In this document: one piece after another, positions 1 through 64,000 of the stretch | Numbering within the stretch: position 1 is the first letter of the stretch | Layout: every line of letters begins with the position of its first letter | The notes under the pieces: generated by a model | What the model saw: only the letters and a program-made list of their open reading frames with translations | Databases searched by the model: none | Told to the model about the DNA's origin: nothing | DNA from: Dehalococcoidia bacterium | Lineage (GTDB): Bacteria; Chloroflexota; Dehalococcoidia; Dehalococcoidales; JAUYDJ01 | Length of the DNA stretch: 64,000 nucleotides | Direction of reading: 5' to 3' | Assembly: GCA_020353235.1 (NCBI GenBank) | Contig: CP070693.1 | Location: 758,624 to 822,623, forward strand | Translations under genes and position numbers: made by a program

Positions 1-28
1 TGAGCCTGTCAAGTGCGGCAGCCTCGGT

Positions 29-1042
29 CTAGGCGGATACTTTCCTCGGCTGGCACAGCTCGGCAATCAGAATATTGAGGGCAAGCTCCGCACCATACTT
101 CCCAGTCTTAATCGACAAGTCGGCTTCCAGCAATCTATGGTAGGCTTCCCGGAGCCGTTCTATGGGGTAGCGCTCCGCCTGCACCAGCGTTTTGCGCAGG
201 GCAAATTCTGAAGTCAAGCCCAGTCGGCTCTGGATTTCGTCCCGGCTCTTCTTCTGCCGGACTAGTTCTCTTGCCCGTACCATCAGCCGCACCTGCCTGG
301 TGAGCATGACCAGCAGATAGGCGGGCATGGCGCCCACCTGCAGCAACTGCTGTAGCGCCTGCTCGGCAACACTAGCTTTAAACTCAAGGATAGCATCAAC
401 CATAGTGAAAACACTGGTCTGCTGAGCATAACTGACCACTCCGGCTACATCCTCGGCTTCAATGCGGCGCCCGGCAGTAAACGAAACCAACTTGCTGATT
501 TCGCTGGCCATATGCCACAGGTTGCTGCCCACTACCCTGGCTAACAGGTCTCGGGCCGGGGCAGATATACTGCCCCCTTCTTCAGCCACCCTCTGCTCAA
601 TCCACTGACGCAGCTCGGGCTCTTTGCGCAGTGGGAAAGACCTCACCTCTGCCCCAGCGGAGATTTTCCCCAGCAGAGGATTACGGCTACTTACGCCACT
701 ATCCATTAAGACCAGTATCGTGCTTTCCGGCAGCCTACGAATACAGTCAGCGATTGACTTATATTGATTGGGCTGCTCCGACGCCGGCGATGACTTCTTC
801 TTTTTCCCCAGCTTGCTTTTGGGCTCAAAGCGCTCCAGCAGCCCCCGGACGATAACTAGGCGTTTCTCCGCAAGAAAAGGCATCGTCTCGCATACCGTGG
901 CTAGTTCGTTCAGGGTTAACTGCTGGCCATCCAGAATAGTAGTATTGGTTGCCAGCAGGCTCTGGTCGCCCATACCCTGTTTTATCTCCTCCAGCGACTG
1001 GCAAAGGGAAAAATCGTCCTCGCCTAATAACAGATACAACAA
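29..1042 (-). CDS. holA: DNA polymerase III delta subunit
   Basis: 337-aa ORF. N-terminus LYLLLGEDDF and the length and helical C-terminal half are typical of HolA. TTG start, TAG stop. Confidence 0.75.
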   Translation of the reverse strand: MLYLLLGEDDFSLCQSLEEIKQGMGDQSLLATNTTILDGQQLTLNELATVCETMPFLAEKRLVIVRGLLERFEPKSKLGKKKKSSPASEQPNQYKSIADCIRRLPESTILVLMDSGVSSRNPLLGKISAGAEVRSFPLRKEPELRQWIEQRVAEEGGSISAPARDLLARVVGSNLWHMASEISKLVSFTAGRRIEAEDVAGVVSYAQQTSVFTMVDAILEFKASVAEQALQQLLQVGAMPAYLLVMLTRQVRLMVRARELVRQKKSRDEIQSRLGLTSEFALRKTLVQAERYPIERLREAYHRLLEADLSIKTGKYGAELALNILIAELCQPRKVSA

Positions 1043-1204
1043 GGCTGGTTACTCTCTTTATTCTCTTTATCTTTGCCCCATTTTACCATACCACCACTTC
1101 AGCCAATAACTAGGGCTTGATAATCCACCACCTATTGAGGAATAATCCGACAAAGAGTAGAATAAGGCTAAACTCTACCCAGCATTACCAAAAGGAGTGT
1201 CAAG

Positions 1205-1438
1205 ATGACCGAAAAAACTGACGAGGCCAAAAATGAAGTAAACAAGCTGGTTGGTATTGCCAGTGACCTAGAACTCCCCTCGGATGTAAGAACCAAAGCT
1301 ACCCAGCGGTTGGGTAATGTTGGCACCCACGATGCCCTGCTCGCCCTGCTCGGCCTAGCCGCCAAAGAGACGTTATCCAAAGGCGAGAGAGACCTTGCCC
1401 TCAAGTATGCCCGAAAAATAGTAAAGTCTGGTTATTAA
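1205..1438 (+). CDS. small HEAT-repeat-like hypothetical protein
   Basis: 77-aa ORF with an AAGGAG Shine-Dalgarno about 7 nt before the ATG. Helical RLGNVGTHDALLALLGLA segment looks HEAT-like. It sits 10 nt upstream of ychF. The opposite-strand ORF 1168..1404 is judged a shadow ORF. Confidence 0.5.
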   Translation: MTEKTDEAKNEVNKLVGIASDLELPSDVRTKATQRLGNVGTHDALLALLGLAAKETLSKGERDLALKYARKIVKSGY

Positions 1439-1448
1439 AAGATGACCA

Positions 1449-2552
1449 ATGAGTGTCAGTATTGGCATCATCGGGCTGGCTAAAAGCGGTCGCACCACCG
1501 TTTTCAATGCGCTGACCAAAGGGAAGGCGGAGACCGGAGGTTACACCCCGGAAGGCGTCCCCCACATCGGTGTCACCAGAGTCCCCGAACCCCGCCTGAA
1601 ACAGCTGGTTGATATGCTTCAACCCCAGAAGATAGTCCCCGCCGAAGTAACCTATGTTGATATCGGTGCCTCCGTCAAGGATTTAGCCAAAGGTAAGACC
1701 GGAAGCGGCCAGTGGCTCACCCAGCTCAGCAATGTCGATGCCCTGATTAACGTCGCCCGAGCCTTTACTGATGAAAGCATACCCCACATTGAAGGCAGTC
1801 TGGATGTAAAACGGGATATCGCCAGCATGAATCTGGAGCTTACCTTCTCCGACCTGGCCATCATGGAGCGCCGGCTGGAGAGAATAGAGATAGCCCTCAA
1901 AAGCGCCAAGCCACCGGAGCGCCAGCACCTTATTCAGGAACAGGAAATGCTAGCCAGGCTCAAGGTCAACCTGGAAAAAGATCTGCCGATCCGAGAACTG
2001 GAGCTAACTGCTGAGGAAAATAAAACGCTGGCTAACTATCAGTTTCTTACCGCCAAGCCGCTGCTGAACGTGGTCAATATTGACGAAAACCAGCTATCTG
2101 AAGCGGGTTCTTTAGAAGCGGAACTGGGGGCGGAATACCAGCGACCAAAGTGCCGCCTGATTACATTCTGCGGCAAGCTGGAAATGGAGCTGACCGAGCT
2201 AGAGAATAGTGAGGCGGAGGAGTTGCGTGCCGGCTTCGGGATAACTGAATCGGGCATTGAATGTGTTATCAGGCTCTCTTACGAGCTGCTGGGGCTAATC
2301 TCGTTTTTCAGCATCGTTTCCCATGAAGTCAGAGCCTGGTCAATCAGACAGGGCACTGATGCCCTGAGAGCCGCCGGCAAGATCCACTCCGACATGGAAC
2401 GGGGTTTTATTCGAGCCGAGGTAATCAGCTTTGAAGACCTAGTGAAGTGTGGCAATCTGGCGGAAGCCCGCAAGAAAGGGCTGGTCCGGCTGGAAGGCAA
2501 GAGCTACATCGTTCAGGATGGTGATGTCATCACTTTCCTGTTTAATATCTAG
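1449..2552 (+). CDS. ychF: redox-regulated ATPase/GTP-binding protein YchF
   Basis: 367 aa. P-loop GLAKSGRTTVFNALT at the N-terminus and a TGS-like C-terminus (YIVQDGDVITFLFN). Confidence 0.9.
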   Translation: MSVSIGIIGLAKSGRTTVFNALTKGKAETGGYTPEGVPHIGVTRVPEPRLKQLVDMLQPQKIVPAEVTYVDIGASVKDLAKGKTGSGQWLTQLSNVDALINVARAFTDESIPHIEGSLDVKRDIASMNLELTFSDLAIMERRLERIEIALKSAKPPERQHLIQEQEMLARLKVNLEKDLPIRELELTAEENKTLANYQFLTAKPLLNVVNIDENQLSEAGSLEAELGAEYQRPKCRLITFCGKLEMELTELENSEAEELRAGFGITESGIECVIRLSYELLGLISFFSIVSHEVRAWSIRQGTDALRAAGKIHSDMERGFIRAEVISFEDLVKCGNLAEARKKGLVRLEGKSYIVQDGDVITFLFNI

Positions 2553-2554
2553 CT

Positions 2555-3508
2555 TTAAGCCCTTATCTCTTCCTTCATGAATTTAATATAGGAAACGGCA
2601 AAGCACACCGCAGTGAGGGCAATCAGGCTGACCATATGCGGCCATACTAATAGCAGACTCTGATCCAGAGAGAGGGGATTGGGTATTAGCCGGTAGCCCC
2701 CGACACCCAGAATCTGAATCGTCTGTCCCAATGTCCTGGCTCCCGGTACCAGAATAACCGATATTGCCTCCTGATAGAGCCTGACCGGAGAGACCTGCAG
2801 AACAGCACTCTGTATCCCCAAATTGCTGAGGTAAACTTCGGTACCAGCTTCCTCCAGGGGCACCATAAAGTTAGCCACAATCCCGGCCAGCATCGGCATG
2901 AAAAAGAACAGAAATATCCACACCGCTATTGAGGCCAGGGCTGATGTAGCCACCCGGCGGAAGAATATTGAGAACAGTATCGACAACCCCAGCCAGAAGG
3001 CCCCATAGAAAATGGTTACCACCAAGAAAAGCATGAGCCGGATAACCTCTTCTGAATTCGGTGGCACTCCAATCATGCGGAGACCGACTCCAGCCACCAG
3101 TAAAACGATGCTGGTTACCATAATAGCAATGGTAACCACCCCGGCCAGAAACTTACCGTTGATAACCGCATCCCGGTAGATTGGCTGGGACAGGAGACGG
3201 CTCATCGTGCCGCTGTTTCTCTCCTCATTGATGGCATCAAAGCCGAGAGCGATGCCAACTATGGGCACAAAAAAGACCGCCATCATGTTCAAAAACTGCA
3301 GCAGGCCGGGCAAGGTCTCATCAGCGGTGGTAAAAAGCTTGAGGAAAATAAACTGGTTGCTTTCCGCCGCCTGGGCCAGTATGTTCTGACTATCTATATA
3401 TAGAGTGAATACACCGGCCACCGCGACCATGGCAAACAATATCAGAAAGCGCCAGCTGGTAAAGTCGTCAGCTAATTCTTTGCCAAAGACAGTCATCAAT
3501 CCACGCAT
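2555..3508 (-). CDS. ABC-2 type transporter permease
   Basis: 317 aa with multiple hydrophobic helices. It begins 1 nt after the stop of the upstream ABC ATPase gene. Confidence 0.7.
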   Translation of the reverse strand: MRGLMTVFGKELADDFTSWRFLILFAMVAVAGVFTLYIDSQNILAQAAESNQFIFLKLFTTADETLPGLLQFLNMMAVFFVPIVGIALGFDAINEERNSGTMSRLLSQPIYRDAVINGKFLAGVVTIAIMVTSIVLLVAGVGLRMIGVPPNSEEVIRLMLFLVVTIFYGAFWLGLSILFSIFFRRVATSALASIAVWIFLFFFMPMLAGIVANFMVPLEEAGTEVYLSNLGIQSAVLQVSPVRLYQEAISVILVPGARTLGQTIQILGVGGYRLIPNPLSLDQSLLLVWPHMVSLIALTAVCFAVSYIKFMKEEIRA

Positions 3509-3509
3509 A

Positions 3510-4448
3510 TTAAACCTCGTGAAAGTACTTCATATATATGTCTTCTAAAGCGTAGCTCTTAATCTTCATCCCTATCAGCGAACCGTCACCGGCGATAATT
3601 GCCTTGGCAATCTGTGGCCTCAGGTCTTGGGTGCAGCCCACCAGCAGCAAATCCCCCGACCTCTCCACCTCAACCACGCCGTTAATCTGTTTGATACGGT
3701 CAACAATGTCCGCTGTGACTTCAGCCAGCTGAATCTCAACTTTAAAGCGTCCGCCACCCAGAGCGTCCTTCATCAGCTGTTCCACCATGCCTTCCGCCAG
3801 CATTCGCCCCTTGCCAATAATGCCGACGCGGCGGCAGATGCGCTGCACCTGATTTAATTGATGGGAGGACATGATAATGGTCATATTGTGCTCCCGGGCT
3901 ATTTTTTTAATTAGGTCAAGAATCTGGTTCACCCCTTCCGGGTCAATAGCAATGGTTGGCTCATCCAAAATGGCAATCTGGGGCATCTTCACCAGCATAT
4001 CAGCGATGGCTAAGCGCTGCTTCATCCCTCTCGAGAACTCACCCACCTTCTGATCAGCGGCGGTGGACAGGCCTACCGTGTCCAGTGACTCACCAACTCT
4101 ATCCGGAATCAGCCACTCCGCCAGGTCATTCAGTCTAGCGGTGTAGGCCAGGTTCTGCTCCGCCGTCAGGTCTTCGTAGAAACCCACCGTTTCCGGGATA
4201 TAACCGGTAATCCGTTTCACCTTGAGCGGCTCTCTGGTGGAATCATAACCGCAGACCCGCACCACTCCCGAAGTCGGCTCGGTTAACCCGAGCAACATCA
4301 ATATGGTGGTCGTCTTGCCGGCACCATTAGGGCCCAGAAAGCCGAAAATCTCCCCTTCCTCCACACGGAGGTTCAGCTTATCCACCACCGTGACGCCGTC
4401 ATAAGCTTTGGTCAAGTCTACTGTTTCGACAACCAGTTGTTTGCTCAC
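3510..4448 (-). CDS. ABC transporter ATP-binding protein
   Basis: Walker A GPNGAGKTT, signature-like FSRGMKQRL, Walker B ILDEPT. 312 aa. Confidence 0.9.
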   Translation of the reverse strand: MSKQLVVETVDLTKAYDGVTVVDKLNLRVEEGEIFGFLGPNGAGKTTTILMLLGLTEPTSGVVRVCGYDSTREPLKVKRITGYIPETVGFYEDLTAEQNLAYTARLNDLAEWLIPDRVGESLDTVGLSTAADQKVGEFSRGMKQRLAIADMLVKMPQIAILDEPTIAIDPEGVNQILDLIKKIAREHNMTIIMSSHQLNQVQRICRRVGIIGKGRMLAEGMVEQLMKDALGGGRFKVEIQLAEVTADIVDRIKQINGVVEVERSGDLLLVGCTQDLRPQIAKAIIAGDGSLIGMKIKSYALEDIYMKYFHEV

Positions 4449-4452
4449 TCGC

Positions 4453-5385
4453 TCATCGCCTGCCTAAACGCCGGAAAATTATGGCTAAACCAGCAATAAC
4501 CGCCAGCACAATTAAAATGCCAACCCAACCCCAAATCGTCGGTGTCATTACGGTTATCCTCATCTTCAACGGGTCGGCCGAGTATTCTTCACTGTCAGCA
4601 AACAGGGTAATAGCGTAATCACCGGCAATCACCTTGTCCGGCGGCCTTATGGTTACCGTTACTTCCTGGGCCAGCCCTGGCTCTAACGACTCCACCGGGT
4701 CGGGATTAAAGGTTACCATCCAGCCCTCCAGTGTACCGGAGGAGAAACGGACCGTGTCCAGGACTATCGAGCCGGTGTTTTCCACCCGAACCGTCAGGTA
4801 ATTATCCTCACCGGCGGTTACCTCGGTGTTCAGCCGCCCGGTAGCGGGATAAAAATTAAACTGATACAGGGCGGTCACCACGGCGGTTAGTTCAACCGAT
4901 TCATAAATATCGCCCAGGCTTACCTCAAAAGTTGCCTTGTATTCACCGGGCGCCGGTTTTTGGCCTTTAGGTGGCGTAAGCTTGACGAAGAGTGTTTCTA
5001 CCGGATATTCCTTCTCTGGGTCGGCCACTTTCAGACCGATGCGGTCAGTCACCGCCACCTTTGTCCCCAGTCCGGCTTCGGTGACGACTTCCCACTTGGG
5101 TGGTCCGCTAACGGCAATGTCAAACTCCCTGAATTCCTTGCCGTACCACCTCAGCTCAAGCTGAAACTCAAACTCTTCTCCCGATTTTTCCCTCAACACG
5201 GGGTACTTGGCAATAACCTCAAGCCACTCTTCGGCGGCAGGCTCCTCCTGATTTGACGACACCACCAGAGCGCCATCACCGGCTTGCTGAGCCGCCAGTG
5301 CCACCTGGTCTCCGCCCAAGCTACTAAACAAGCCCAAGCATAAAAATAAACCGAGAAGATAGTGAATTACGCGATACCTGCTCAT
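4453..5385 (-). CDS. secreted, C-terminally membrane-anchored protein with NEW3/CARDB-like beta-sandwich repeats
   Basis: 310 aa with an N-terminal signal-like hydrophobic segment and a C-terminal TM helix followed by RRLGRR. The repeats 'ENTGSIVLDTV...VTVTIRPPDKVIAGDY' resemble NEW3-domain (COG1470-type) proteins. It is first in an operon with the ABC ATPase and permease. Confidence 0.5.
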   Translation of the reverse strand: MSRYRVIHYLLGLFLCLGLFSSLGGDQVALAAQQAGDGALVVSSNQEEPAAEEWLEVIAKYPVLREKSGEEFEFQLELRWYGKEFREFDIAVSGPPKWEVVTEAGLGTKVAVTDRIGLKVADPEKEYPVETLFVKLTPPKGQKPAPGEYKATFEVSLGDIYESVELTAVVTALYQFNFYPATGRLNTEVTAGEDNYLTVRVENTGSIVLDTVRFSSGTLEGWMVTFNPDPVESLEPGLAQEVTVTIRPPDKVIAGDYAITLFADSEEYSADPLKMRITVMTPTIWGWVGILIVLAVIAGLAIIFRRLGRR

Positions 5386-5452
5386 TGATTCCCTCCATTA
5401 ACCAGTTTTGAACCCAAAAATGCTACGGTAAAAACCTCAGGGGCTACCTCAT

Positions 5453-5480
5453 ATTTTAGACAAAATAGTTAAAAAGTCAA
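5453..5480 (-). promoter_or_regulatory. sigma70-like promoter for the NEW3/ABC-2 operon
   Basis: On the minus strand: TTGACT, 16 nt, TAAAAT, about 65 nt upstream of the ATG at 5385. Confidence 0.4.
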
Positions 5481-5503
5481 CTGCTAACCATTTTTTCTAT
5501 TTT

Positions 5504-6223
5504 TTACGAGGCAGGCGGCGGAGCCAGCCCATGAGCTGCCAGCAGGGATTTATCATTCAGAATAAGGCTGGTAGCATCATCGATAACTATCTGGCCGCGG
5601 TCAAGAATGACCGTCCGTGAGCACAAAGCCCGCACCAGTTCCAGGTCATGAGTGGCTACTATTTTGGTCATCGGCAACCGGCGCAGCAGGCTTATTAAAG
5701 ACCACTTGCTCCGCGGGTCAAGGTTGCCGGATGGTTCATCAAGGGCCAGAATCTGCGGGCTCATTGATAGGACAGTGGCAATGGCAATCCGCTTTCTCTC
5801 CCCGATACTGAGGTGATGGGAGGAACGTTTCTCATAGCCAGTCATGCCTACCCACTCCAGGGCTTTACTCACTGCCCGGTGCACCTCTGCCTCGGAATAG
5901 CCCATATTAATCGGGCCGAAGGCGACATCGTCAAAGACAGTCGGCGAGAACAACTGGTCATCCGGGTCCTGAAATACCAGTCCCACCCGGCTCCGCACCC
6001 ACCTCAGGTTTTTGTCGTTAACCGGCCGGTCAAATACCTTCACCGTGCCGTTACTGTGCAGGATACCGTTCAGGTGAAGCAGCAGAGTGGATTTACCGGC
6101 GCCATTGGGGCCGATAACGGCCACGCTTTCACCCTGACCGACCGTCAGGCTCAAACCGGATAGCGCCGGCTGGCCATCGGGATAGATAAAAGATAGATTA
6201 TTAATCTTGATTACTTCGTTCAA
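5504..6223 (-). CDS. cbiO: ECF-type cobalt/nickel transporter ATPase (CbiO/NikO)
   Basis: 239 aa. Walker A GPNGAGKSTLL, signature LSIGERKRIAIA, Walker B LALDEPS. Last gene of the cbiM-N-Q-O order. Confidence 0.85.
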   Translation of the reverse strand: MNEVIKINNLSFIYPDGQPALSGLSLTVGQGESVAVIGPNGAGKSTLLLHLNGILHSNGTVKVFDRPVNDKNLRWVRSRVGLVFQDPDDQLFSPTVFDDVAFGPINMGYSEAEVHRAVSKALEWVGMTGYEKRSSHHLSIGERKRIAIATVLSMSPQILALDEPSGNLDPRSKWSLISLLRRLPMTKIVATHDLELVRALCSRTVILDRGQIVIDDATSLILNDKSLLAAHGLAPPPAS

Positions 6224-6233
6224 ATTGCCTCCG

Positions 6234-7010
6234 CTAAAACAAAAAGGTAAACAGGCTAATTAAAGTGAGCACCAGGATACCGCCGATGCCAAAGTAGGCA
6301 TCGGCTACCCGGAAGCTCAAATGGTTCAGCGTCCGGATGTGCCCGTCAAAACCACGGGCGGCCATGGCCACATAAACCCGCTCCCCCCGCTCATAACTGC
6401 GGATAAACAGGGTGCCAATCATGTTGCCGATGGTAGTGACCTGCCACCGCCTGCCCCCGCCGAAATTGCGGCTATCTCTCGCCTGTTTCATACGCATCGC
6501 CTCATCCACCACGATAAAAAGGTAGCGGTACATAAAAGACAGTATCATCACCATCACCCGGGGCAGGCGCACTTTTTCCAGACCACGGAGCAGGTGGGGT
6601 AGCTTGGTCGTTGAGGTCAGCCAGATGAGGCTCAAGATAGAAAGCCAGGACTTGATAACAATATTGACCAGAACCTGAAGACCGCTATAGGTAACCGTTA
6701 CCTGCCACAGCCACATATTGTAGCTGCCGGCTACCTCACCCTCTTTAAAAAAGGGAATAAAGAGCGCAATCAGCAGCACAAAGGGCATGATTATCAGCGA
6801 GCGCTTTAAAACATAGCCGGCGGGCAATTTGCCCACCAGAAGCAGGCCAGCCATCAGCGCCGCATAAAGCATATAGACCAGCCAGCTATCCGGCGGCGTC
6901 AGCACCACCACCAGGATAAAGAGAAAGCTGATAATAAACTTAGTGCGCGGGTCGAGCCGATGAATAAAGCTGTCCCGGTCGCTATACTGGTCGAGAAAAC
7001 CGTGCTTCAC
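6234..7010 (-). CDS. cbiQ: ECF transporter transmembrane (T) component CbiQ/NikQ
   Basis: 258-aa polytopic membrane protein with N-terminus 'LDPRTKFI' typical of CbiQ. Its GTG start overlaps the upstream stop (TAGTG). Confidence 0.8.
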   Translation of the reverse strand: MKHGFLDQYSDRDSFIHRLDPRTKFIISFLFILVVVLTPPDSWLVYMLYAALMAGLLLVGKLPAGYVLKRSLIIMPFVLLIALFIPFFKEGEVAGSYNMWLWQVTVTYSGLQVLVNIVIKSWLSILSLIWLTSTTKLPHLLRGLEKVRLPRVMVMILSFMYRYLFIVVDEAMRMKQARDSRNFGGGRRWQVTTIGNMIGTLFIRSYERGERVYVAMAARGFDGHIRTLNHLSFRVADAYFGIGGILVLTLISLFTFLF

Positions 7011-7300
7011 TAAACCATCTCCCTCCGGCTTGATACCAGCAGCCAGGCCAGGCCATAGGCGATACCGAATAGAACAAGGGTGCCGACCATGCCGGCCAGT
7101 ATGGTCGCCAGCGCCTTATTCTCCAACCCGGGAAAGACATAGTCAGCAATAAGCGAAAATGGTGCCGCCTGCGCCAGTTCCATAAAACCGACATCCTCAG
7201 CCACCCGCTCCAGCCCGTCCGGCGAAGATGACGCCAGCGGGGCCAGCAAGACCAGTGCCAGACAGGCAACTAAAGCGATTAACCACCACTTTGACTTCAA
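7010..7300 (-). CDS. PDGLE-domain small membrane protein (CbiN/NikN-like accessory component)
   Basis: 96 aa with a signal/TM segment at the N-terminus, a literal PDGLE motif ([10 protein letters not shown]) and a C-terminal TM. It lies between cbiM and cbiQ. Confidence 0.65.
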
Positions 7301-7310
7301 CTTCTGTCTC

Positions 7311-7949
7311 CTAAATACGCTGCAGCTGCATCAGGTCAGCCCGGGTTGCCATCACCAGGCTGAGCACAGCCGCGGTAATCAGCCCCTCACCGATGCCAAT
7401 CAGGGCGTGAACACCGGCCATCGCCGGTAGGACCACCCCAATTGGTGATGCTCCGGAGAGGGCTAACTCAATGGCGCAGGCAATTGAGGCCAGTAGAACC
7501 GAGCTCCAGGCACCAAAGGCGCTGCCTACCAGCTTACCCCTACGGCTACTACCTAGGAGTGAGTTAACCAGACGGTAGCCATAATAGCCGGCGAAGCTGG
7601 CGATAATACCCATGTTAAATATGTTGGCGCCCAGCGCCAGCAAGCCACCATCCTGAAAGATGAGCGATTGGGCAATGAGCACACAGCTCATCACCAGCAC
7701 CGCTGCCCACGGTCCGAGCAGTATGGCAGCCAGGGCGGCGCCAATAACATGCCCCGAGGTGCCACCGGCAATGGGGAAGTTGAGCATCTGAGCGGCAAAG
7801 ATAAAGGCAGCCAGCACTCCCATCAGCGGCACCTGCTTTTCGCTCAATTTGCGGTTGGCTACCCGCACCGCATTGCCCACCCCACCCGCAGATACGACAT
7901 AGGTAGTGGCTACGGTGGTTATATTGAGAAAGCCGTCTGGAATATGCAT
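7311..7949 (-). CDS. cbiM: cobalt/nickel ECF transporter substrate-capture component CbiM/NikM
   Basis: The mature N-terminus MHIPDGFL is the metal-binding hallmark of CbiM/NikM. I chose the ATG at 7949 (GGGGAG SD 5 nt upstream) over the ORF-track GTG at 7955. Confidence 0.85.
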
Positions 7950-7979
7950 CACCACTCCCCTTACTACGATTTAACGCAA

Positions 7980-7995
7980 CTGCAACTTATTGCAG
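7980..7995. promoter_or_regulatory. inverted repeat CTGCAA-N4-TTGCAG in the cbiM leader (candidate operator)
   Basis: Perfect 6-bp inverted repeat located 30-45 nt upstream of the cbiM ATG. A Fur-family gene is the immediate upstream neighbour. Confidence 0.35.
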
Positions 7996-8104
7996 CTATT
8001 GGGTTAAAAAATAAAGGTCTTTCACCTCTTCACTGTTTTATTATAGCGCAATTATTTAATCGGGGCAATGCAAGGCTTCGCACCAGAAATCATGGGTAAT
8101 AAAT

Positions 8105-8542
8105 TTACTGGCGGCACTTCTGGCAGAGGCCGAAAATACCCAGGTGCCTCAAGTCGGCGGTAAACTGGTATTCCTGGAGCAAGGTTTTTTTCAGGGGTGA
8201 CAGCGTCGATTCCTCAAGGTCAATAATCTCCCCGCACTGCTGGCAAATCAGGTGATGATGGTGCCCCTTGGCGGCGGGATGATACCTGACCCGGCCTCCC
8301 CCCAGGTCAGTCTCGGTGACCAGACCGAGTCGGGTGAGCAAGTCCAGAGTGCGGTAAACCGTGGAGATATTGACATGGGGATATTTAGCCACCACCTGAA
8401 CATAGATTTCCTCAGCGCTAATGTGCCCGTCACTATTCTCAATGGCGGCTAAAACCAGCATTCGCTGTGGCGTTAGCCGATAGCCCAGTTCGGCTAAGCG
8501 GCTAACCATATCCCTTGGTTTGTCCATCTGACCTTCACCCAC
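8105..8542 (-). CDS. Fur-family metalloregulator
   Basis: 145 aa. Winged-helix N-terminal part (LTPQRMLVL...ISTVYRTLDLL), a His-rich HHHHLIC motif and two CxxC pairs (CQQC, CQKC). An alternative ATG start lies at 8527. Confidence 0.8.
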   Translation of the reverse strand: MGEGQMDKPRDMVSRLAELGYRLTPQRMLVLAAIENSDGHISAEEIYVQVVAKYPHVNISTVYRTLDLLTRLGLVTETDLGGGRVRYHPAAKGHHHHLICQQCGEIIDLEESTLSPLKKTLLQEYQFTADLRHLGIFGLCQKCRQ

Positions 8543-8574
8543 TAAAAAACTGGTCTACATTATAGCAAAGACGT

Positions 8575-10272
8575 CTAGGTTCGTCCAAATTCTCTCTTTA
8601 ACTGGTCTGAACTGAGCTGAATCATGGTCGGGCGACCATGGGGACAGGTTCGGGGAGAGGTGACCTGCTCCAGCTGCCGCAGCAGCTCGCGCATTTCGTC
8701 ATCGGTCAATGTCTGCCCCGCCCTTACCGCACCATGGCAGGCCATAGATATCGCCAGAATCTCTTGCCAGTCTCCCCTCCCCTCCCCGCCAAGCGAGTCC
8801 ATCAACTCCCGCAGCACGGCGGACCAGTCCTTATCATTAAGCAGGGCGGGCACCGCCCGCACCAGAAAGGTCCGCTTGCCGAAGGGCTCAATGGTGAAAC
8901 CGAATTCTTTAAGCCCGGCGTAGTGCGATTTCAGCACCTCGTTCTGCCCCGGGCTGACCTCAATTGTTGCCGGCTCAAGGAGCCCCTGGACCTCTATCTG
9001 GGAAGGCTGGTATTTAATCCGCTCAAAAAGAATACGCTCGTGGGCGGCATGCTGGTCAATAAGATATAACCCGTCCGGGCCCTCGGCGATAATATAGCTA
9101 TTGAATAGCTGTCCCAGGACGCGCAGCACCGGCAGCGCGGCAGTCGGCGTATAATCTCCCGCTGCTGGAGCGGCAGCCCTGTCTCTAATTTCGGCTGTTG
9201 CCCACAACTCCGGCTCGGCAACCGCGGCACCGTAGCCGGCAGCTTTTTCTTCCATCCGGGGCACCGGTGCCTGCTCGATTAAAGCCCGCCGCACTGCTCT
9301 CTGGACAGCACTAAAAACAAGGTCCCCCTTGGTGAATTTTACCGCCGTCTTGGTCGGGTGAACGTTAACATCTAGCTCCTCAGGCGGGAGGGCAATATTG
9401 ATAACCGCTATCGGGTGTCTCCCCACCATCAACAGACCATGATAGGCCTCTTCTAGCGCCCGGTTCAGCAGGCAGCTATTTATCCAGCGGCGGTTAACGA
9501 AAAAGCTGAGATAGCCCCGGCTGGAACGGCTTACTGAAGGGGTACTCGTCATGCCGAGCACCTGAATCTGGTGGTCGTCCCCCCACCCCCCTTCCCCACT
9601 GACAACCTCCAGCATCTGCCGGGCAACTTCTGCGCTATAGACCGAGATAATGCTATCAATGAGGCGGCAGGTGCCGGCGGTTCTGAGGGCTACCCGGCCA
9701 TCAATGGACAGGCTGAACCTGATTTCGGGGAAGGCGAGGGCATACTGGCTCAAGACGCTGGCGATATGGCCGTTTTCGGTCGCCGCCGACTTGAGGAATT
9801 TCAGCCGGGCAGGTACCTGACGGAACAGGTTGCGCACCGTAACCGTGGTCCCTTGAGAGCGCCCCTGGCTTTCCTGCTTGACCACGGTGCCATCCCGGAC
9901 GCTGATAAAACTGCCGGGCGCCTCGCCGGCGGCAGCGGTAACCATATCCACCTGAGCCACGGCGGTGATGCTGGGCAGTGCCTCGCCGCGAAAGCCGAGG
10001 CTGGCAACCGTGCTCAGGTCTTCAAAAGCGTTTATCTTGCTGGTGGCGTGCCGGCTGAAGGCAAGCTCCACTTCCCCGGCGGGAATACCCACCCCGTCGT
10101 CGATTACCCGAATCTGGCTCAGTCCACCACCCCTGACCTCAACCGAGATTTGAGTTGCCGCTGCATCCAGCGAATTCTCCACCAGCTCCTTGACCACCGA
10201 AGCCGGGCGTTCTACCACCTCACCGGCGGCAATTCGGGAGACAACCTCGGGGTCCAGGACTCTAATCGGCAT
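8575..10272 (-). CDS. mutL: DNA mismatch repair protein MutL
   Basis: 565 aa. GHKL ATPase N-terminus (IAAGEVVERPASVVKELVENSLDA...DDGVGI) and C-terminal dimerisation/endonuclease region (DQHAAHERI). Confidence 0.9.
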   Translation of the reverse strand: MPIRVLDPEVVSRIAAGEVVERPASVVKELVENSLDAAATQISVEVRGGGLSQIRVIDDGVGIPAGEVELAFSRHATSKINAFEDLSTVASLGFRGEALPSITAVAQVDMVTAAAGEAPGSFISVRDGTVVKQESQGRSQGTTVTVRNLFRQVPARLKFLKSAATENGHIASVLSQYALAFPEIRFSLSIDGRVALRTAGTCRLIDSIISVYSAEVARQMLEVVSGEGGWGDDHQIQVLGMTSTPSVSRSSRGYLSFFVNRRWINSCLLNRALEEAYHGLLMVGRHPIAVINIALPPEELDVNVHPTKTAVKFTKGDLVFSAVQRAVRRALIEQAPVPRMEEKAAGYGAAVAEPELWATAEIRDRAAAPAAGDYTPTAALPVLRVLGQLFNSYIIAEGPDGLYLIDQHAAHERILFERIKYQPSQIEVQGLLEPATIEVSPGQNEVLKSHYAGLKEFGFTIEPFGKRTFLVRAVPALLNDKDWSAVLRELMDSLGGEGRGDWQEILAISMACHGAVRAGQTLTDDEMRELLRQLEQVTSPRTCPHGRPTMIQLSSDQLKREFGRT

Positions 10273-10320
10273 GCTAGCAATAACTATACACGGTAAGACC
10301 GAGTTATGGCAAAGGGTAAA

Positions 10321-10349
10321 TTGACACTGGGCTTCAGGGTGAGTAAAAT
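10321..10349 (+). promoter_or_regulatory. sigma70-like promoter for the glmU-like/glmS operon
   Basis: TTGACA, 17 nt, TAAAAT, 50 nt upstream of the TTG start at 10399. Confidence 0.45.
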
Positions 10350-10398
10350 CAAGCCAAGCATAGCCAGCTAATGGCTCAGGATATCAGGAGTACCCGAG

Positions 10399-11601
10399 TT
10401 GAAAGCAGTTATCTTAGCCGCCGGGGAAGGCAATCGGATGCGCCCCCTCACCTACACCCGACCCAAGGTAATGCTACCTATCGCCAACAGGCCCATTCTG
10501 GAGCACCTGCTCCTTGAAGCCAAACAGGCCGGAATCAAAGAGTTTATCCTGGTTGCCGGCTACCACGATGAACAGGTGCGGGACTACTTTGGCAACGGTG
10601 ATAAATGGGGAGTAAAAATTGACTACTGCCGCCAGCGGCGGCAACTGGGCACGGCTGATGCCCTGAAACTGGTCAGGGATCTGGTTGATGGCAACTTCTT
10701 GCTGATAAACGGGGACATTATCGTCAGCCAGGAGGATATCAAAAAGCTGGCTCACAAGCGCGATAATACCATGAGTATTGTCGAGGTCAAAGATACCCGG
10801 GAACTGGGGGTAGTGGCGGTAAAGCAGTCCAGAGTGGTCGGCATCTATGAAAAAACGGAAAAGCCCCCCTCCCATTTAGCCAATGCTGGTTTATATCTCT
10901 TCACTCCCTATATATTCAAGGCAGTATCCGGCACCGAAAAATCACCACGGGGGGAGTATGAGATAACCTCCTCCCTGCAGCTACTGATAGACAAGGGAAA
11001 TCCCGTTCTAGCCCAGAAAATAGGCTACTGGCTTGACCTGAGCTATCCCTGGGACCTGCTGCCGGCCAATGAGTTTCTGCTCGGCACCACCCAGTCGCAA
11101 AACCGGGGTGAAATAGAAGATAACGTCATCATCAAAGGTGCGGTAGCTATCGGCCAAGACAGTATTATCCGGTCGGGATCATATCTGGTGGGGCCAATCG
11201 TAATCGGGGCGGGCTGTGACCTCGGCCCCAGCTGCTATATCCGTCCCCATACCGCCATCGGCGATAACTGCCACATCGGCCACGGTGTAGAAATCAAAAA
11301 CTCGATAATCATGCCGGGCACCAAAATCCCCCACCTCAGCTATGTCGGCGATAGCATCATCGGCGAAGAGTGCAATCTCGGCGCCGGCACCAAGATTGCC
11401 AATCTCAGACTTGATAGAAGGGATATAATAGTCAGCGGTGTGGCTACCAAACGGCGTAAGCTGGGGGCGATAATCGGCGACCGGGTTGAAACTGGCATCA
11501 ATGTCAGCGTTAATATCGGCAGTATGATCGGTAACAATACCCACATCGGGCCCGGGGTAAGTGTCAGCGGGGTTATTGCCCCGCATTCAAAAATATTATA
11601 G
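10399..11601 (+). CDS. bifunctional sugar-1-phosphate nucleotidyltransferase/acetyltransferase (archaeal-type GlmU-like), paralogue 1
   Basis: 400 aa. N-terminus ILAAGEGNRMRPLTYTRPK (NTP-transferase motif) and a C-terminal left-handed beta-helix with hexapeptide repeats. TTG start with an AGGAG SD. Confidence 0.8.
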   Translation: MKAVILAAGEGNRMRPLTYTRPKVMLPIANRPILEHLLLEAKQAGIKEFILVAGYHDEQVRDYFGNGDKWGVKIDYCRQRRQLGTADALKLVRDLVDGNFLLINGDIIVSQEDIKKLAHKRDNTMSIVEVKDTRELGVVAVKQSRVVGIYEKTEKPPSHLANAGLYLFTPYIFKAVSGTEKSPRGEYEITSSLQLLIDKGNPVLAQKIGYWLDLSYPWDLLPANEFLLGTTQSQNRGEIEDNVIIKGAVAIGQDSIIRSGSYLVGPIVIGAGCDLGPSCYIRPHTAIGDNCHIGHGVEIKNSIIMPGTKIPHLSYVGDSIIGEECNLGAGTKIANLRLDRRDIIVSGVATKRRKLGAIIGDRVETGINVSVNIGSMIGNNTHIGPGVSVSGVIAPHSKIL

Positions 11602-11611
11602 AGGTAAGAAA

Positions 11612-12787
11612 ATGAAACAAGCGGTAATTCTAGCGGCTGGTGAGGGACAGAGACTGAGGCCATTTACCGCCACCAAGCCCAAGGTAATGCTGACCATAGC
11701 CGGCAAGCCGATACTGCAGTATGTGGTTGAGTCACTCGCCCGGCGGGGGATTCGCAACATTGTGCTCGTCGTCGGCTACCGCCGGCAGCAGATATTTGAC
11801 AGTGTCGGCTCGGGGGAGGAACTGGGGGTGGAGATAACCTATGTCACCCAGGAAAAGCAGCTGGGTACCGCCCATGCCCTCGCCCAGGCAAAGGCTAAGG
11901 TTGATAAAGAGTTTCTGGTTCTGCCCGGCGACAATCTGATTGACGCCGACACCATTGCCTGCCTTGAGAGCCTGACGCCGGATGCCATGCTGGTGAAGAG
12001 GGTGGATAACCCCCTGAGATACGGTGTGGTAACCCTGGCCGAAAGCGCGGTCAAGGATATCACCGAGAAGCCCAAGGAAGCCGCCAGCAATATCGTCAAT
12101 ACCGGTATCTATGCCTTTACCCGGAAAATCTTTGATTTTATTGAGTCCGAGCTGGATATTCCCGATGTCCTCAACAAAATGATTGCCCAGGGCCATCAAG
12201 TCAGGGCTAGAGAAACCGACAGCACCTGGCTGGACGTAGCCTACCCCTGGGATATATTAAGCCTGAACAGCATCGTCCTGCCGCGAATCCCGGCCAGCCT
12301 GGGAGGTATCATTGAGACCGGCGCTTCGCTAAAGGGGCTGGTCTCGGTAGGTAAAGATACGGTGATAAGGTCAAACTGCTACATCTCCGGTCCGGTGGTT
12401 ATCGGCACCGGCTGTGAGATTGGGCCCAACGCCTGCATTCTGCCCGCCACCAGTATCGGCAACAATGTGGTTATCTCACCCTTCACCGAGATAAAAAACA
12501 GCGTCATTGGCAACGATGTCAGCCTGGGGCCAGGCTGCTTCATCCAGGACTCGGTTATTGACCGGGGGAGTATCATCGAAGGGCAATTCACCGCCTTCAG
12601 CCGTCAGGCTGAGGTCAAGATTGACGATGAGCACCACTCGGTCAGTGTCGGGGCAATGCTCGGCGAGGACTGCCAGATTGGCAGCGGCGTGGTGGCCCAG
12701 TCCGGCGTCGTCGTCGGCAATCACAGCCAGATACAGGCCCTGAAGATAATCAGCGGTCGGTTACCCGACCGTAGTCTGGTCATTTAA
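11612..12787 (+). CDS. bifunctional sugar-1-phosphate nucleotidyltransferase/acetyltransferase (GlmU-like), paralogue 2
   Basis: Same architecture (ILAAGEGQRLRPFTATKPK plus hexapeptide repeats). I chose the ATG at 11612 (GAGG SD) over the ORF-track start at 11561, which overlaps paralogue 1. Confidence 0.8.
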   Translation: MKQAVILAAGEGQRLRPFTATKPKVMLTIAGKPILQYVVESLARRGIRNIVLVVGYRRQQIFDSVGSGEELGVEITYVTQEKQLGTAHALAQAKAKVDKEFLVLPGDNLIDADTIACLESLTPDAMLVKRVDNPLRYGVVTLAESAVKDITEKPKEAASNIVNTGIYAFTRKIFDFIESELDIPDVLNKMIAQGHQVRARETDSTWLDVAYPWDILSLNSIVLPRIPASLGGIIETGASLKGLVSVGKDTVIRSNCYISGPVVIGTGCEIGPNACILPATSIGNNVVISPFTEIKNSVIGNDVSLGPGCFIQDSVIDRGSIIEGQFTAFSRQAEVKIDDEHHSVSVGAMLGEDCQIGSGVVAQSGVVVGNHSQIQALKIISGRLPDRSLVI

Positions 12788-12789
12788 AT

Positions 12790-14571
12790 ATGTGTGGTAT
12801 TATTGGCTACATCGGCTCAAGGCAAGCCCAGCCCATATTGCTTAACTGTCTGGGCAGGCTGGAATACCGCGGTTATGATTCCTGTGGTATCGCAGTGTCC
12901 GAGCACGGCATCAACGTATGCAAGGATGCCATCCGGGTGGAAGCCCTGAAGAAAACGATGCCCCGGCTCAACGGGACCGCCGGCATCGGTCATACCCGCT
13001 GGGCAACCCACGGTGCGCCGTCCCTGATAAACGCCCACCCCCACCTCGACTGCAGCGGCAAGATTGCCGTGGTGCACAACGGCATAATCACCAACTATCA
13101 GAAATTAAGAGACCAGCTAACCGGTGAGGGGCACCAGTTTGTCTCCGAGACGGACACCGAAGTAATACCCCACCTGATTGAGAAGTACTATCACGGCAAC
13201 CTAGAAACCGCCGTAGCCGCTGCCCTGAATGATATCGAGGGCTCCTATGCCATCATCGTGCTGGCTACCGATGAGCCCAAGCTGGTCGCCGCCCGCAAGG
13301 ATAGCCCGATAATCATCAGCCTGGGTGACCGGGAAAACTTTATCGCCTCCGATGTGCCAGCGATTCTGGACTACTCCAACCGGGTGGTATACCTGGAAGA
13401 CGGTGACATCGGCGTTATTACCACCGACAGCATCAAGGTCAGCCGGCGCGGCAGCGAAGTGGCCACCAAAGTGCACCAGATATCCTGGACGGTGGAGGAT
13501 GCCCAGAAGGCGGGCTACGAGCACTTCATGCTCAAGGAGATACACGAGCAACCCAAGGTAATACGGGATACCCTGGCCGGCTGGGTCTCCGGTGAGGCAC
13601 TGGAGGATTTAGCCACGATGTGGGCCGACGACATCAACGCCCTGCTGATATTAGCCTGCGGCACCTCCTACCATGCCGCCCTAATTGGCAAACAGATGGG
13701 GCAGGAGCTGCTCAAAATTCCGGTGCGGGCTGAGCTTGCCTCTGAGTTCAACTACTCAACTCAACTCCTGGACCGGACGCTGGCGATTGCCATTACTCAG
13801 TCCGGCGAGACCGCCGACACTCTGAAGGCGATGAAAAAACTGAAAGAGGTGGGCTGTCAGACTCTAGCCATCACCAATGTGGTCGGCAGCACCGCCAGCC
13901 GAATTGCCGACCGGACCCTCTATACTAGGGCTGGCCCGGAGATAAGCGTCGCCGCCACCAAGAGCTTCACCGCCCAGCTTATGGTGTTATACCAGCTAAT
14001 GATGGCCCACCCTGAAATTGGGGCGCGTAAATTAAACAGCATGACCAAAGAACTGCGACAACTGCCCAATAAGGTGCAGCAGGTGCTGGACAACGAGGGT
14101 GAGACGGCACAGTACGCCCAAGAGCTGTCCCGATACGAAAACATATTCTACATCGGACGGGGGATAAACTTCCCGGTAGCCCTGGAGGGAGCCCTCAAGC
14201 TGAAGGAGATCTCCTATATTCATGGTGAGGGCTATGCCGCCGGGGAGCTGAAGCACGGTCCCTTTGCCCTGCTGGGCAGTGATACCCCGGTGATTGCCCT
14301 TTTAGCCCCGGACGACACCTACGAGCCGATGCTGACCAACATCAAAGAAGTCAAGGCAAGGGGTTCAGCCATCATTGCCCTTACCCGTGAGGGTGACGAG
14401 GATATTGAGAAAATAGCGGATAAAGTCCTTACTGTGCCCCAGGTTGAGGCGATATTCTCACCGGTGGTGAATACGGTCGCCCTGCAGCTGCTGGCCTACT
14501 ATGCCGCCAGAGAGAGGGACTGCCCCATAGACTTTCCGCGAAATCTAGCCAAAAGTGTAACCGTAGAATAG
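12790..14571 (+). CDS. glmS: glutamine--fructose-6-phosphate aminotransferase
   Basis: 593 aa. Ntn-amidotransferase N-terminus MCGIIGY, two SIS domains and the C-terminus 'NLAKSVTVE' are diagnostic. Confidence 0.95.
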   Translation: MCGIIGYIGSRQAQPILLNCLGRLEYRGYDSCGIAVSEHGINVCKDAIRVEALKKTMPRLNGTAGIGHTRWATHGAPSLINAHPHLDCSGKIAVVHNGIITNYQKLRDQLTGEGHQFVSETDTEVIPHLIEKYYHGNLETAVAAALNDIEGSYAIIVLATDEPKLVAARKDSPIIISLGDRENFIASDVPAILDYSNRVVYLEDGDIGVITTDSIKVSRRGSEVATKVHQISWTVEDAQKAGYEHFMLKEIHEQPKVIRDTLAGWVSGEALEDLATMWADDINALLILACGTSYHAALIGKQMGQELLKIPVRAELASEFNYSTQLLDRTLAIAITQSGETADTLKAMKKLKEVGCQTLAITNVVGSTASRIADRTLYTRAGPEISVAATKSFTAQLMVLYQLMMAHPEIGARKLNSMTKELRQLPNKVQQVLDNEGETAQYAQELSRYENIFYIGRGINFPVALEGALKLKEISYIHGEGYAAGELKHGPFALLGSDTPVIALLAPDDTYEPMLTNIKEVKARGSAIIALTREGDEDIEKIADKVLTVPQVEAIFSPVVNTVALQLLAYYAARERDCPIDFPRNLAKSVTVE

Positions 14572-14587
14572 CCGCTGGGGGCTAACG

Positions 14588-16186
14588 CTAAGCCTTGCTG
14601 AAGACCTTTCTTATATCGGGGTGAAGGCTGCGACCAATCTTGGCCACCGCCTCGTATCTGAGCTGGTTGAGTTTTCCCTGCTTTTGGGCAAACTCAGCCG
14701 CTGAATAAAGCTTCTCCGGATGCACGAAAATATCATCCACTATTCTAATCGCTTTGGGCACCTGAAAGCCGGTAGGCGAATCTATCCAATCTTCAAGACC
14801 ACCCCTGAGCAGTGAGTCCAGTACCCCCATGGTGTATTCCAGCTTGATATCCTTGAAAGGTGCCCCCTCCCCGATGCCCCCGGTATTCAGTAGATAATAA
14901 TTAAGGTGGGGAAGACCCTTAATTATTTGGTAGAAGATATTGGCATGCTGAGCCAGGTCACCGGCGACAAAGGGGTCATAGAAAAACTCGCTTCTGATTT
15001 GGCCGGCCTTAGTGGGGTCACCTGCCGAAGACTCCATCGCCTGCCCCAGAATCATCAGGGTGGTCGCCTGCTCCTGGGTCAGTTTTGATATGGCCGGAAT
15101 CAACGGTCCCCGGGTAATAAGAATCAGGTTATCTATCTGATCGACATCAATATAACGGCTTGCATGCATAAAATCACTTCTCAGGATAACGGCCCGTCCG
15201 TTGGAGGTCTTTTCCAGATTATAGAAGTCAAAATCACCGTCATCATTGACATGAACATTTTCGCAGACGGTGTCCGGCTTTAACAATCCGTAGAATATCT
15301 CGGTCTGTTCCCCCGGGTTTACCCCTTCGGTTTTAACGAATACTCCCCCTGCCTCAAAGCCGTGAAAGGAGCCGTCAGGCATAAGGACCCCCCCATCATC
15401 CTGGATAAGCCAGGAGCGTTCGTTCCCCTTTCTGGCCAGGATGCGGCAGGTGGTAGTCGTCTTCCCATTAGCACTCAGGGCGACAAGCAGCGTCCGGTTC
15501 AGTTGGTAATCTCCATGTACTGATTGCAGGTAGTCTTCCCGGCAGCCGGCATGCAGGAAGATACCGCCACGCCGGGTCTTGGCTACCCAGTCCTCAGCGG
15601 CAAAGACCCCCTTCTTATACTAACCGATGTAGTTACCATTCCTGATTACCTTGACAAAGCGGCCGCCATCCATCATCGCCAGCCGGATAGTAATATCTTT
15701 CTGAGGTAGGGGCTTAGTTTTATTAGCCTCAAACGCCTCATCAGCGAAGAATATAACATGGTAGGCGGGCTGCTTCACCTCTTGCTTCGCCGGCATAAAG
15801 AGATTTCCCCCGCCGTAGGCGACATGGGCAAAACGCTCCGGGACAATTAACCGGACCACGGTATCGCTGTCCTTGTTGCCCACAATTCTATCAGTGGAAA
15901 TAAGTTTTTCTTTGGCCAGGGCTGCCTCGCACTGGGCTAACAGCTTTTCTTCTTCCTTGCCAAAGGAACAGTCAACGCTGTTCTTGGTAAACATCGCCGA
16001 GCGGGAGCTGGGTTCACTTTCGGCGACAAAATTTCCGTAGGCCGTCTGCCTGACGCCGGGTTGCTTCTCCAGAAGCCTCCGCAACTCGGCCACCGCAGGG
16101 TTGTTGACCAGTCTCTTTTCAGCGATAGCCTTATCCCTGATTCTCTCCGCGGTCCGGACAAACTGCTCCAAATCAAACTTAGCCAC
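14588..16186 (-). pseudogene. pckA: ATP-type PEP carboxykinase-like gene interrupted by a single in-frame TAG (15620..15622)
   Basis: My translation across the gap between ORFs 15620..16279 and 14588..15382 stays in one frame. It reads ...RNGNYIG*YKKGVFAAEDW...HAGC...LSANGKTTTT...NTGGIGEG. That gives 532 codons from a GTG at 16186 (AAGGAG SD 6 nt upstream). Confidence 0.7.
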
Positions 16187-16299
16187 TTCAATCTCCTTAT
16201 CGGGTTTACCGGCCAGAAACAGGTTGATAAGCAACCCGTTAATATTATAGCATATGCTTAGCGCCAGGACTAACCCCAAAATCTCAGGGCAGCGGAATA

Positions 16300-16839
16300 T
16301 TGACCGCCGAGAGATTAAGGTATAATAAAGGTGGTGGGTGGTCTGTGATTCGGGAATGTCAATCAGGTGAGGTGAAAGAGATATATGCTATCATCAATGA
16401 GGCGGCTAAAGCCTATGAAGGAGTTATCCCGGCTGACCGCTACCACCAGCCCTATATGCCGATGGCTGAACTCAAGCGGGAGATGAAACAGATGACCTTC
16501 TTCGGCGAGGAGATAAACGGGGAACTGGTCGGGGTGATGGGATTCCAGCCCGTCAGGGACATTACCCTCATCCGCCATGCCTATGTTTTACCGCAGTGGC
16601 AGAGACAGGGAATCGGCAGCCGTCTGCTCGGCTATCTTGAGCAACTGGTGGCTACGCCCCGCCTGCTGGTGGGAACCTGGGCGGAAGCCCGCTGGGCAAT
16701 TGCCTTCTATCAAAAGCACGGCTTTCACCTGCTGCCCGACAAGGATGAGCTACTCAGAACCTACTGGAACATCCCCCAGCGTCAAGTTGAAACCTCAGTT
16801 GTGCTCGGGGTTGATATCAAAAAGGAGACAAAGGAGTAG
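16300..16839 (+). CDS. GNAT-family N-acetyltransferase
   Basis: 179 aa with acetyl-CoA-binding motif QRQGIGSRLL. The exact start is uncertain; an internal GTG follows a GGTGG SD. Confidence 0.75.
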   Translation: MTAERLRYNKGGGWSVIRECQSGEVKEIYAIINEAAKAYEGVIPADRYHQPYMPMAELKREMKQMTFFGEEINGELVGVMGFQPVRDITLIRHAYVLPQWQRQGIGSRLLGYLEQLVATPRLLVGTWAEARWAIAFYQKHGFHLLPDKDELLRTYWNIPQRQVETSVVLGVDIKKETKE

Positions 16840-16841
16840 AG

Positions 16842-17198
16842 ATGGATAGCAAGTGGTGTAGTCGAATTATGCAAGCTACCATGATTGCTCTCGTTCTGGC
16901 GGCAATATGCCAGGAACTGGAAAAGCCGGAAGCGGAAAGAAAGTGGCACGGGAAGGTTGCCGGCTTTGTCCCCTATGACTTCCGCATACCCACCAAAGAA
17001 AAACTGAAAGAAGCCTACTGGAATCCTATGGAGAGACGGGTCTTTACTCCAGAGGTCTTCGGCATTGGCTGGGCAGTCAATTTCTACCGCCTGCTGGAGA
17101 ATATGGGGATAATCAGTCAGGATGTCTCCGAGAAAAGCTTCCTGATGCCGACCAAGTCCATCAAAGAGGTGCTGGAACAGGCTCAGCCAGCCGATTGA
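16842..17198 (+). CDS. hypothetical small membrane protein
   Basis: 118 aa with one N-terminal TM. Its start lies 2 nt after the GNAT stop. The 3' end overlaps convergent mtaB by 38 nt. Confidence 0.45.
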   Translation: MDSKWCSRIMQATMIALVLAAICQELEKPEAERKWHGKVAGFVPYDFRIPTKEKLKEAYWNPMERRVFTPEVFGIGWAVNFYRLLENMGIISQDVSEKSFLMPTKSIKEVLEQAQPAD

Positions 17199-18465
17199 GT
17201 CCCCACAACCCATCCCCGTTAACCCCCCCTAATTCAATCGGCATGAGCCGATTGGCTAAATTGCGCTTACTTCTGATATATACCTTGATGTAGTTATCGG
17301 TATAGCCCGACCACACCCCGTTGGTGCGCTTCTCCCACAAGACAGGGCGTGTCTTACCCCGAAAGCGCTGAGCGAATTCCCGGCTGCTTTCTCTGGCCAG
17401 AGCCAGCATTTTCTGGCTCCGCAGCTGCTTGACTTGGTCGCCGATCTGCCCCGGTAGATGAGACGCTGCCGTCTCCTGGCGCGGGGAGTAAGCAAAGACA
17501 TGAAGGCGGGCAAAGTGCATTCGCCGACAGAAATCATAGCTCTCACTAAATTCAGCCTCCGTCTCACCCGGGAAGCCGACGATAACATCAGTGGTGATGG
17601 CTGCCTCAGGCAGTGAATCCCGAATTAAGGCTAGCGCCTGCTGATAATCAGTCGTAGTATAGCGCCGCTTCATCCGACCCAGCACCGCATCACTGCCACT
17701 CTGCAGGGACAGATGAAAGTGAGGGCACAGTCTTTCATCGGGCCACAGCCCGATAAGCTCAGCGGAGATTTCATAGGGCTGGAGAGAGGACAACCTCAAC
17801 CTATTGACACCGGTGCCGGCCAAGATGTGCTCAATTAACCCCTTTAGATTAACGCCGTTATAGTTATAGGCGCCAATTCTGGTGCCGGTTAACACCACCT
17901 CCCGATAACCATCAGCTACCCTCTGGTTGACTTCGGTAATAATCTGGTCAACCGGCAGGCTCTTCTCCTCCCCCCGCACCAGAGGCACAATACAGTAGGC
18001 ACAATAGTTACCGCAGCCGTCCTGAATCTTGATGAAGGCACGGGTCCTGAAACCGGTATAGCTCCGGCGGACCGGCTCGGGCAGAGCCCGGCGGGGACGG
18101 CAGAGGTAACCGTGCCCCTCAAGCCGGCTGACCAAATCGGCTTTGGCGTTATTGCCCAGCACCAGGTCAACCCCATTAATTTGGGCCAGCTCCTGAGACG
18201 CCCGCTCGGCATAGCAGCCGGTAGCCACCAGTCGGGCATCAGGGTTTTGCCGGTGGGCCCGCCGGAGCAGGTGGCGTGACTTGCTATCGGCAACATGGGT
18301 GACGGTGCAGGTATTCAAGATATAAATATCTGCTTCATCGGCGTCGGCTACCAGCCGGTAGCCAGCGGCGGTCAGCTGCTTAGCCAGGAGCTCAGTCTCT
18401 GCCTGATTGAGCTTGCAACCAATGGTATCCAAGGCAATCTTACTGCCTCTTTGGTCAGTGCTCAT
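17161..18465 (-). CDS. mtaB: tRNA methylthiotransferase, MiaB/MtaB family (radical SAM)
   Basis: 434 aa. N-terminal UPF0004 domain (GCKLNQAETE), radical-SAM CGNYCAYC motif and a C-terminal TRAM-like region. Confidence 0.8.
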   Translation of the reverse strand: MSTDQRGSKIALDTIGCKLNQAETELLAKQLTAAGYRLVADADEADIYILNTCTVTHVADSKSRHLLRRAHRQNPDARLVATGCYAERASQELAQINGVDLVLGNNAKADLVSRLEGHGYLCRPRRALPEPVRRSYTGFRTRAFIKIQDGCGNYCAYCIVPLVRGEEKSLPVDQIITEVNQRVADGYREVVLTGTRIGAYNYNGVNLKGLIEHILAGTGVNRLRLSSLQPYEISAELIGLWPDERLCPHFHLSLQSGSDAVLGRMKRRYTTTDYQQALALIRDSLPEAAITTDVIVGFPGETEAEFSESYDFCRRMHFARLHVFAYSPRQETAASHLPGQIGDQVKQLRSQKMLALARESSREFAQRFRGKTRPVLWEKRTNGVWSGYTDNYIKVYIRSKRNLANRLMPIELGGVNGDGLWGLNRLAEPVPAPL

Positions 18466-18595
18466 TTCAGGTTAAATTATACTTGCCGTGCCCTCACGCG
18501 GTCAAAGCCTAAATTTGCCCGCAGGCTGAAATTATGCCATAATATTAGCTATACTCAAGGGGTTACAGCTAAGCCGGAGAGGAGGGATAAACCCA

Positions 18596-19849
18596 ATGAA
18601 TGACGCCAATAACCGGGTGGTAGTCACCGGCATGGGCATACTGTGCCCGCTGGGACTGGATGTCGCCACGACCTGGGATAGTCTTATCTCAGCCAAGTCA
18701 GGGATTGACTACATCACCCTTTTTAATGCCAGCTCAATGGAGACCAAGTTCGCCGGTGAGGTCAAGGGATTTGAACCGAGCAATTACATTGACCGCAAGG
18801 AAGTCCGCCGTATGGACCGCTTTGCCCAGCTGTCCGTCGCCGCCAGTCTCCAGGCACTAGAGCAGGCCAGCATCCAGATAGACGCCAACAACCAGGACAG
18901 CACCGGTATCGTCGTTGGCAGCGGCATCGGCGGTCTGGGCACCCTGTTTGAACAGACCAAAATAATGCTGGAGAAGGGGCCGGACCGGGTGAGCCCCTTT
19001 CTCATCCCGATGATGATTGCCGATATCGCCGCCGCCCAGGTATCCATCGCGCTGAGGGTGAAGGGGCCGAACCTGTGCACCACTTCAGCCTGCTCCAGCG
19101 GCTCGGATGCCATCGGCGTGGCATATGAAATTGTGCGGCGGGGGGATGCTCGTATCATGATTACCGGCGGTGCCGAGGCGATAATCAACCCACTGGGCAT
19201 CGCCTCTTTTAATGCCCTGAGGGCACTATCAACCCGAAATGACGCCCCCAAGCTAGCCTCCCGCCCCTTTGATGCCGAACGGGATGGCTTTGTCATTGGT
19301 GAAGGCGCCGCTATCCTTGTTTTAGAGAGTCTCAGCTCCGCCCGGGAGCGGGGGGCTAACATACTGGCTGAGGTTATCGGCTACGGCGCCAGCGGTGATG
19401 CTTTCCACGTTACCCAGCCCCTAGAAGACGGCGAGGGTGCCGTCAAGGCAATGCAGATGGCGCTGAAAAAAGCCGGGGTGACCACCAGTGAAATTGATTA
19501 CATCAATGCCCACGGCACCTCTACCCCGCTAAATGACAAAACCGAAACTATCGCCATCAAGACCGTATTCGGTGACCGCGCCCACCATATTCCGGTAAGC
19601 TCGACCAAGTCAATGACGGGACACCTGATTGGCGCTGCCGGGGCGATTGAAGCCGCCATATGCATCTTAGCTATCCGGCACGGCGTAATACCGCCAACCA
19701 TAAACCTCACTCACCCCGACCCGGAATGCGACTTAGATTATGTGCCCAATGAAGCCCGCCCGGCTGAGGTCAACACCACTCTGTCCAATTCCTTCGGCTT
19801 CGGTGGCCATAACTCGGTGCTTGTCTTTCGAAAATTTGCTGAGGCATAA
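18596..19849 (+). CDS. fabF: 3-oxoacyl-ACP synthase II
   Basis: 417 aa. Active-site context TACSSGSDAIG, HGTSTPLND, GHLIGAAG and C-terminal NSFGFGGHN. Confidence 0.9.
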   Translation: MNDANNRVVVTGMGILCPLGLDVATTWDSLISAKSGIDYITLFNASSMETKFAGEVKGFEPSNYIDRKEVRRMDRFAQLSVAASLQALEQASIQIDANNQDSTGIVVGSGIGGLGTLFEQTKIMLEKGPDRVSPFLIPMMIADIAAAQVSIALRVKGPNLCTTSACSSGSDAIGVAYEIVRRGDARIMITGGAEAIINPLGIASFNALRALSTRNDAPKLASRPFDAERDGFVIGEGAAILVLESLSSARERGANILAEVIGYGASGDAFHVTQPLEDGEGAVKAMQMALKKAGVTTSEIDYINAHGTSTPLNDKTETIAIKTVFGDRAHHIPVSSTKSMTGHLIGAAGAIEAAICILAIRHGVIPPTINLTHPDPECDLDYVPNEARPAEVNTTLSNSFGFGGHNSVLVFRKFAEA

Positions 19850-19851
19850 GT

Positions 19852-21555
19852 TTGAACCATTGCCATTGGAAGCTTCTACCGCCGGTGCCAGATGAGCATC
19901 TGGCTACCAACGCCGGTCTGTCCCCTTTGGTTGCCCAGCTCCTGTATAACCGCGGGCTCAGTGAGCCTGCCCAGGTTGAGCTATTCATCGCCGCCGATAG
20001 CCGTCTGCTCGGCGACCCCCTGCTCCTGCCCGATATGCAGCCGGCAGTAGCCCGGGTCTACCGTGCCCTGCTCTCTGCGGAAAGCATCGCCGTTTACGGT
20101 GACTTTGACGTTGACGGCATCACCGGGACGGCTCTCCTGGTTCAGGGGCTATCCCTGCTGGGGGTTAAGGCAACCCCTTATATACCGCACCGCCTGACCG
20201 AGGGCTACGGGCTGAAGACCGCCGCCCTGGAAAACCTCCGCCAGCAGGGAGTCAGCCTGGTTATCACCGTTGACTGTGGCATCACCGCGGCAAGCGAGGT
20301 CAAGAAAGCCAAAAAGATGGGGCTGGATATCATCGTTACCGACCACCACACCCCGACCGAGGTAATCCCACCGGCTACCGCCGTGATTAACCCCCGGCTC
20401 CCCAGTTCAGCCTACCCCTTTGCCGAGCTAGCCGGCGTGGGGGTAGCCTTCAAGTTTTTGCAGGCCCTCTTCCAGAGTATCGGTAAAGAGGCACAGCTTC
20501 ACAGTCTGATAGACCTGGCTGCCCTGGGTACCATCGCCGATATGACGCCGTTGCTCGGTGAAAACCGCTATTTGGTCAAAGAGGGGCTCAAGCTGATTAA
20601 CGATAGCCCCCGTCTGGGGCTGAGCGAAATGATAACCCAGGCCGGGCTGAGCACGGGCAATCTTGACGCCGAAACGGTCTCCTGGGTCATCGCCCCCCGG
20701 CTCAATGCCGCCGGCAGATTGGCCCACGCCATGAGCAGCTATCAATTGCTGGTGACCGACTCATTGGTGGAGGCACAGGGGCTTACCTCATGGCTGCAGC
20801 AAAAAAATGAGGAAAGGCAGCGCATAACCAGCAAAGTATTAACCAGAGCCCGGGAGCAGGTACTGGCTCAGGAGATTTCACCCCTGCTCATCGCCGGCGA
20901 TGAAGACTGCCCGGTGGGCATCGCCGGACTCATCGCCGGCAGACTGGCCGAGGAGTTTTACCGACCGGCGGTTTTTATCCGCCTCGGTGAGCAGATAAGC
21001 AGTGGCAGCTGCCGTAGCATCCCTGAATTTGATATTCTCCAGGCACTGGGCCAGTGCCAGCGCCTTCTGTCCCGCTTTGGCGGGCATTCCCAGGCCGCCG
21101 GTCTGACCCTGCCCACCCGGAATCTATCCCGCTTCAAACAGTGCCTCTCCGAGCTGGCCGCCAGCCAGCTCGCTGGGCTTGACCTCCGTCCCTCGCTGGA
21201 TATTGACGCCGAGGTTGCCCTGCCCGACCTTAACGAGGCTGTCTTCTCCGCCATCCAGCAGCTGGCTCCCTTTGGCTGCGGTAACCCCCTGCCCGTCTTT
21301 CTCAGCCGCCAGGTAGAGATGGTTGACTGCCGCACCATGGGTAGCGATGGCACCCACCTCAGGTCAAAACTGCAGCAGGGCGGCACCGTCTGGGAGGGAG
21401 TCGGTTTTGGATTGGGTAATTTTCGGGAGGAGCTATCATCGCCGCTTGACATTGTGTATAATCTGGAAATAGATCGCTGGGGCGGGCAAGAGAAGCTGAG
21501 ACTTAATATCCTGGACTTTGCCCCGGCCGGAATGGAGAGGGAATATGACCAGTGA
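19852..21555 (+). CDS. recJ: single-stranded-DNA-specific exonuclease RecJ
   Basis: 567 aa. DHH motifs (YGDFDVDGITG, ITVDCG, DIIVTDHH) and DHHA1 region (GGHSQAAG). Confidence 0.9.
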   Translation: MNHCHWKLLPPVPDEHLATNAGLSPLVAQLLYNRGLSEPAQVELFIAADSRLLGDPLLLPDMQPAVARVYRALLSAESIAVYGDFDVDGITGTALLVQGLSLLGVKATPYIPHRLTEGYGLKTAALENLRQQGVSLVITVDCGITAASEVKKAKKMGLDIIVTDHHTPTEVIPPATAVINPRLPSSAYPFAELAGVGVAFKFLQALFQSIGKEAQLHSLIDLAALGTIADMTPLLGENRYLVKEGLKLINDSPRLGLSEMITQAGLSTGNLDAETVSWVIAPRLNAAGRLAHAMSSYQLLVTDSLVEAQGLTSWLQQKNEERQRITSKVLTRAREQVLAQEISPLLIAGDEDCPVGIAGLIAGRLAEEFYRPAVFIRLGEQISSGSCRSIPEFDILQALGQCQRLLSRFGGHSQAAGLTLPTRNLSRFKQCLSELAASQLAGLDLRPSLDIDAEVALPDLNEAVFSAIQQLAPFGCGNPLPVFLSRQVEMVDCRTMGSDGTHLRSKLQQGGTVWEGVGFGLGNFREELSSPLDIVYNLEIDRWGGQEKLRLNILDFAPAGMEREYDQ

Positions 21556-22174
21556 AATAAGTTTTAGTGCCCTCGCTATTAGCATTGCCTACTTAATCGG
21601 CTCCATCCCCACCGCTTATATCACCGGCCGGCTCGTTAAAGGGTTTGACATCCGCCAGGTAGGCACCCGGAATATGGGCGCCATGAATGTCTTCTACCAG
21701 GTCGGTTTTCTGGCCGGACTAATGGTGCTGGCAATAGATATCAGCAAGGGAGCCGCCGTGGTCGCCCTGGCACGCCTGATGGGAACACCCGAGATAATTC
21801 AGCTGCTAGCCGGTGCCTTTGCCGTAATCGGCCACGGCTTCACCATATTCCTCAGGTTCCGCGGCGGGCGGGGCGGGGCAACCTGCATTGGCGTCCTGGC
21901 CTATCTCATGCCCTGGGGCATCCCCATATATCTGGCTGTTTTCGGCGTCGGCCTGCTTTTCACCCGCTTCCCGACCTTCAGCTACAGCCTCGCCCTGGTC
22001 AGTTTCCCCTTCATTGCCTGGCTGATGTATCACGATGGCACGCTGGTAGTCTATACCATATTGCTCCTGCTCCTGCCGGCAATTAAGTACATCCCCAGAG
22101 TAAAGGAAATGCGGGACAAAGCCGGCAGCTGGCGCCACGTCCTGCTGCGGCGGGGCTTGAAAGACAGGCTCTAG
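21545..22174 (+). CDS. plsY: glycerol-3-phosphate acyltransferase PlsY
   Basis: About 209-aa polytopic protein with YLIGSIPTAYI and GTRNMGAMNV motifs. I chose the ATG at 21545 (GGAGAGGG SD); it overlaps the recJ end by 11 nt. Confidence 0.85.
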   Translation: MTSEISFSALAISIAYLIGSIPTAYITGRLVKGFDIRQVGTRNMGAMNVFYQVGFLAGLMVLAIDISKGAAVVALARLMGTPEIIQLLAGAFAVIGHGFTIFLRFRGGRGGATCIGVLAYLMPWGIPIYLAVFGVGLLFTRFPTFSYSLALVSFPFIAWLMYHDGTLVVYTILLLLLPAIKYIPRVKEMRDKAGSWRHVLLRRGLKDRL

Positions 22175-22184
22175 GTCAGCGCTT

Positions 22185-22796
22185 TCACCAGACCGACCTG
22201 ATATGCCCGGCGATAATATCAATGACCTCAAACAGATTAGCCGATGGTAGCTGGTAAGCAACCCTTACTTTGGCGCACTCACTACCCGGCAAAATCGAAA
22301 GACCGCCTTCCATTTCAGCCTGCCCCAGCTTGTCTTTAAGGCGGGGGTCGTAATTGAGCTCCCGGCAAAGCCACTCATCACCTTTCCACTCAATATCACC
22401 CCCTCCACCCAACACCCCCAGCGCCCCTTTCCGGACCAGCCCGGTCTTCTTCCGGCTCGTTTTAGCCAGCCATAAACCGGTCCCGACCGAGTAGTCAGCG
22501 AAAAGACGGTCCCCGAACGGGGTCGCTTTGCTGACCACATTGATAAGGTCAACATTACGGCCCCCTATCTTGATGGCGCCCTGGCACCTCTCCATTGAAG
22601 CCCGTCGGGCGCCCCTTGCGCCCGCTTTTTTATCTACCTCTGAAAGAGTCGCGTAGATGCCCATACCCTGCAGGTGGTCTAGCAGCAAGCTCACGTCTTT
22701 AGGACTGCCCTTTTTCAGCTTCATGAATGGTCGTGCCAGACCAATCACCGCCAGAAACAAGAGGAGGACAATGACAAAAGTATCCCACCATTCCAT
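22185..22796 (-). CDS. hypothetical N-terminally membrane-anchored protein
   Basis: 203 aa with a single N-terminal TM helix. I recognise no motif. Confidence 0.4.
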   Translation of the reverse strand: MEWWDTFVIVLLLFLAVIGLARPFMKLKKGSPKDVSLLLDHLQGMGIYATLSEVDKKAGARGARRASMERCQGAIKIGGRNVDLINVVSKATPFGDRLFADYSVGTGLWLAKTSRKKTGLVRKGALGVLGGGGDIEWKGDEWLCRELNYDPRLKDKLGQAEMEGGLSILPGSECAKVRVAYQLPSANLFEVIDIIAGHIRSVW

Positions 22797-22838
22797 GTCA
22801 ACCTGCCCGAGAAGAGGTACCAGACTTAAAAAGCCCGG

Positions 22839-23639
22839 CTAATGCTCAATCTGCTTGATCTGGTAGCGCAGCTTGCCGACGGGTACGGTTACCTCCACCG
22901 TTTCCCCCTGCCGCCGTCCGAATACCGCCTTGCCAATGGGGGAGAGGCTGGAAATTTTGCCCTGGCTCGGGTCTACCTCGCGGGGGCTAACCATGGTATA
23001 GCGCAGTTCTTCCCCGGAAGCCAGGTCACACAGAATAATACGGTCACCGATGCCTACCTTAGGCGCCGGCGCCTCTTTTTCGGCAATGATAACCGCTGAT
23101 TTCAGCGTTGCCTCTATCTCCCGGATGCGCCCCTCCAGCCGACCGTGTTCCTGCCGGGCGGCTTCCAGAGGCGCGTTCTCCCGAAAGTCTTTATCGGCGG
23201 CAGCGCGGCGTATTTCGGCAATAATCTCGGTACGCTTGGCCTTCAGCACCGTCAGCTCCGCTTCCAGTTTGGCGTAGCCCTCGCCGGTCAAGGGAACCGC
23301 TTTTACCGAACCGCGGCGAGAGCCGGGGACGGGGGCGGTCTTCCCCTTTCTCACCCGCAGGTTGGTGGCCAGATTTTTAGCCGTCCACCCCGCCTGCCTG
23401 GCATGAATCAGGAAGGCCCGGGTCAGCTCCAGCTTCTGGTTATAGTCAGTATCAGAGCGGGATAGCTGTTCGGCATATCTGGCTACCTCGGGTGCGGTAA
23501 GCCCGGCGACGGGTCGCTCCCAGCCGTACCAGCGCACAAAGCGATAGACCTCCTGCTGGCTGAGACTCCTGTTCTCCGGGGATAAACTGGCCAGAAAACG
23601 AGTGGCCGCTTCACTCAAACTCGGGCCAGGCTCACTCAT
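22839..23639 (-). CDS. greA: GreA-domain transcription elongation factor with an extra N-terminal domain of about 110 aa
   Basis: The C-terminal 155 aa match GreA: a coiled coil (LTGEGYAKLEAEL...DFRENAPLEAARQEHGRLEGRIREIE) and a globular domain (ISSLSPIGKAVFGRRQGETVEV). I chose the ATG at 23639 with a GGGGGTG SD. Confidence 0.7.
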   Translation of the reverse strand: MSEPGPSLSEAATRFLASLSPENRSLSQQEVYRFVRWYGWERPVAGLTAPEVARYAEQLSRSDTDYNQKLELTRAFLIHARQAGWTAKNLATNLRVRKGKTAPVPGSRRGSVKAVPLTGEGYAKLEAELTVLKAKRTEIIAEIRRAAADKDFRENAPLEAARQEHGRLEGRIREIEATLKSAVIIAEKEAPAPKVGIGDRIILCDLASGEELRYTMVSPREVDPSQGKISSLSPIGKAVFGRRQGETVEVTVPVGKLRYQIKQIEH

Positions 23640-23725
23640 CGATATCACCCCCGCTAGAGATTTCACTTCATATTCTAAGCGCTAACCACGCTTGGGTCAA
23701 TAAGATTAGACTGCGCTCTTCATCC

Positions 23726-24904
23726 CTATTTTGAGCGAAACGGAATCTTGACCACCCCGATGGCTCGGGCTAACAGCTGGTGCCCCACCAGCCTCAATAT
23801 CACCTCACCATGCCAGTCAAAAGACACTTCTTCCGCTTTAAGCAGGGCATCATCAATACCACTGGACTTTATTATGTCAAAGGCACGGTCAATCTGGGCA
23901 TCACTCATATGCTCATAGAGCTTCCGTGCCCAGTAGCCCATCCTCAATTCCCTCCCCAGCCTCCTCCGCCACCCCCTCTCATAGCCCGCCAGGCTCCTGG
24001 CGGACAGGTCACCACGCCCCAGTGCCTGATGCAGGATAGCCACGGCAATATCGGCACAGAGCAGGCCATAGTAAATACCGCCGCCGGTGGTCGGCTTCAC
24101 CTGCCCGGCAGCCCCACCCACCACCAGCAGCCGGTCACCATAGGTCTTAGCCAGCGGCTTAAGCAAAATTCCGCGATAACTTGGTTTAGTCCCGGCGGAG
24201 GCTATTTTCCCCTCAGCCTCAAGGGATGAGAGCAGCTTCGGGAGATAAAACTCAGGGCGGCGCCGGGAAAGCAGCCCGACCAGAGCTTTGTCTGGCGAGG
24301 TCGGCACCAGCCAGCCGAAAAAGCCCGGTGCCACCTCCCGACCGAAATAGACCTCAACTTCCTCCACCCCACTCATCACCTCCACCTGACCCCCCATAAC
24401 CGAATCACCAGCCTTGCCCAGCCCCAGCTGTTGAGTCAGACTTGAGCCGAAGCCGGTAGCGATGACTACCGCTCTTGCCTTGAAATCCAAGCGCTCCCCC
24501 TGCCCGACGGCTTCAACCCTAACGCCGTCATCGCCAATACTGATACTGCTGACCAGGCTACCCAGCCAGTAGTCCACCCCCCTGCCCTGAGCCTGCTTCG
24601 CCAGCGAGGCATCAAGCCCCGCCCGGTCAATGATGCAGGCCTGGGTTTCCGGCCGCCACACCCTGAGCAGCCTGCCTGAGGGTGAAAATAATTTGGCACT
24701 GTTGGCCCGCCGCAGAATAATATCCTCGCCAAGGGCAAATGAGTCAACGCACCTAGGGCTGATGATGCCGGCACAGCAAATTTTCTCCCCCAAGGCTGCC
24801 TTCTGCTCTACTACCGCTAGGCTATGCCCCTTCTCCGCCAGCTGGGAAGCTATATAGCTCCCCACCGGTCCAGCGCCCACAATGATTACGTCATAACTTT
24901 TCAC
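23726..24904 (-). CDS. geranylgeranyl reductase-family FAD-dependent oxidoreductase
   Basis: 392 aa. Rossmann N-terminus YDVIIVGAGPVGSYIA. The length and the GGGIYYG region are typical of the GGR family. Confidence 0.7.
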   Translation of the reverse strand: MKSYDVIIVGAGPVGSYIASQLAEKGHSLAVVEQKAALGEKICCAGIISPRCVDSFALGEDIILRRANSAKLFSPSGRLLRVWRPETQACIIDRAGLDASLAKQAQGRGVDYWLGSLVSSISIGDDGVRVEAVGQGERLDFKARAVVIATGFGSSLTQQLGLGKAGDSVMGGQVEVMSGVEEVEVYFGREVAPGFFGWLVPTSPDKALVGLLSRRRPEFYLPKLLSSLEAEGKIASAGTKPSYRGILLKPLAKTYGDRLLVVGGAAGQVKPTTGGGIYYGLLCADIAVAILHQALGRGDLSARSLAGYERGWRRRLGRELRMGYWARKLYEHMSDAQIDRAFDIIKSSGIDDALLKAEEVSFDWHGEVILRLVGHQLLARAIGVVKIPFRSK

Positions 24905-26133
24905 TGGCTAGACTCCCCACCCAATGCCTCTTTCAGCTCCTGGCGCCTGGTCATCTCCGAGACCGTCTCCAGGAATTCTTTAAGGGAGACACTCTGTTGT
25001 CTCAGCTCTTTCATCTCAACGCCGATAGGGCTGATTGAGGTCGGCATATCGGCGTAAGTCCCGTGAAAGGCAAAATAGGCCTGATTCAGCTTCCGGATAT
25101 AGTAGCCCTTGCCGGCCAGATACTGGCGCTTCTGCTCCATAAACTCCTCAGCCGTCTTGATTTCACCCTGAGCCAGATACTGGTCAACCGCCCTTCTTAT
25201 CTCCCTCATCGCCCGGTTAAAGTCAAAACCGGGCTGGGCTGCCGGCGCCGGCTGATTTTCCGGTTGAGCATAGTACTTCTCATAGACGATGGCACCAATC
25301 TCCTTGCCGACCATGCCAGCCAAGGTCTCATTCATGGTAGCAATTTCGTAGTCCCGGGAGATACCGCTCAGGTCAAGCAGGTAACGGAAGCCGAGCGGCT
25401 TAAATGCCAGGTACTGGTGCAGCCATTCCTCCGCCACCGTGTTCAGGGTAAACTGTAAATCAGACTCATTACTGACCACGCTGGGATAGGTGGCAAAACC
25501 ACCCAGCCCCACCACCAGCGAGGAAACATTAAGCTTATCAACCTCAGCCTCAATAGCCTCCATTTCGTCCCGACTGATAGCCGACTGGAGGGGGATTTCG
25601 CGCATGCTCTCGATGCGTTCTCTTGGCGAAACCACCAGCAGGTTGGGCGGGGGCTCTAATCTGAAGACGAGCGGGGGGAAGCTCACCTTCCACACGACTA
25701 CGGGATTGTAGATACCCTGTTCCACCAGGGTATCTTTTATCTGGCGGGCGATTATCCCCTCTACCGTCTCGTCGTTGGCCGCCCTCTGCTCCTGTAGCTC
25801 CTCCAGCTTCGTTTGCAGTGCAGCCAGGTCACCGGCTTTATCGCCTTTTTTGACGGCTTCTATCTCTGTTTTCAGGCTTTTTATCTGCCCGACAGTAGCA
25901 AAGTACTCGCTAACCAGGTTAACCTCGTCATTTGCCTTCTGAGAGCCGCGGAAAAGCCATCTGCCGACCTCGGCGGGAATCGCCCGGAATTCCCAGCCGG
26001 CGATACTGAAGCGGTAGGGCCTAACCACTGACTTCAACTGTTTATCAAAACCGGGGGCGGGGGCACAGCTCCCGCCCAGCAAAACCAGTGACATCATCGC
26101 GGTAACAATAATCAGCCCCATTCTGGCTGGCAC
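24901..26133 (-). CDS. hypothetical lipoprotein
   Basis: 410 aa with a lipobox-like LLGGSC, a coiled-coil segment and an EEWLH...NETLA segment. Its stop overlaps the start of the reductase gene by 4 nt. Confidence 0.45.
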   Translation of the reverse strand: MPARMGLIIVTAMMSLVLLGGSCAPAPGFDKQLKSVVRPYRFSIAGWEFRAIPAEVGRWLFRGSQKANDEVNLVSEYFATVGQIKSLKTEIEAVKKGDKAGDLAALQTKLEELQEQRAANDETVEGIIARQIKDTLVEQGIYNPVVVWKVSFPPLVFRLEPPPNLLVVSPRERIESMREIPLQSAISRDEMEAIEAEVDKLNVSSLVVGLGGFATYPSVVSNESDLQFTLNTVAEEWLHQYLAFKPLGFRYLLDLSGISRDYEIATMNETLAGMVGKEIGAIVYEKYYAQPENQPAPAAQPGFDFNRAMREIRRAVDQYLAQGEIKTAEEFMEQKRQYLAGKGYYIRKLNQAYFAFHGTYADMPTSISPIGVEMKELRQQSVSLKEFLETVSEMTRRQELKEALGGESSQ

Positions 26134-26188
26134 TCTCTATCTCCTGTTGCCCTCAAGCCGGGGCTAGGACCGGACCAAAAATTATCTT

Positions 26189-27571
26189 TCAGCCTGAAGC
26201 CAGGCTCTTGACCATATAATCGCCCTGCGAGCGGTAGCCAAACTCAGTGCGGTAATACTCTTTCGCCCCCACCCCGCTCAGCACCGCTATCACCGGCACC
26301 CGAAACTCCTCAGCGGCAATCCGCTCCGCCTCCCCCAGCAGCGCCTTGCCCAGCCCCTTATGCTGGGCGGCGGCGGTACTCTGCTGACCGAGGGAGACCT
26401 CCGGCCCATAGACATGCAGCTCCCTGATTATAGCCAGATGCCGGTTATTTTCCAGCCCGGCTATCGGCTCGGCCTGGACCCTCATCCGCAGCAGACCGAA
26501 AAGCGTCTCATTTTCATCCTCAAAAGAGAGCAAAATCTCCCTGCCGTTGGAGGCTTCGTAATCCAGCCTGACCATTCTCGGTTCACCTGTTTGCCAGCCG
26601 TTGCGCACCCGGTGCCCGTATTCGCGGCACCGGATACACCGGCACTCAATGGCTCGCTCCCCCATCCGCTGTTTAACCACATCACGCAGCGAGTCCTTCA
26701 AGCCAGCCACTATAAACTTGGGTGGGATGTCACGGAGCACCCTTGAGATGCGGACATACTTGGGCACCGTTAACTTTATGTCAACTATCAGGTTAATCAT
26801 GGTCTCGGCGTCATAGGGCTGGTAACGCCCCTCCCGGTACCACTTCTCCAGTTCGGTGCCGGTGACCACCATCGTCGGGTAAAGCTTCAACCCGTCCGGC
26901 CGGAAACGATGGTCGCTGAACAGCCTCCGGGTCAGTGCTAAATCAATTTCAGGCGTGGCGCCGGGCAGGCCGGGCATCCAGTGATAGTGCACCTTGAAGC
27001 CGTGCTGGCGGAGCAAGGCAGTCGCCCTGACCACTTCACCACTCCCGTGCCCCCGCCCAATCAGCCAGTAGACCTCATCATCCAGCGTCTGCACCCCGAG
27101 CTCCACCCGGGTGGTGCCCAGTTCAAGCATGCCGTCTATTTCCGCCTCCCCGCACCAGTCCGGTCTGGTCTCAATACAAAGCCCGACACAGCGGTGGCTG
27201 GCGGTTTCATTGAGCCACTTGGCCGCTTCCAGGCTGACCGACTGGCTGCCATTCAAGGCATCATAGCAGTCCTTGATGAACTGGTTTTGATAATCCCTGG
27301 GGTAAGCCAGAAAGGTGCCCCCCATTATTATCAGCTCAATCTTATCGGTGGGGTGCCCCATCTCGGTGAGCACTTTCAGCCTCAGCTCAACCTGCTTTCG
27401 AGCGTCATAGCCGCACTGCCGGGCCCGCATCGCCGCCGGCGACTCCGGGGTATAGCTCTGGGGTATATCCAGAAAGGTGGGGCAATAGATGCACTGCCCG
27501 GGGCAAGACATGGGCAGCGTCATCACCGCCACCGGGGTGACCCCGGATATTGTCCTGGTCAATTTCTTCAT
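26189..27571 (-). CDS. elp3: Elp3-type radical-SAM/GNAT tRNA uridine(34) modification enzyme
   Basis: 460 aa. Radical-SAM CPGQCIYC near the N-terminus and a C-terminal GNAT (QHKGLGKALLGEAERIA). This is the architecture of bacterial/archaeal Elp3. Confidence 0.85.
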   Translation of the reverse strand: MKKLTRTISGVTPVAVMTLPMSCPGQCIYCPTFLDIPQSYTPESPAAMRARQCGYDARKQVELRLKVLTEMGHPTDKIELIIMGGTFLAYPRDYQNQFIKDCYDALNGSQSVSLEAAKWLNETASHRCVGLCIETRPDWCGEAEIDGMLELGTTRVELGVQTLDDEVYWLIGRGHGSGEVVRATALLRQHGFKVHYHWMPGLPGATPEIDLALTRRLFSDHRFRPDGLKLYPTMVVTGTELEKWYREGRYQPYDAETMINLIVDIKLTVPKYVRISRVLRDIPPKFIVAGLKDSLRDVVKQRMGERAIECRCIRCREYGHRVRNGWQTGEPRMVRLDYEASNGREILLSFEDENETLFGLLRMRVQAEPIAGLENNRHLAIIRELHVYGPEVSLGQQSTAAAQHKGLGKALLGEAERIAAEEFRVPVIAVLSGVGAKEYYRTEFGYRSQGDYMVKSLASG

Positions 27572-27603
27572 AGTATACTTCCCGGTAACGACAGTTTAAC
27601 AGA

Positions 27604-28266
27604 TTGAAACTGATGACCACAAACGTCTTTGACCAGATTGCCCCCGGCTGGTATAACTTCCGCCACTGGTCCATCTTCCGCAGTGAGCTAGAGGAGTTGG
27701 CGGGGCGGTGGCAGAAAGGGAAACTGCTCAACCTGGGCTGTGCCCACGGGCCGGACTTTCTCCCCTTCCAGTCCCGCTTTGAGCTTTACGGCGCTGACTT
27801 TTCGCCGGAGATGCTCCGCTTTGCCCGGAGATACGCGCAGAAGTTCAAATTCAGTGTCAGTCTGACCCTGGCCGAGGTCAGCCACCTCCCCTACGGCGAT
27901 GAGAGTTTTGACTGGGCAATCTCGGTAGCCACCTATCACCACATAAAAGATAAAGAGCCGCGGCTGGCGGCACTGAGCGAACTAAAACGAATCTTGAAGC
28001 TGGGTGGAGAAGCTTTCATCACGGTATGGAACCACTGGCAACCCCGCTTCTGGTTCCGCCGCAGCGAGATTGCGGTGCCCTGGCGCACCAAGAATAAAAC
28101 CCTTTACCGCTACTACCACCTTTTTTCTTATCCTGAGACGGAGAAGCTGGCCAAACAGGCTGGCTTTCAGGTGTTAAAGTCCTTCCCGGAAAGTGCCTAC
28201 CGTTTTCCGCTGAAGCTCTTCTCGCGCAACATATGCCTGCTGGTGAAGAAGAGCCACGCCGATTAA
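27604..28266 (+). CDS. class I SAM-dependent methyltransferase, Trm9/ALKBH8-like
   Basis: 220 aa. Motifs are VFDQIAPGWYNFRHW, LNLGCAHG (motif I), FDWAISVATYHHI, LGGEAFITVWN and VPW...RYYHLF. The start is TTG 27604 or ATG 27613. Confidence 0.65.
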   Translation: MKLMTTNVFDQIAPGWYNFRHWSIFRSELEELAGRWQKGKLLNLGCAHGPDFLPFQSRFELYGADFSPEMLRFARRYAQKFKFSVSLTLAEVSHLPYGDESFDWAISVATYHHIKDKEPRLAALSELKRILKLGGEAFITVWNHWQPRFWFRRSEIAVPWRTKNKTLYRYYHLFSYPETEKLAKQAGFQVLKSFPESAYRFPLKLFSRNICLLVKKSHAD

Positions 28267-28355
28267 TGCGTTGACAAAGCCGGTGGCTAAGAAATAGGAT
28301 TACCTCAAAGAAGCCTGATGACTAAAAACGGCCGGAAAGGAGCTAGCGTCAAGAG

Positions 28356-28595
28356 ATGATACTAAAAATCAAATGTGCCGAATGTGGCACCGAGGGCAGT
28401 TTATCCCTGACCGACCCGGGCTATCAGGGTCCGTACCGATGCTGGAAGTGTCGGGCGCTCTTCACCATCAAGATAGAGAACAATGAGCTTAAGACCTGCG
28501 AACCGCTTACCGAGGAAGAACTGAAACGACACGAGGAAGAATTAAAGAAACAGCAGGAAATAGACGCACTGAGAGCCAAATTCAAACGGCAATAA
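28356..28595 (+). CDS. small zinc-ribbon protein with a charged helical tail
   Basis: 79 aa with CAEC-x19-CWKC, then a beta-like segment and a K/E-rich helix. A candidate promoter TTGACA-17/18-TAGGAT lies at 28275..28303. Confidence 0.55.
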   Translation: MILKIKCAECGTEGSLSLTDPGYQGPYRCWKCRALFTIKIENNELKTCEPLTEEELKRHEEELKKQQEIDALRAKFKRQ

Positions 28596-28619
28596 GCCCT
28601 AAAAAGACGGAGAAACCAG

Positions 28620-29147
28620 ATGAATAAAAGCAGGAGGATACGGCAGATGCTTATCCCGACTATTGTCATGGGTATAATCGCCCTGGTGCTACTCTACATG
28701 GGCTTTCAGAAGGGGGGCGGGGAACATATTCTCGGTATGAAAACAGCCGGGAATTTACTGGTACAGATAATCCCCTTACTTATCTTTGCCTTTATTATCG
28801 CCGGCATGATTCAGGTCCTGGTTCCGCAGGAATTGATATCCAAGTGGGTGGGGCTGGAATCCGGTTTCCGGGGTTTATTCATTGGCACCCTGCTGGGTGG
28901 TTTAGCCCCGGGCGGCCCCTATGTCAGCTTACCTATCGCCGCCGGACTGTTACGCGCTGGAGCCAGTATCGGCACCATGGTTGCCTTTATGACCGGCTGG
29001 TCACTTTGGGCAGTCAGCCGATTGCCACTGGAAATCGGCATGATGGGCTGGCAATTCACCGTGATTCGCCTTGCCTGTACTTTCTTCTTCCCACCCATCG
29101 CCGGGCTGATTGCCAACCTTTTCTTTTCCCGCGTCAGCCTGACTTGA
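28620..29147 (+). CDS. half-size permease of the YraQ/ArsP (DUF318-type) family
   Basis: 175-aa polytopic protein. It resembles the C-terminal half of the permease at 63074 and onward (GGLAPGGPYVSLPIAAGLL). Confidence 0.5.
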   Translation: MNKSRRIRQMLIPTIVMGIIALVLLYMGFQKGGGEHILGMKTAGNLLVQIIPLLIFAFIIAGMIQVLVPQELISKWVGLESGFRGLFIGTLLGGLAPGGPYVSLPIAAGLLRAGASIGTMVAFMTGWSLWAVSRLPLEIGMMGWQFTVIRLACTFFFPPIAGLIANLFFSRVSLT

Positions 29148-29180
29148 ATCGCGGCATAAAAATTAAAACGAGGAGGTAGC

Positions 29181-29375
29181 ATGCCAGTAGTAATCGTTGA
29201 AATGTGGGAGGGGCGCGCCATTGAGCAGAAGAGACAGCTGGTAAAGGGTATAACCTCAGCCATTGCCGCTATCGGCGTTCCTCCAGAGGCAGTAGAAATT
29301 CTCATTAAAGATAACCCCAAGCACAACTGGGGTATCGGTGGTGAGCTGGCTTCGGAAAAGTTCCCTGACAAATAG
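29181..29375 (+). CDS. 4-oxalocrotonate tautomerase family protein
   Basis: 64 aa. N-terminal Met-Pro (MPVVIVEMWEGR) and length are typical of the 4-OT family. Confidence 0.8.
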   Translation: MPVVIVEMWEGRAIEQKRQLVKGITSAIAAIGVPPEAVEILIKDNPKHNWGIGGELASEKFPDK

Positions 29376-29408
29376 CCGGACTAGCTGCCGATGCCGGGAT
29401 GTTTCTAT

Positions 29409-30089
29409 TTATCGGGCGGAAACACCGGACTTAGCCGGCAATTTCTTGTAGAGATACCCCCACCGGTCAAAGTGGGCTTCTTTTAACTGCTGGAGGCGCC
29501 GCCGGAACGAAGCCGAGCTGATATTTTCCAGACTCATCAATACCGCGTCCTCCCGGTTATCGGTGTAGTAAGCGCGGCGCAAACCGGTGCGGGTGAAGCC
29601 AAACTTGTCATAGAGATTCAGCGCGGCGTCATTAGAGACACGCACCTCAAGGGTAATTAGGCGGGCTTTCAGCTCGGTTGCCTGGTCAATGACTGATATC
29701 AGCAGCAGCTCCCCTATCCCGTGATGGCGGCATTCCTCCCGGACGGCGATGTTGATGAGATGAACCTCACCAGCCATGAACCAGAAGCCGGCAAAACCAA
29801 CCACATACTCCCTCCTGAAAACAGGCACCTCTGCCCCAGCGAGAGGCTCATGGCCAAAGAGACGCTGCACCTGAGATACCAGCCCGGAAAAGACCCTCTC
29901 TGAAATAGCCTTTACTTCGGTTTCCTCAATCGTTCTGCCTTCTTCACCGGCAACTATATAGTGAGCCAGGCGGTTTTTGAGCTCATGCTTAAAGTCAGGC
30001 GGTGGCCACATGGTCGGGAAGGCTTCGCGGTCAATGGCACTGACCTGAGCAATGTCTTCCGGTCCCATTAAACGCAAATAGTAAGCCAT
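29409..30089 (-). CDS. rimI: ribosomal-protein-alanine N-acetyltransferase-like GNAT
   Basis: 226 aa. RimI-like core (HLINIAVREECRHHGIGELLL...TLEVRVSNDAALNLYDKFGF) with an internal insertion. Confidence 0.65.
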   Translation of the reverse strand: MAYYLRLMGPEDIAQVSAIDREAFPTMWPPPDFKHELKNRLAHYIVAGEEGRTIEETEVKAISERVFSGLVSQVQRLFGHEPLAGAEVPVFRREYVVGFAGFWFMAGEVHLINIAVREECRHHGIGELLLISVIDQATELKARLITLEVRVSNDAALNLYDKFGFTRTGLRRAYYTDNREDAVLMSLENISSASFRRRLQQLKEAHFDRWGYLYKKLPAKSGVSAR

Positions 30090-30272
30090 AACTCATTCCG
30101 GAAGTAATTTCAGGATTATTGTAACATACCCACTCTGGCAAGGGCGATTGGCCAAAGCTAACCTTTACTGCCCCGGCTCGTTATATTATATATGCACCGG
30201 GTAACACTGAATTGCAGCTAGACCCAGGCACATTATACAATAGGGCTAAGGTTTAGCTAGGAGGGTTACTAG

Positions 30273-30812
30273 GTGCAAGAGGAGCAGAGCCTCACCCACC
30301 GGGCACGAGAGGGGGACAAAGAGGCTTTTGCACAGCTATATGAGAACTACTTTGATAAGATTTATCGCTATGTGGTTCTCAAAATAGGTAAGGCAGATGC
30401 GGAGGATGTTACCCAGCAGGTCTTCATCAAAGCCCTCCAGGCTATTGCCTCTTTTAAGTGGAAGGGGATACCCTTCTCGGCATGGCTTTTCCGTATCGCC
30501 CATAACCAGGTGGTCGACTATTTGAGAAAGGAAAAAAAGATGGTCAAGGTGCCGCTTAATGAATCATCTTCCCGGAGCGATAGCGACCCGCAGCAAATGG
30601 CGGAGCGCAGCCTGGATATTGAGCGGCTGATTTCAGCCACCCGGCAGCTGACCAGGGCGCAGCGGGAGGTGATCGGTCTGCGCTTTGCCGGTGAGCTATC
30701 AATTGCGGAGACAGCCAGGGTTATGAGCAAGAGTGAGGGTGCCATAAAGGCATTACAGCACAGCGCCATCGCCGCCCTGCGCAAAACAATGTCTGAGGAC
30801 CAGAAACAATGA
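30273..30812 (+). CDS. ECF (sigma-70 family) RNA polymerase sigma factor
   Basis: 179 aa with region 2 (FAQLYENYFDKIYRYV...DVTQQVFIKA) and region 4 (LTRAQREVIGLRF...ETARVMSKSEGAIKALQH). GTG start with an AGGAGGG SD. Confidence 0.85.
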   Translation: MQEEQSLTHRAREGDKEAFAQLYENYFDKIYRYVVLKIGKADAEDVTQQVFIKALQAIASFKWKGIPFSAWLFRIAHNQVVDYLRKEKKMVKVPLNESSSRSDSDPQQMAERSLDIERLISATRQLTRAQREVIGLRFAGELSIAETARVMSKSEGAIKALQHSAIAALRKTMSEDQKQ

Positions 30813-31795
30813 ACCGGGATAAAGAACTAGCCAACATTCTGAATGACTGCCTGGAGCGATTGCTTCGGGGAGAGACGATAGAGCAGTGTCTCCAGGACTA
30901 CCCGCAATATGCGGGGGAAATTGAGCCGCTGCTCCAGACGGCTATGGCGGCCAAAAAGGCATTGGCTATCCAGCCCGGCGTTGAGTTTAAAGCCAGAGCC
31001 AGGTACCAGTTTCAATCAATGCTGAAAGAAGCCAAACCCAGGCGAGGGCTGCCCGTCCTGAGCTGGCAGCCGCGCTGGGCACCCGCCCTGGCTATTGGAC
31101 TCGCCTTTTTGCTCGCCGGAAGCGGCACCGTAGCCGCCGCCGGTAACAGCATGCCCGATAGCCCCCTCTACCCGGTGAAACTGGCGACCGAGCAGGCACA
31201 ACTGGGATTAACCTTTTCTGATATCGGCAAAGCCAAACTCTATGTCGAGCTAGCTGATAAGAGAGTCGCCGAGATTGCCTATATGGTTAACCAGGGCAAG
31301 CCCGAAGAGATAGAGGCAACTGTTCAGCGGCTGAACAATCACCTGTCCATGGTAGTCAGCCTGTCCCTCGTCGAGGGGGCGGCAGCCGGGGAGCCACCCG
31401 CTGCAGAGGCCGCCCCCCGCCTAATGCCGGCACCAGCCGCGGGAGTAGCCGAAGCGCCCACACCCCAGCCCGTCGAGGCGCCGGCACCCCAGCTAGCCGA
31501 GACACCAGCGGCCGAACCAGCACCTGAGGAGGCCGCCAAAGAGCTCCCGGAACAGGCTGAGGCCAAAGCTAAACTCAAGGAACTCCTCAAGCAGAATAAA
31601 AACATTCACCCGGCGGTACTGCGTGCCCTGCTGGATGAAGTCCCTGACTCAGCCAAGCCAGCCCTGCTGCAGGCAATCGCCGACGCCGAGGATAACTACC
31701 AGAAAGCCCTGGATGCTCTAGATGAGGAGGATGATGACGACGAGGGAAAGAAGCATCACGGCGATGATGATGAAGATGATGAGGAGGATGACTAG
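30809..31795 (+). CDS. putative anti-sigma factor / DUF5667-like membrane protein
   Basis: 328 aa. Its start overlaps the sigma gene stop (ATGA). It has a single TM, a PDSPLYPVKLATE segment, a P/A/E-rich linker and an extremely acidic tail (DEEDDDDEGKKHHGDDDEDDEEDD). Confidence 0.55.
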   Translation: MNRDKELANILNDCLERLLRGETIEQCLQDYPQYAGEIEPLLQTAMAAKKALAIQPGVEFKARARYQFQSMLKEAKPRRGLPVLSWQPRWAPALAIGLAFLLAGSGTVAAAGNSMPDSPLYPVKLATEQAQLGLTFSDIGKAKLYVELADKRVAEIAYMVNQGKPEEIEATVQRLNNHLSMVVSLSLVEGAAAGEPPAAEAAPRLMPAPAAGVAEAPTPQPVEAPAPQLAETPAAEPAPEEAAKELPEQAEAKAKLKELLKQNKNIHPAVLRALLDEVPDSAKPALLQAIADAEDNYQKALDALDEEDDDDEGKKHHGDDDEDDEEDD

Positions 31796-31889
31796 CCGCT
31801 GGGCAATTTCCAATAAATTCACAGGCCGGCACCAACCTGGTGCTGACCTTTAACATTATATAAAGCAGGCAGCGAGGAGGTAAACATTA

Positions 31890-32633
31890 ATGAAAAAGGG
31901 ATTGTTTTTAGTCCTTGGTCTGGTATCGGTGCTGGCCATAGTCACGCTGGGAGGCTGTGCCGGAACAAGATCACCGGACGTAACTGGGTTCTTCAACACC
32001 CAGCAGGAAGGGGTCTGGGTTAGCGGCACCGGAAAGGTGACGGTGGCGCCCGACATTGCCACCCTGAGGTTGGGCATTGAATCCCAAAAGGCGACCGTAG
32101 CCGAGGCCCAATCAGCGGCCACCGGAGCCATGAACCAGGTAATGGATGCCCTGAAAGACAATGGCGTGGCGGATAAAGATATCCAGACGCAGTATTTCAG
32201 CATTCAGAAGGTAACCAGATGGGACGACGAAAAATACCAGGAGGTTGTCATCGGCTACCGGGTAACCAATATGGTGACTGCCAAGATAAGGGATATTGCC
32301 AAGGCGGGAACAGTTATTGATGCCGTCGCCCTAGCGGGTGGAGACCTCACCCGGATAGACAGCATCAGCTTCTCGGTTGATGACCCCTCCGCCTATTATG
32401 AGGAAGCCAGGGGAAAGGCGATGGCTGACGCCAAAGCCAAGGCGGAGCAACTGGCTAAGCTGGGTGGCATCACTCTGGGCACGCCGACCTACATCTCGGA
32501 GAGCATGGTAATGCCGTCTCCTATCTACCCGGTTAGAGCCGAAGCCGCCGCCCCGGTAATGGCGGAAACACCAATCAGTGCCGGCGAGACGGAGATCAGC
32601 CTTACCGTCCAGGTAGTCTATGCCATTAAATAG
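31890..32633 (+). CDS. SIMPL/DUF541-family lipoprotein
   Basis: 247 aa. Lipobox LGGCAG. 'VSGTGKVTVAPDIATLRLGI' and the C-terminus 'ISAGETEISLTVQVVY' are typical of SIMPL-domain proteins. Confidence 0.7.
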   Translation: MKKGLFLVLGLVSVLAIVTLGGCAGTRSPDVTGFFNTQQEGVWVSGTGKVTVAPDIATLRLGIESQKATVAEAQSAATGAMNQVMDALKDNGVADKDIQTQYFSIQKVTRWDDEKYQEVVIGYRVTNMVTAKIRDIAKAGTVIDAVALAGGDLTRIDSISFSVDDPSAYYEEARGKAMADAKAKAEQLAKLGGITLGTPTYISESMVMPSPIYPVRAEAAAPVMAETPISAGETEISLTVQVVYAIK

Positions 32634-32685
32634 CATTGATTAGCTGACAAGTTGACCGCCAGGTGCTATCATCTGGGGAGGAACG

Positions 32686-33066
32686 ATGAAAAAGTATCTG
32701 ATACTGGCTGGCGCGATGATATTAGCCCTGACGCTGGTGACGGGATGCGGCAGTGCCGAAACCTACTCTGATGCGGAGCAGGCGATAGACATCGGTGTCA
32801 ACCAGGAATTCACCATTGCCCTCAATTCCAATCCCACCACCGGCTATAGCTGGCAGGAAAGCTACGATGAGAGCGTTCTGGAACTGGTAGACAAGAGCTA
32901 CCGCCCCGGCGCAGAGGCGGAGCCGGAGGTCGTCGGCGCTGGTGGCACGGAATACTTCCAGTTCAAGGCGCTACAGCCCGGTGAGACCGAGCTCGTCATG
33001 ACCTATAAGCGGGGCTGGGAAGAAGAGTACCTGGAACAGTTGGTGTTCACCGTCAATATAGAATAA
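32686..33066 (+). CDS. chagasin-family (I42) peptidase inhibitor lipoprotein
   Basis: 126 aa. Lipobox LVTGCGS and the family motif NPTTGYSW. Confidence 0.75.
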   Translation: MKKYLILAGAMILALTLVTGCGSAETYSDAEQAIDIGVNQEFTIALNSNPTTGYSWQESYDESVLELVDKSYRPGAEAEPEVVGAGGTEYFQFKALQPGETELVMTYKRGWEEEYLEQLVFTVNIE

Positions 33067-33071
33067 AAGAA

Positions 33072-33093
33072 GGGGGTCTCTTTAGAGACCCCC
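33072..33093. terminator. bidirectional intrinsic terminator between the chagasin-like gene and ruvB
   Basis: Perfect 9-bp stem GGGGGTCTC / GAGACCCCC with a 4-nt loop. On the minus strand it is followed by TTCTTTTATTC. Confidence 0.75.
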
Positions 33094-33127
33094 TCACTCT
33101 ATCTATATTGCCCATCCCCCCAAGAAT

Positions 33128-34162
33128 TTAGCCGCTCTCATTCCACAGGGTGGGCTGAGGCGGTTGCCCCTTGCTATAAGGGATACCGAGGTGCTGATAG
33201 GCGAGCTGAGTGGCTAATCGGCCGCGGGGAGTCCGCTCCAGAAAACCGAGCTGCAGCAGATAGGGCTCATAAACATCCATAATGGTATCCGATTCCTCGC
33301 TGATAGCGGCGGCAATCGTCTCCAGCCCCACCGGACCGCCGTTAAACTTGTCCACAATGGTATGCAGCAGCTTGTGGTCCACCTCGTCCAGTCCGATTTG
33401 GTCGACCTCAAGTTTGGCCAGAGCCTCAACCGCCACCGACCGAGTGACGACGCCGTCGGCCCTCACCTGAGCATAGTCTCTAACCCGCTTGAGCAGCCGA
33501 TTGGCTACGCGGGGCGTACCCCGGGCACGACAGGCTACCTCCCCCAGCCCGCTATCTTCGGCTTTTATCTGCAGAATACCGGTGGAACGCTGCAGAATTT
33601 CCTGTATCGCCGCCTGGTCATAGAAGTCGAGGCGGTAGACGGCACCAAAGCGGCCCCGGAGAGGCGGGCTAAGCAGGGCAAAACGAGTGGTCGCCCCCAC
33701 CAGGGTAAAAGCGGGCAGGCTCAGCCTCAGACTCTTTGCCCCCGGCCCCTTGCCGATAACAATATCCAGGGCAAAGTCCTCCATCGCCAGATAGAGCAGC
33801 TCCTCTACCGTCCGATTGAGGCGGTGGACTTCATCAATGAAGAGGACATCATGGCTCTGGAGATTGGTTAAAATAGCCGCCAGATCGCCAGTGCGCTCTA
33901 TCGCCGGACCGGAAGTAACCCGTATGTTTACCCCCAGCTCGGTAGCGATGATATAGGCCAAAGTGGTCTTACCCAAGCCGGGCGGACCGTAGAGCAAGAT
34001 ATGGTCCAGAGCCTCCCCCCTCCCCTTGGCCGCCGTGACGGCGATGTTCAGGTTCTCCTTAATTCGGGCCTGGCCAACAAATTCGTCAAGGTGACGGGGG
34101 CGGAGGCTAACATCAAGCGGAATATCCTCAGCACTGCTTTTGCCGGATACAATGCGGTCTAT
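33128..34162 (-). CDS. ruvB: Holliday junction branch-migration helicase RuvB (apparent ATA start)
   Basis: Walker [10 protein letters not shown], Walker B FIDEVHR and a winged-helix C-terminus. The conserved N-terminal 55 aa (IDRIVSGK...[12 protein letters not shown]...[12 protein letters not shown]) are in frame upstream of the ORF-track TTG at 33997. Confidence 0.85.
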
Positions 34163-34220
34163 CTCTGCCCTCCTTAATAAACGACATTATTATACCACAA
34201 CCCCAGCCACCAAAAATAAA

Positions 34221-34245
34221 GTGAGCCGCCCGTTGGGCGGCTCAC
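34221..34245 (-). terminator. intrinsic terminator downstream of rpoC
   Basis: 10-bp stem GTGAGCCGCC / GGCGGCTCAC with a 5-nt loop. On the minus strand it is followed by TTTATTTTTGG, 28 nt after the rpoC stop. Confidence 0.8.
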
Positions 34246-34272
34246 TTGCTTATAACCAAGCTCGCCAGGATT

Positions 34273-37200
34273 CTAGCCAGCCTGTGATTCTTCATCCTCC
34301 TCATCGGCATCTGCCTCCAGTGTATCTTCCGCTTCCGGCTCCTGAGCCCCGGCTACCTCCGACATCTCTTCGCAGTCTTCTCTCTTTTCTGCCTCACCTG
34401 CCTCCAGTTCCCCCTCCACTTCGATAATCGCCTCAGGCTCCTCTTCTGAAGCCGGATAGCGAGCCGGTATCAGCTTGCCAATGATGACATTCTCTTTGAG
34501 CCCGACCAGTCTATCCACCTTGCCGGAAATGGCTGCCTCGGTAAGGACACGGGTGGTCTCCTGGAAGGAAGCTGCCGCCAGCCAGCTATCGCTGCTCAGC
34601 GAGGCTCTGGTTATCCCAACCAGTACGGTGTGGGCAGTGGCTGGCTCACCGCCTTCCGCCAGCACCTTGGCATTGGTATCTTCATAGCGGTAGCGGTCAA
34701 CCAGCTCCCCGGGCACCAGCTCAGTGTCACCCGAGGAATCAATACGCACCCGGGAAAGCATCTGATGGACGATAACCTCAATATGCTTATCGTTTATGTT
34801 TACTCCCTGGGAGCGATATACTTTTTGCACCTCATTCACCAGGTACTGCTGGACCGCTTCTGCACCCAGAATACGCAGTATATCATGCGGGTTAATCGGG
34901 CCATCGGTTAGCTGCTCCCCGGCCTTAACCAGGTCTCCGTCCTGAACACAGACATGGGCTGCCGCCGGCACCACATACTCCCGCTCTTCGCGCTCTTCGT
35001 ATTTGATAACCAACTGTTTGTCGCCAACCTCCACCTCACCAGTAACACGAGCTACAACAGGCTGAACTTCAGTAGTGACTGCCTTCGTTTTGGATTTAGT
35101 CTTGGCTTTGGACTTAGACTTAGTTTCTGCCGCCGGTGCGGCGAGCACCGTGCCGATATCCACTTGTTGGCCATCCTTTACCATAACTTTAACACCCGCC
35201 GGCAGCGAATATTCGTCGCGGAATACCTCAGAGCGGGCAATCCCGACTAACTTACCTTCCTCATCCTGAACTACCTCAGCCAACCCATCTATTTCCGATA
35301 TAATAGCCTGACCCTTGGGCGACCTTGCCTCAAAGAGCTCTTCCACCCGGGGTAGACCACTGGTTATGTCAAGCCCAACAACACCACCGGTGTGGAAGGT
35401 GCGCAATGTCAATTGGGTACCCGGCTCACCGATACTCTGGGCGGCAATGATACCGACCGCAGTGTTGGTGGCAACCGTTCCCCCGCGAGCCAGATCCCGA
35501 CCGTAACAATACTGGCAGCAACCCTGCCTGGACTGACAGGTAAGCGTAGAGCGGACGTGGACCCTGGTTACCCCGGTAGCGATTATCTCCTGCGCCTTCA
35601 GTTCATCAATTTCCTCGTTGCGCTCAACGATCGTCTTTTTAGTGCGGGGGTTAACCACGTTGCTGGCGGCCAAGCGGCCAATGATTCGCTCCTCAAGCGA
35701 GGCCAGCAACTCTCCTGCCTTGGTTTCAAATACCCATACGCCCTCAGTGGTACCGCAATCAACCTGCTGGGTAATCACATCCTGGGCAACATCAATCAGC
35801 CGCCGGGTAAGATAACCACTACCCGATGTCCGCAGGGCGGTATCGGCTAGACCTTTACGCGCACCGTGAGTGGAAATAAAATACTCCAGTACGGTGAGTC
35901 CCTCACCGAGGCTTGACTTAATAGGAAAGTCAATAATTCTGCCCGCCGGGTCAGTCATCAGACCACGCATACCCGCCATCTGTCGAATCTGGGAGATGTT
36001 ACCCTTTGCCCCGGATGCCGCCATCATATAGACCCCGCCGTAGCGATCCAGAGACTCAGAGATGGCATCGGTAACCTTGTCCACCGTTTCTGTCCATACC
36101 TCAACGACCCCGTTATAGCGTTCGTCTTCGGTAATCAGACCGCGATGGTACTGGCTTTCAATGATGGCCGTCTTTTCCTCCGCCTGCTCCAGGAGCTTGG
36201 CTTTCTCTTCGGGGATCTTGATATCACTCATGGCGATGGTCGTCCCCGATTTAGTGGCATAGTGAAAACCGAGATGCTTGAGGGAGTCCAGTACCGCCGC
36301 CATATCCTGATGACTCAGCGTTTTACAGCAGTCGGCTACTATTTGCTTGATGACCCCCTTATCAACTGTCTTATCATAATGCCTAACCTCGGGCGGTAAG
36401 ACCTCATTGAAGATAATCCGCCCGATGCTGGTCTTAATTCTCTGTCCATCTCCGTTCCTGACCTCAAGTTCAGCCCTGAGGTCAACAATGCCCAGTTCAT
36501 AAGCAAGCTTGGCTTCCTCAAAGCTGCTAAAGATGGCACCTTCCCCTTTAACGCCGGGCGTGACCGTGGTCAGGTAATAGCAGCCGAGAACCATGTCCAG
36601 GGTCGGGCTTACCAGTGGCTCGCCGCTGCTTGGTATCAGCATGTTGTGAACGCTGAGCATCATCTCGCGTGCCTCTTTAATGGCTGCTTTGGAGAGCGGG
36701 ACATGAACCGCCATCTGGTCACCATCAAAGTCAGCATTAAAGGCGGCACATACCAGGGGGTGAATCTGAATGGCACTGCCATCAATAAGCACCGGTTCGA
36801 ATGCCTGAATACTGAGCCGGTGCAGGGTTGGTGCCCGATTGAGCAACACCGGGCGTTCCTTGATGACATCTTCCAGTATGTCATACACCTCCGGCCGGCC
36901 CCTCTCCACCAGCCTCCGGGCGCTCCTAATATTATGAGCCAGCCCTTCCATCATCAGACGGTGCATAATGAACGGTTTAAATAGTTCCAGAGCCATTCGC
37001 CGCGGTAGCCCGCACTGGTTAAGCTTGAGTTCCGGGCCAACCACGATGACTGACCGTCCACTATAATCAACCCGCTTGCCCAGCAAATTCTGGCGAAAGC
37101 GGCCTTGCTTGCTACGGAGCATGTCGGAGAGCGACTTCAGGCGATGATTACCACTCACCGAAGCCGCCCGTCCTCTCTTTTCATTATCAATAAGGGAATC

Positions 37201-38277
37201 TACTGCTTCCTGAAGCATCCGTTTCTCGTTACGGACGATAATATCGGGAGCACCGATTTCCAGTAAGTGACGCAGTCGGTTATTACGATTAATGACGCGG
37301 CGATAGAGGTCATTGAGGTCACTGGTGGCAAAACGACCGCCATCCAGTTGAACCATCGGCCTAAGGTCGGGTGGCAACACCGGCAGTATGGTCAGAACCA
37401 TCCATTCCGGCTTATTACTGCTGCGCCGGAGAGCCTCCACCACCTGTAACTGCTTTGATGCCTTCCGGTTACGCTGTCCCGAAGTAGAATGAATCTCCAA
37501 GAGCAGCTCATTGTGCAGTTCATCAAGATTAATATCCTTAATCAGCTGGAAAATAGCTTCCGCCCCCATTCCCGCCTCAAAAACCGAACCGCATTTCTGC
37601 TTGAGCTCGTGGTACTGGTTTTCGGTAAGCAATGCCCGTACCCGCAGGTCTTTTAGCTGCTCCACTTCAATGGAATACTGTTCCCCAAGTTTCGCCTTTT
37701 CCTCAGCCCCACTTCGCCGGAACTGGTTTACCTTCTCTACTTCCGCCCCTGCCTTCTCCATCTCGGTAATCTTGTCCTCTACCGCCTTTTCCTGCTCGGC
37801 TATTGCCTGGCGGCCGCTCTCCTCAAGCTGCTTAATCACCTCCTGACGGGCGTCGTCATTTATTGAGGTGATGATATAGCGGGAAAAGTATAAAACCCGT
37901 TCCAGGCTCCGTGGCGAGAGGTCAAGCAGCAGCCCCAATCGGCTGGGTATGCCCTTGGCAAACCAGATATGACTCACCGGACAGGCCAGTTCAATATGCC
38001 CCATCCGCTCCCGACGCACCTTGGAGCGGGCGACCTCAACACCGCACTTATCGCAGATAATCCCTTTATAGCGTATCTTTTTGTATTTACCGCAGGCACA
38101 CTCAAAGTCTTTTATCGGGCCAAAGATGCGCTCGCAAAAAAGCCCGTCCCGCTCCGGTTTTAAAGTACGGTAGTTGATTGTCTCCGGCTTAGTTACCTCA
38201 CCATAGGACCAGTTTCTAATCTGCTCCGGTGAAGCTAGGGAAATGCGAACGGCATCAAAATCACTGACTTCAAACAT
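34273..38277 (-). CDS. rpoC: DNA-directed RNA polymerase subunit beta-prime
   Basis: 1334 aa from the ATG at 38277 ([28 protein letters not shown]). Contains the NADFDGD catalytic motif. The start overlaps the rpoB stop (ATGTTTGA). Confidence 0.95.
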
Positions 38278-41200
38278 TCTTCTCTTCCTCTCCCTCAGTG
38301 GCGGCTTCATCAATTACTTTGCTTTCCTCAGTGGCGGTTTCATCAATTACTTTGCTTTCCTCTATTGCTTCAGCTTCTTCAGTAGCTGACTCAGCCGAGC
38401 TTAATTCTCCTTCTTCAGCTTCAGCCGATTCCAGACCGGTGGCTTCAGCTAGTTCGGGGGTCTCTTCCGCAGAGACCAGTTCCCCTTCCTCACTAATCAC
38501 TTCAATGGCCAGCCCCAGGCTCTGCAACTCTTTAACCAGGACCTTAAACGATTCGGGCACACCAGCCTGCACAATGTCCTCACCCTTGATTATCGCCTCA
38601 TAGGTCTTGGCGCGACCGGCGATATCATCTGACTTAATGGTCAGAATTTCCTGAAGATTGCGGGCGGCACCGTAGGCTTCCAGCGTCCACACTTCCATTT
38701 CACCAAAACGCTGCCCGCCGAATTGAGCCTTACCCCCCAGGGGCTGCTGGCTAATCAGGGAATAGGGGCCGGTAGAGCGGGCATGAACCTTATCTTCAAC
38801 CAAGTGGATTAGCTTCATAACATAGACATTACCCACCGTTATCGGCTGGTCAAACAATTCACCAGTCCGCCCATCACGGAGGGCAACCTTGCCCAAAATG
38901 GGTGGACAAAGGTGTCTTTCGGCACTCACCGCCTGCACCGTCTGCTCCAGCTCCGGTAACTTTAGTTTCCGGCTAGATATGTCCAGATCTTCCAGCCACA
39001 GGCGCAGGCATGTATCCCTAGCCTTACTGGGATAATCATCACTGAAAACTCTATCCCCTTTGTAGCCATGGTCCTGAAGCCAAGTCTTGGTCAGCTCCAG
39101 CGCGGCGTTAGCATCCCCATCACCCGAATTAGCCGCGCCGGCTCTCTGCACCAGCCACGCCCGGGCTAATTCATCCTCAATATTAACCGCCGTAGCCCCG
39201 TCAAAGACCGGGGTAAGCACCTTGAAACCCAGGACCTGAGCTGCCCAGCCCAGATGGGCTTCCAGCACCTGACCGATATTCATACGTGAGGGAACACCGA
39301 TGGGATTGAGAACGATATCTACCGGTGTGCCATCGGGCAGGAAGGGCATATCCTCAGCTGGAGAAATGAGGGCGATAACCCCTTTATTGCCATGCCGACC
39401 AGCCAGTTTGTCCCCAACGGATACCCTTCGCTTTTGAGCCACCCAGACCTGAACTCGCTGATTGATTCCGGCTGGCAAATCATCACCGTTATCCCGGGAG
39501 AATATCCTAACATCAATCACCTTACCCCACTCACCGTGAGGCACCCGCAGTGAAGTATCTTTCACCTCGCGGGCTTTCTCACCAAAAATAGCCCGCAGCA
39601 GTTTCTCCTCGGCGGAGAGTTCCGTCTCACCCTTAGGAGTAATTTTGCCCACCAGGATATCGCCGGCGTTAACCTCAGCACCGATGCGAACGATACCGGT
39701 TTCGTCAAGCTCACGCAGACTCTCTTCACCCACATTGGGGATATCCCGGGTGATTTCCTCGGGGCCCAACTTAGTATCGCGGGCTTCTATCTCATGCTTT
39801 TCAATATGAACAGAGGCAAATTTATCCTCGGCGACCAGGCGGTTACTAATAATAATCGCGTCTTCATAGTTATAGCCTTCCCAACTCATAAAGGCACAGG
39901 TCACATTCTGTCCCAGAGCCAGTTCTCCCTCTTCGGTAGCTGAGCTATCCGCTAGGACCTGCCCCACTTCTACCCAGTCACCACTGCTCACCACCGGCTG
40001 CTGGTTAATACAGGTGCCCTGATTGGTGCGCACAAATTTCATCAGCTGGTAGGTGTCAGTGTTGCCGTTGTCGCGGGTAACCACAATCTGGGCACCGGTA
40101 ACCGAGGTTACCTGGCCGGCATTATGGGCATAGATTACCTCCCCGCTGTGCCGGGCCGCCTCCGCCTCCATGCCGGTAGCCACTAGGGGTGCCTCGGAAC
40201 AGAGCAGCGGTACCGCCTGACGCTGCATATTAGCCCCCATCAGGGCACGATTGGCATCATTATGCTCCAAAAATGGTATCAGGGAAGTGGCTACACTGAA
40301 GAGTTGCTTCGGTGATACATCCATAAACTCGATTTTATCCGGCTCTTCCAGCAGGTAACGCTCCGCCAGCCTAGTCTCAATCTTCTCCTGAACAAAGCGG
40401 CTATCCGGGTCAAGCTGGGCATTAGCCTGAGCGATGGAATAGATATCCTCCCTATCGGCGGATAGATACTCCACCTCACTGGAGACAAAGGGCACCACCT
40501 TTACCTTTTGGGGAGATAGCTGACGCAGCCGCTTAACATTTTCCGGGGTAATAACCGCGCCGGCGGCGACGATAGTTTTGCCCTCTTTATCTAGGAGTGC
40601 TTCCTGCGCCATCTTACCCGACAGATTATTATCAGTACTGTCCAGCTCAGTAATAACGCGGCGGTAGGGGGTTTCAATAAAGCCATAGCGGTTAATCTGA
40701 CCATAGGTAGCCAGAGAGCCGATAAGACCAATGTTGGGGCCCTCCGGCGTTTCAATCGGGCAGATTCGGCCGTAGTGGGAGAAGTGAACATCACGGACAT
40801 CAAAACCGGCACGCTCACGAGATAGCCCACCCGGCCCCATTGCTGACAGGCGCCGCTTATGAGTTAACTCCGCCAATGGGTTGGTCTGGTCCATAAACTG
40901 TGATAACTGGGAGCTATTAAAGAATTCGGTAATCGCCGCCACCACGGGACGAACGTTGACCAGGGCGCTGGGGCTAACCGCCTCAGTGCTGATAACACTC
41001 ATACGCTCCGTGGCTACCCGCTCCAGTCGGAGCAAGCCGACACGAAACTGGTTCTGTATCAACTCACCCACGGTGCGGACGCGCCGATTGCCCAGATGGT
41101 CAATATCATCAGCATTGTCATTGCCGTTGTTAATCATGATAATGTGTCTGACTATTTCCACAATATCTTCTTGAGTCAGGGCTCGCTCCTCCTCGGAGAC

Positions 41201-42112
41201 ATTAAGCCCCAACCGCTTGTTAAGCTTATAGCGCCCTACCCTCCCCAGGTCATAGTGGAGCGGGTTAAAGAAGAGACTATTTACCAGCTTGCGGGCGTTT
41301 TCCATATTGGGCGGGTCATTGGGACGCAGTTTGCGGTAAATGTCAATCAAAGCCTCGGACTCACTCCTGACCAAGGGCTCGCGTTCCATAGTTATCTTGA
41401 TAAACTGATGCTCTTCAGAGTTGTCCTCCGGGAAAAGACCGAGTAACTGCTCGTCATCACTGTAGCCAATGGCTCGCAGCAGGGTAGTAATCGGAATTTT
41501 ACGTCGGCCGTCTATTTTGGCTGAGATTACATTGCGGTTGCTGCTCTCAAACTCCAGCCAGGCACCCCGGCTGGGCACGAGCTTAGCCCGGCATAGCTCC
41601 CGGCCACTGGTAGCATCTTCTTCAACAGTGAAATAGACACCCGGAGAGCGCAGCAACTGACTGACCACCACCCGCTCTGCCCCGCTGATAATGAAGGTAC
41701 CGCCGGCGGTCATTAGGGGGATATCACCAAAGAAGATGTCCGTCTCTGAGATTTCACCGGTTGCCTTAATCAGGAGCTTCGCCCTGACATAGAGTGGCGC
41801 CGAGTAGGTCAAGCCGCGTTCGCGGCACTCCGCCTCGGAGTGCCGCGGCTCACGAAATTCGTAGTCCTCAAAGCTGAGTTCAAGCCGGCTACCGGTGAGA
41901 TCCCTAATGCCGTGGGTGTTGCCCTCTTCATCTTTCTTGTTGGACACGTCCTCCAGCAGTTCCCTTAAGCCATCTTCCTGAAACCACTGGTAGGAGCCTA
42001 ATTGAACGTCAAGCAAATTGGGCACGTCTAGTATATGAGGCAACTTAGCATAAGATTTCCGACCAACAGTCGGCCTGCTCCGCTGAGCATGCACTGATGA
42101 AACAAAAGTCAT
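38270..42112 (-). CDS. rpoB: DNA-directed RNA polymerase subunit beta
   Basis: 1280 aa with conserved blocks ([26 protein letters not shown]-like, [16 protein letters not shown]) and an acidic repetitive C-terminal tail. Confidence 0.95.
38294..38359 (-). repeat. 33-nt tandem duplication (2 copies, 1 mismatch) inside the rpoB 3' end
   Basis: CTCAGTGGCGG(C/T)TTCATCAATTACTTTGCTTTC occurs twice. It encodes ESKVIDE(T/A)ATE twice. Confidence 0.9.
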
Positions 42113-42232
42113 ATTTAGTCCGACACCCTAACCAAAAGCAAAGTTTTGAATATCACGTGGCGCTAAAAGCAAAAAGTGGTTATTGGAAGAAATCAAATAG
42201 GTGAAAAAATAACAAGAGGCACACCGTAACCT

Positions 42233-42264
42233 ATTATGCTACCATTCTTCTTGGTGTTTGTCAA
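42233..42264 (-). promoter_or_regulatory. sigma70-like promoter for rpoBC
   Basis: On the minus strand: TTGACA, 17 nt, TAGCATAAT. It lies about 120 nt upstream of the rpoB ATG and directly after the fdhA stop. Confidence 0.5.
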
Positions 42265-42293
42265 CATATTTTTAAAGGTTTTTTGAGATTAAG

Positions 42294-44957
42294 TTAGATA
42301 TGCTCAATTCTGACGGCGCAGACCTTGAGCTCGGGCATTTTGGATATCGGGTCCAGGGCCGGGTTGGTCAGCACATTGGTCGGGTTTTCGGCAAAGTGAA
42401 AATTCATGGTCACCACGCCTACCGGTGAAACCTCGGTCAGCTCGGCTTTGGCCGTTACCTCTCCCCGCCTGGAAATTACCCTGACCATCTCGCCATCAGC
42501 AATGCCCAGAGTCGCCGCATCCTGAGGGTTTATCTGCACTAGGCTTTCCCCGAGGAAGCTATTCAGCCCCTTTACCCGGCGGGTCATCGTCCCGGTATGG
42601 AAGTGGAACAGGCTGCGCTCGGTGGTCAGAATCAAGGGGTACTTCTTATCGGGGAGCTCCTGAGACGGTTTATAAACCAGGGGCATAAACTTGCCCTTAC
42701 CCCTGGTGAACTGCTTGGTGTGGAGAATGGGTGTTCCCGGGTGCTCTGCATCAGGGCAGGGCCACTGCAAGCCACCCTTTTCCAGACGCGGATAGGAGAT
42801 GCCCCCATAGCTGGGGGTGAGGCAGGCAATTTCGTCCATAATCTGGGCGGGGTTAGTAAAATCAAAGCCCTGGCTTCCCATCTGCTGAGCAAGCTGGGCG
42901 GTAATTAACCAGTCCGGCTTAGCCTGACCAACCGGCGCTATCGCTTGCCTTACCCGCTGTACCCTGCGCTCGGTATTGGTGAAGGTGCCGTCTTTCTCGG
43001 CAAAGCTTACCGCCGGCAGGACAACATGTGCCAGCCGGGTCGTCTCCGTCATAAAAATGTCCTGAACGACCAGAAACTCCAGCTTTTCCAGAGCGGCGAC
43101 TGCCTTTTTCGCCGCCGGTTCACTCAGCACCAAGTTCTCACCAACCAGATAGAGCGCCTTGAGCTGTCCCTGGCCGGCGGCTCCAATAATCTCGGTGATA
43201 GTTAGTCCCGCTTCGGCAGGCAGGAAACAGTCCCAGGCAGCTTCAAATTTAGCCCTGATGGTGGCACTGGCTACCGCTTGATAGCCGGGGTAAACATCGG
43301 GCAGGGCGCCCACATCACAGGCACCCTGAACATTATTGTGCCCCCTTAACGGATTGACCCCGCTTGACGGCTTACCGATATTTCCGGTAAGCATCGCCAG
43401 GTTAGCCGTCGCCATCACGTTATCGGTGCCGTGCGAGTGCTGGGTAATCCCCATGGCATATAAGATTGCCGCCGGCTTGCTCAAGGCATACATCCGGGCG
43501 GCTTCAACCAGCTGCTCCCGGGGTATGCCGGTAATACCCTCGACAAAGTCAAGGTCAAAGCCCTCCAGTGATTTCTGGAAGGCGGCAAAATTCTCAGTGC
43601 GCGCCTCGATGAAGCTGGTGTCAAGCCACCCCTCATCGACAATGACCCGCATCATACCCATCAGCAGGGCAACATCGCTACCCGGCTTGTTTCTGAGCCA
43701 CAGGTCAGCGTAACGGCAGAGCTCAACCTCACGGGGGTTAGCCATAATGAGCTTGGTCCCCTTTGCCACCGCCTGCTTTATCATAAAACTGATTATGGGG
43801 TGACCGGCGGTGGTATTGGTACCGATAGCCAGGATGCAGGCCGCACCGCTAATCTCATCTATGGAGTTGGTCATGGCGCCACTGCCAAAGCTCTGCCCCA
43901 GCCCGGCTACGGTAGGGGCATGGCACAGGCGAGCGCAGTGGTCAATATTATTGGTGCCGAGCACCGCCCGGGCAAATTTCTGAATAACATAGTTGTCCTC
44001 ATTGGTCCCCTTGGCGGAAGAAATCACGGCTAACTGGTCGCCCCGGTAATGGGCCAGCTTGCTGGCAACGAGGCTCAGGGCTTCTTCCCAGGTTGCCTCA
44101 ACGAACTTCCCGTTCCGCCGCACCAGGGGAGTGGTCAAGCGCTCCGGATGGTTGACCACCTCGGCAATGCCGTAGCGCCCCCGGACACAGAGCCAGCCCT
44201 TATTGGTAGTGCCTTCCCTCTCACCCCTGACACTAGTTACCCGGTTATCGTCAACACCGAGATACATCTGGCAGCCAACGCCACAATAGGGGCAGGTAGT
44301 CAACACCTCCCGCTTTGGCTCTCCGGCCTCCTTCGGCGCCAAGGCACCAGTGGGGCAGCGGACCACGCACTCGCCACAGGATTTGCAGATTGAGTCCATC
44401 AGCACTTCATCGGCAAAGGTAGCCACCCTGCTCTCGTAGCCACGATAAGCCAGGTCAATCGCGCCGGCACAGGTTACCTCGTTACAGGTACGGACACACT
44501 TAGCACAGAGGATGCACCGGTTCGGGTCAAAGTCAAAGAAAGGGTTGGAGGCATCAACGGCCAGCGTCCGTGTTGTCCGGCGCAGGGACGGCCGGTCAAT
44601 ACCAAGATAGCCAGCCACCTTGGGCAGGTCATATTGCTGGTTCTGGGGGGAGGTGAGGTAGTCCTCGGGAAGGTCAGCCAGGATAAGCTCCACCGCAGTG
44701 CGGCGCACCTTATTGATGGCGGCCGTCTTGGTGTAAACCACCATTCCCTCAGTGACCGGGGTGGTGCAGGCGGTAACCAGATTTTGAGAGCCCTCAATTC
44801 TGACCACACAGAGGCGGCAACTTCCGTATGGCTCCAGGTCAGCGTCATGACACAGATTGGGGAGGTAGATATCAGCCGCCTGGGCTGCCTCCAGTATCGT
44901 CATCCCCTCTTTGGCCCTGATTTGCCGACCATCAATAACCAGCGAAACTGCTTTCAT
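42294..44957 (-). CDS. fdhA: formate dehydrogenase catalytic (alpha) subunit, Cys-type, with N-terminal 2Fe-2S/4Fe-4S domains
   Basis: 887 aa. NuoG-like N-terminus (GSCRLCVV), ferredoxin-like CxxCxxCxxxC motifs and the MoCo active-site block NNIDHCARLCHAPTVAG. Confidence 0.85.
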   Translation of the reverse strand: MKAVSLVIDGRQIRAKEGMTILEAAQAADIYLPNLCHDADLEPYGSCRLCVVRIEGSQNLVTACTTPVTEGMVVYTKTAAINKVRRTAVELILADLPEDYLTSPQNQQYDLPKVAGYLGIDRPSLRRTTRTLAVDASNPFFDFDPNRCILCAKCVRTCNEVTCAGAIDLAYRGYESRVATFADEVLMDSICKSCGECVVRCPTGALAPKEAGEPKREVLTTCPYCGVGCQMYLGVDDNRVTSVRGEREGTTNKGWLCVRGRYGIAEVVNHPERLTTPLVRRNGKFVEATWEEALSLVASKLAHYRGDQLAVISSAKGTNEDNYVIQKFARAVLGTNNIDHCARLCHAPTVAGLGQSFGSGAMTNSIDEISGAACILAIGTNTTAGHPIISFMIKQAVAKGTKLIMANPREVELCRYADLWLRNKPGSDVALLMGMMRVIVDEGWLDTSFIEARTENFAAFQKSLEGFDLDFVEGITGIPREQLVEAARMYALSKPAAILYAMGITQHSHGTDNVMATANLAMLTGNIGKPSSGVNPLRGHNNVQGACDVGALPDVYPGYQAVASATIRAKFEAAWDCFLPAEAGLTITEIIGAAGQGQLKALYLVGENLVLSEPAAKKAVAALEKLEFLVVQDIFMTETTRLAHVVLPAVSFAEKDGTFTNTERRVQRVRQAIAPVGQAKPDWLITAQLAQQMGSQGFDFTNPAQIMDEIACLTPSYGGISYPRLEKGGLQWPCPDAEHPGTPILHTKQFTRGKGKFMPLVYKPSQELPDKKYPLILTTERSLFHFHTGTMTRRVKGLNSFLGESLVQINPQDAATLGIADGEMVRVISRRGEVTAKAELTEVSPVGVVTMNFHFAENPTNVLTNPALDPISKMPELKVCAVRIEHI

Positions 44958-46672
44958 TTATACCTCTTATTTTCCTTGGTCAGAGCCGGGCATACCCCGG
45001 CCGGGCAATGGTGCTTAATAATATGTGCCTCAAGTTCCTTGCGGAAGTAACTCAACAGGCCCACAATGGGACCGGCGATACCACCACAGAGGGGGCATAA
45101 TGAGCCAATTGCCACTGACTCGCTGAGCTCGGCAAGCACCTTAATATCCTCGGGTTTGCCCTGGCCGCTGGTGGCATCCTGAAAAATGCTCAGTATCTGC
45201 TTGGTACCCAACCGTCCGATGCTGCATTTGCCACAACTTTCGCTGTAAGCAAAAGACATCATCATATTGACCAAATCAACCACACAGGCAGTCTCATCGA
45301 GAACCACCAGACCACCACTGCCCACCCGGCTGCCAATGCTGACCAGTCCCTCAAAGTCAATCGGCTGGTCAATCAGATTGGCCGGTATCAGACCAAGCAT
45401 CGCCCCGCCCGGCTGAAGTGCCTTGAGCTGGCAGCCATCGCTGATACCGCCGCCAATCTCTTCCACCAGCCTTCTCAGCGGCATGCCGAAGGGGACCTCA
45501 ACGATACCAGTATAGGCAATATTGCCGCTCAGGCTAAAGAGCTTGGTGCCCTTGCTGCCCTCGGTGCCGATGCCAGCATACCAATCGCCGCCCTTCTCAA
45601 TAATGGCCGGGATATTGGCTAGCGTTTCGACATTATTGACATTGGTCGGCCTCCCCCACAAGCCGTGGTAGACTGGATAGGGCGGCCGAACCCGGGGTAC
45701 CCCCCGCCCCCGCTCTATTGACTCGATTAAGGCGGTCTCCTCCCCGCTGACAAAAGCCCCAGCACCGCGCCTGATCTCCACCTTAAAACTGAAGCCCGAA
45801 TCAAGAATATTATCGCCTAATAAGCCATACCCCCTGACCTGCTCCAGGGCAACTTTGAGCCGCTGCATCGCCAGCGGGTATTCATCACCAATATAGATAT
45901 AGCCCTGACTGGCGCCAATGGCATAGGCGGCAATGAGCATCCCCTCAATTACAATGTGAGGGTCGCTCTCCAGAAGGGCACGGTCAACAAAAGTCCCCGG
46001 GTCGCCCTCATGGGCATTGCATATCAGGTACTTCACCGGGTCGGCTGATTTGCGGCAGATTTGCCACTTCAATCCGGTGGAGAAGCCGATACCGCCACCC
46101 CGGCCACGCAGCCCTGACTTCTTGACCTCCGAAATCACCTCTTCCGGCGTCATCGCCAGCGCCTTGACCAGACTGGCGTAACCGCCCCCGGCGATATAGT
46201 GATTGATGTTCTCCGGGTCAATCAAACCACAGTTACGCATCACAATGCGTTGCTGGGACTTAAGCACGGACAGCTCAAAAAGCCGGGGTATGCCTTTGAT
46301 GGCGCCCCCACCAATGGTGCCCAGAGCCAGTTCAGGGTGGGGATTATCACCAAGAATATAGTCCGTCATAAGCCAGGGGACTATCTCCGGGGTAACATTG
46401 CCATAAAGGATAGCGGGGCAATTCGGCTTGGTGATACATATTATCGGCTCGGCATAGCAGAGCCCGATACAGCCAATCTGAGTGACCGTCGCCTCAAGCT
46501 GTCGCTCGGCCAGTTGGCTATTAATCACCGCCAGCACCGGCAGGACACCTGCCGCCTGACCACAGGTAGCGGTACTGACCAGGATATGTGGTTTATCGCT
46601 CTGTTTCCGGGCTGCCCACTCTGCTTTCGCCCGCCGCTGTATCTCGGTAAAGGTCATGCCAAACCTCACCAA
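44954..46672 (-). CDS. NuoF/HoxF-like NAD(P)H-binding FMN/Fe-S flavoprotein subunit
   Basis: 572 aa. N-terminal thioredoxin-like 2Fe-2S domain, GRGGGIGFSTGLKW and NAHEGDPGTF motifs, and SCGKCSIGR (4Fe-4S). It overlaps the fdhA start by 4 nt. Confidence 0.8.
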   Translation of the reverse strand: MVRFGMTFTEIQRRAKAEWAARKQSDKPHILVSTATCGQAAGVLPVLAVINSQLAERQLEATVTQIGCIGLCYAEPIICITKPNCPAILYGNVTPEIVPWLMTDYILGDNPHPELALGTIGGGAIKGIPRLFELSVLKSQQRIVMRNCGLIDPENINHYIAGGGYASLVKALAMTPEEVISEVKKSGLRGRGGGIGFSTGLKWQICRKSADPVKYLICNAHEGDPGTFVDRALLESDPHIVIEGMLIAAYAIGASQGYIYIGDEYPLAMQRLKVALEQVRGYGLLGDNILDSGFSFKVEIRRGAGAFVSGEETALIESIERGRGVPRVRPPYPVYHGLWGRPTNVNNVETLANIPAIIEKGGDWYAGIGTEGSKGTKLFSLSGNIAYTGIVEVPFGMPLRRLVEEIGGGISDGCQLKALQPGGAMLGLIPANLIDQPIDFEGLVSIGSRVGSGGLVVLDETACVVDLVNMMMSFAYSESCGKCSIGRLGTKQILSIFQDATSGQGKPEDIKVLAELSESVAIGSLCPLCGGIAGPIVGLLSYFRKELEAHIIKHHCPAGVCPALTKENKRYK

Positions 46673-46676
46673 CCAA

Positions 46677-47804
46677 CTACTTTGCTTCTTTCAGAATCTG
46701 CTTTACTTTAGCCGCCTTCAGTCGCCCGTATATGCTATGGTTGACCATCATCACCGGCGCCAGGGAACAAGCGCCTAGGCAGGCGATGGTCTCCAGAGAA
46801 TTACTCTGGTCAGCCGCCGTCTCCCCCGACTTAATGCCCAGCTGTTTTTCCGTTTCACTCAGAATACGTACCCCGCCACAGGCATGGCAGGCAGTTCCCC
46901 GGCAAACCATGATTCGCCGCCGACCGCCGGGCTTAAGCTTAAACTGGGTATAGAAGGTGGCCGTCCCGTAGACAGTGCTGTCGGCTAAGCGCAAAAAGCG
47001 GGCTACCGCCTGCATTGCCTCCCGGGGCAGATAGCCAAATGCTTCCTGGATTTCCTGAAGAATGGGGATAAGGTCACTCTTATCATTACTGTAGCAGGCT
47101 AAAATCCCGTCCAGTTTATCTTTAATACCCTGTCCTGGGTTGTTACCCACTGATTTGACCAGACTCCAGACTATGGTCTCACAGAGCACATTGACATCCT
47201 CGGTGGCGAGGTAATCAGTGATACTACGGTCAAAGACGATGCTACCCCGGGGCGGGAACTCGTCATCACCACCCCACAGGACAAGGGTCACCGGCACCCT
47301 GGGCAAAGCCTTAAAGGTCACGGCGGCATCGCCACATTGAGTACTAACACCACCCAGCTTTTTGGCCACTTCAATCAGCCGATAAGGCTCCCGTCCAAAA
47401 TAATCTAAGAGGGGCTTTATCGCCCTGCCAGCAAAGGAAGGAAAGTAGTTGGCCCCTCCCGGTAGCTCCTTATAGGTGATCATCTGATTGGAGAGGGGGA
47501 TGCCTTTTGCCGAGATGAGATAGTGAAGTAGCAGTATCTTTTCCCTTATCGGGACCGGTTCTTCACTATCCAGAAGCGAAATCTCAATATCAGGCAGCGA
47601 GATTAAAGCAGACTGATTTAAATAATCCAGAGTGATTAATTGCTTGGCCTGGCTGTAGCCGGCGCCCGCTTTCAGGCACTGGGCTTTGACGTCTTTAATC
47701 TGGGCAAGTTGCTCGCCAGCCAGCCGATAAGCCAGCTTGTAAGCCTTATCATAGCCATACTCTCGACTTTTCGGGTCGGACAATATACGACTCTTTTTCG
47801 GCAT
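46677..47804 (-). CDS. fusion protein: uncharacterised N-terminal domain (DUF3786-like, from memory) plus C-terminal NuoE/HoxE-type 2Fe-2S domain
   Basis: 375 aa. Residues from about 225 to the end match NuoE (VCRGTACHACG...CLGACSLAPVMMVN). The N-terminal 215 aa lack cofactor motifs I can name (LLLHYL...YKELPGGANYF...LVLWGGDDEFPPRGSIVFD). Confidence 0.65.
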   Translation of the reverse strand: MPKKSRILSDPKSREYGYDKAYKLAYRLAGEQLAQIKDVKAQCLKAGAGYSQAKQLITLDYLNQSALISLPDIEISLLDSEEPVPIREKILLLHYLISAKGIPLSNQMITYKELPGGANYFPSFAGRAIKPLLDYFGREPYRLIEVAKKLGGVSTQCGDAAVTFKALPRVPVTLVLWGGDDEFPPRGSIVFDRSITDYLATEDVNVLCETIVWSLVKSVGNNPGQGIKDKLDGILACYSNDKSDLIPILQEIQEAFGYLPREAMQAVARFLRLADSTVYGTATFYTQFKLKPGGRRRIMVCRGTACHACGGVRILSETEKQLGIKSGETAADQSNSLETIACLGACSLAPVMMVNHSIYGRLKAAKVKQILKEAK

Positions 47805-47806
47805 GC

Positions 47807-48679
47807 TTAAATCTCAAGCCAGGAATGGGAATAGACCGTTTCCCCAATTAGCACCCTGACCGTCTTCACATAGGCTACTTCTTCTTCACTTAGCGCCGAG
47901 AGGTCGAGCTTTTCACCATCCATCACCCGGTAGACCAAGTCAACAATCCCTGGTTTCTGGCCACGGGCGATCAAGATAAGCTCCGGGTCAAAGGCATCAA
48001 CTATCGCCGAGGTAAGACCATACCTCATCAGCATTATCAAATAGGCCCGATTAAGATGGGGCCTGAGGTGGGTCGGGGTGCCATTGGAGACATTAGACAG
48101 ACCCACCGTTGACTTACACCCCGGCGCCAACTCCCCCAGCATACTCATGAACTCCAAGCAGGCATTCAGCTGACTCACATCTACCGATACCGGGCCGGCA
48201 ATCGGGTCAATCCAGATATCCTCATTGGCAACACCGACTTCATTAGCCTTGTAGATAAGCTCGGCGGCAATCATGCCCCTTTCGTTGGCATCCCGGGGCA
48301 TCCCCTCCTCCCCCCACAGCAGACCAATCATGGCTGCCTTATAATTCTTGACCAGGGGCAGCCCCACGGCTAATCGGGCCGGGGAGATAGAATTTATCAG
48401 CGCCTTGCCCTGATGCATTTTTAATCCCGCTTCCATCGCCACCAGGTTGGTCGTATCCAGTGACAGGGGCTTATCGGTCACCGCCTGCACCGTTTTGACC
48501 GCCCAGGCCATCAGTTCATCCCCGCCCTTACGGGCTGGGCCGATATTAATATCAATCAGGTCAACACCGGCGGCGACCTCAGCCTTGACCAAATCCTGTA
48601 TCGGCTTGGGCTCCCGCCCTTTCAGGGCCGAGCTGATATTTTGCGACATGATATTTAAATTTTCGCCAATGAGAATCAT
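47807..48679 (-). CDS. acsE: methyltetrahydrofolate:corrinoid/iron-sulfur protein methyltransferase
   Basis: 290 aa pterin-binding TIM barrel. ILIGENLN...DLIDINIGPA...LSLDTTN closely parallels AcsE/MeTr. Confidence 0.85.
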   Translation of the reverse strand: MILIGENLNIMSQNISSALKGREPKPIQDLVKAEVAAGVDLIDINIGPARKGGDELMAWAVKTVQAVTDKPLSLDTTNLVAMEAGLKMHQGKALINSISPARLAVGLPLVKNYKAAMIGLLWGEEGMPRDANERGMIAAELIYKANEVGVANEDIWIDPIAGPVSVDVSQLNACLEFMSMLGELAPGCKSTVGLSNVSNGTPTHLRPHLNRAYLIMLMRYGLTSAIVDAFDPELILIARGQKPGIVDLVYRVMDGEKLDLSALSEEEVAYVKTVRVLIGETVYSHSWLEI

Positions 48680-48688
48680 GCTAGCTCC

Positions 48689-50035
48689 CTATGGATGCCA
48701 CTGCTTGAGATAGGCAGGAATGTTGACCGCCTCGCGGGGGCCAACCAGAACCTCCCAGCCGGGCAGTTCTTCCTCCAGGCTACCGCTTTCGGCAGCCACC
48801 AGACCGGGGATGATTAGCTTGCGGTGCTTAATCTGCTCTTCAATGCCACTCTTTTTGACAAAGGGGGCAATGGTATCGGCGACAAACTTGCCGGCGGCCC
48901 ACGCCGTGACCACGGAAAGCCCACCCGTGCTTTTGACCAGAAGATAGCTGGACACACGGCTGTTCTCTATCTCCGCCGAGACGATAAAGTAGGTCAGCGA
49001 GAAGTTAGTGGTAACCAGTACCGGTGAATTCTCGGTGGGGGCGCCAATCTTATAGATTCCCTCGGTGGTAGACAGCGGCCGCTGCGGGTCGGTATAGACA
49101 TTCATCCTCTCCACCAGTAAGGGGAAAAGGCTCTCCCCGTAAAAATCGGACAGGACAATAATGCCGGCATACTTGGCCACCAAGGCTGAGGCAATCACCG
49201 CCTCTTTCATCGGGTCATCAGTCATCTCGGCGGGCAGAACAATGGTGGGGAAACCGAGCGGGCGAAACTTCTTAACTAGCGCCGCCCGGCGGATGACTAC
49301 CTGGTCTTCAAAAGCCTGACGCAGTGTCCTCGCCCCGGAATCGAGAACGATATCTTTTACTCCCACCTCGGTCAGCTTGGTGCTCAGCTCAATAAGCTCG
49401 TCAAGATTAGTAGCTTTAGCAACCACTGGGCAGGAACTCTCCTTGGCTAAATCGGCCACACGGGCTAAGTTTTCTTTAGTGGCGGCATAGAGAAGCGGTT
49501 TCCGGTCAGCGCAGACTTTTAAGCCTGCCGCCAGCACATCGGCATTATCACTCATCAGGATAAGGCTGGCGTCACCGGCCTGGGTTACCTTCTTGATGAC
49601 CGCCTCAAATTTGGCCGCCTCTCCAGAATCATTTTTAGTCGCCACCATCTCCGGGCGCAGGGTAAGCCCCACCCGCTCGTACTGGAGTTTATTCAGTTTC
49701 TCCAGCCGGGCATTGATCTCCGCCTCAACCATGGTATCACTGATGAGAATGGCCAGGCCGGGCGGATTTTCGAATCTCTTCTCATGGCGAAACATCACCG
49801 TTTCGCCACCGAGCTTCACCGCCCTCTCGCCGGTCCCCACCGTTACCACCCTGATCGGCGGGGCAGCCGCCTCCGCCAGCTTGGCTTTCGCCTCCTCAGA
49901 AACAGTGGGGCAGAGTGCCAGCTCCGTCTTGCCCGCCGCCAGCTTCATGGCAAAAGCGAGACAGGTCGGCTCCCCGCACTCCTTGCAGTTCGTTTGGGGA
50001 AGCAGCTTGTAAATCTCTATCCCGGTAAGTGGCAT
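48689..50035 (-). CDS. acsC: corrinoid/iron-sulfur protein large subunit
   Basis: 448 aa. N-terminal 4Fe-4S motif NCKECGEPTCLAFAMKLA, followed by TIM-barrel and B12-binding regions. Confidence 0.85.
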   Translation of the reverse strand: MPLTGIEIYKLLPQTNCKECGEPTCLAFAMKLAAGKTELALCPTVSEEAKAKLAEAAAPPIRVVTVGTGERAVKLGGETVMFRHEKRFENPPGLAILISDTMVEAEINARLEKLNKLQYERVGLTLRPEMVATKNDSGEAAKFEAVIKKVTQAGDASLILMSDNADVLAAGLKVCADRKPLLYAATKENLARVADLAKESSCPVVAKATNLDELIELSTKLTEVGVKDIVLDSGARTLRQAFEDQVVIRRAALVKKFRPLGFPTIVLPAEMTDDPMKEAVIASALVAKYAGIIVLSDFYGESLFPLLVERMNVYTDPQRPLSTTEGIYKIGAPTENSPVLVTTNFSLTYFIVSAEIENSRVSSYLLVKSTGGLSVVTAWAAGKFVADTIAPFVKKSGIEEQIKHRKLIIPGLVAAESGSLEEELPGWEVLVGPREAVNIPAYLKQWHP

Positions 50036-50044
50036 TTTCAGCTC

Positions 50045-52252
50045 CTATTCCAGTATCGGGTCCATACTGAGGGCAGGGTGACCTTTCTTCTGCAGGAAGG
50101 GCAGGATTTCCTCCTCAGTGACGCCAATGGTCTCATCGGCAATCATATCGGGCAGGTCAGAGATGCCTACTTCTTCGGCTCTGGCTTTGAGCCGGTCGGC
50201 AATCTCCTCTTTCAGCATCTTGGGCATCCAGACCACCCGCTTTATACCGCCGTCAGCGCTGATGAACTTGCGCTGGCAGATAGAATACTTGCTGTGGCCG
50301 ACAAAGCCGGGGGTGCTCACCCCACCACCAACAGTGCGGGCGAGAGTGGTAAATTTCATGCCGCAGGGCGTATCCTCTTTATAGCCCCGATTAACAATCA
50401 TTATCCCGTTGCACTGGGGCAGGACCGCCGCCACACACTCGCAGCAGCCGCAGGTAGTCGGCGGGTCGTGCATAATACTATAAAGATTGTAGTGGTCAAT
50501 ATTGCCCCGCGATGCCTTGTTAATGAACGCATTAACCCCCTGCCACTGCCCCAGCTTTTCATCAACCGTAGCTCCCTTTTCCACCGGCTGGTTGGGGCCG
50601 GTGGGGTTAATCTCCGAGGCTGCCTTGCAGTCCATCCAGTTATAAGAGCCACAGAGCCCGGTCCTTTCCGGACTGATGACACAAACGTGGGTCGGGGCAA
50701 AGGACTGGCACAGGGTGCAGGAGTAATAGGTATCAGTCTCTTCATCGCTCATGCCGGAGATGCGGGCATCACGCTCTTTATATACTGCCCTTGCCTTTTG
50801 GGCAATCTCCTCCACCTTATCGGCTTCGGTATAGAGCTTCACCTGCACCTTATCGAATATCTGGCCAAAATCCTGGTGCATCTTGGCGTGGAGCAGGATA
50901 CCGATATGGTTAAGCTTGAAGCCCTTCTCCGCGGCCGCCTTACCGATTCTCAGCCAGGCAATATCGCGCTGACCGATATGCATTACTCCCTGAGCATAGT
51001 TTAAGAGGTGGTGAATCTGCCGCTCTAGGATTGGTTCATTATCGGCCTGCATCTGCCGGCCGGCGAACTCAACCACGATGGCCAGGGGCAAGGTAGCGCC
51101 CTCGGTAACATCAGATATATCGGGGCCAACCACCTCCACTTTGCCATCTTCAACTTCATCCATATCTTTGGTGGTGACCCACTCTACCATCAACGACTTA
51201 CCGCCGCCACACTCTAAATAGACATCCTCTTTGCGGACTCTCTCGCCCTCAAAGGCAGGGCCGAAGGCTACCGGTATTGGCATCTCGGTTACCGTTGTCT
51301 TCAGTCCCCTTACCTCCACCGCCCGGGCGACTATCTTATCGTGGGCGACATTAGAGACAACATGCTCGTAGGTGCAGATGCCGGTGGGTAAAACCTCGGG
51401 TATCGGGGTATCGGCAATAACCGGGAACCCCCAGTTGATTGCCCCGGCGGCATTGGCATACCACTCATCGGTAACATAGCCCAGAGGCAAAGCAAAGGCA
51501 AAAACGCGGTCTTTATTGTAAATCAGGATTTTACGGAAGTCACCCGCCTCAACACCACCGAAAGACATGGCCGCTCTGGTGGCAAAGCCCATGGCAAATA
51601 CAGTAGCGCTGGTGTCCGGCCCAAAGGAAACCAGACGGGTTCCCCAGCCGATCTGCACCCCGGCCTCAACCAGCTGCTCGGCAAATCGCTTGCCGTTATA
51701 TTCACCAGCCATAAAGACGTAAAGGTTGCGCTGCTGGAGTTCCTGGGCAATCTTGGCGGCTATTCCCGGGTTTGGTGCCGCCCCCAATACGGCGGCAAAA
51801 CCGGGCGCGGTGCCGTCAACAAACTCGATGCCCCGCTTTCTCAGGATGACATCATCAGCCGCCCCCAGCCAGATATTGTCCTCGGTGACATCTTCCTGTT
51901 TAGTATAGAAATCAGGCTGTGCCAGATATCCAATCGCCTCAATGAGCTCCTCGGCAAAGAAAGTAGCCATCCCGGCATCAAGGGCCGGGGCGAGATAGGG
52001 CAAGGGGTGCTCCTCTCTTACCGGCGGTGGCAGGATAGACTTGCACTTGGCCAAAACCGTCTCCATGTCCCCCAGTTTTTCTACCTTGAGACCAGTAATA
52101 CCGTAGATTATGGGCAGATAATAGGCAGTACCGGGGAAGCCCACCGGCTCATTGGCGCCCCATTTTTCCATCGCCGCCTGCCACTCCTTCTCGGCCCGGG
52201 TGATGATTTTATGGGCTCCCCTAATCGCGGCTGAAGCAATAATCTTCGACAT
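50045..52252 (-). CDS. acsB: acetyl-CoA synthase (CODH/ACS alpha subunit)
   Basis: 735 aa. The length, the N-terminus 'IIASAAIRGAHKI' and the A-cluster region (CTLCQSFAPTHVCVISPER...CGCCE) are typical of bacterial AcsB. Confidence 0.9.
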   Translation of the reverse strand: MSKIIASAAIRGAHKIITRAEKEWQAAMEKWGANEPVGFPGTAYYLPIIYGITGLKVEKLGDMETVLAKCKSILPPPVREEHPLPYLAPALDAGMATFFAEELIEAIGYLAQPDFYTKQEDVTEDNIWLGAADDVILRKRGIEFVDGTAPGFAAVLGAAPNPGIAAKIAQELQQRNLYVFMAGEYNGKRFAEQLVEAGVQIGWGTRLVSFGPDTSATVFAMGFATRAAMSFGGVEAGDFRKILIYNKDRVFAFALPLGYVTDEWYANAAGAINWGFPVIADTPIPEVLPTGICTYEHVVSNVAHDKIVARAVEVRGLKTTVTEMPIPVAFGPAFEGERVRKEDVYLECGGGKSLMVEWVTTKDMDEVEDGKVEVVGPDISDVTEGATLPLAIVVEFAGRQMQADNEPILERQIHHLLNYAQGVMHIGQRDIAWLRIGKAAAEKGFKLNHIGILLHAKMHQDFGQIFDKVQVKLYTEADKVEEIAQKARAVYKERDARISGMSDEETDTYYSCTLCQSFAPTHVCVISPERTGLCGSYNWMDCKAASEINPTGPNQPVEKGATVDEKLGQWQGVNAFINKASRGNIDHYNLYSIMHDPPTTCGCCECVAAVLPQCNGIMIVNRGYKEDTPCGMKFTTLARTVGGGVSTPGFVGHSKYSICQRKFISADGGIKRVVWMPKMLKEEIADRLKARAEEVGISDLPDMIADETIGVTEEEILPFLQKKGHPALSMDPILE

Positions 52253-52289
52253 ATCTAATCTACTCCCCCATTTTGGTTAACTCTGGAGC

Positions 52290-54254
52290 CTAAGCTCCGG
52301 CCAGTTCGCGTCTCATCTCCATATCGTAGAGAACTCTCTCTCGTGCCTTATCAATGCCCAGCGCCTTGCGCTTCTTATCAATATGCTCAATCATAAGGTG
52401 GGCGGCACGAATCGGATCAGGCTCAAAAGCCCACTTGCCACCGTACGCTTCTTCAAAGTCTTTAAACAGGAAATCGGTCACCTCTTTGCTGCCCAGAGTC
52501 GGCCAGTTGACCCCGAATACAGTAAAGACACCGGAGGCAACAAAGTACTGACCAATAGAAATTGCCTTCTCACTCATCCACTCCGGGGCCGCCCCGGCTA
52601 CGGGCAGGTCGCTGATGTCGTCACCTAGGCCGCCATCCTTGACCATGGCCGTAGCTGCAATCAGGATGCGGCTATTATCAACACAGGCACCCATATGCAA
52701 CACCGGTGGGATGCCCACCGTCTCACACACCGAAGCCAGTCCCTCACCGGCATACTGGGCAGCTTCGGGAACCATCAAACCGGCTTTGGCACAGGCCATA
52801 GCACTGCAACCGGTCTGGATGACCAGAACATCATGCTTAATCAGCTCCTTGACCATGGCTACGTGAACATCATCGTGCTTGACCCGCGGATTATTACAGC
52901 CAACCACCCCAGCCACCCCTCTAATCCGGCCATTGATAATATTGTCATTCAGGGGGCGGTAAGAGGCACGATATAGCCCGCCCAGCAGGTAGTTGATTGT
53001 CTCGTGGCTAAAGCCGGCAATGAGGTCGGCCTTCTCCGTGGGAATGTGGATATTCTTGCCCCGATTGGGGAAGTTATCAATGGCTGCCTTGACGATTGCC
53101 TTAGCTGTCTCCACGGCATTAAGGTCATCAAAATCCATATGAGTGGCGCCCTCTATTTTAGCGCGGGGGTCGGTGGTGATAACCTTGGTATGGTAGCACT
53201 GGGCGACATCAGCTAGCCCCTGCATAATGCACTGGACATCAACCACGATTGCCTCCAGCGCCCCGGTAACTATAGCCAGCTCCTGCTGCAGGAAATTACC
53301 GGCAATGGGCACGCCGTGACGCATTAATACCTCATTGGCGGTACAGCACATACCGGCCAGATTTATTCCCTTCGCCCCCTTGGACTTGGCGTATTCAATC
53401 ATCTCCGGGTCCTGAGATACTACTGCCAGCATCTCAGCCAGCTGCGGTTCATGGCCATGGACAATAAGGTTGACCTCATCCTCTTTCAGCACCCCCAGGT
53501 TTATCTGGCCCAATACCGGGGCCGGTGTGCCAAAAAGAACATCCTGCAGGTCGGTAGCAATCATGCTACCGCCCCAGCCATCGGACAAGGCCGTCCTTGA
53601 ACCCTGCTTGATCAAGTCCTGATAGTCCTGGTCCGTCCCCATATGGGTGCGGTGCATTATCTCCACGACTTCTCTATCTATGCCTCTAGGGGCAACACCC
53701 AACTTCCGCCATAGCTCCTGACGCTTTAGCGGCGCCCGCTTCAGGAAGAGCAACTCACCCTCTTGCCTGCCGAACTCTTTCATCAGGATTTCGCCAACAT
53801 CGACGGCTATTTCCTGATTGGTGCGCTCACCGATATCAATGCCGAGTTCCAGAGCCAGCTGAAGTAATTTCTGCTCATCCTTAATTTCATAGCCGGCGGC
53901 TTCACTCTTGGCTACTGCGAGAAAGGCTTCCGCCACCCGCCGGCCGTGGTCACTGTGGGCGGCGGCACCAGCGGCAATCATGCGGGCGAAGTTGCGGGCG
54001 GCAATGGTCTCAGCGGTGGCGCCACAGACGCCAATCCGGAATCGCCTCTCTTCAGGCGTTTCCATGCCGCCGGCGGGCAGAGATACCCGGCATGGTCCCA
54101 TACTGCAGTGCTTGCAGCAACTACCCACCATGCCCACCGGGCAGGGTTGTATTACTTCTGCCCTGTCAAAAGCAGTATAAACCTTCTCTTTTTCCGCTTT
54201 TTCCAGCATCTTAATCGTCGCGATATCAATGCTCCTGCCTTTTGCTTTTGCCAT
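52290..54254 (-). CDS. acsA: anaerobic Ni-CO dehydrogenase catalytic subunit
   Basis: Cys-rich N-terminus (CPVGMVGSCCKHCSMGPCR) and C-cluster region, typical of CooS/AcsA. I chose the ATG at 54254 (GGAGGAG SD 7 nt upstream); the ORF-track start at 54287 is also possible. Confidence 0.9.
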   Translation of the reverse strand: MAKAKGRSIDIATIKMLEKAEKEKVYTAFDRAEVIQPCPVGMVGSCCKHCSMGPCRVSLPAGGMETPEERRFRIGVCGATAETIAARNFARMIAAGAAAHSDHGRRVAEAFLAVAKSEAAGYEIKDEQKLLQLALELGIDIGERTNQEIAVDVGEILMKEFGRQEGELLFLKRAPLKRQELWRKLGVAPRGIDREVVEIMHRTHMGTDQDYQDLIKQGSRTALSDGWGGSMIATDLQDVLFGTPAPVLGQINLGVLKEDEVNLIVHGHEPQLAEMLAVVSQDPEMIEYAKSKGAKGINLAGMCCTANEVLMRHGVPIAGNFLQQELAIVTGALEAIVVDVQCIMQGLADVAQCYHTKVITTDPRAKIEGATHMDFDDLNAVETAKAIVKAAIDNFPNRGKNIHIPTEKADLIAGFSHETINYLLGGLYRASYRPLNDNIINGRIRGVAGVVGCNNPRVKHDDVHVAMVKELIKHDVLVIQTGCSAMACAKAGLMVPEAAQYAGEGLASVCETVGIPPVLHMGACVDNSRILIAATAMVKDGGLGDDISDLPVAGAAPEWMSEKAISIGQYFVASGVFTVFGVNWPTLGSKEVTDFLFKDFEEAYGGKWAFEPDPIRAAHLMIEHIDKKRKALGIDKARERVLYDMEMRRELAGA

Positions 54255-54296
54255 TCTGTTACTCCTCCACTCTTTGGTTTTTGCCATATTAATTAA

Positions 54297-54671
54297 TCAC
54301 TGGCAACGCGGGCAAAGTCCGCGAAACTCCAAGATATGATAAGAGACCTTAAAGCCAGTTTTAGCGATAAGCCTCTGATTTAGCTCATTTTGCACCGGCT
54401 GGTCAACATCAAAAACATGTCCGCATTTTTCACAGCGGAAGTGATAGTGGCCCGGCACCCGGCCATCAAATCGGCTCAACGCGCCAGCCAGAGCCAGCTC
54501 TGAGATTTTTCCCTCCCATTTCAGCAATTTAAGGTTACGGTAGACCGTCCCCAGACTGATGTTGGGTATCTCTTTTCTTACCTGCTCGTAGACCCATAAT
54601 GCCGTAGGGTGGGAGTCTGTTTCCCTAACCACCCTAAGGATAGAGTCTTTTTGTTTCGTTTTCCTAGGCAC
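54297..54671 (-). CDS. Fur-family metalloregulator embedded in the CODH/ACS cluster
   Basis: 124 aa. Winged helix (ISLGTVYRNLKLL), HYHFRCEKCG and a C-terminal CPRC. It lies 9 nt upstream of the acsA ORF. Confidence 0.8.
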   Translation of the reverse strand: MPRKTKQKDSILRVVRETDSHPTALWVYEQVRKEIPNISLGTVYRNLKLLKWEGKISELALAGALSRFDGRVPGHYHFRCEKCGHVFDVDQPVQNELNQRLIAKTGFKVSYHILEFRGLCPRCQ

Positions 54672-54690
54672 GATGCTCGCTTAATCCCAT

Positions 54691-54743
54691 CTATTATAAA
54701 TAGTAACAATAACTATTATTCTTTCTCTTAATTAATTTGTCAA
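54691..54743 (-). promoter_or_regulatory. internal promoter plus AT-rich palindromic operator upstream of fur-acsA
   Basis: On the minus strand: TTGACA (54738..54743), 17 nt, AATAAT (54715..54720). The inverted repeat AATAGT-N7-ACTATT (54699..54717) overlaps the -10 element. A second repeat, CTATT-ATA-AATAG, lies at 54691..54703. Confidence 0.5.
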
Positions 54744-54746
54744 GTT

Positions 54747-55706
54747 TTATTTCCCGCTCTTGGCGGCGGTCAACTCGGTAATCATTTCCCGAATCAGTCT
54801 TATCGCTTCCGGGTGTCTCATGACGAGTATATCGGCCCCGGCCAGCAGTAAGACCATGGCTGAAATCGCCTCCAGCAGGATGCCCCTCTTTTTGGCATTG
54901 CCGAGGGCGGGCTCCTCCCCTTCTGGAATTTTGGTCTCTTTAGTCTTCCATACCTCTTTGCTGATGTTACAGATAATGGGGAACTGGAGCTTTTCATCCT
55001 GCTGGGTTAAGGCAGCCACCCTTACTCTTTCCATTACCGAGTAACAGTACTCAATACCATAGCCGAGGCTGCTAGTAGTCGGGTCAACGACCAATTTGTC
55101 ATCGGCAACGCCAAGATTACCTAGCAGGATATTGAGCTGCTTGGCCAGGTTAACATCTATCGGCGTCGACGCAATCACGGTGTGCTGATAACCAATGGCC
55201 GCGGCACCAATCTTCTTATAGTCCCCGTCTTCCACCGGCCCGATAATCAGGTCCCTGCCCTGGCAGACCTCAGCTACTTTGCCCAGCACCTCAGTGTCCT
55301 TATCGTGATTGGCCGTTGCCCAGACGATCAGGGGCACATCAACCGCATCAGCCACCTTCTTGACCACCTCAGCCGATTCATCAGCCCCGCGATTCAGGCC
55401 GTTGGGGTCGGTACCGACCATCTGCAGGCAGAGCATCTCCGCCCCGTACTCATTAACGCACTTCTTGGCCCAGGCAACCGGGTCGTCGGTCACGCCGGCA
55501 AAGGGCTCTAAAGCCGCTTCGGGCCAGTCCTCCGGTTTGGTGTCCCATATTTCCATGGCAATCCGGGGCGGGTTGGGCATCTCACCTTCAAAGAGATGAA
55601 AGGGGTAAGCATTCTGCCCGCCCACGGTAATGCTTTTATCGCCCTTGCCTAGCTTTATCTGCTTAATCAGGCCGCTATATGATATCTTAGGAACTTCAAA
55701 GGTCAT
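54747..55706 (-). CDS. acsD: corrinoid/iron-sulfur protein small subunit
   Basis: 319 aa TIM-barrel protein. The N-terminus 'YSGLIKQIKLGKG...ITVGGQNAYPFH' is typical of AcsD/CdhD. Confidence 0.85.
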   Translation of the reverse strand: MTFEVPKISYSGLIKQIKLGKGDKSITVGGQNAYPFHLFEGEMPNPPRIAMEIWDTKPEDWPEAALEPFAGVTDDPVAWAKKCVNEYGAEMLCLQMVGTDPNGLNRGADESAEVVKKVADAVDVPLIVWATANHDKDTEVLGKVAEVCQGRDLIIGPVEDGDYKKIGAAAIGYQHTVIASTPIDVNLAKQLNILLGNLGVADDKLVVDPTTSSLGYGIEYCYSVMERVRVAALTQQDEKLQFPIICNISKEVWKTKETKIPEGEEPALGNAKKRGILLEAISAMVLLLAGADILVMRHPEAIRLIREMITELTAAKSGK

Positions 55707-55718
55707 TTTTACCTGCCT

Positions 55719-55937
55719 CTAAGCTGGATTCTTTCTCTTTTCACTGCCATACCATTCTTTGCCGTACCAGTATCTCTCACCGGTCTGCAGATACTTCAGC
55801 TTCTCCTGCCGGCTGTCCAGCTTCTGGCGCCAGCGCCCGGCGTCTTTGTCCTCGGGCTTGCCCTTCTCAAAGGTCTTGCCCAGCACCTCTACCTCGGGAC
55901 GTCCCGGCGCTTTCTTTTTCTCAATCTGATACTCCAT
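55719..55937 (-). CDS. small highly charged W/Y-rich hypothetical protein
   Basis: 72 aa from the ATG at 55937 (AAGGAG SD 6 nt upstream). It has no Cys. It is packed between folD (14-nt gap) and acsD (12-nt gap). Confidence 0.5.
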   Translation of the reverse strand: MEYQIEKKKAPGRPEVEVLGKTFEKGKPEDKDAGRWRQKLDSRQEKLKYLQTGERYWYGKEWYGSEKRKNPA

Positions 55938-55951
55938 CCCCATCTCCTTTC

Positions 55952-56851
55952 CTAGGCTAGACCAGCGGCTAGCTTGGCTGCCTTTACCGTATTCATCATC
56001 AGCATGGCGATTGTCATTGGTCCCACCCCGCCCGGCACCGGGGTAATCGCCTTCGCTTTCTCCTTGACGGCTTCAAAATCAACATCCCCCACCAGGATAT
56101 CCTTGCCCTCGGCGGTCTTGCCGATGCGGTTGGTGCCGACGTCAATCACCACCACCCCATTCTTGACCATATCGGCGGTGACGAGTTTGGGCTTGCCCAC
56201 GGCAACAATCAGTATATCCGCCCGCTTGGTATGGACTGAGATATCTTTGGTCAGGATATGGCACAGGGTGACCGTACCGCCAAAGCCCTCTTTTTCCAGA
56301 GACAGCAGCGCAGCCACCGGTCGGCCCACGATATTACTGGCTCCGACCACCACCACCTCCGCCCCTTTGATATTAACTCCAGACCGGATTAAGAGCTGAT
56401 AGATACCGTGCGGGGTGCAGGGCAAAAAATCGGGCTCGCCAATCATCAGCTTGCCTACATTCACCGGGTGGAAGGCGTCAACATCCTTTCCGGGGTCAAT
56501 AAGATAGAGAACCTTGGTGCTGTTGATATGCTCGGGCAGGGGCAGCTGGACCAGAATCCCATGAATCTTGGGGTCTTTGTTCAGCTTATCAACCAGCGCC
56601 AGCAGTTCCGCCTCATTGGTATCCGCCGGCAGGTCGTGCCTCTCCGAGTAGATACCCAAGGCTTGTGATGTCTTCTCCTTCTGCCCGACATAAATCTGCG
56701 ATGCCGGGTTTTCCCCGACCAGCACCGTGGCCAGGCCCGGTACCAGGTTATGCTTCGCCTTAAGCGCAGCGATTTCCTGCGTCAGCTCCTCTTTAATTTC
56801 GCTAGCAATATCCCGGCCACTGATAATCTGAGCCGTCATTTTTACCCCCAT
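55952..56851 (-). CDS. folD: bifunctional methylene-THF dehydrogenase / methenyl-THF cyclohydrolase
   Basis: About 295-299 aa. Motifs LVGENPASQIYV, ILVQLPLP, VVVGASNIVGRP and TPVPGGVGPMT. An alternative ATG start lies at 56839. Confidence 0.95.
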   Translation of the reverse strand: MGVKMTAQIISGRDIASEIKEELTQEIAALKAKHNLVPGLATVLVGENPASQIYVGQKEKTSQALGIYSERHDLPADTNEAELLALVDKLNKDPKIHGILVQLPLPEHINSTKVLYLIDPGKDVDAFHPVNVGKLMIGEPDFLPCTPHGIYQLLIRSGVNIKGAEVVVVGASNIVGRPVAALLSLEKEGFGGTVTLCHILTKDISVHTKRADILIVAVGKPKLVTADMVKNGVVVIDVGTNRIGKTAEGKDILVGDVDFEAVKEKAKAITPVPGGVGPMTIAMLMMNTVKAAKLAAGLA

Positions 56852-56855
56852 TAAA

Positions 56856-57611
56856 TTATTTCAGGAGTTTGGTCATCAAATCATTTACCGCCATTGCCGC
56901 CTTGGCGGTATCAGGTAGCTCAAGAAGCGGTGTTAAATTAAGGTCAGCTTCATATACTGCTTTATCCAGAGGTATGGTAGCGGTGAGCTCAAGGCCCAGC
57001 CGCTCCATCTCCTGGCTGATGTGAGGGTCAATGCCATCGGGAACAAGGTTAATCACCACTGACTGCCTTTTAACCACCAGATCAAGCTCACTAACCAGTT
57101 CCTTAAGGCGGGCAATAGTCCGCACCCCCTTTATGGAATGGTCGGAGACTAAAAGCAGCTCATTGATATTCTGGGTGGTGCGTCGGCTCAGGTGCTCCAT
57201 CCCCGCCTCATTATCCATCACCACATAGGCATAGCTTTCGCTCAGTTTATCGGCGAAGCGGCGCAGCATGAGATTGGGATAGCAATAGCACTCCGGCCCC
57301 TCGCCCCGCCCCATGGTAAGCAAATCCAGACCCTTGCTTTCGGTCAGAGCGTCACTTATCTGGAATTCCAGATAGTCTTCCTTGGTCATCCCGGGGGGAA
57401 TGTTTATCTTTTCCTCATTAAAAGAGGCAATAATGGAGCCAACCGTCTGCCCAACCTCCAGCCCCAGGCTATCGCCCAAGTTGGCGTTGGGGTCGGCGTC
57501 AATGGCCAGGATTGGGCTGGCGCCACTCCTCTGCAGGTAGCGGATAACCAGACTGGCCAGTGAAGTCTTGCCGCTACCCCCCTTGCCCGCCACGGCAATA
57601 TTAAAGCTCAA
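56856..57611 (-). CDS. cooC: CooC/AcsF-type Ni-insertion ATPase
   Basis: 251 aa. Deviant Walker A AGKGGSGKTS and a CYC metal-binding motif. Confidence 0.85.
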   Translation of the reverse strand: MSFNIAVAGKGGSGKTSLASLVIRYLQRSGASPILAIDADPNANLGDSLGLEVGQTVGSIIASFNEEKINIPPGMTKEDYLEFQISDALTESKGLDLLTMGRGEGPECYCYPNLMLRRFADKLSESYAYVVMDNEAGMEHLSRRTTQNINELLLVSDHSIKGVRTIARLKELVSELDLVVKRQSVVINLVPDGIDPHISQEMERLGLELTATIPLDKAVYEADLNLTPLLELPDTAKAAMAVNDLMTKLLK

Positions 57612-57636
57612 ACCAGACCTCCGTCACCACTAACGA

Positions 57637-59400
57637 CTAGAATACCCCTTTGACCTTGCCAGTTTTGACATCAACGTCAATTCTGCGGAAAGCGGGGTCA
57701 GATGATGTCCCCGGCATCAGGCTGATTGCCCCGGCACAGGGGCAGAGAAATTTAGCCCCAGAATAGATAAGCACATCACGGATGGGCAGCGTCCACCCCT
57801 GGGGCACCCCCTTCACCGCAGGGTCATGGGTGAGACTCAAATGGGTCTTCACCATCATGGTGGTATAGTCATCATATTTACTATCCGACTCAAACGCTTT
57901 GGCCTTACTCTCGGCTTCAGGCGCCCAGTCAACACCATTAGCCCCGTAGACCACCTTGGCAATCTTCTCCACCCGCTCCCTCAGCTTCATCTCCATGGGA
58001 TACAGGAAGTTAAAATCATTCTTATCTTCACTGGCTTCAACAACGGCGTCAGCCAGCTCCAGAGCGCCGTCACCGCCGTCAGCCCAATGGGTGGCGGCGG
58101 CACAGCGGGCGCCGGCAGCCTCGGCCGCCTTCCTGACCAGGGCAACCTCAGCATCAGTGTCAGTATGAAAGCGATTGATACAGACCACCGGCTTGATACC
58201 GGAGGTCTTAATGATATTAACATGGTGCACCATATTGGCCACGCCCTTCTCCAGCAGCCCAAAGTTCTCTTTGGTGTATTCATCAGGCAGGGGCAGACCG
58301 GCGACCACCTTGGGCCCGCCACCGTGCATCTTCAGGGCACGGATGGTGGTGGTCAGCACCGACACATGCGGCTTGAGACCGCTGTAACGGCACTTCACGT
58401 TCCAGAACTTCTCAAAGCCGATGTCCGCCCCGAAGCCGCTCTCGGTAACATGATAGTCAAACATCTTCAGACCAAGCCGGTCAGCGATGATAGACGACTG
58501 CCCCACGGCAATGTTGGCAAAGGGTCCGGCGTGTACCATCAGCGGCTGGTATTCCACGGTAGCGCAGAGGGTGGGGTTGATGGTATTGCGCATCCAGGCG
58601 GTCATCGCTCCGGCTACCTCCAGGTCAGCGGTGGTTACCGGGTTACCCTGCTTGTCAAAGGCAACGGTGATATTGGCCAGCCTCTCCCGCAGGTCAGCCA
58701 AATCCCGGACAATGGACAGGATAGCCATCAGCTCGGAGCTGACGCTGATGCCAAACTTAGACTCCATCAGGAAGCCGTCCATACGACCGCCGAGACCGAT
58801 GATAATATTACGCAGACTCTGGGCACAGAAATCCATAATCCAGCCCATTTCTATTCTCTTCGGGTCTATATCCAAGCGGCGCATCTTGGTCAGCCGTTCC
58901 AGCTGTTCGTCGTTATAGTTGCGCTCGTGCTGCATGCGGGCGGTAAGCGCCACCATCGCCAGATTATGGGCGTTGGTAATATCGTTAATGTCACCGGTAA
59001 GCCCCATCGAAAACTCAGTCAGGGGAATAAGCAGGGCATTGCCACCACCCGCCGCAGTCCCCTTGATATTCATGGTGGGGCCACCTGAGGGCTGGCGGAT
59101 GCAGCCGCCCACGTTCTTACCCCGTTTGCCCAGGCCCTCAATGAGACCACAGGTGGTGGTGCTCTTGCCCTCACCGAGCGGCGTGGGGGTTATCGCCGTC
59201 ACCTCAATATACTTGCCATCCGGCTTATCTTTCAGGCGCCCGATTATCTTCAGAAAATCGAGCTTGCCGATTCGGCCGCAAGGCAGAATCTCGTCTTTCT
59301 CCAGATTCAGCTTCTGGCGAAATTCCTCGGGGGTGGGCATCTTTTCTTCGGCAGCCTCAGCAATCTGCCAGTCCTTCATTTTGGTTGCGTCGTAAGCCAC
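57637..59400 (-). CDS. fhs: formate--tetrahydrofolate ligase
   Basis: 587 aa. [13 protein letters not shown]-loop and overall FTHFS-family similarity. Confidence 0.95.
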
Positions 59401-59414
59401 GGGAACCTCCTTGG

Positions 59415-60197
59415 TTACTTCGGCCCGGCTACCCCGTGAGGTAACAGGGCTTGATAAATATTGCTCACTTCACCAATGACCGTCTGGCTGGCGTCAACCA
59501 CTGAGGCGCTCGCCAGGTCAGCGTCAACGATTGCCTGGTCATAGGGAATAAAGCCCAGAAATTCAAAATCGGGCAAACTAGACCGGATGAACTCTTCATC
59601 CGCCTTGTTTCTGATTTTATTGCCCACCACCACCATACTGGCTAAACCAATATCGGTAGCCAGCTTTTTGATATTAAGCGCCGTTTCAATACTCCGCCGC
59701 CCCGGCTCAACCACCACAATCAATTTGTCCACCGCCGTCGCCGTTGCCCGCCCCAGATGCTCTATCCCCGCCTCCATATCTAGAATGACCACTTCGTTTC
59801 GGGCTAGCAGCAGGTGGGAGAGCAATGCCTTGAGCAGGGCATTCTCCGGGCAATAACAGCCGGTGCCGCCCTTCTTCAGTCTCCCCATCCTCATTAACCT
59901 GATGCCGTCTTTCTTCAAGGCATACTTCTCCGGTATATCATCAACCTTGGGGTTTAGCTTAAAATAGGGCGCCATCTGCCCGGGACGGGCGCCGGTCCTC
60001 TCCGCAATAAGGTCTTCCATTTCGGCAATGGGGATAATCTTTTCCGGATGGGAGAAACCGAGGGTAGCCGCCAGGTTGGCATCAGGGTCAGCGTCAATGG
60101 CTAAGACCGAATAGCCAGACTCGGCAAAAATTTTAGCCAAGAGTGCCGTCAGCAGAGTTTTGCCCACGCCGCCTTTACCGCTAATGGCAATCTTCAT
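59415..60197 (-). CDS. cooC: CooC/AcsF-type Ni-insertion ATPase (second paralogue)
   Basis: 260 aa from the ATG at 60197 (GGGGGAG SD). Motifs SGKGGVGKT and GCYC. Confidence 0.85.
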
Positions 60198-60283
60198 AAA
60201 TATCTCCCCCCAACTCAGCAAGATAAACCTTTTATTCTAATGCCGAATACGGAGACCACGTCTGGCTTTATTTAATTAATAAG

Positions 60284-60319
60284 CGCTGACCGAGGCCAGT
60301 AAAACTGGCAAGGTCAGCG
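60284..60319 (-). terminator. compound hairpin between pcrA and the Wood-Ljungdahl cluster (pcrA terminator or operon leader element)
   Basis: Outer 8-bp stem CGCTGACC/GGTCAGCG enclosing an inner 5-bp stem GCCAG/CTGGC. On the minus strand it is followed by a U-containing, AT-rich tract, TTATTAATTAAAT. Confidence 0.45.
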
Positions 60320-60391
60320 TTTATGGCTGCTTACTCATCAGGAATGAAAACAAAGTATATCTCACCCAAAATTAAAAGTCAAGTAAAGTTT

Positions 60392-62566
60392 TTATTCAAT
60401 CTTTTCCAGTCGGGCTAGGCTCAACAGGAGCTTTTTTAACCCCCACCCGCTGAAGACGACTATGGCTTCTCTATCATCCTTTACCTCCTGGCAGTTCACC
60501 ACCACTCCATCACCAAACTGGGGGTGACGGACATGGTCACCCGCCTTTAACTCGGGAGTGGTAACCGCCGGAGACCGAATCTTATCCCAGGCATAAATAG
60601 CCTCAGCTATCTGACTCTCTTCGCCTGCCCATAAGCCACCGCTGCTCACCAGATGGGACGGAATATCGGCCAGGAAACGCGAGGGGATAGTTGTCCCCGT
60701 CCGCCCCATTAGGCTACGGTGGAAGGCGCGAACTAGGTAGATCCTCCGTTTGGCTCTGGTTATGCCAACATAGCACAGCCGCCGTTCTTCCTCCATCTGC
60801 TCGGCGTCATCAAAAGACTTGAAATGAGGTAGGAGTCCCTCTTCCATGCCGACAATGAACACCACCGGGAACTCCAATCCCTTGGCCTGATGCAGAGTAA
60901 TCAAGGTTACCGCCGCCACGCTCTCATCAAGCCCGTCGACATCGGACACCAGGGTTACCCCCTCCAGAAAGGCGGTCAGCCCCTCCCCCGGCTTCAAATC
61001 GGTATAGTCCTGAGCGACGGTGCGCAGCTCTAGAACATTCTCCCAGCGCTCCTCCCCATTTGGCTGGTTTAAAACATATTCTTTATAGCCGGTGCGCTCA
61101 AGGACCGAATCCAGTAGCTCAACCAGATTCAGCTTCTTATTGGCAGCGATTAATTCTTCGGTCAGTTTCAGAAAGCCAGCCATTGCCCTGACGATACGGG
61201 GGTTGAGGGGAGGTAATTCTTCCAGCTCGGGCTCGGTTGCCATTTTTAGAGCCTGATATTCCGGGATATTCTTAGCCCTTGCCCAACCCGATAGCTCGCT
61301 CAGGCTGCGCTGCCCGATGCCGCGCTGGGGGACATTAATGATACGAAGCAGGCTGATGCTATCGTTGGGATTCTGTATTAACCTGAGGTAGGCGATGATA
61401 TCCTTGACCTCCCGCCGCTCGTAGAAGCGGGTGCCGGCCACCAGCTTATAGGGCACCCCGTAGCGCATAAAAGCCTCCTCCAAGGCTCTGGACTGGGCAT
61501 TGGTACGGTACATAACGGCACAGTCACCCAGGCTGGCTTCCCCGTTACCCACTAGGCGCTCCACCTCATTAACCACAAACTGAGCTTCTTCCATTTCGGT
61601 ATAGGCTTCAACCACCGTGGTCAGCTCACCCTCTTCGTTATCGGTCCATAGTTCTTTCGGCTTACGCTGCTGATTCACCGAAATCACATTAGAAGCCGTC
61701 TCCAGAATCCGCTGTGTGGAGCGGTAGTTCTGCTCCAGAAAGACTATTTTCGCCTCCGGGTAGTCTTTCTCAAAGCTGAGGATGTTGCGCAGGTCAGCGA
61801 AACGCCAGGAATAGATTGACTGGTCGGGGTCGCCGACGACGCATATATTGCGGTACTTGGCGCCGATTTGCCTGACCAGCTCATACTGAACCAGATTAGT
61901 ATCCTGAAACTCATCAACCAGGACATGCTGGTATCTCGTCTGGTATTTGGCCAGAATCTCAGGGTTATTCCGGAACAGCAGCACCACCTTCATCAACAAA
62001 TCATCAAAATCGAGGGCGCTGCCCTCGGCTAGCAGCTGCTGATATCGCTCATAGACCCGCCCCACCACCTCCTCAAAGTAGCTGCGGCTGCGCTTCAGGC
62101 AGTCCTGAGGGGTGAGCATGCGGCTCTTGGCGGCACTGATGGCGGAGGCAATGGCGCGGGGGGCATACTGCTTCGGGTCAAGACCGACTTCCTGAATACT
62201 GCGCTTGAGCAGGCTGAGCTGGTCCTCATCGTCATAGATGACGAATTTGGGGTCAACACTGATTGACCTGCCGTCACGGCGCAAAATGCGGGCACAGATA
62301 GCGTGGAAGGTACCCAGGGTTAAGTCCCCGACCGAACCGCTGACCAGCCGCGTCAGCCGGTCCGTCATTTCCCGGGCTGCCTTGTTGGTGAAGGTGACGG
62401 CGATAATGCGGTATGGGCTGACCCCACAAACTTTAATGAGATAAGCCACCCGATGGGCGATAACCCTAGTCTTACCGCTTCCCGGACCAGCCAGAATTAG
62501 CACCGGGCCTTGGATTGCCTCCACCGCTTCCCGCTGCGCCGGGTTGAGTTCAGCTAGAATGTCCAC
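60392..62566 (-). CDS. pcrA: ATP-dependent DNA helicase PcrA/UvrD
   Basis: 724 aa. SF1 motifs (AGPGSGKTRV, VDEFQDTN, TLHQAKGLEF, RLCYVGITRA) and a Tudor-like C-terminus. Confidence 0.9.
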   Translation of the reverse strand: MDILAELNPAQREAVEAIQGPVLILAGPGSGKTRVIAHRVAYLIKVCGVSPYRIIAVTFTNKAAREMTDRLTRLVSGSVGDLTLGTFHAICARILRRDGRSISVDPKFVIYDDEDQLSLLKRSIQEVGLDPKQYAPRAIASAISAAKSRMLTPQDCLKRSRSYFEEVVGRVYERYQQLLAEGSALDFDDLLMKVVLLFRNNPEILAKYQTRYQHVLVDEFQDTNLVQYELVRQIGAKYRNICVVGDPDQSIYSWRFADLRNILSFEKDYPEAKIVFLEQNYRSTQRILETASNVISVNQQRKPKELWTDNEEGELTTVVEAYTEMEEAQFVVNEVERLVGNGEASLGDCAVMYRTNAQSRALEEAFMRYGVPYKLVAGTRFYERREVKDIIAYLRLIQNPNDSISLLRIINVPQRGIGQRSLSELSGWARAKNIPEYQALKMATEPELEELPPLNPRIVRAMAGFLKLTEELIAANKKLNLVELLDSVLERTGYKEYVLNQPNGEERWENVLELRTVAQDYTDLKPGEGLTAFLEGVTLVSDVDGLDESVAAVTLITLHQAKGLEFPVVFIVGMEEGLLPHFKSFDDAEQMEEERRLCYVGITRAKRRIYLVRAFHRSLMGRTGTTIPSRFLADIPSHLVSSGGLWAGEESQIAEAIYAWDKIRSPAVTTPELKAGDHVRHPQFGDGVVVNCQEVKDDREAIVVFSGWGLKKLLLSLARLEKIE

Positions 62567-62623
62567 TGCTAATCATTATAACCCTTCACGGCGGCGGGGT
62601 TCAAAAAATCAGCCGGCTAAAAC

Positions 62624-62676
62624 TTGACAACTACCCGCCCAAAATCTTAGAATAATATATGCGAATATGCGCATAT
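62624..62676 (+). promoter_or_regulatory. arsR promoter with overlapping perfect palindromic operator
   Basis: TTGACA (62624..62629), 18 nt, TAGAAT (62648..62653). It is followed immediately by ATATGCG-N6-CGCATAT (62657..62676). Confidence 0.5.
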
Positions 62677-62698
62677 AAAGCTGTATTAAGGAAAAACA

Positions 62699-63052
62699 AT
62701 GCAGGACTTAATCAAGGCAACCAAGGCGCTCTCTGATGAAACCAGGCTCCGCCTGCTGAATCTGGTGCTGACCAGAGAGTGCTGCGTCTGTGAGGTGATG
62801 CAGGCCCTCAATATCTCCCAGACCCGGGCTTCGCGTAACCTGAAAGCGCTTCACGAGGCCGGCTTTCTCAAGCTGAGAAAGAACGGGCTCTGGTCGCTTT
62901 ACTCGGTAGATGAAGCCGATATGCAAGCACGCTACCCTCACCTGCTCCGGGCAGTGAAAAGAGCCCTGCAGAACAACGCCACCGCCGCTGAGGATAGAGC
63001 GCGCCTGAAGAAAGCGGAGCGTCTCGGTCCCGGCTGTGTTGGCCAGCCGTGA
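62699..63052 (+). CDS. arsR: ArsR/SmtB-family metalloregulator
   Basis: 117 aa. wHTH (LSDETRLRLLNLV...ISQTRASRNLKAL) with an ECCVCEV metal(loid)-binding motif. Confidence 0.85.
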   Translation: MQDLIKATKALSDETRLRLLNLVLTRECCVCEVMQALNISQTRASRNLKALHEAGFLKLRKNGLWSLYSVDEADMQARYPHLLRAVKRALQNNATAAEDRARLKKAERLGPGCVGQP

Positions 63053-63073
63053 AATCAGAGGATTTAGCCAAGC

Positions 63074-64000
63074 ATGGAAATTTTCCTGGAGCTTCTTTTT
63101 GGCGGGCTTAACGCCCTGAAAGAGTATATCGCCCTGCATGTACTGACCTGCCTCATCCCCGCTTTTCTCCTGGCGGGTGGGATAGTTACTTTTGTTTCCC
63201 GAGAAGCCATTATCGGCTACCTGGGGGCAGCCGCCCGAAAGCTATCATCATTCGGTATTGCCGCCGGCGGCAGCTTCTTCGTCGCCGCCTGCTCCTGTAC
63301 CGTTATCCCGGTGGCCAGCGGTATATACTACGGTGGTGCCGGGATTGGGGCTGCCTTTATCCTGCTCTGGGTAGCCCCGGCGGCCAATATTCTGGCTCTA
63401 GTCTATACCGGTTCTATTCTGGGCACCCAGATGGTTATTGCCCGGCTACTAAGCGCCCTGCTTATGTCCTTTATCATTGGCCTGGTTATGGCCTATGCCT
63501 TCTATAAGGAAGAGAAAAACCGCGTTTCCACCATCCAGATGAGCCGCGGGCCACTAATGAGCCGGCAGGGCGTGGTCCTGCTCCTGCTATTGGTCGCTTG
63601 GCTCCTGGCCCCGAACTACATCGTGACCCAGGGGCCATACTGGCAGAAAGTAGTGGTCTGGGCAGTGGGTCTGCTAATAGTCGGCGTTTATGCCGTGAAG
63701 GCTATTGATAAGACCAAGATTAAAGACTGGCTCAGCGAAAGCTGGTGGTTTGTGCGCATCATCTTCCCCCTGCTGCTGGTCGGCGTCTTTATCGTTGGCA
63801 TTATCGGTGCCGTCCTGCCCCAGGCGTGGATTGAGACCTGGCTCGGTGGCGCCGGTCTGCGCCAGTCGTTTCTGGCTACCCTGATCGGTGCCTTTACCTA
63901 CTTTGCCACCATGACCGAAGCCCCCTTCGTGGATACCCTGATGAACCTGGGTATGGGCAAGGGGCCAGCGCTGGCCCTGCTGCTCACCGGACCGGGCATC
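63074..64000 (+). CDS. YraQ/ArsP-family permease (3' end runs off the window)
   Basis: Open frame from the ATG at 63074 to the window end, absent from the ORF track because no stop is reached. It is polytopic, with an AACSCTVIP motif resembling the CSC motif of ArsP-type permeases. Confidence 0.65.
   Translation, partial: MEIFLELLFGGLNALKEYIALHVLTCLIPAFLLAGGIVTFVSREAIIGYLGAAARKLSSFGIAAGGSFFVAACSCTVIPVASGIYYGGAGIGAAFILLWVAPAANILALVYTGSILGTQMVIARLLSALLMSFIIGLVMAYAFYKEEKNRVSTIQMSRGPLMSRQGVVLLLLLVAWLLAPNYIVTQGPYWQKVVVWAVGLLIVGVYAVKAIDKTKIKDWLSESWWFVRIIFPLLLVGVFIVGIIGAVLPQAWIETWLGGAGLRQSFLATLIGAFTYFATMTEAPFVDTLMNLGMGKGPALALLLTGPGI

Follow-up and report, generated by a model that had tools for sequence, protein, structure and literature searches.

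A conserved divergent pair of Elp3 and Trm9-like methyltransferase genes in Dehalococcoidales suggests an Elongator-type wobble-uridine pathway in bacteria

Results

Two divergent genes share a short intergenic region

We analyzed a 64 kb stretch of DNA, referred to throughout as the window. Its assignment to a bacterium was borne out by bacterial-type rpoB/rpoC, holA, mutL, recJ, ruvB and pcrA genes, and the nearest genomes were Dehalococcoidales MAGs. The features considered here are:

26189-27571, minus strand: Elp3 of the short-N-terminus bacterial type (460 aa; radical-SAM and GNAT/KAT), a predicted tRNA U34 cm5U synthase
27572-27612, no strand: divergent intergenic region common to both genes, 41 bp to the ATG at 27613 and 32 bp to the TTG at 27604
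27604-28266, plus strand: Trm9-like class I SAM methyltransferase (Pfam Methyltransf_11/25), a predicted tRNA cm5U34 carboxyl O-methyltransferase
28356-28595, plus strand: CxxC...CxxC zinc-ribbon protein (79 aa) directly downstream of the methyltransferase, a candidate accessory

Both ORFs of the divergent pair lie where the first-pass annotation had placed them, the methyltransferase having 220 aa when read from the TTG. An in-frame ATG at 27613 yields a 217-aa protein with the N-terminus MTTNVFDQIA, and the N-termini of homologs agree with it (e.g., MTANIFNQIA at one related locus); judged by this alignment, the ATG is probably the true start, over the TTG. The start-to-start distance had been put at 33-42 nt. 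The starts are indeed that close, though the exact figures differ: we measured 32 bp from the TTG and 41 bp from the ATG. In relatives, the gap between the two genes has a median of 152 bp. A sigma-70-like site (TTGTCC-18-TATACT, plus strand, 27550-27579) spans the Elp3 start; this is a consensus match only, with 3 sites found against 1.3 expected.

The minus-strand gene encodes a full-length Elp3

The Elp3 architecture recognized at first sight held up in profile searches. The protein scored 567.8 bits against TIGR01211 (cut-off 350) over model positions 57-522, and Pfam assigned Radical_SAM and Radical_SAM_C domains, with an E-value of 1e-16 for the radical-SAM core (PF04055). Its N-terminus is short, such that it meets the TIGR01211 model only from position 57. 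Residues 1-457 aligned with DmcElp3 (PDB 5L7J) at an E-value of 5e-199, and the two proteins are 65% identical. The cysteines C23, C27 and C30 of the CX3CX2C motif (CPGQCIYC) aligned with those of DmcElp3, and the zinc cysteines C310, C312 and C315 were all kept. We took the list of acetyl-CoA pocket and active-site residues from PMC6367351; K77, K193, E386 and Y441 (Dmc numbering) were identical in a global alignment, and correspond to K77, K193, E384 and Y439 of the window protein. A scan of viral contigs with this Elp3 returned no match. At the level of sequence, the window protein is thus confirmed as a full-length Elp3 and an ortholog of DmcElp3.

The gene pair is conserved in Dehalococcoidales and in distant subfamilies

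Whether the adjacency is kept in relatives had been named at the outset as a point on which the pairing could fail. It did not: a divergent methyltransferase gene adjoined Elp3 in 59 of 63 eligible Dehalococcoidales loci (94%), always on the opposite strand and, in 55 loci, across a gap of less than 500 bp. Other tested window neighbours were kept in 0-48% of these loci, and at one locus (L081) the pair stood in different surroundings. Counting against the linkage, the methyltransferase was absent beside Elp3 in the remaining 4 of the 63 loci, among which L079 has dnaE as the upstream gene. In D. mccartyi (CP019867.1), the Elp3 shares 98% identity with the crystallized protein, and a methyltransferase gene whose product is 52% identical to that of the window begins 43 bp away.

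The linkage extends to distant methyltransferase subfamilies with 32-47% identity, six of eight of which are found beside a TIGR01211-positive Elp3; several of these Elp3s carry the archaeal ELP3_N extension. For the other two subfamilies, one had no Elp3 within 6 kb, and the other had none on short contigs that reached ~1.5 kb upstream. The identities of Elp3 and of the methyltransferase co-varied (r = 0.88, n = 66). The short common control region and the deeply conserved head-to-head order suggest that the two genes may be co-regulated and co-inherited as a unit.

The neighbouring methyltransferase resembles Trm9

The plus-strand protein had been read as Trm9-like rather than as a generic class I methyltransferase, and this reading stood: the residues that Trm9 requires were kept, the C-terminal region matched only Trm9 in the PDB, and the alignment with Trm9 was nearly full-length. 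The motif resemblances first noticed by eye held up in a comparison with Y. lipolytica Trm9, whose structure is solved. There, FDWAISVATYHHI resembles FDFAISIAVIHHF, and further Trm9-like motifs are GGEAFITVWN (DGRALIYVWA in Y. lipolytica), IAVPW (VMVPW) and LYRYYHLF (RYRYYHLY). NFRHW likewise matches NTRYKPW of the same protein. The LNLGCAHG motif is present, and D65, which aligns with D83 of Y. lipolytica and D72 of S. cerevisiae Trm9, is invariant in the family alignment.

Alanine mutants of yeast Trm9 at R29, D72, H116, W145, W168, R241, Y243 or N271 have activity that is abolished or strongly reduced (PMC4678810). The S. cerevisiae residues were mapped onto the window protein via the Y. 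lipolytica numbering in Table 2 of that paper. All eight required residues were present, together with the equivalents of H115 and Q149: window R20, D65, H112, H113, W142, Q146, W160, R169, Y171 and N209 correspond, in order, to S. cerevisiae R29, D72, H115, H116, W145, Q149, W168, R241, Y243 and N271. Among 119 family representatives with pairwise identities of at most 50%, seven of the eight were conserved at 81-98%; the H116 equivalent (window H113) was His in 55% and Cys in 28%.

Two search results count against the Trm9 reading. Pfam and NCBIfam returned generic methyltransferase domains only, with no NCBIfam model at its cut-off, and the uncharacterized proteins PH0226 (1ve3) and 2p8j equalled or slightly exceeded Trm9 in total score. 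Totals from Pfam, NCBIfam, phmmer and hmmsearch against the PDB, and Foldseek fail to separate Trm9 from generic enzymes, since it is the Rossmann core that dominates such scores. Trm9 (5cm2_Z) tied for the top PDB match, aligning over residues 42-193 with an E-value of 1.1e-10 in the single-sequence search. Of the top two matches it alone gave a near-full-length alignment, whether the query was the single sequence or a profile of 81 sequences; the full profile aligned over 17-204 to Trm9 versus only 17-137 to PH0226.

As a single sequence, the C-terminal 83 aa matched Trm9 with an E-value of 0.93, below significance, and we therefore built a profile of residues 138-216. Among 177,635 PDB sequences, Trm9 was the sole significant match to this profile (5cm2_Z, E-value 4.1e-6, profile positions 1-72), the next match having an E-value of 0.026. 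An AF2 model built from the 81-sequence alignment reached a pLDDT of 92.5 (a single-sequence model with a pLDDT of 42.6 was set aside), and Foldseek placed it on 5cm2_Z with an rmsd of 2.6 Å, the lowest among the top matches, and a target-normalized TM-score of 0.78. JGI annotation labels many of the homologs ‘tRNA (uracil-5-)-methyltransferase TRM9’. A profile search of a 5.8-billion-protein database returned almost exclusively Dehalococcoidia proteins, and a metagenome scan with a distant homolog recovered its own contig only. The residue, profile and structural comparisons support assignment of the neighbouring methyltransferase as a putative Trm9 ortholog.

A zinc-ribbon protein lies downstream of the methyltransferase

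Trm9 of eukaryotes and of Haloferax depends on Trm112 (PMC6144793 for Haloferax). A crude regex scan of the window and of 94 related loci (~0.9 Mb in total) turned up no Trm112-like motif, which counts against the Trm9 reading. The zinc-ribbon gene downstream of the methyltransferase is preceded by a promoter-like site of its own (28271-28300). Homologs were found downstream of the methyltransferase and on the same strand at 18 loci, including that of D. mccartyi, at distances of 37-1734 bp and in one case 4972 bp, and C7, C10, C29 and C32 are invariant in the family alignment. As a Trm112, this ORF was rejected at the sequence level: it gave generic zinc-ribbon matches, with no Trm112p match in Pfam or the PDB. 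The protein was absent from the distant-subfamily contexts. It is a possible accessory of the methyltransferase. The 53-aa ORF that follows the most Trm9-like prokaryotic homolog, also considered as a Trm112, proved to encode a hydrophobic peptide.

Neither mnmE nor mnmG was found in the 64 kb window. Bacteria that have Elp3 are reported to lack MnmE/MnmG (PMC9433433, citing Glatt 2016). A broader proposal would hold that Dehalococcoidales, along with one or more further lineages of bacteria, possess a self-contained Elp3-Trm9 route to mcm5(s2)U34, which replaces MnmEG and dispenses with canonical Trm112, and that the zinc-ribbon protein (~72 aa) is a non-homologous Trm112-like activator within a three-gene module. 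In this extended form we find the proposal doubtful.

Discussion

A predicted two-step pathway to mcm5U34

We consider it likely that the divergent genes specify a two-step wobble-uridine pathway of the Elongator type found in archaea and eukaryotes, in which Elp3 would form cm5U34 and the methyltransferase would convert it to mcm5U34. In the first step, Elp3 would use its [4Fe-4S] cluster, a SAM-derived radical and acetyl-CoA to place a carboxymethyl group on C5 of U34. Archaeal Elp3 is known to carry out this chemistry, and DmcElp3 is known to bind tRNA and to hydrolyze acetyl-CoA in response to it; the 65% identity to DmcElp3 together with the conserved catalytic residues points to the same role for the window protein. 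In the second step, the Trm9-like methyltransferase would transfer the methyl group of SAM to the cm5U carboxylate, which may be positioned by R20 and H113 while H112, N209 and W142 hold the uracil; mcm5U34 might be thiolated further to mcm5s2U. The residue-for-residue match to the Trm9 mutagenesis data and the conserved gene linkage both argue for this step. According to a review from 2020, xcm5U34 has yet to be directly demonstrated in Dehalococcoides, and DmcElp3 shows very weak activity in vitro (PMC7663514).

Free cm5U was not detected in Haloferax, even in trm9Δ and trm112Δ strains, and tRNA from these strains did not serve as a substrate, which points to additional intermediates (PMC6144793); the true substrate and the order of steps in prokaryotes may therefore depart from this scheme. 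This result lends some weight to an alternative in which the methyltransferase takes U34, or what Elp3 makes of it, as its target, with an end product that is not simply mcm5U: another ester or derivative might be formed, methylation might follow 2-thiolation only, or the intermediate might differ from free cm5U. Bacteria would then have an Elongator-like pathway with a chemistry of its own. Also in line with it, one distant homolog is encoded immediately behind a THUMP protein, with SAMP2/ThiS and an Ncs6-like ATP_bind_3 gene ~5 kb away, and the H116 equivalent is Cys in more than a quarter (28%) of family representatives. However, the window methyltransferase keeps every one of the Trm9 residues, among them both histidines, R20, R169, Y171 and N209, for which modelling places the cm5U carboxylate and the uracil within binding contact (PMC4678810), and HvoTrm9 does make mcm5U (PMC6144793). 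A distinct end product is, on balance, unlikely.

It is less probable still that the methyltransferase is an ordinary class I enzyme acting on a small molecule or other substrate, as UbiE/MenG do, and that its place beside Elp3 is an accident of local synteny. The best NCBIfam matches were UbiE/MenG models, albeit far below their cut-offs, the Pfam matches were generic, some source annotations read ‘UbiE’ or ‘2-methoxy-6-polyprenyl-1,4-benzoquinol methylase’, and uncharacterized methyltransferases drew level with Trm9 in total score. Accidental synteny, though, does not fit a linkage to Elp3 that is kept at 94% of loci when other tested neighbours are kept at 0-48%, and that persists in subfamilies down to 32% identity and beside archaeal-type Elp3. 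Nor does a generic enzyme fit the Trm9-specific C-terminal region, or the family-wide conservation of Trm9 functional residues outside the SAM-binding core.

The notion that Elp3 of bacteria works in vivo on something other than tRNA, being for example a protein acetyltransferase or having another radical-SAM role in a process that the methyltransferase also serves, can draw on the missing basic N-terminal extension, weaker tRNA binding and very weak in vitro activity of DmcElp3 (PMC7663514, PMC6367351), the short N-terminus being shared by the window protein, but it is barely credible given that acetyl-CoA hydrolysis by DmcElp3 responds specifically to tRNA, whereas histone and tubulin peptides fail to trigger it (PMC6367351), that all catalytic residues are conserved in the window Elp3, and that the partner carries the uracil- and carboxylate-binding residues of Trm9.

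Novelty and significance of the bacterial pair

The predicted Elp3-Trm9 pathway gives a concrete end-product prediction, mcm5U. Wobble modifications of the mcm5U type, and Trm9 itself, are seen as eukaryotic features with a limited presence in archaea. The Elongator field recognizes Elp3 in a single bacterial clade, for which it still sees no direct evidence of xcm5U34 (PMC7663514), and a 2017 review placed Trm9 orthologs only in Sulfolobales and Halobacteriales, with no bacterial homologs of the methyltransferases that partner Trm112 (PMC5372719). The first-pass annotation was aware of no described partner methyltransferase for the bacterial Elp3. That statement was too broad in one respect, in that clustering of the Elp3 and Trm9 genes has been reported in Sulfolobus solfataricus (PMC2584109) and TRM9 names exist in JGI annotation, and apt in another: the bacterial Elp3-Trm9 pair appears to be undescribed in the searchable literature, a scope outside which Glatt 2016 falls, and the DmcElp3 literature within that same scope does not mention a neighbouring methyltransferase. 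Since the Sulfolobus clustering is known and archaeal Trm9 has been characterized, the novelty lies in the bacterial occurrence.

In D. mccartyi the methyltransferase gene adjoins that of DmcElp3, the structural model for Elongator. The pair offers a minimal two-protein system with which the whole pathway from cm5U to mcm5U might be rebuilt in E. coli or in vitro, and a naturally occurring case in which to ask whether Trm9 activity requires Trm112. Our results also suggest a much wider distribution of Trm9 among archaea, beyond the two orders known so far, and joint inheritance of Elp3 and Trm9 as a travelling unit, which was probably exchanged between archaea and bacteria.

Relation to known wobble-uridine systems

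Like DmcElp3 (PDB 5L7J, 5L7L, 6IA6), the window Elp3 has a short N-terminus and the same Fe-S, zinc and acetyl-CoA residues; unlike it, the window protein comes from another genus within Dehalococcoidales. The usual bacterial route to xm5U34, MnmE-MnmG (with MnmC), targets C5 of the same wobble uridine and serves the same decoding role, whereas its enzymes are unrelated to Elp3-Trm9 and use GTPase, FAD and folate chemistry to make cmnm5U or mnm5U. E. coli CmoM (PDB 8JOZ/4HTF) is likewise a bacterial class I enzyme that esterifies a carboxyl of the U34 side chain, and its conversion of cmo5U34 to mcmo5U34 is analogous chemistry. In contrast to Trm9, which scored 103 bits against the family profile, CmoM scored 51.8 bits and in the core region only, and it belongs to the CmoA/CmoB pathway, with no Elp3 link.

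Close parallels are Trm9-Trm112 (S. cerevisiae; Y. lipolytica, 5CM2) and the human ALKBH8 methyltransferase domain with TRMT112, which share with the window protein the class I fold, the required residues, the C-terminal homology and a predicted position downstream of Elp3. The window protein is only ~27% identical to Y. lipolytica Trm9; it is a compact bacterial enzyme of 217-220 aa that lacks the insertions of the yeast protein. Unlike eukaryotic Trm9, its gene is physically paired with Elp3, and a Trm112 partner was not found in the window or the 0.9 Mb of related loci. Among prokaryotes, Haloferax volcanii combines a stand-alone Elp3 with a Trm9 ortholog (HvoTrm9, HVO_1032), as we propose here, and its mcm5U depends on both HvoTrm9 and Trm112 (PMC6144793). 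Set against these archaeal systems, with HVO_1032 and the Sulfolobus genes compared through their descriptions in the literature, the window pair is bacterial and is the rule across Dehalococcoidales (59/63).

Genomic context of the divergent pair

The window is of bacterial chromosome type (rpoB/rpoC, holA, mutL, recJ, ruvB, pcrA, fabF, plsY, greA, mtaB), also encodes a CODH/ACS (Wood-Ljungdahl) cluster, and has Dehalococcoidales MAGs as its closest genomes. As the first-pass annotation proposed, it holds two divergent ORFs, the minus-strand one encoding Elp3; a small zinc-ribbon gene lies beyond the other.

26189-27571 (-): Elp3, 460 aa
27604-28266 (+): Trm9-like methyltransferase, 220 aa, TTG start
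28356-28595 (+): zinc-ribbon protein, 79 aa

An alternative in-frame ATG at 27613 would give a methyltransferase of 217 aa, whose N-terminus, MTTNVFDQIA, resembles those of homologs (e.g., MTANIFNQIA in the related locus L006). The start codons of the two genes are separated by 32 bp (TTG) or 41 bp (ATG), and a weak sigma-70-like site for the methyltransferase gene, a consensus match only, overlaps the first codons of the Elp3 gene.

The minus-strand product scored 567.8 bits against TIGR01211 (cut-off 350), carries the Pfam domains Radical_SAM and Radical_SAM_C, and aligns over residues 1-457 with the Elp3 of Dehalococcoides mccartyi (DmcElp3, PDB 5L7J; E 5e-199), to which it is 65% identical; archaeal and eukaryotic Elp3 structures also align well. 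The Fe-S cysteines C23, C27 and C30 and three Zn cysteines are kept, as are K77, K193, E386 and Y441, the residues highlighted for DmcElp3 (PMC6367351). As in DmcElp3, the basic N-terminal extension is missing, and the match begins at TIGR01211 model position 57. The NCBI product name on this model, 'tRNA uridine(34) 5-carboxymethylaminomethyl modification ... Elp3', has been carried into Dehalococcoides annotations. The Elp3 product in the literature is 5-carboxymethyluridine (cm5U); cmnm5U is the MnmEG product.

Other genes observed in the window were as follows.

10399-11601 (+) and 11561-12787 (+): tandem paralogs of an archaeal-type bifunctional sugar-1-phosphate nucleotidylyltransferase/acetyltransferase (TIGR03992 Arch_glmU, 527 and 349 bits), then glmS at 12790-14571
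14588-15382 (-): 264 aa, matching the C-terminal half only of phosphoenolpyruvate carboxykinase (model positions 263-512 of 525); possibly a truncated or split gene, or an ORF whose start was set wrongly
15620-16279 (-): ORF beside the preceding one, without strong family match
17161-18465 (-): MtaB, the ms2t6A37 methylthiotransferase (TIGR01579, 430 bits), an anticodon-loop tRNA modification enzyme ~9 kb from the pair
42294-59400 (-): long one-strand block with formate dehydrogenase alpha, NuoF- and NuoE-like subunits, CODH/ACS methyltransferase, ACS gamma, alpha/beta and delta, CODH catalytic subunit, FolD and formate-THF ligase; a Wood-Ljungdahl gene cluster that looks complete

The methyltransferase resembles Trm9 beyond its SAM-binding core

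Curated libraries recognise the methyltransferase only as a class I enzyme, and searches that depend on total score were ambiguous as well, because the Rossmann core dominates the score. Pfam returned Methyltransf_11/25/31/23/12, and no NCBIfam model came near its cut-off. In the PDB, PH0226 (1ve3) and the Yarrowia lipolytica Trm9 (YlTrm9, 5cm2_Z) tied, both with the single sequence (E 1e-10) and with a profile built from 81 diverse relatives (103 bits); the PH0226 alignment covers the Rossmann core only (profile positions 17-137), and the Trm9 alignment spans 17-204. With the family profile, Trm9 outscored E. coli CmoM, UbiE and UbiG by a wide margin. Many homologs of 56-79% identity bear the JGI name 'tRNA (uracil-5-)-methyltransferase TRM9'; others are annotated as UbiE or merely as SAM-dependent methyltransferase. 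Six homologs (P0277, P0309, P0316, P0333, P0344 and P0354; 61-69% identical) are ~350 aa long and also match PF04304 (DUF454/YbaN), an inner-membrane family; they represent either a fusion unusual among tRNA enzymes or gene-calling read-through.

Three tests independent of the core addressed functional residues, the C-terminal profile and structure. In yeast Trm9 (ScTrm9), alanine substitution of R29, D72, H116, W145, W168, R241, Y243 or N271 abolished or strongly reduced activity, and H115A caused a partial loss (Létoquart et al., PMC4678810). Mapped through the numbering table of that paper and HMMER alignments to the Y. lipolytica chain, all of these residues, as well as Q149 (Q146 in the window), are present.

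Trm9 residues in the window methyltransferase, and their conservation in 119 full-length cluster representatives (<=50% mutual identity) from a library of 1.84 billion proteins
ScTrm9; window; kept
D72; D65; 98%
R241; R169; 98%
W145; W142; 96%
W168; W160; 94%
H115; H112; 92%
N271; N209; 88%
R29; R20; 82%, plus 15% K
Y243; Y171; 81%
H116; H113; 55% H, 28% C

A profile of the region after the core (window residues 138-216, 60 sequences) was compared with 177,635 distinct PDB sequences. Only YlTrm9 matched significantly, at E 4.1e-6 and over profile positions 1-72; the runner-up, at 0.026, matched a generic helix-strand element only. The AlphaFold model, built with an alignment, had a pLDDT of 92.5 and a pTM of 0.90. 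Foldseek placed 5cm2_Z third of 1,460 significant PDB matches, behind two uncharacterised structural-genomics methyltransferases, and among the leading matches it was the best both by rmsd (2.6 Å) and by target-normalised TM-score (0.78). The likeness to Trm9 previously noted by eye is borne out by residues, profile and model, and these comparisons support a putative clustering of the window methyltransferase with Trm9.

The divergent arrangement is conserved

A scan of one genome per species (GTDB) with the window Elp3 found 269 relatives, and the best 80 (69-92% identical) were nearly all from Dehalococcoidales or Dehalococcoidia MAGs. In 63 loci the available sequence reached 1 kb or more upstream of Elp3, and 59 of these (94%) had the methyltransferase there, always on the opposite strand, with a gap below 500 bp in 55 loci (median 152 bp). 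Four loci have one gene inserted between the two (an MFS transporter in L006), and in the four loci lacking the methyltransferase there, different genes lie upstream of Elp3 (dnaE in L079). As controls, window genes on the far side of Elp3 were kept in at most 1/64 loci and those beyond the methyltransferase in 21-48%; on one 1.23 Mb contig, the pair sits amid entirely different neighbours. The adjacency first noted at a single locus recurs in relatives, where the other window neighbours are far less kept.

In D. mccartyi CP019867.1, Elp3 is 98% identical to the 5L7J sequence, and a divergent 224-aa methyltransferase lies 43 bp away. It shares 52% identity with the window protein, and the motifs FRH, HH, VWN..Q, VPW, RYY and RNICLL are common to both. 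The genome of the crystallised Elp3 itself has the divergent pair too. Gene order at this locus (562164-575543) is RpoC-RuvB-QueH-GNAT-Zn ribbon-ArsP permease-Trm9-like<>Elp3, and its RpoC...RuvB...GNAT...ArsP...methyltransferase<>Elp3 block is recognisably syntenic with window positions 26189-38313. QueH is a further wobble-position (queuosine) tRNA enzyme.

Contigs were also inspected for eight distant representatives of the methyltransferase family, beyond Dehalococcoidales.

Elp3 near distant methyltransferases (identity to the window methyltransferase)
L085; 47%; Elp3 divergent, 52 bp gap, 520 aa with ELP3_N
L090; 45%; Elp3 divergent, 29 bp gap, 463 aa; bacterial, because of a GGDEF neighbour
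L092; 38%; Elp3 divergent, 30 bp gap, 519 aa
L093; 32%; Elp3 divergent, 119 bp gap, 625 aa
L084; 39%; Elp3 fragment, divergent, one ORF in between
L091; 41%; Elp3 3.2 kb upstream; archaeal, because of GatD/GatE neighbours
L086/L087; 39-40%; no Elp3 within 6 kb
L088/L089; 35%; no Elp3 seen on short contig

Every full-length Elp3 neighbour matched TIGR01211 (537-680 bits). Identities of the two proteins to their window counterparts co-vary (Pearson 0.88, n=66), as expected under joint inheritance. One 40%-identical homolog unlinked to Elp3 directly follows a THUMP-domain gene, and in one contig the tRNA thiolation genes ThiS/SAMP2 and ATP_bind_3 (Ncs6/TtuA-like) lie 5 kb away, in a context that is probably archaeal (L086:1-1164 and 5413-5940; L087:4677-5204).

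Trm112 and a zinc-ribbon neighbour

Trm112 is required by eukaryotic Trm9. Haloferax Trm9 requires it as well (PMC6144793). A crude motif scan of the window and 94 related loci (0.9 Mb) found no Trm112 motif. Homologs of the zinc-ribbon protein (~72 aa in the family) occur in 18 loci (L001, L012, L014, L022, L024-L028, L035, L037, L042, L049, L066, L070, L076, L078 and, in D. mccartyi, L094:4423-4650(-)), in every case downstream of the methyltransferase and read in its direction, and often directly adjoining it. The family has invariant C7, C10, C29 and C32 and the consensus KIKCPxC..EGS.SL...YQGPYRCWKCR.LF.IK.ENNELKSCEPLSQEEF. It gave generic zinc-ribbon matches only, none to Trm112p or Trm112 structures, and is absent from the contexts of the distant methyltransferase subfamilies. 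The protein might be an accessory factor, which we offer as a lead and not as a finding.

A probable Elp3-Trm9 module

In vitro, archaeal Elp3 needs no partner to make cm5U. DmcElp3 is a tRNA-binding protein whose acetyl-CoA hydrolysis is triggered by tRNA (PMC6367351, PMC7663514). Trm9 methylates the cm5U carboxylate, positioned by R29 and H116 (PMC4678810), and an archaeal counterpart, HvoTrm9-Trm112, produces mcm5U (PMC6144793). The window Elp3 would form cm5U34 in its Dehalococcoidales host, and the neighbouring methyltransferase would convert it to mcm5U34, possibly mcm5s2U; one short divergent region may control both genes. PMC9433433, citing Glatt 2016, reports that Elp3-carrying bacteria lack MnmE/MnmG. 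Neither mnmE nor mnmG lies within the 64 kb window, a span that says little about the whole genome. Both genes of the pair are intact and encode the catalytic residues typical of each family, and their head-to-head orientation is kept even in very distant relatives. We consider it likely that they form an Elp3 to Trm9 (cm5U to mcm5U) module.

Comparison with known systems

The Elp3/Trm9 pathway is textbook knowledge in eukaryotes. Clustering of the two genes in Sulfolobus solfataricus was pointed out in 2008 (PMC2584109), and an archaeal Trm9 was characterised in 2018 (PMC6144793). A Trm112 review describes bacterial homologs of these methyltransferases as undetectable and archaeal Trm9 as limited to Sulfolobales and Halobacteriales (PMC5372719). 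The neighbouring methyltransferase goes unmentioned in the DmcElp3 papers and reviews searched, and full-text searches combining Chloroflexi with Trm9 or Elp3 returned nothing. We could not find a bacterial Elp3-Trm9 case described in the literature searched; the TRM9 name had already been applied by JGI annotation. The pair makes the presence of xcm5U in Dehalococcoides tRNAs accessible to a direct two-gene experiment. The Elp3-Trm9 kind itself is already known.

What the first reader, a model, noticed from the sequence alone, without database searches (positions are those of the whole stretch)
46677..47804. Fusion of an uncharacterised ~215-aa domain to a NuoE-type 2Fe-2S module, wedged between acsE and the NuoF/FdhA genes
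The C-terminal 150 aa form a standard NuoE/HoxE thioredoxin-like 2Fe-2S domain (CRGTACHACG...CLGACSLAP). The N-terminal 215 aa have no Cys-rich or nucleotide-binding motif. From memory they resemble the DUF3786 family, which I associate with corrinoid/methyltransferase gene neighbourhoods (LLLHYL, YKELPGGANYF, LVLWGGDDEFP...VFD). The gene starts 2 nt after acsE and ends 4 nt before the nuoF-like gene. A covalent link between this unknown domain and the electron-input module of an Fdh-NuoEF complex suggests a role in coupling. One possibility is electron delivery to the CFeSP/methyl branch. Another is docking the FDH flavoprotein to ACS.
Basis: partly seen in the sequence, partly recalled or inferred. 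Interest (0 to 1): 0.6.

Follow-up and report, generated by a model that had tools for sequence, protein, structure and literature searches.

The report
DUF3786–NuoE gene fusion in Dehalococcoidales
In one narrow group of Dehalococcoidales bacteria, an uncharacterised gene that normally ends the acetyl-CoA-synthase operon has fused in frame to the next gene, the small iron-sulfur subunit of a formate dehydrogenase; the fusion is real but rare, and it gives only a weak clue to what the unknown domain does.

Summary
Window 46677-47804 (minus strand) is a 375-aa ORF with DUF3786 (PF12654, E 7e-53) at the N-terminus and a complete NuoE-type [2Fe-2S] domain (PF01257, E 2e-49) at the C-terminus. It lies between acsE and nuoF-fdhA in a Wood-Ljungdahl operon of a Dehalococcoidales MAG (GenBank UCG09977.1, named only "NuoE").

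It is a lineage-specific, end-to-end fusion of two neighbouring genes. In relatives, DUF3786 (~220 aa) and nuoE (~156 aa) are separate and nearly abutting. Only 1 of 80 species-level genomes has the fusion, and only one 50%-identity cluster among 1.84 billion representatives. Both halves are under purifying selection (dN/dS 0.16 and about 0.2).

DUF3786 keeps its position relative to the gene upstream. It follows acsE, metF or metV in 74 of 76 genomes. The downstream gene is nuoE in only 27 of 71. So the link to the FDH electron-input module is frequent but not obligatory.

DUF3786 has no family-wide conserved Cys, no relative in the PDB and no literature. Elsewhere it sits beside cooC or cdhD, and in one lineage it is fused to a LacI-type regulator ahead of a CODH/ACS operon. 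The most likely role is a non-redox binding or accessory domain. The coupling idea is not excluded and not supported. Interest is moderate to low.

The parts
46677..47804 (-). Fused gene: 375-aa DUF3786-NuoE protein (identical to GenBank UCG09977.1)
   Evidence: ORF and translation. Pfam hits to both domains. Exact match in the public collection, named 'NuoE'.
47169..47687 (-). DUF3786 domain (residues 40-212). The folded unit spans about residues 11-220.
   Evidence: PF12654 E 6.9e-53. AF2 pLDDT 89.3, pTM 0.84. dN/dS 0.16.
47109..47168 (-). Junction and linker (residues 213-232, ...LVKSVGNNPGQGIKDKLDGIL...). It is the remnant of the DUF3786 C-terminal tail joined to the NuoE N-terminus.
   Evidence: Alignment of fused proteins against concatenated separate pairs: the fused form is about 5-9 residues shorter and has no stop. 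dN/dS 0.44-0.70. No conserved internal Met or Shine-Dalgarno site.
46683..47108 (-). NuoE/HoxE/FdsG-type thioredoxin-like [2Fe-2S] domain (residues 233-374). The ligand Cys are 301, 306, 342 and 346.
   Evidence: PF01257 E 1.9e-49. NF005722 scores 144.5 against a cut-off of 141. Cys positions. All four are invariant in alignment A5.
47807..48679 (-). acsE-like gene (methyl-THF:corrinoid/Fe-S protein methyltransferase), 2 nt upstream of the fused gene
   Evidence: Pterin_bind. NF005719 at 220 bits, below its 259 cut-off, and NF040758. Junction sequence TAA-GC-ATG.
44954..46672 (-). NuoF-like flavoprotein with an N-terminal Cys-containing extension of about 150 aa and no C-terminal ferredoxin domain. 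The probable true start is ATG 46657.
   Evidence: Complex1_51K, SLBB and NADH_4Fe-4S. TIGR01959 at 458 bits. Start context.
42294..44957 (-). FdhA: formate dehydrogenase catalytic subunit with a NuoG-like N-terminus. It has Cys, not Sec, at the active-site position (HCARLCHAP).
   Evidence: TIGR01591 at 833 bits against a cut-off of 666. Pfam domains. Motif.
48689..60221 (-). Upstream part of the same Wood-Ljungdahl operon: cooC, fhs, cooC/acsF, folD, acsD, fur, cooS, acsB, acsC
   Evidence: Pfam and NCBIfam.

Best explanation
The gene is a genuine two-domain protein. It arose in a narrow Dehalococcoidales lineage when the stop codon and short spacer between two adjacent, probably translationally coupled genes were lost.

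The first gene was the stand-alone DUF3786 gene. This is the conserved last gene of the acs/methyl-branch block and always sits just after acsE, metF or metV. The second was nuoE, the first gene of a three-gene NAD(P)H-linked formate dehydrogenase module (nuoE-nuoF-fdhA).

Shown: the C-terminal half keeps every feature of a NuoE/FdsG-type [2Fe-2S] subunit.

Inferred: it assembles with the NuoF-like flavoprotein and the Cys-type FdhA to reduce CO2 to formate for the methyl branch.

Shown: the N-terminal half is a compact alpha/beta domain with no family-wide conserved Cys and no nucleotide-binding motif.

Inferred, with low certainty: it is a non-redox binding or accessory module that serves the CODH/ACS-corrinoid-methyltransferase machinery, not an electron carrier.

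The fusion ties one copy of this module to each FDH diaphorase through a linker of about 10 residues. This works because the N-terminus of NuoE-type subunits tolerates added domains. It hints that the DUF3786 protein may already work close to NuoEF in relatives where the two genes abut. It is not a general coupling device, because nearly all relatives keep the genes apart and many place the FDH genes elsewhere.
For: Anatomy:
- Both Pfam domains score far above their cut-offs.
- The four NuoE Cys ligands are invariant.

Fusion origin:
- L001 and L002 have separate genes overlapping by 29 nt. L003 has a 15-nt gap. Both have the same neighbours as the window.
- The junction alignment shows the fused form is the concatenation minus a few residues.

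Rarity:
- The top of the 5.8e9-protein search holds five fused 90% clusters at 81-92% identity. The other listed hits are stand-alone proteins.
- Only P0004 matches full length among 1.84e9 representatives.
- 1 of 80 species genomes is fused.

Real and functional:
- The two looked-up 90% clusters hold 12 and 18 members, drawn from NCBI, JGI, ENA and Logan.
- Both halves are 80-94% conserved.
- dN/dS is 0.16 for DUF3786 and 0.18-0.23 for NuoE, at dS of about 0.3.

Position of DUF3786:
- Upstream gene: MetF 36, AcsE 35, MetV 3, out of 76 genomes.
- Downstream gene: NuoE 26 plus 1 fused, FdhA on the same strand 13, FdhA convergent 5, CooC 4, other or none 21, out of 71.

Binding-module idea:
- No Cys is conserved across the family; conserved residues are His, Tyr, Trp, Arg, Asp and Glu.
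- A LacI + PBP + 2xDUF3786 protein sits directly upstream of cooC-cooS-cooF-nuoE-nuoF-acsB on three contigs.
- DUF3786 abuts cooC in L091, L136 and L150, and is one gene away in L118.
- It lies about 600 nt upstream of cdhD in L122.

Permissive NuoE N-terminus: receiver-domain-NuoE and Fer4-NuoE proteins exist.
Against: - No experiment, solved structure or paper bears on DUF3786, so the 'binding/accessory' role is inference from context only.
- About half of the more distant DUF3786 genes sit in unrelated neighbourhoods with no recurrent partner. The commonest family is seen in 3 of 61 neighbours. This weakens any single functional assignment.
- Domain packing could not be evaluated. In the full-length AF2 model the NuoE half is unfolded for lack of alignment depth (pTM 0.58).
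Confidence: 0.6

Rival explanations
1. Coupling or docking model. DUF3786 is an adaptor that physically links the NuoEF-FdhA formate dehydrogenase to the methyl-branch/ACS enzymes (AcsE, MetF, CFeSP), forming a Wood-Ljungdahl super-complex. The fusion hard-wires an interaction that already exists between the separate proteins.
For: - nuoE is the commonest downstream neighbour (27 of 71). The spacing from the DUF3786 stop to the start of NuoE homology is usually -1 to 52 nt, with overlapping genes in L001/L002, which fits translational coupling.
- An FDH-module gene follows on the same strand in 40 of 71 genomes.
- nuoE-nuoF also sit inside acs operons that carry DUF3786 in other arrangements (L042, L076, L118, L136, L087).
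- The fused protein is under purifying selection in both halves with a short linker.
Against: - DUF3786 stays with acsE/metF when the FDH genes are convergent, distant or absent (30 of 71), and other nuoE copies lack a DUF3786 partner.
- The fusion arose once, in a narrow clade.
- No interface could be predicted.
- Many DUF3786 genes outside Dehalococcoidia have no WL or NuoE neighbours.
Confidence: 0.2
2. Neutral fusion. An accidental stop-codon loss between two tightly packed operon genes was tolerated because both domains fold independently and the NuoE N-terminus is solvent-exposed. It carries no functional message.
For: - It occurs in a single narrow lineage.
- The linker evolves faster, with dN/dS 0.44-0.70.
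- NuoE-type proteins carry diverse unrelated N-terminal domains.
- The primary synteny of DUF3786 is with the upstream genes.
Against: The fusion has persisted through dS of about 0.3 and through several species-level variants without re-splitting. A linker of only about 10 residues would be expected to interfere if the domains needed different locations.
Confidence: 0.15
3. DUF3786 is a maturation factor or sensor for CODH/ACS, for example handling nickel or corrinoid, or sensing a pathway metabolite. Its fusion to NuoE is incidental to that role.
For: - It is adjacent to cooC in several lineages, with CooT nearby in L091.
- A LacI-regulator fusion sits ahead of a cooC-cooS operon.
- A cNMP-binding protein lies between cooC and DUF3786 in L118.
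- Neighbours include B12-radical-SAM and methylmalonyl-CoA mutase genes.
- Conserved His plus many carboxylates.
- The weak Foldseek top hits are small-molecule-binding folds (IclR-LBD, GAF, PYR/PYL), though not significant.
Against: - All of these links are anecdotal, one to a few loci each.
- The Foldseek hits have E >= 0.14 and TM <= 0.24.
- There is no Cys/His-rich metal site typical of Ni chaperones.
Confidence: 0.2
4. Spurious N-terminal extension or mis-assembly, with the true gene being nuoE starting near residue 220.
For: GenBank and JGI name the protein simply 'NuoE'.
Against: - Strong DUF3786 HMM match and a confident fold.
- dN/dS 0.16.
- The same frame appears in more than 30 independent sequences from four data sources.
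- There is no conserved internal start.
Confidence: 0.02

Closest known systems
NuoE (Nqo2) / HoxE / FdsG thioredoxin-like [2Fe-2S] subunits that pair with NuoF-type flavoproteins. One example is FdsG of the FdsGBA(D) NAD+-dependent formate dehydrogenase of Rhodobacter capsulatus (from general knowledge).
   Same: The C-terminal 150 aa is a full-length PF01257 match with the CX4C...CX3C ligands. It sits directly upstream of a NuoF-like gene and a NuoG-FdhA fusion gene.
   Different: It carries a 220-aa DUF3786 domain at its N-terminus. It scores below the NCBIfam FdsG equivalog cut-off (134.6 against 198). The gene is embedded in an acs operon.
Stand-alone DUF3786 proteins (~210-230 aa) of Dehalococcoidia Wood-Ljungdahl clusters
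   Same: 57-65% identity over residues 1-220, the same position after acsE/metF, and the same conserved residues.
   Different: They end in a stop codon, and nuoE, when present, is a separate gene.
Orf1/Orf2 hypothetical proteins of the Acetobacterium woodii acs cluster (Awo_c10690/10700), between acsV and acsD (PMC3315566, PMC6925170)
   Same: Uncharacterised genes of about 215 aa (647 and 659 nt) inside a CODH/ACS operon.
   Different: Whether they are DUF3786 members was not verified here, because the sequences could not be reached. This is a lead from size and my own memory only.
LacI-PBP-2xDUF3786 protein (P0122, GCA_052744975.1)
   Same: It contains DUF3786 domains 39% identical to the window's and sits next to CODH/ACS and nuoE-nuoF genes.
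   Different: DUF3786 is fused to a DNA-binding regulator, not to a redox subunit, and is present in two copies.
NuoE-type proteins with other N-terminal domains: receiver domain (P0165, P0261) or Fer4 (P0183)
   Same: The same principle of adding a domain at the NuoE N-terminus.
   Different: The added domains have known roles (signalling, electron transfer). DUF3786 has none known.

Membership tests
NuoE/HoxE thioredoxin-like [2Fe-2S] ferredoxin (PF01257; NCBIfam NF005722) | HMM match above the curated cut-off over the full domain | tested here: met
   PF01257 at 167.7 bits against 24.8, profile 3-144 of 145. NF005722 at 144.5 against 141.
NuoE/HoxE thioredoxin-like [2Fe-2S] ferredoxin (PF01257; NCBIfam NF005722) | Four cluster-ligand cysteines (CX4C ... 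CX3C) | tested here: met
   C301, C306, C342 and C346 are present and invariant in 30 aligned sequences.
NuoE/HoxE thioredoxin-like [2Fe-2S] ferredoxin (PF01257; NCBIfam NF005722) | Partner NuoF-type FMN/NADH flavoprotein encoded next to it | tested here: met
   The gene 44954-46672 has Complex1_51K, SLBB and NADH_4Fe-4S.
NuoE/HoxE thioredoxin-like [2Fe-2S] ferredoxin (PF01257; NCBIfam NF005722) | Actually binds a [2Fe-2S] cluster and assembles with NuoF | not testable with these tools
   Needs protein biochemistry or spectroscopy.
DUF3786 (PF12654) | HMM match above the gathering score over the full domain | tested here: met
   179.2 bits against 27, profile 3-174 of 176.
DUF3786 (PF12654) | Family-conserved residues present (LHY, G117, Y120, F124, R127, GD158-159, W177, D180, E182, D192, E202-D203) | tested here: met
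   These columns are nearly invariant in the 84-sequence alignment A2, numbered on the window protein.
FdsG, formate dehydrogenase gamma subunit equivalog (NCBIfam NF004638) | Score above the equivalog cut-off | tested here: not met
   134.6 bits against a cut-off of 198. It probably works like FdsG but is not filed as that equivalog.
Electron-bifurcating HydABC/Hyl-type NuoEF modules | The NuoF homologue carries C-terminal 2x[4Fe-4S] ferredoxin domains | tested here: not met
   The window NuoF-like protein has no Fer4 hit. Homologues in L001/L002 do.
RACo/AcsV reductive activator of the corrinoid protein | Fer2 + RACo_linker/middle/C-terminal ASKHA domains | tested here: not met
   No such Pfam hit in the fused protein. 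A separate RACo gene exists in relative L001.

The most novel reading that the evidence does not exclude
DUF3786 is a dedicated, previously unrecognised scaffold subunit. It docks an NAD(P)H-linked NuoEF diaphorase (with FdhA, or in other lineages with CODH or MetFV) onto the methyltransferase/corrinoid/ACS machinery, so the Wood-Ljungdahl pathway of Dehalococcoidia runs as a physical super-complex. The fused gene in this window would be a natural 'Rosetta stone' for that contact.
Probability: 0.15. Interest if true: 0.7.

Novelty: new variant of a known kind. Interest (0 to 1): 0.38.

Why it matters
DUF3786 is one of the few genes conserved in Wood-Ljungdahl clusters that has no assigned role. 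In Dehalococcoidia it follows acsE, metF or metV in 74 of 76 species genomes.

The fused form is a natural construct in which the unknown domain is covalently tied to a well-understood FDH subunit. This gives a handle for co-purification or cryo-EM that could show what DUF3786 touches.

If the fusion is only a tolerated accident, it still corrects the public annotation. The protein is named just 'NuoE', and the DUF3786 half goes unmentioned.

Tried and rejected
- **Profile searches against PDB sequences.** A1 and A2 found no real relative. The TALE-repeat hits are a 30-residue low-complexity match summed over repeats, with 0 stretches passing on their own.
- **Full-length AF2.** The alignment had only 6 sequences over the NuoE half, which came out unfolded (pLDDT 68.7, pTM 0.58). 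It says nothing about domain packing.
- **Paired alignment.** Adding NuoE-only representatives misaligned them onto the N-terminal half, so alignment A6 was discarded.
- **Genome scan.** The diverse alignment A2 was too divergent to seed the scan, so A1 was used. This limited the genome survey to Dehalococcoidia-like sequences.
- **Reverse-order protein P0180** (NuoE + C-terminal half of DUF3786). It lies on a 2.1-kb contig (header coverage 2.4x) between PQQ/BamB-like and FG-GAP genes. I judged it unreliable and did not use it as evidence.
- **Second database search.** The search with profile A2 returned only the same close clade.
- **Promoter/terminator scan.** Counts are not above shuffles.
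- **PADLOC.** No hit.
- **Literature.** 'DUF3786' occurs in one unrelated paper and 'PF12654' in none. The deep-sea Chloroflexi paper discusses the FDH and the Wood-Ljungdahl pathway, and none of the passages retrieved mentions this gene.
- **Internal start for a free NuoE.** No conserved Met or Shine-Dalgarno site at the junction. V217 is Leu in three of the six other fused sequences.

Full report
**1. What is there**

The stated coordinates hold a single ORF on the minus strand (46677..47804, ATG start, 375 aa).

Pfam finds two domains:
- DUF3786 (PF12654), residues 40-212, 179 bits against a cut-off of 27, E 6.9e-53.
- The NuoE-type thioredoxin-like [2Fe-2S] domain (PF01257), residues 233-374, 168 bits, E 1.9e-49.

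NCBIfam recognises only the C-terminal half. The NuoE equivalog NF005722 scores 144.5 against 141. The FDH gamma equivalog NF004638 scores 134.6, below its cut-off of 198. The four cluster ligands are C301, C306, C342 and C346.

The operon on the minus strand reads: cooC, fhs, cooC/acsF, folD, acsD, fur, cooS, acsB, acsC, acsE, the fused gene, a NuoF-like flavoprotein, a NuoG-FdhA-type formate dehydrogenase, then rpoB and rpoC. The FdhA active-site position holds Cys (HCARLCHAP).

acsE ends 2 nt before the ATG. The NuoF-like gene more probably starts at ATG 46657, behind GGTGAGG, than at TTG 46672. That makes the downstream gap 19 nt, not 4.

The exact protein is in GenBank as UCG09977.1, 'MAG: NADH-quinone oxidoreductase subunit NuoE [Dehalococcoidia bacterium]', on a 1.12-Mb contig.

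**2. The N-terminal half is real**

- Its start aligns with the starts of stand-alone homologues.
- AlphaFold2 on a 70-sequence alignment gives a compact alpha/beta domain with pLDDT 89.3 and pTM 0.84.
- Against the two fused relatives with DNA available, dN/dS is 0.16 for DUF3786, 0.18-0.23 for NuoE and 0.44-0.70 for the 20-residue junction, at dS of about 0.3.
- The same frame is seen in five 90%-identity clusters. Two of them, with 12 and 18 members from NCBI, JGI, ENA and Logan, were inspected.

**3. How the fusion arose**

A search of 5.8 billion proteins put five fused clusters (81-92% identity) at the top. The other 115 hits listed are stand-alone DUF3786 proteins of about 210-250 aa, at 57-64% identity.

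A full phmmer pass over 1.84 billion 50%-identity representatives found a single representative (P0004) that covers both domains in this order.

In relatives the two genes are separate but nearly touching, in the same context:
- L001 and L002: acsE, DUF3786 (225 aa), nuoE (157 aa, overlapping by 29 nt), nuoF, fdhA.
- L003: acsE, metF, DUF3786, a 15-nt gap, nuoE, nuoF(-gltD), fdhA.

Fused proteins were aligned against 24 concatenated separate pairs. The fused form is the plain concatenation with the stop and about 5-9 tail residues removed (...LVKSVG-NNPGQG-IKDKLDGIL...).

L005 and L006, from the fused lineage, have the window's gene order. L006 (DATKYY010000057.1, Dehalococcoidales) also continues into rpoB.

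**4. Which neighbour does DUF3786 stay with?**

I surveyed 80 species-representative genomes, almost all Dehalococcoidales or Dehalococcoidia.

| Position | Neighbour | Count |
|---|---|---|
| Upstream (76 evaluable) | MetF | 36 |
| | AcsE | 35 |
| | MetV (DUF5981) | 3 |
| | CooC | 1 |
| | other | 1 |
| Downstream (71 evaluable) | separate nuoE | 26 |
| | fused nuoE | 1 |
| | fdhA, same strand | 13 |
| | fdhA, convergent | 5 |
| | cooC, convergent | 4 |
| | metF | 1 |
| | nothing recognised | 21 |

DUF3786 is therefore the conserved terminal gene of the acs/methyl-branch block. The FDH module is a frequent neighbour but an optional one. Other nuoE copies in the same loci have no DUF3786 in front of them (for example L016, L042, L051 and L076).

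**5. DUF3786 outside this clade**

In 80 more divergent metagenomic loci, about half repeat the acs context. The rest are scattered. Sixty-one immediate neighbours of the scattered ones share no recurrent Pfam family; the commonest is seen 3 times.

A few cases are informative:
- A 763-aa LacI + periplasmic-binding-domain + 2xDUF3786 protein sits directly upstream of cooC-cooS-cooF-nuoE-nuoF-Fer2-acsB. It is reproduced on three contigs.
- DUF3786 is followed after 2 nt by cooC, with cooT nearby (L091).
- The order acsB-acsC-nuoE-nuoF-cooC-(cNMP-binding protein)-DUF3786 occurs in L118 and, without the cNMP-binding gene, in L136.
- DUF3786 lies about 600 nt upstream of a cdhD gene in a low-GC locus that I take, without testing, to be archaeal (L122).
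- B12-radical-SAM genes (L160) or S-adenosylhomocysteine hydrolase and methylmalonyl-CoA mutase (L090) lie nearby.

The recurring theme is CODH/ACS and corrinoid chemistry, but each link rests on one or a few loci.

**6. What the domain might do**

Across 84 diverse sequences no cysteine is conserved. The nearly invariant residues are L93-H94-Y95, G117, Y120, F124, R127, F136, G158-D159, W177, D180, E182, D192, L199 and E202-D203. So it cannot be an Fe-S electron carrier.

No PDB sequence or fold relative was detected. The library holds no paper on it.

Its fusion to a transcription regulator, and its appearance as a tandem pair there, argue for a binding module (for a protein or a small molecule) over an enzyme. 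This is inference.

The NuoE N-terminus is a known place for added domains. Receiver-NuoE and Fer4-NuoE proteins turned up in the same search.

**7. Verdict on the interpretation**

The observation and the family assignment are right, and synteny is conserved. The proposed coupling role is neither supported nor excluded.

For it:
- frequent, tightly spaced DUF3786-nuoE adjacency;
- a selected fusion with a short linker.

Against it:
- a single narrow origin;
- DUF3786 stays with acsE/metF even when the FDH genes lie elsewhere;
- no redox motif;
- no interface could be predicted.

My best reading is a lineage-specific fusion of two operon neighbours. The NuoE half does the ordinary FDH-diaphorase job. 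The DUF3786 half remains a non-redox accessory of the ACS/methyl-branch machinery, now tethered to FDH.

**8. Novelty and interest**

The architecture is already present in public databases with precomputed Pfam hits, under the name 'NuoE'. I found no description of it in the searchable literature.

It is a new variant of a known kind: a NuoE-type subunit with an unusual N-terminal domain. The interesting open question is the function of DUF3786 itself, and this fusion offers an experimental handle on it. Interest is moderate to low (0.38).

Noticed in passing
window 54297-54671 (-), with a promoter-like site at 54743-54715 (-): A Fur-family regulator gene (124 aa, PF01475) sits inside the acs operon between acsD and cooS. 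It is preceded by the best sigma-70-like match of the region (TTGACA-17-AATAAT, 11 of 12). In relatives L001 and L003, acsD is followed directly by cooS, so this looks like a lineage-specific insertion, possibly a metal-responsive control of CODH/ACS.
   Followed up: partly
window 34273-42112 (-), also L006 and L106: The Wood-Ljungdahl/FDH operon runs straight into rpoB-rpoC on the same strand. A promoter-like site lies at 42264-42236 in the 181-nt gap. The fdhA-rpoB adjacency recurs in the fused-lineage genome L006 and in metagenomic locus L106.
   Followed up: no
window 44954-46672 (-); L001, L002, L003: The NuoF-like subunit varies strongly between relatives. Here it has an N-terminal Cys-containing extension of about 150 aa and no C-terminal ferredoxin domain. 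L001/L002 homologues carry C-terminal 2x[4Fe-4S] domains. The L003 homologue is fused to a GltD-like NAD(P)H/FAD module (1022 aa). This suggests different electron-donor or bifurcation chemistry for the same FDH.
   Followed up: no
L087 8001-10292 (also L088, L089); protein P0122: A 763-aa LacI HTH + periplasmic-binding-like domain + two DUF3786 domains sits directly upstream of cooC-cooS-cooF-nuoE-nuoF-Fer2-acsB. It is a candidate regulator of a CODH/ACS operon that uses DUF3786 as an extra module.
   Followed up: partly
L087 17096-18292 onward: The AcsB homologue downstream of P0122 is annotated as 1713 aa, with two intein (Intein_splicing + LAGLIDADG) insertions in the ACS beta subunit.
   Followed up: no
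proteins P0165, P0261 (and P0183, P0258): NuoE-type proteins with an N-terminal response-regulator receiver domain (322 and 293 aa). Others carry an N-terminal Fer4 domain, or Fer4 together with short FAD/NAD(P)-binding-motif hits. The NuoE N-terminus repeatedly acquires extra domains.
   Followed up: no
L118 5394-5882, L113 665-1153: A protein of about 162 aa lies between cooC and DUF3786 at the end of an acsB-acsC-nuoE-nuoF-cooC operon. The L118 copy has a cNMP-binding domain and no other Pfam hit at E <= 1e-4. The L113 copy has the same length and position but was not scanned.
   Followed up: no
L001 15856-20678 (-), L016, L051, L061, L062: A second NuoE-NuoF pair sits next to MetV(DUF5981)-MetF in several Dehalococcoidia loci, with a HydC/NuoG-N-like 2Fe-2S protein in L001. 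This suggests an NADH-linked MTHFR built on a NuoEF module.
   Followed up: no
L086 659-1417 (protein P0180): A 252-aa ORF has NuoE followed by the C-terminal half of DUF3786, the reverse order. It lies on a 2.1-kb contig (header coverage 2.4x) between PQQ/BamB-like and FG-GAP genes. It is probably a chimera or a decayed gene and remains unexplained.
   Followed up: partly
window 49784-51004 (+): A 406-aa ORF lies antisense to acsB. It is most likely a chance open frame in GC-rich coding sequence and was not examined.
   Followed up: no
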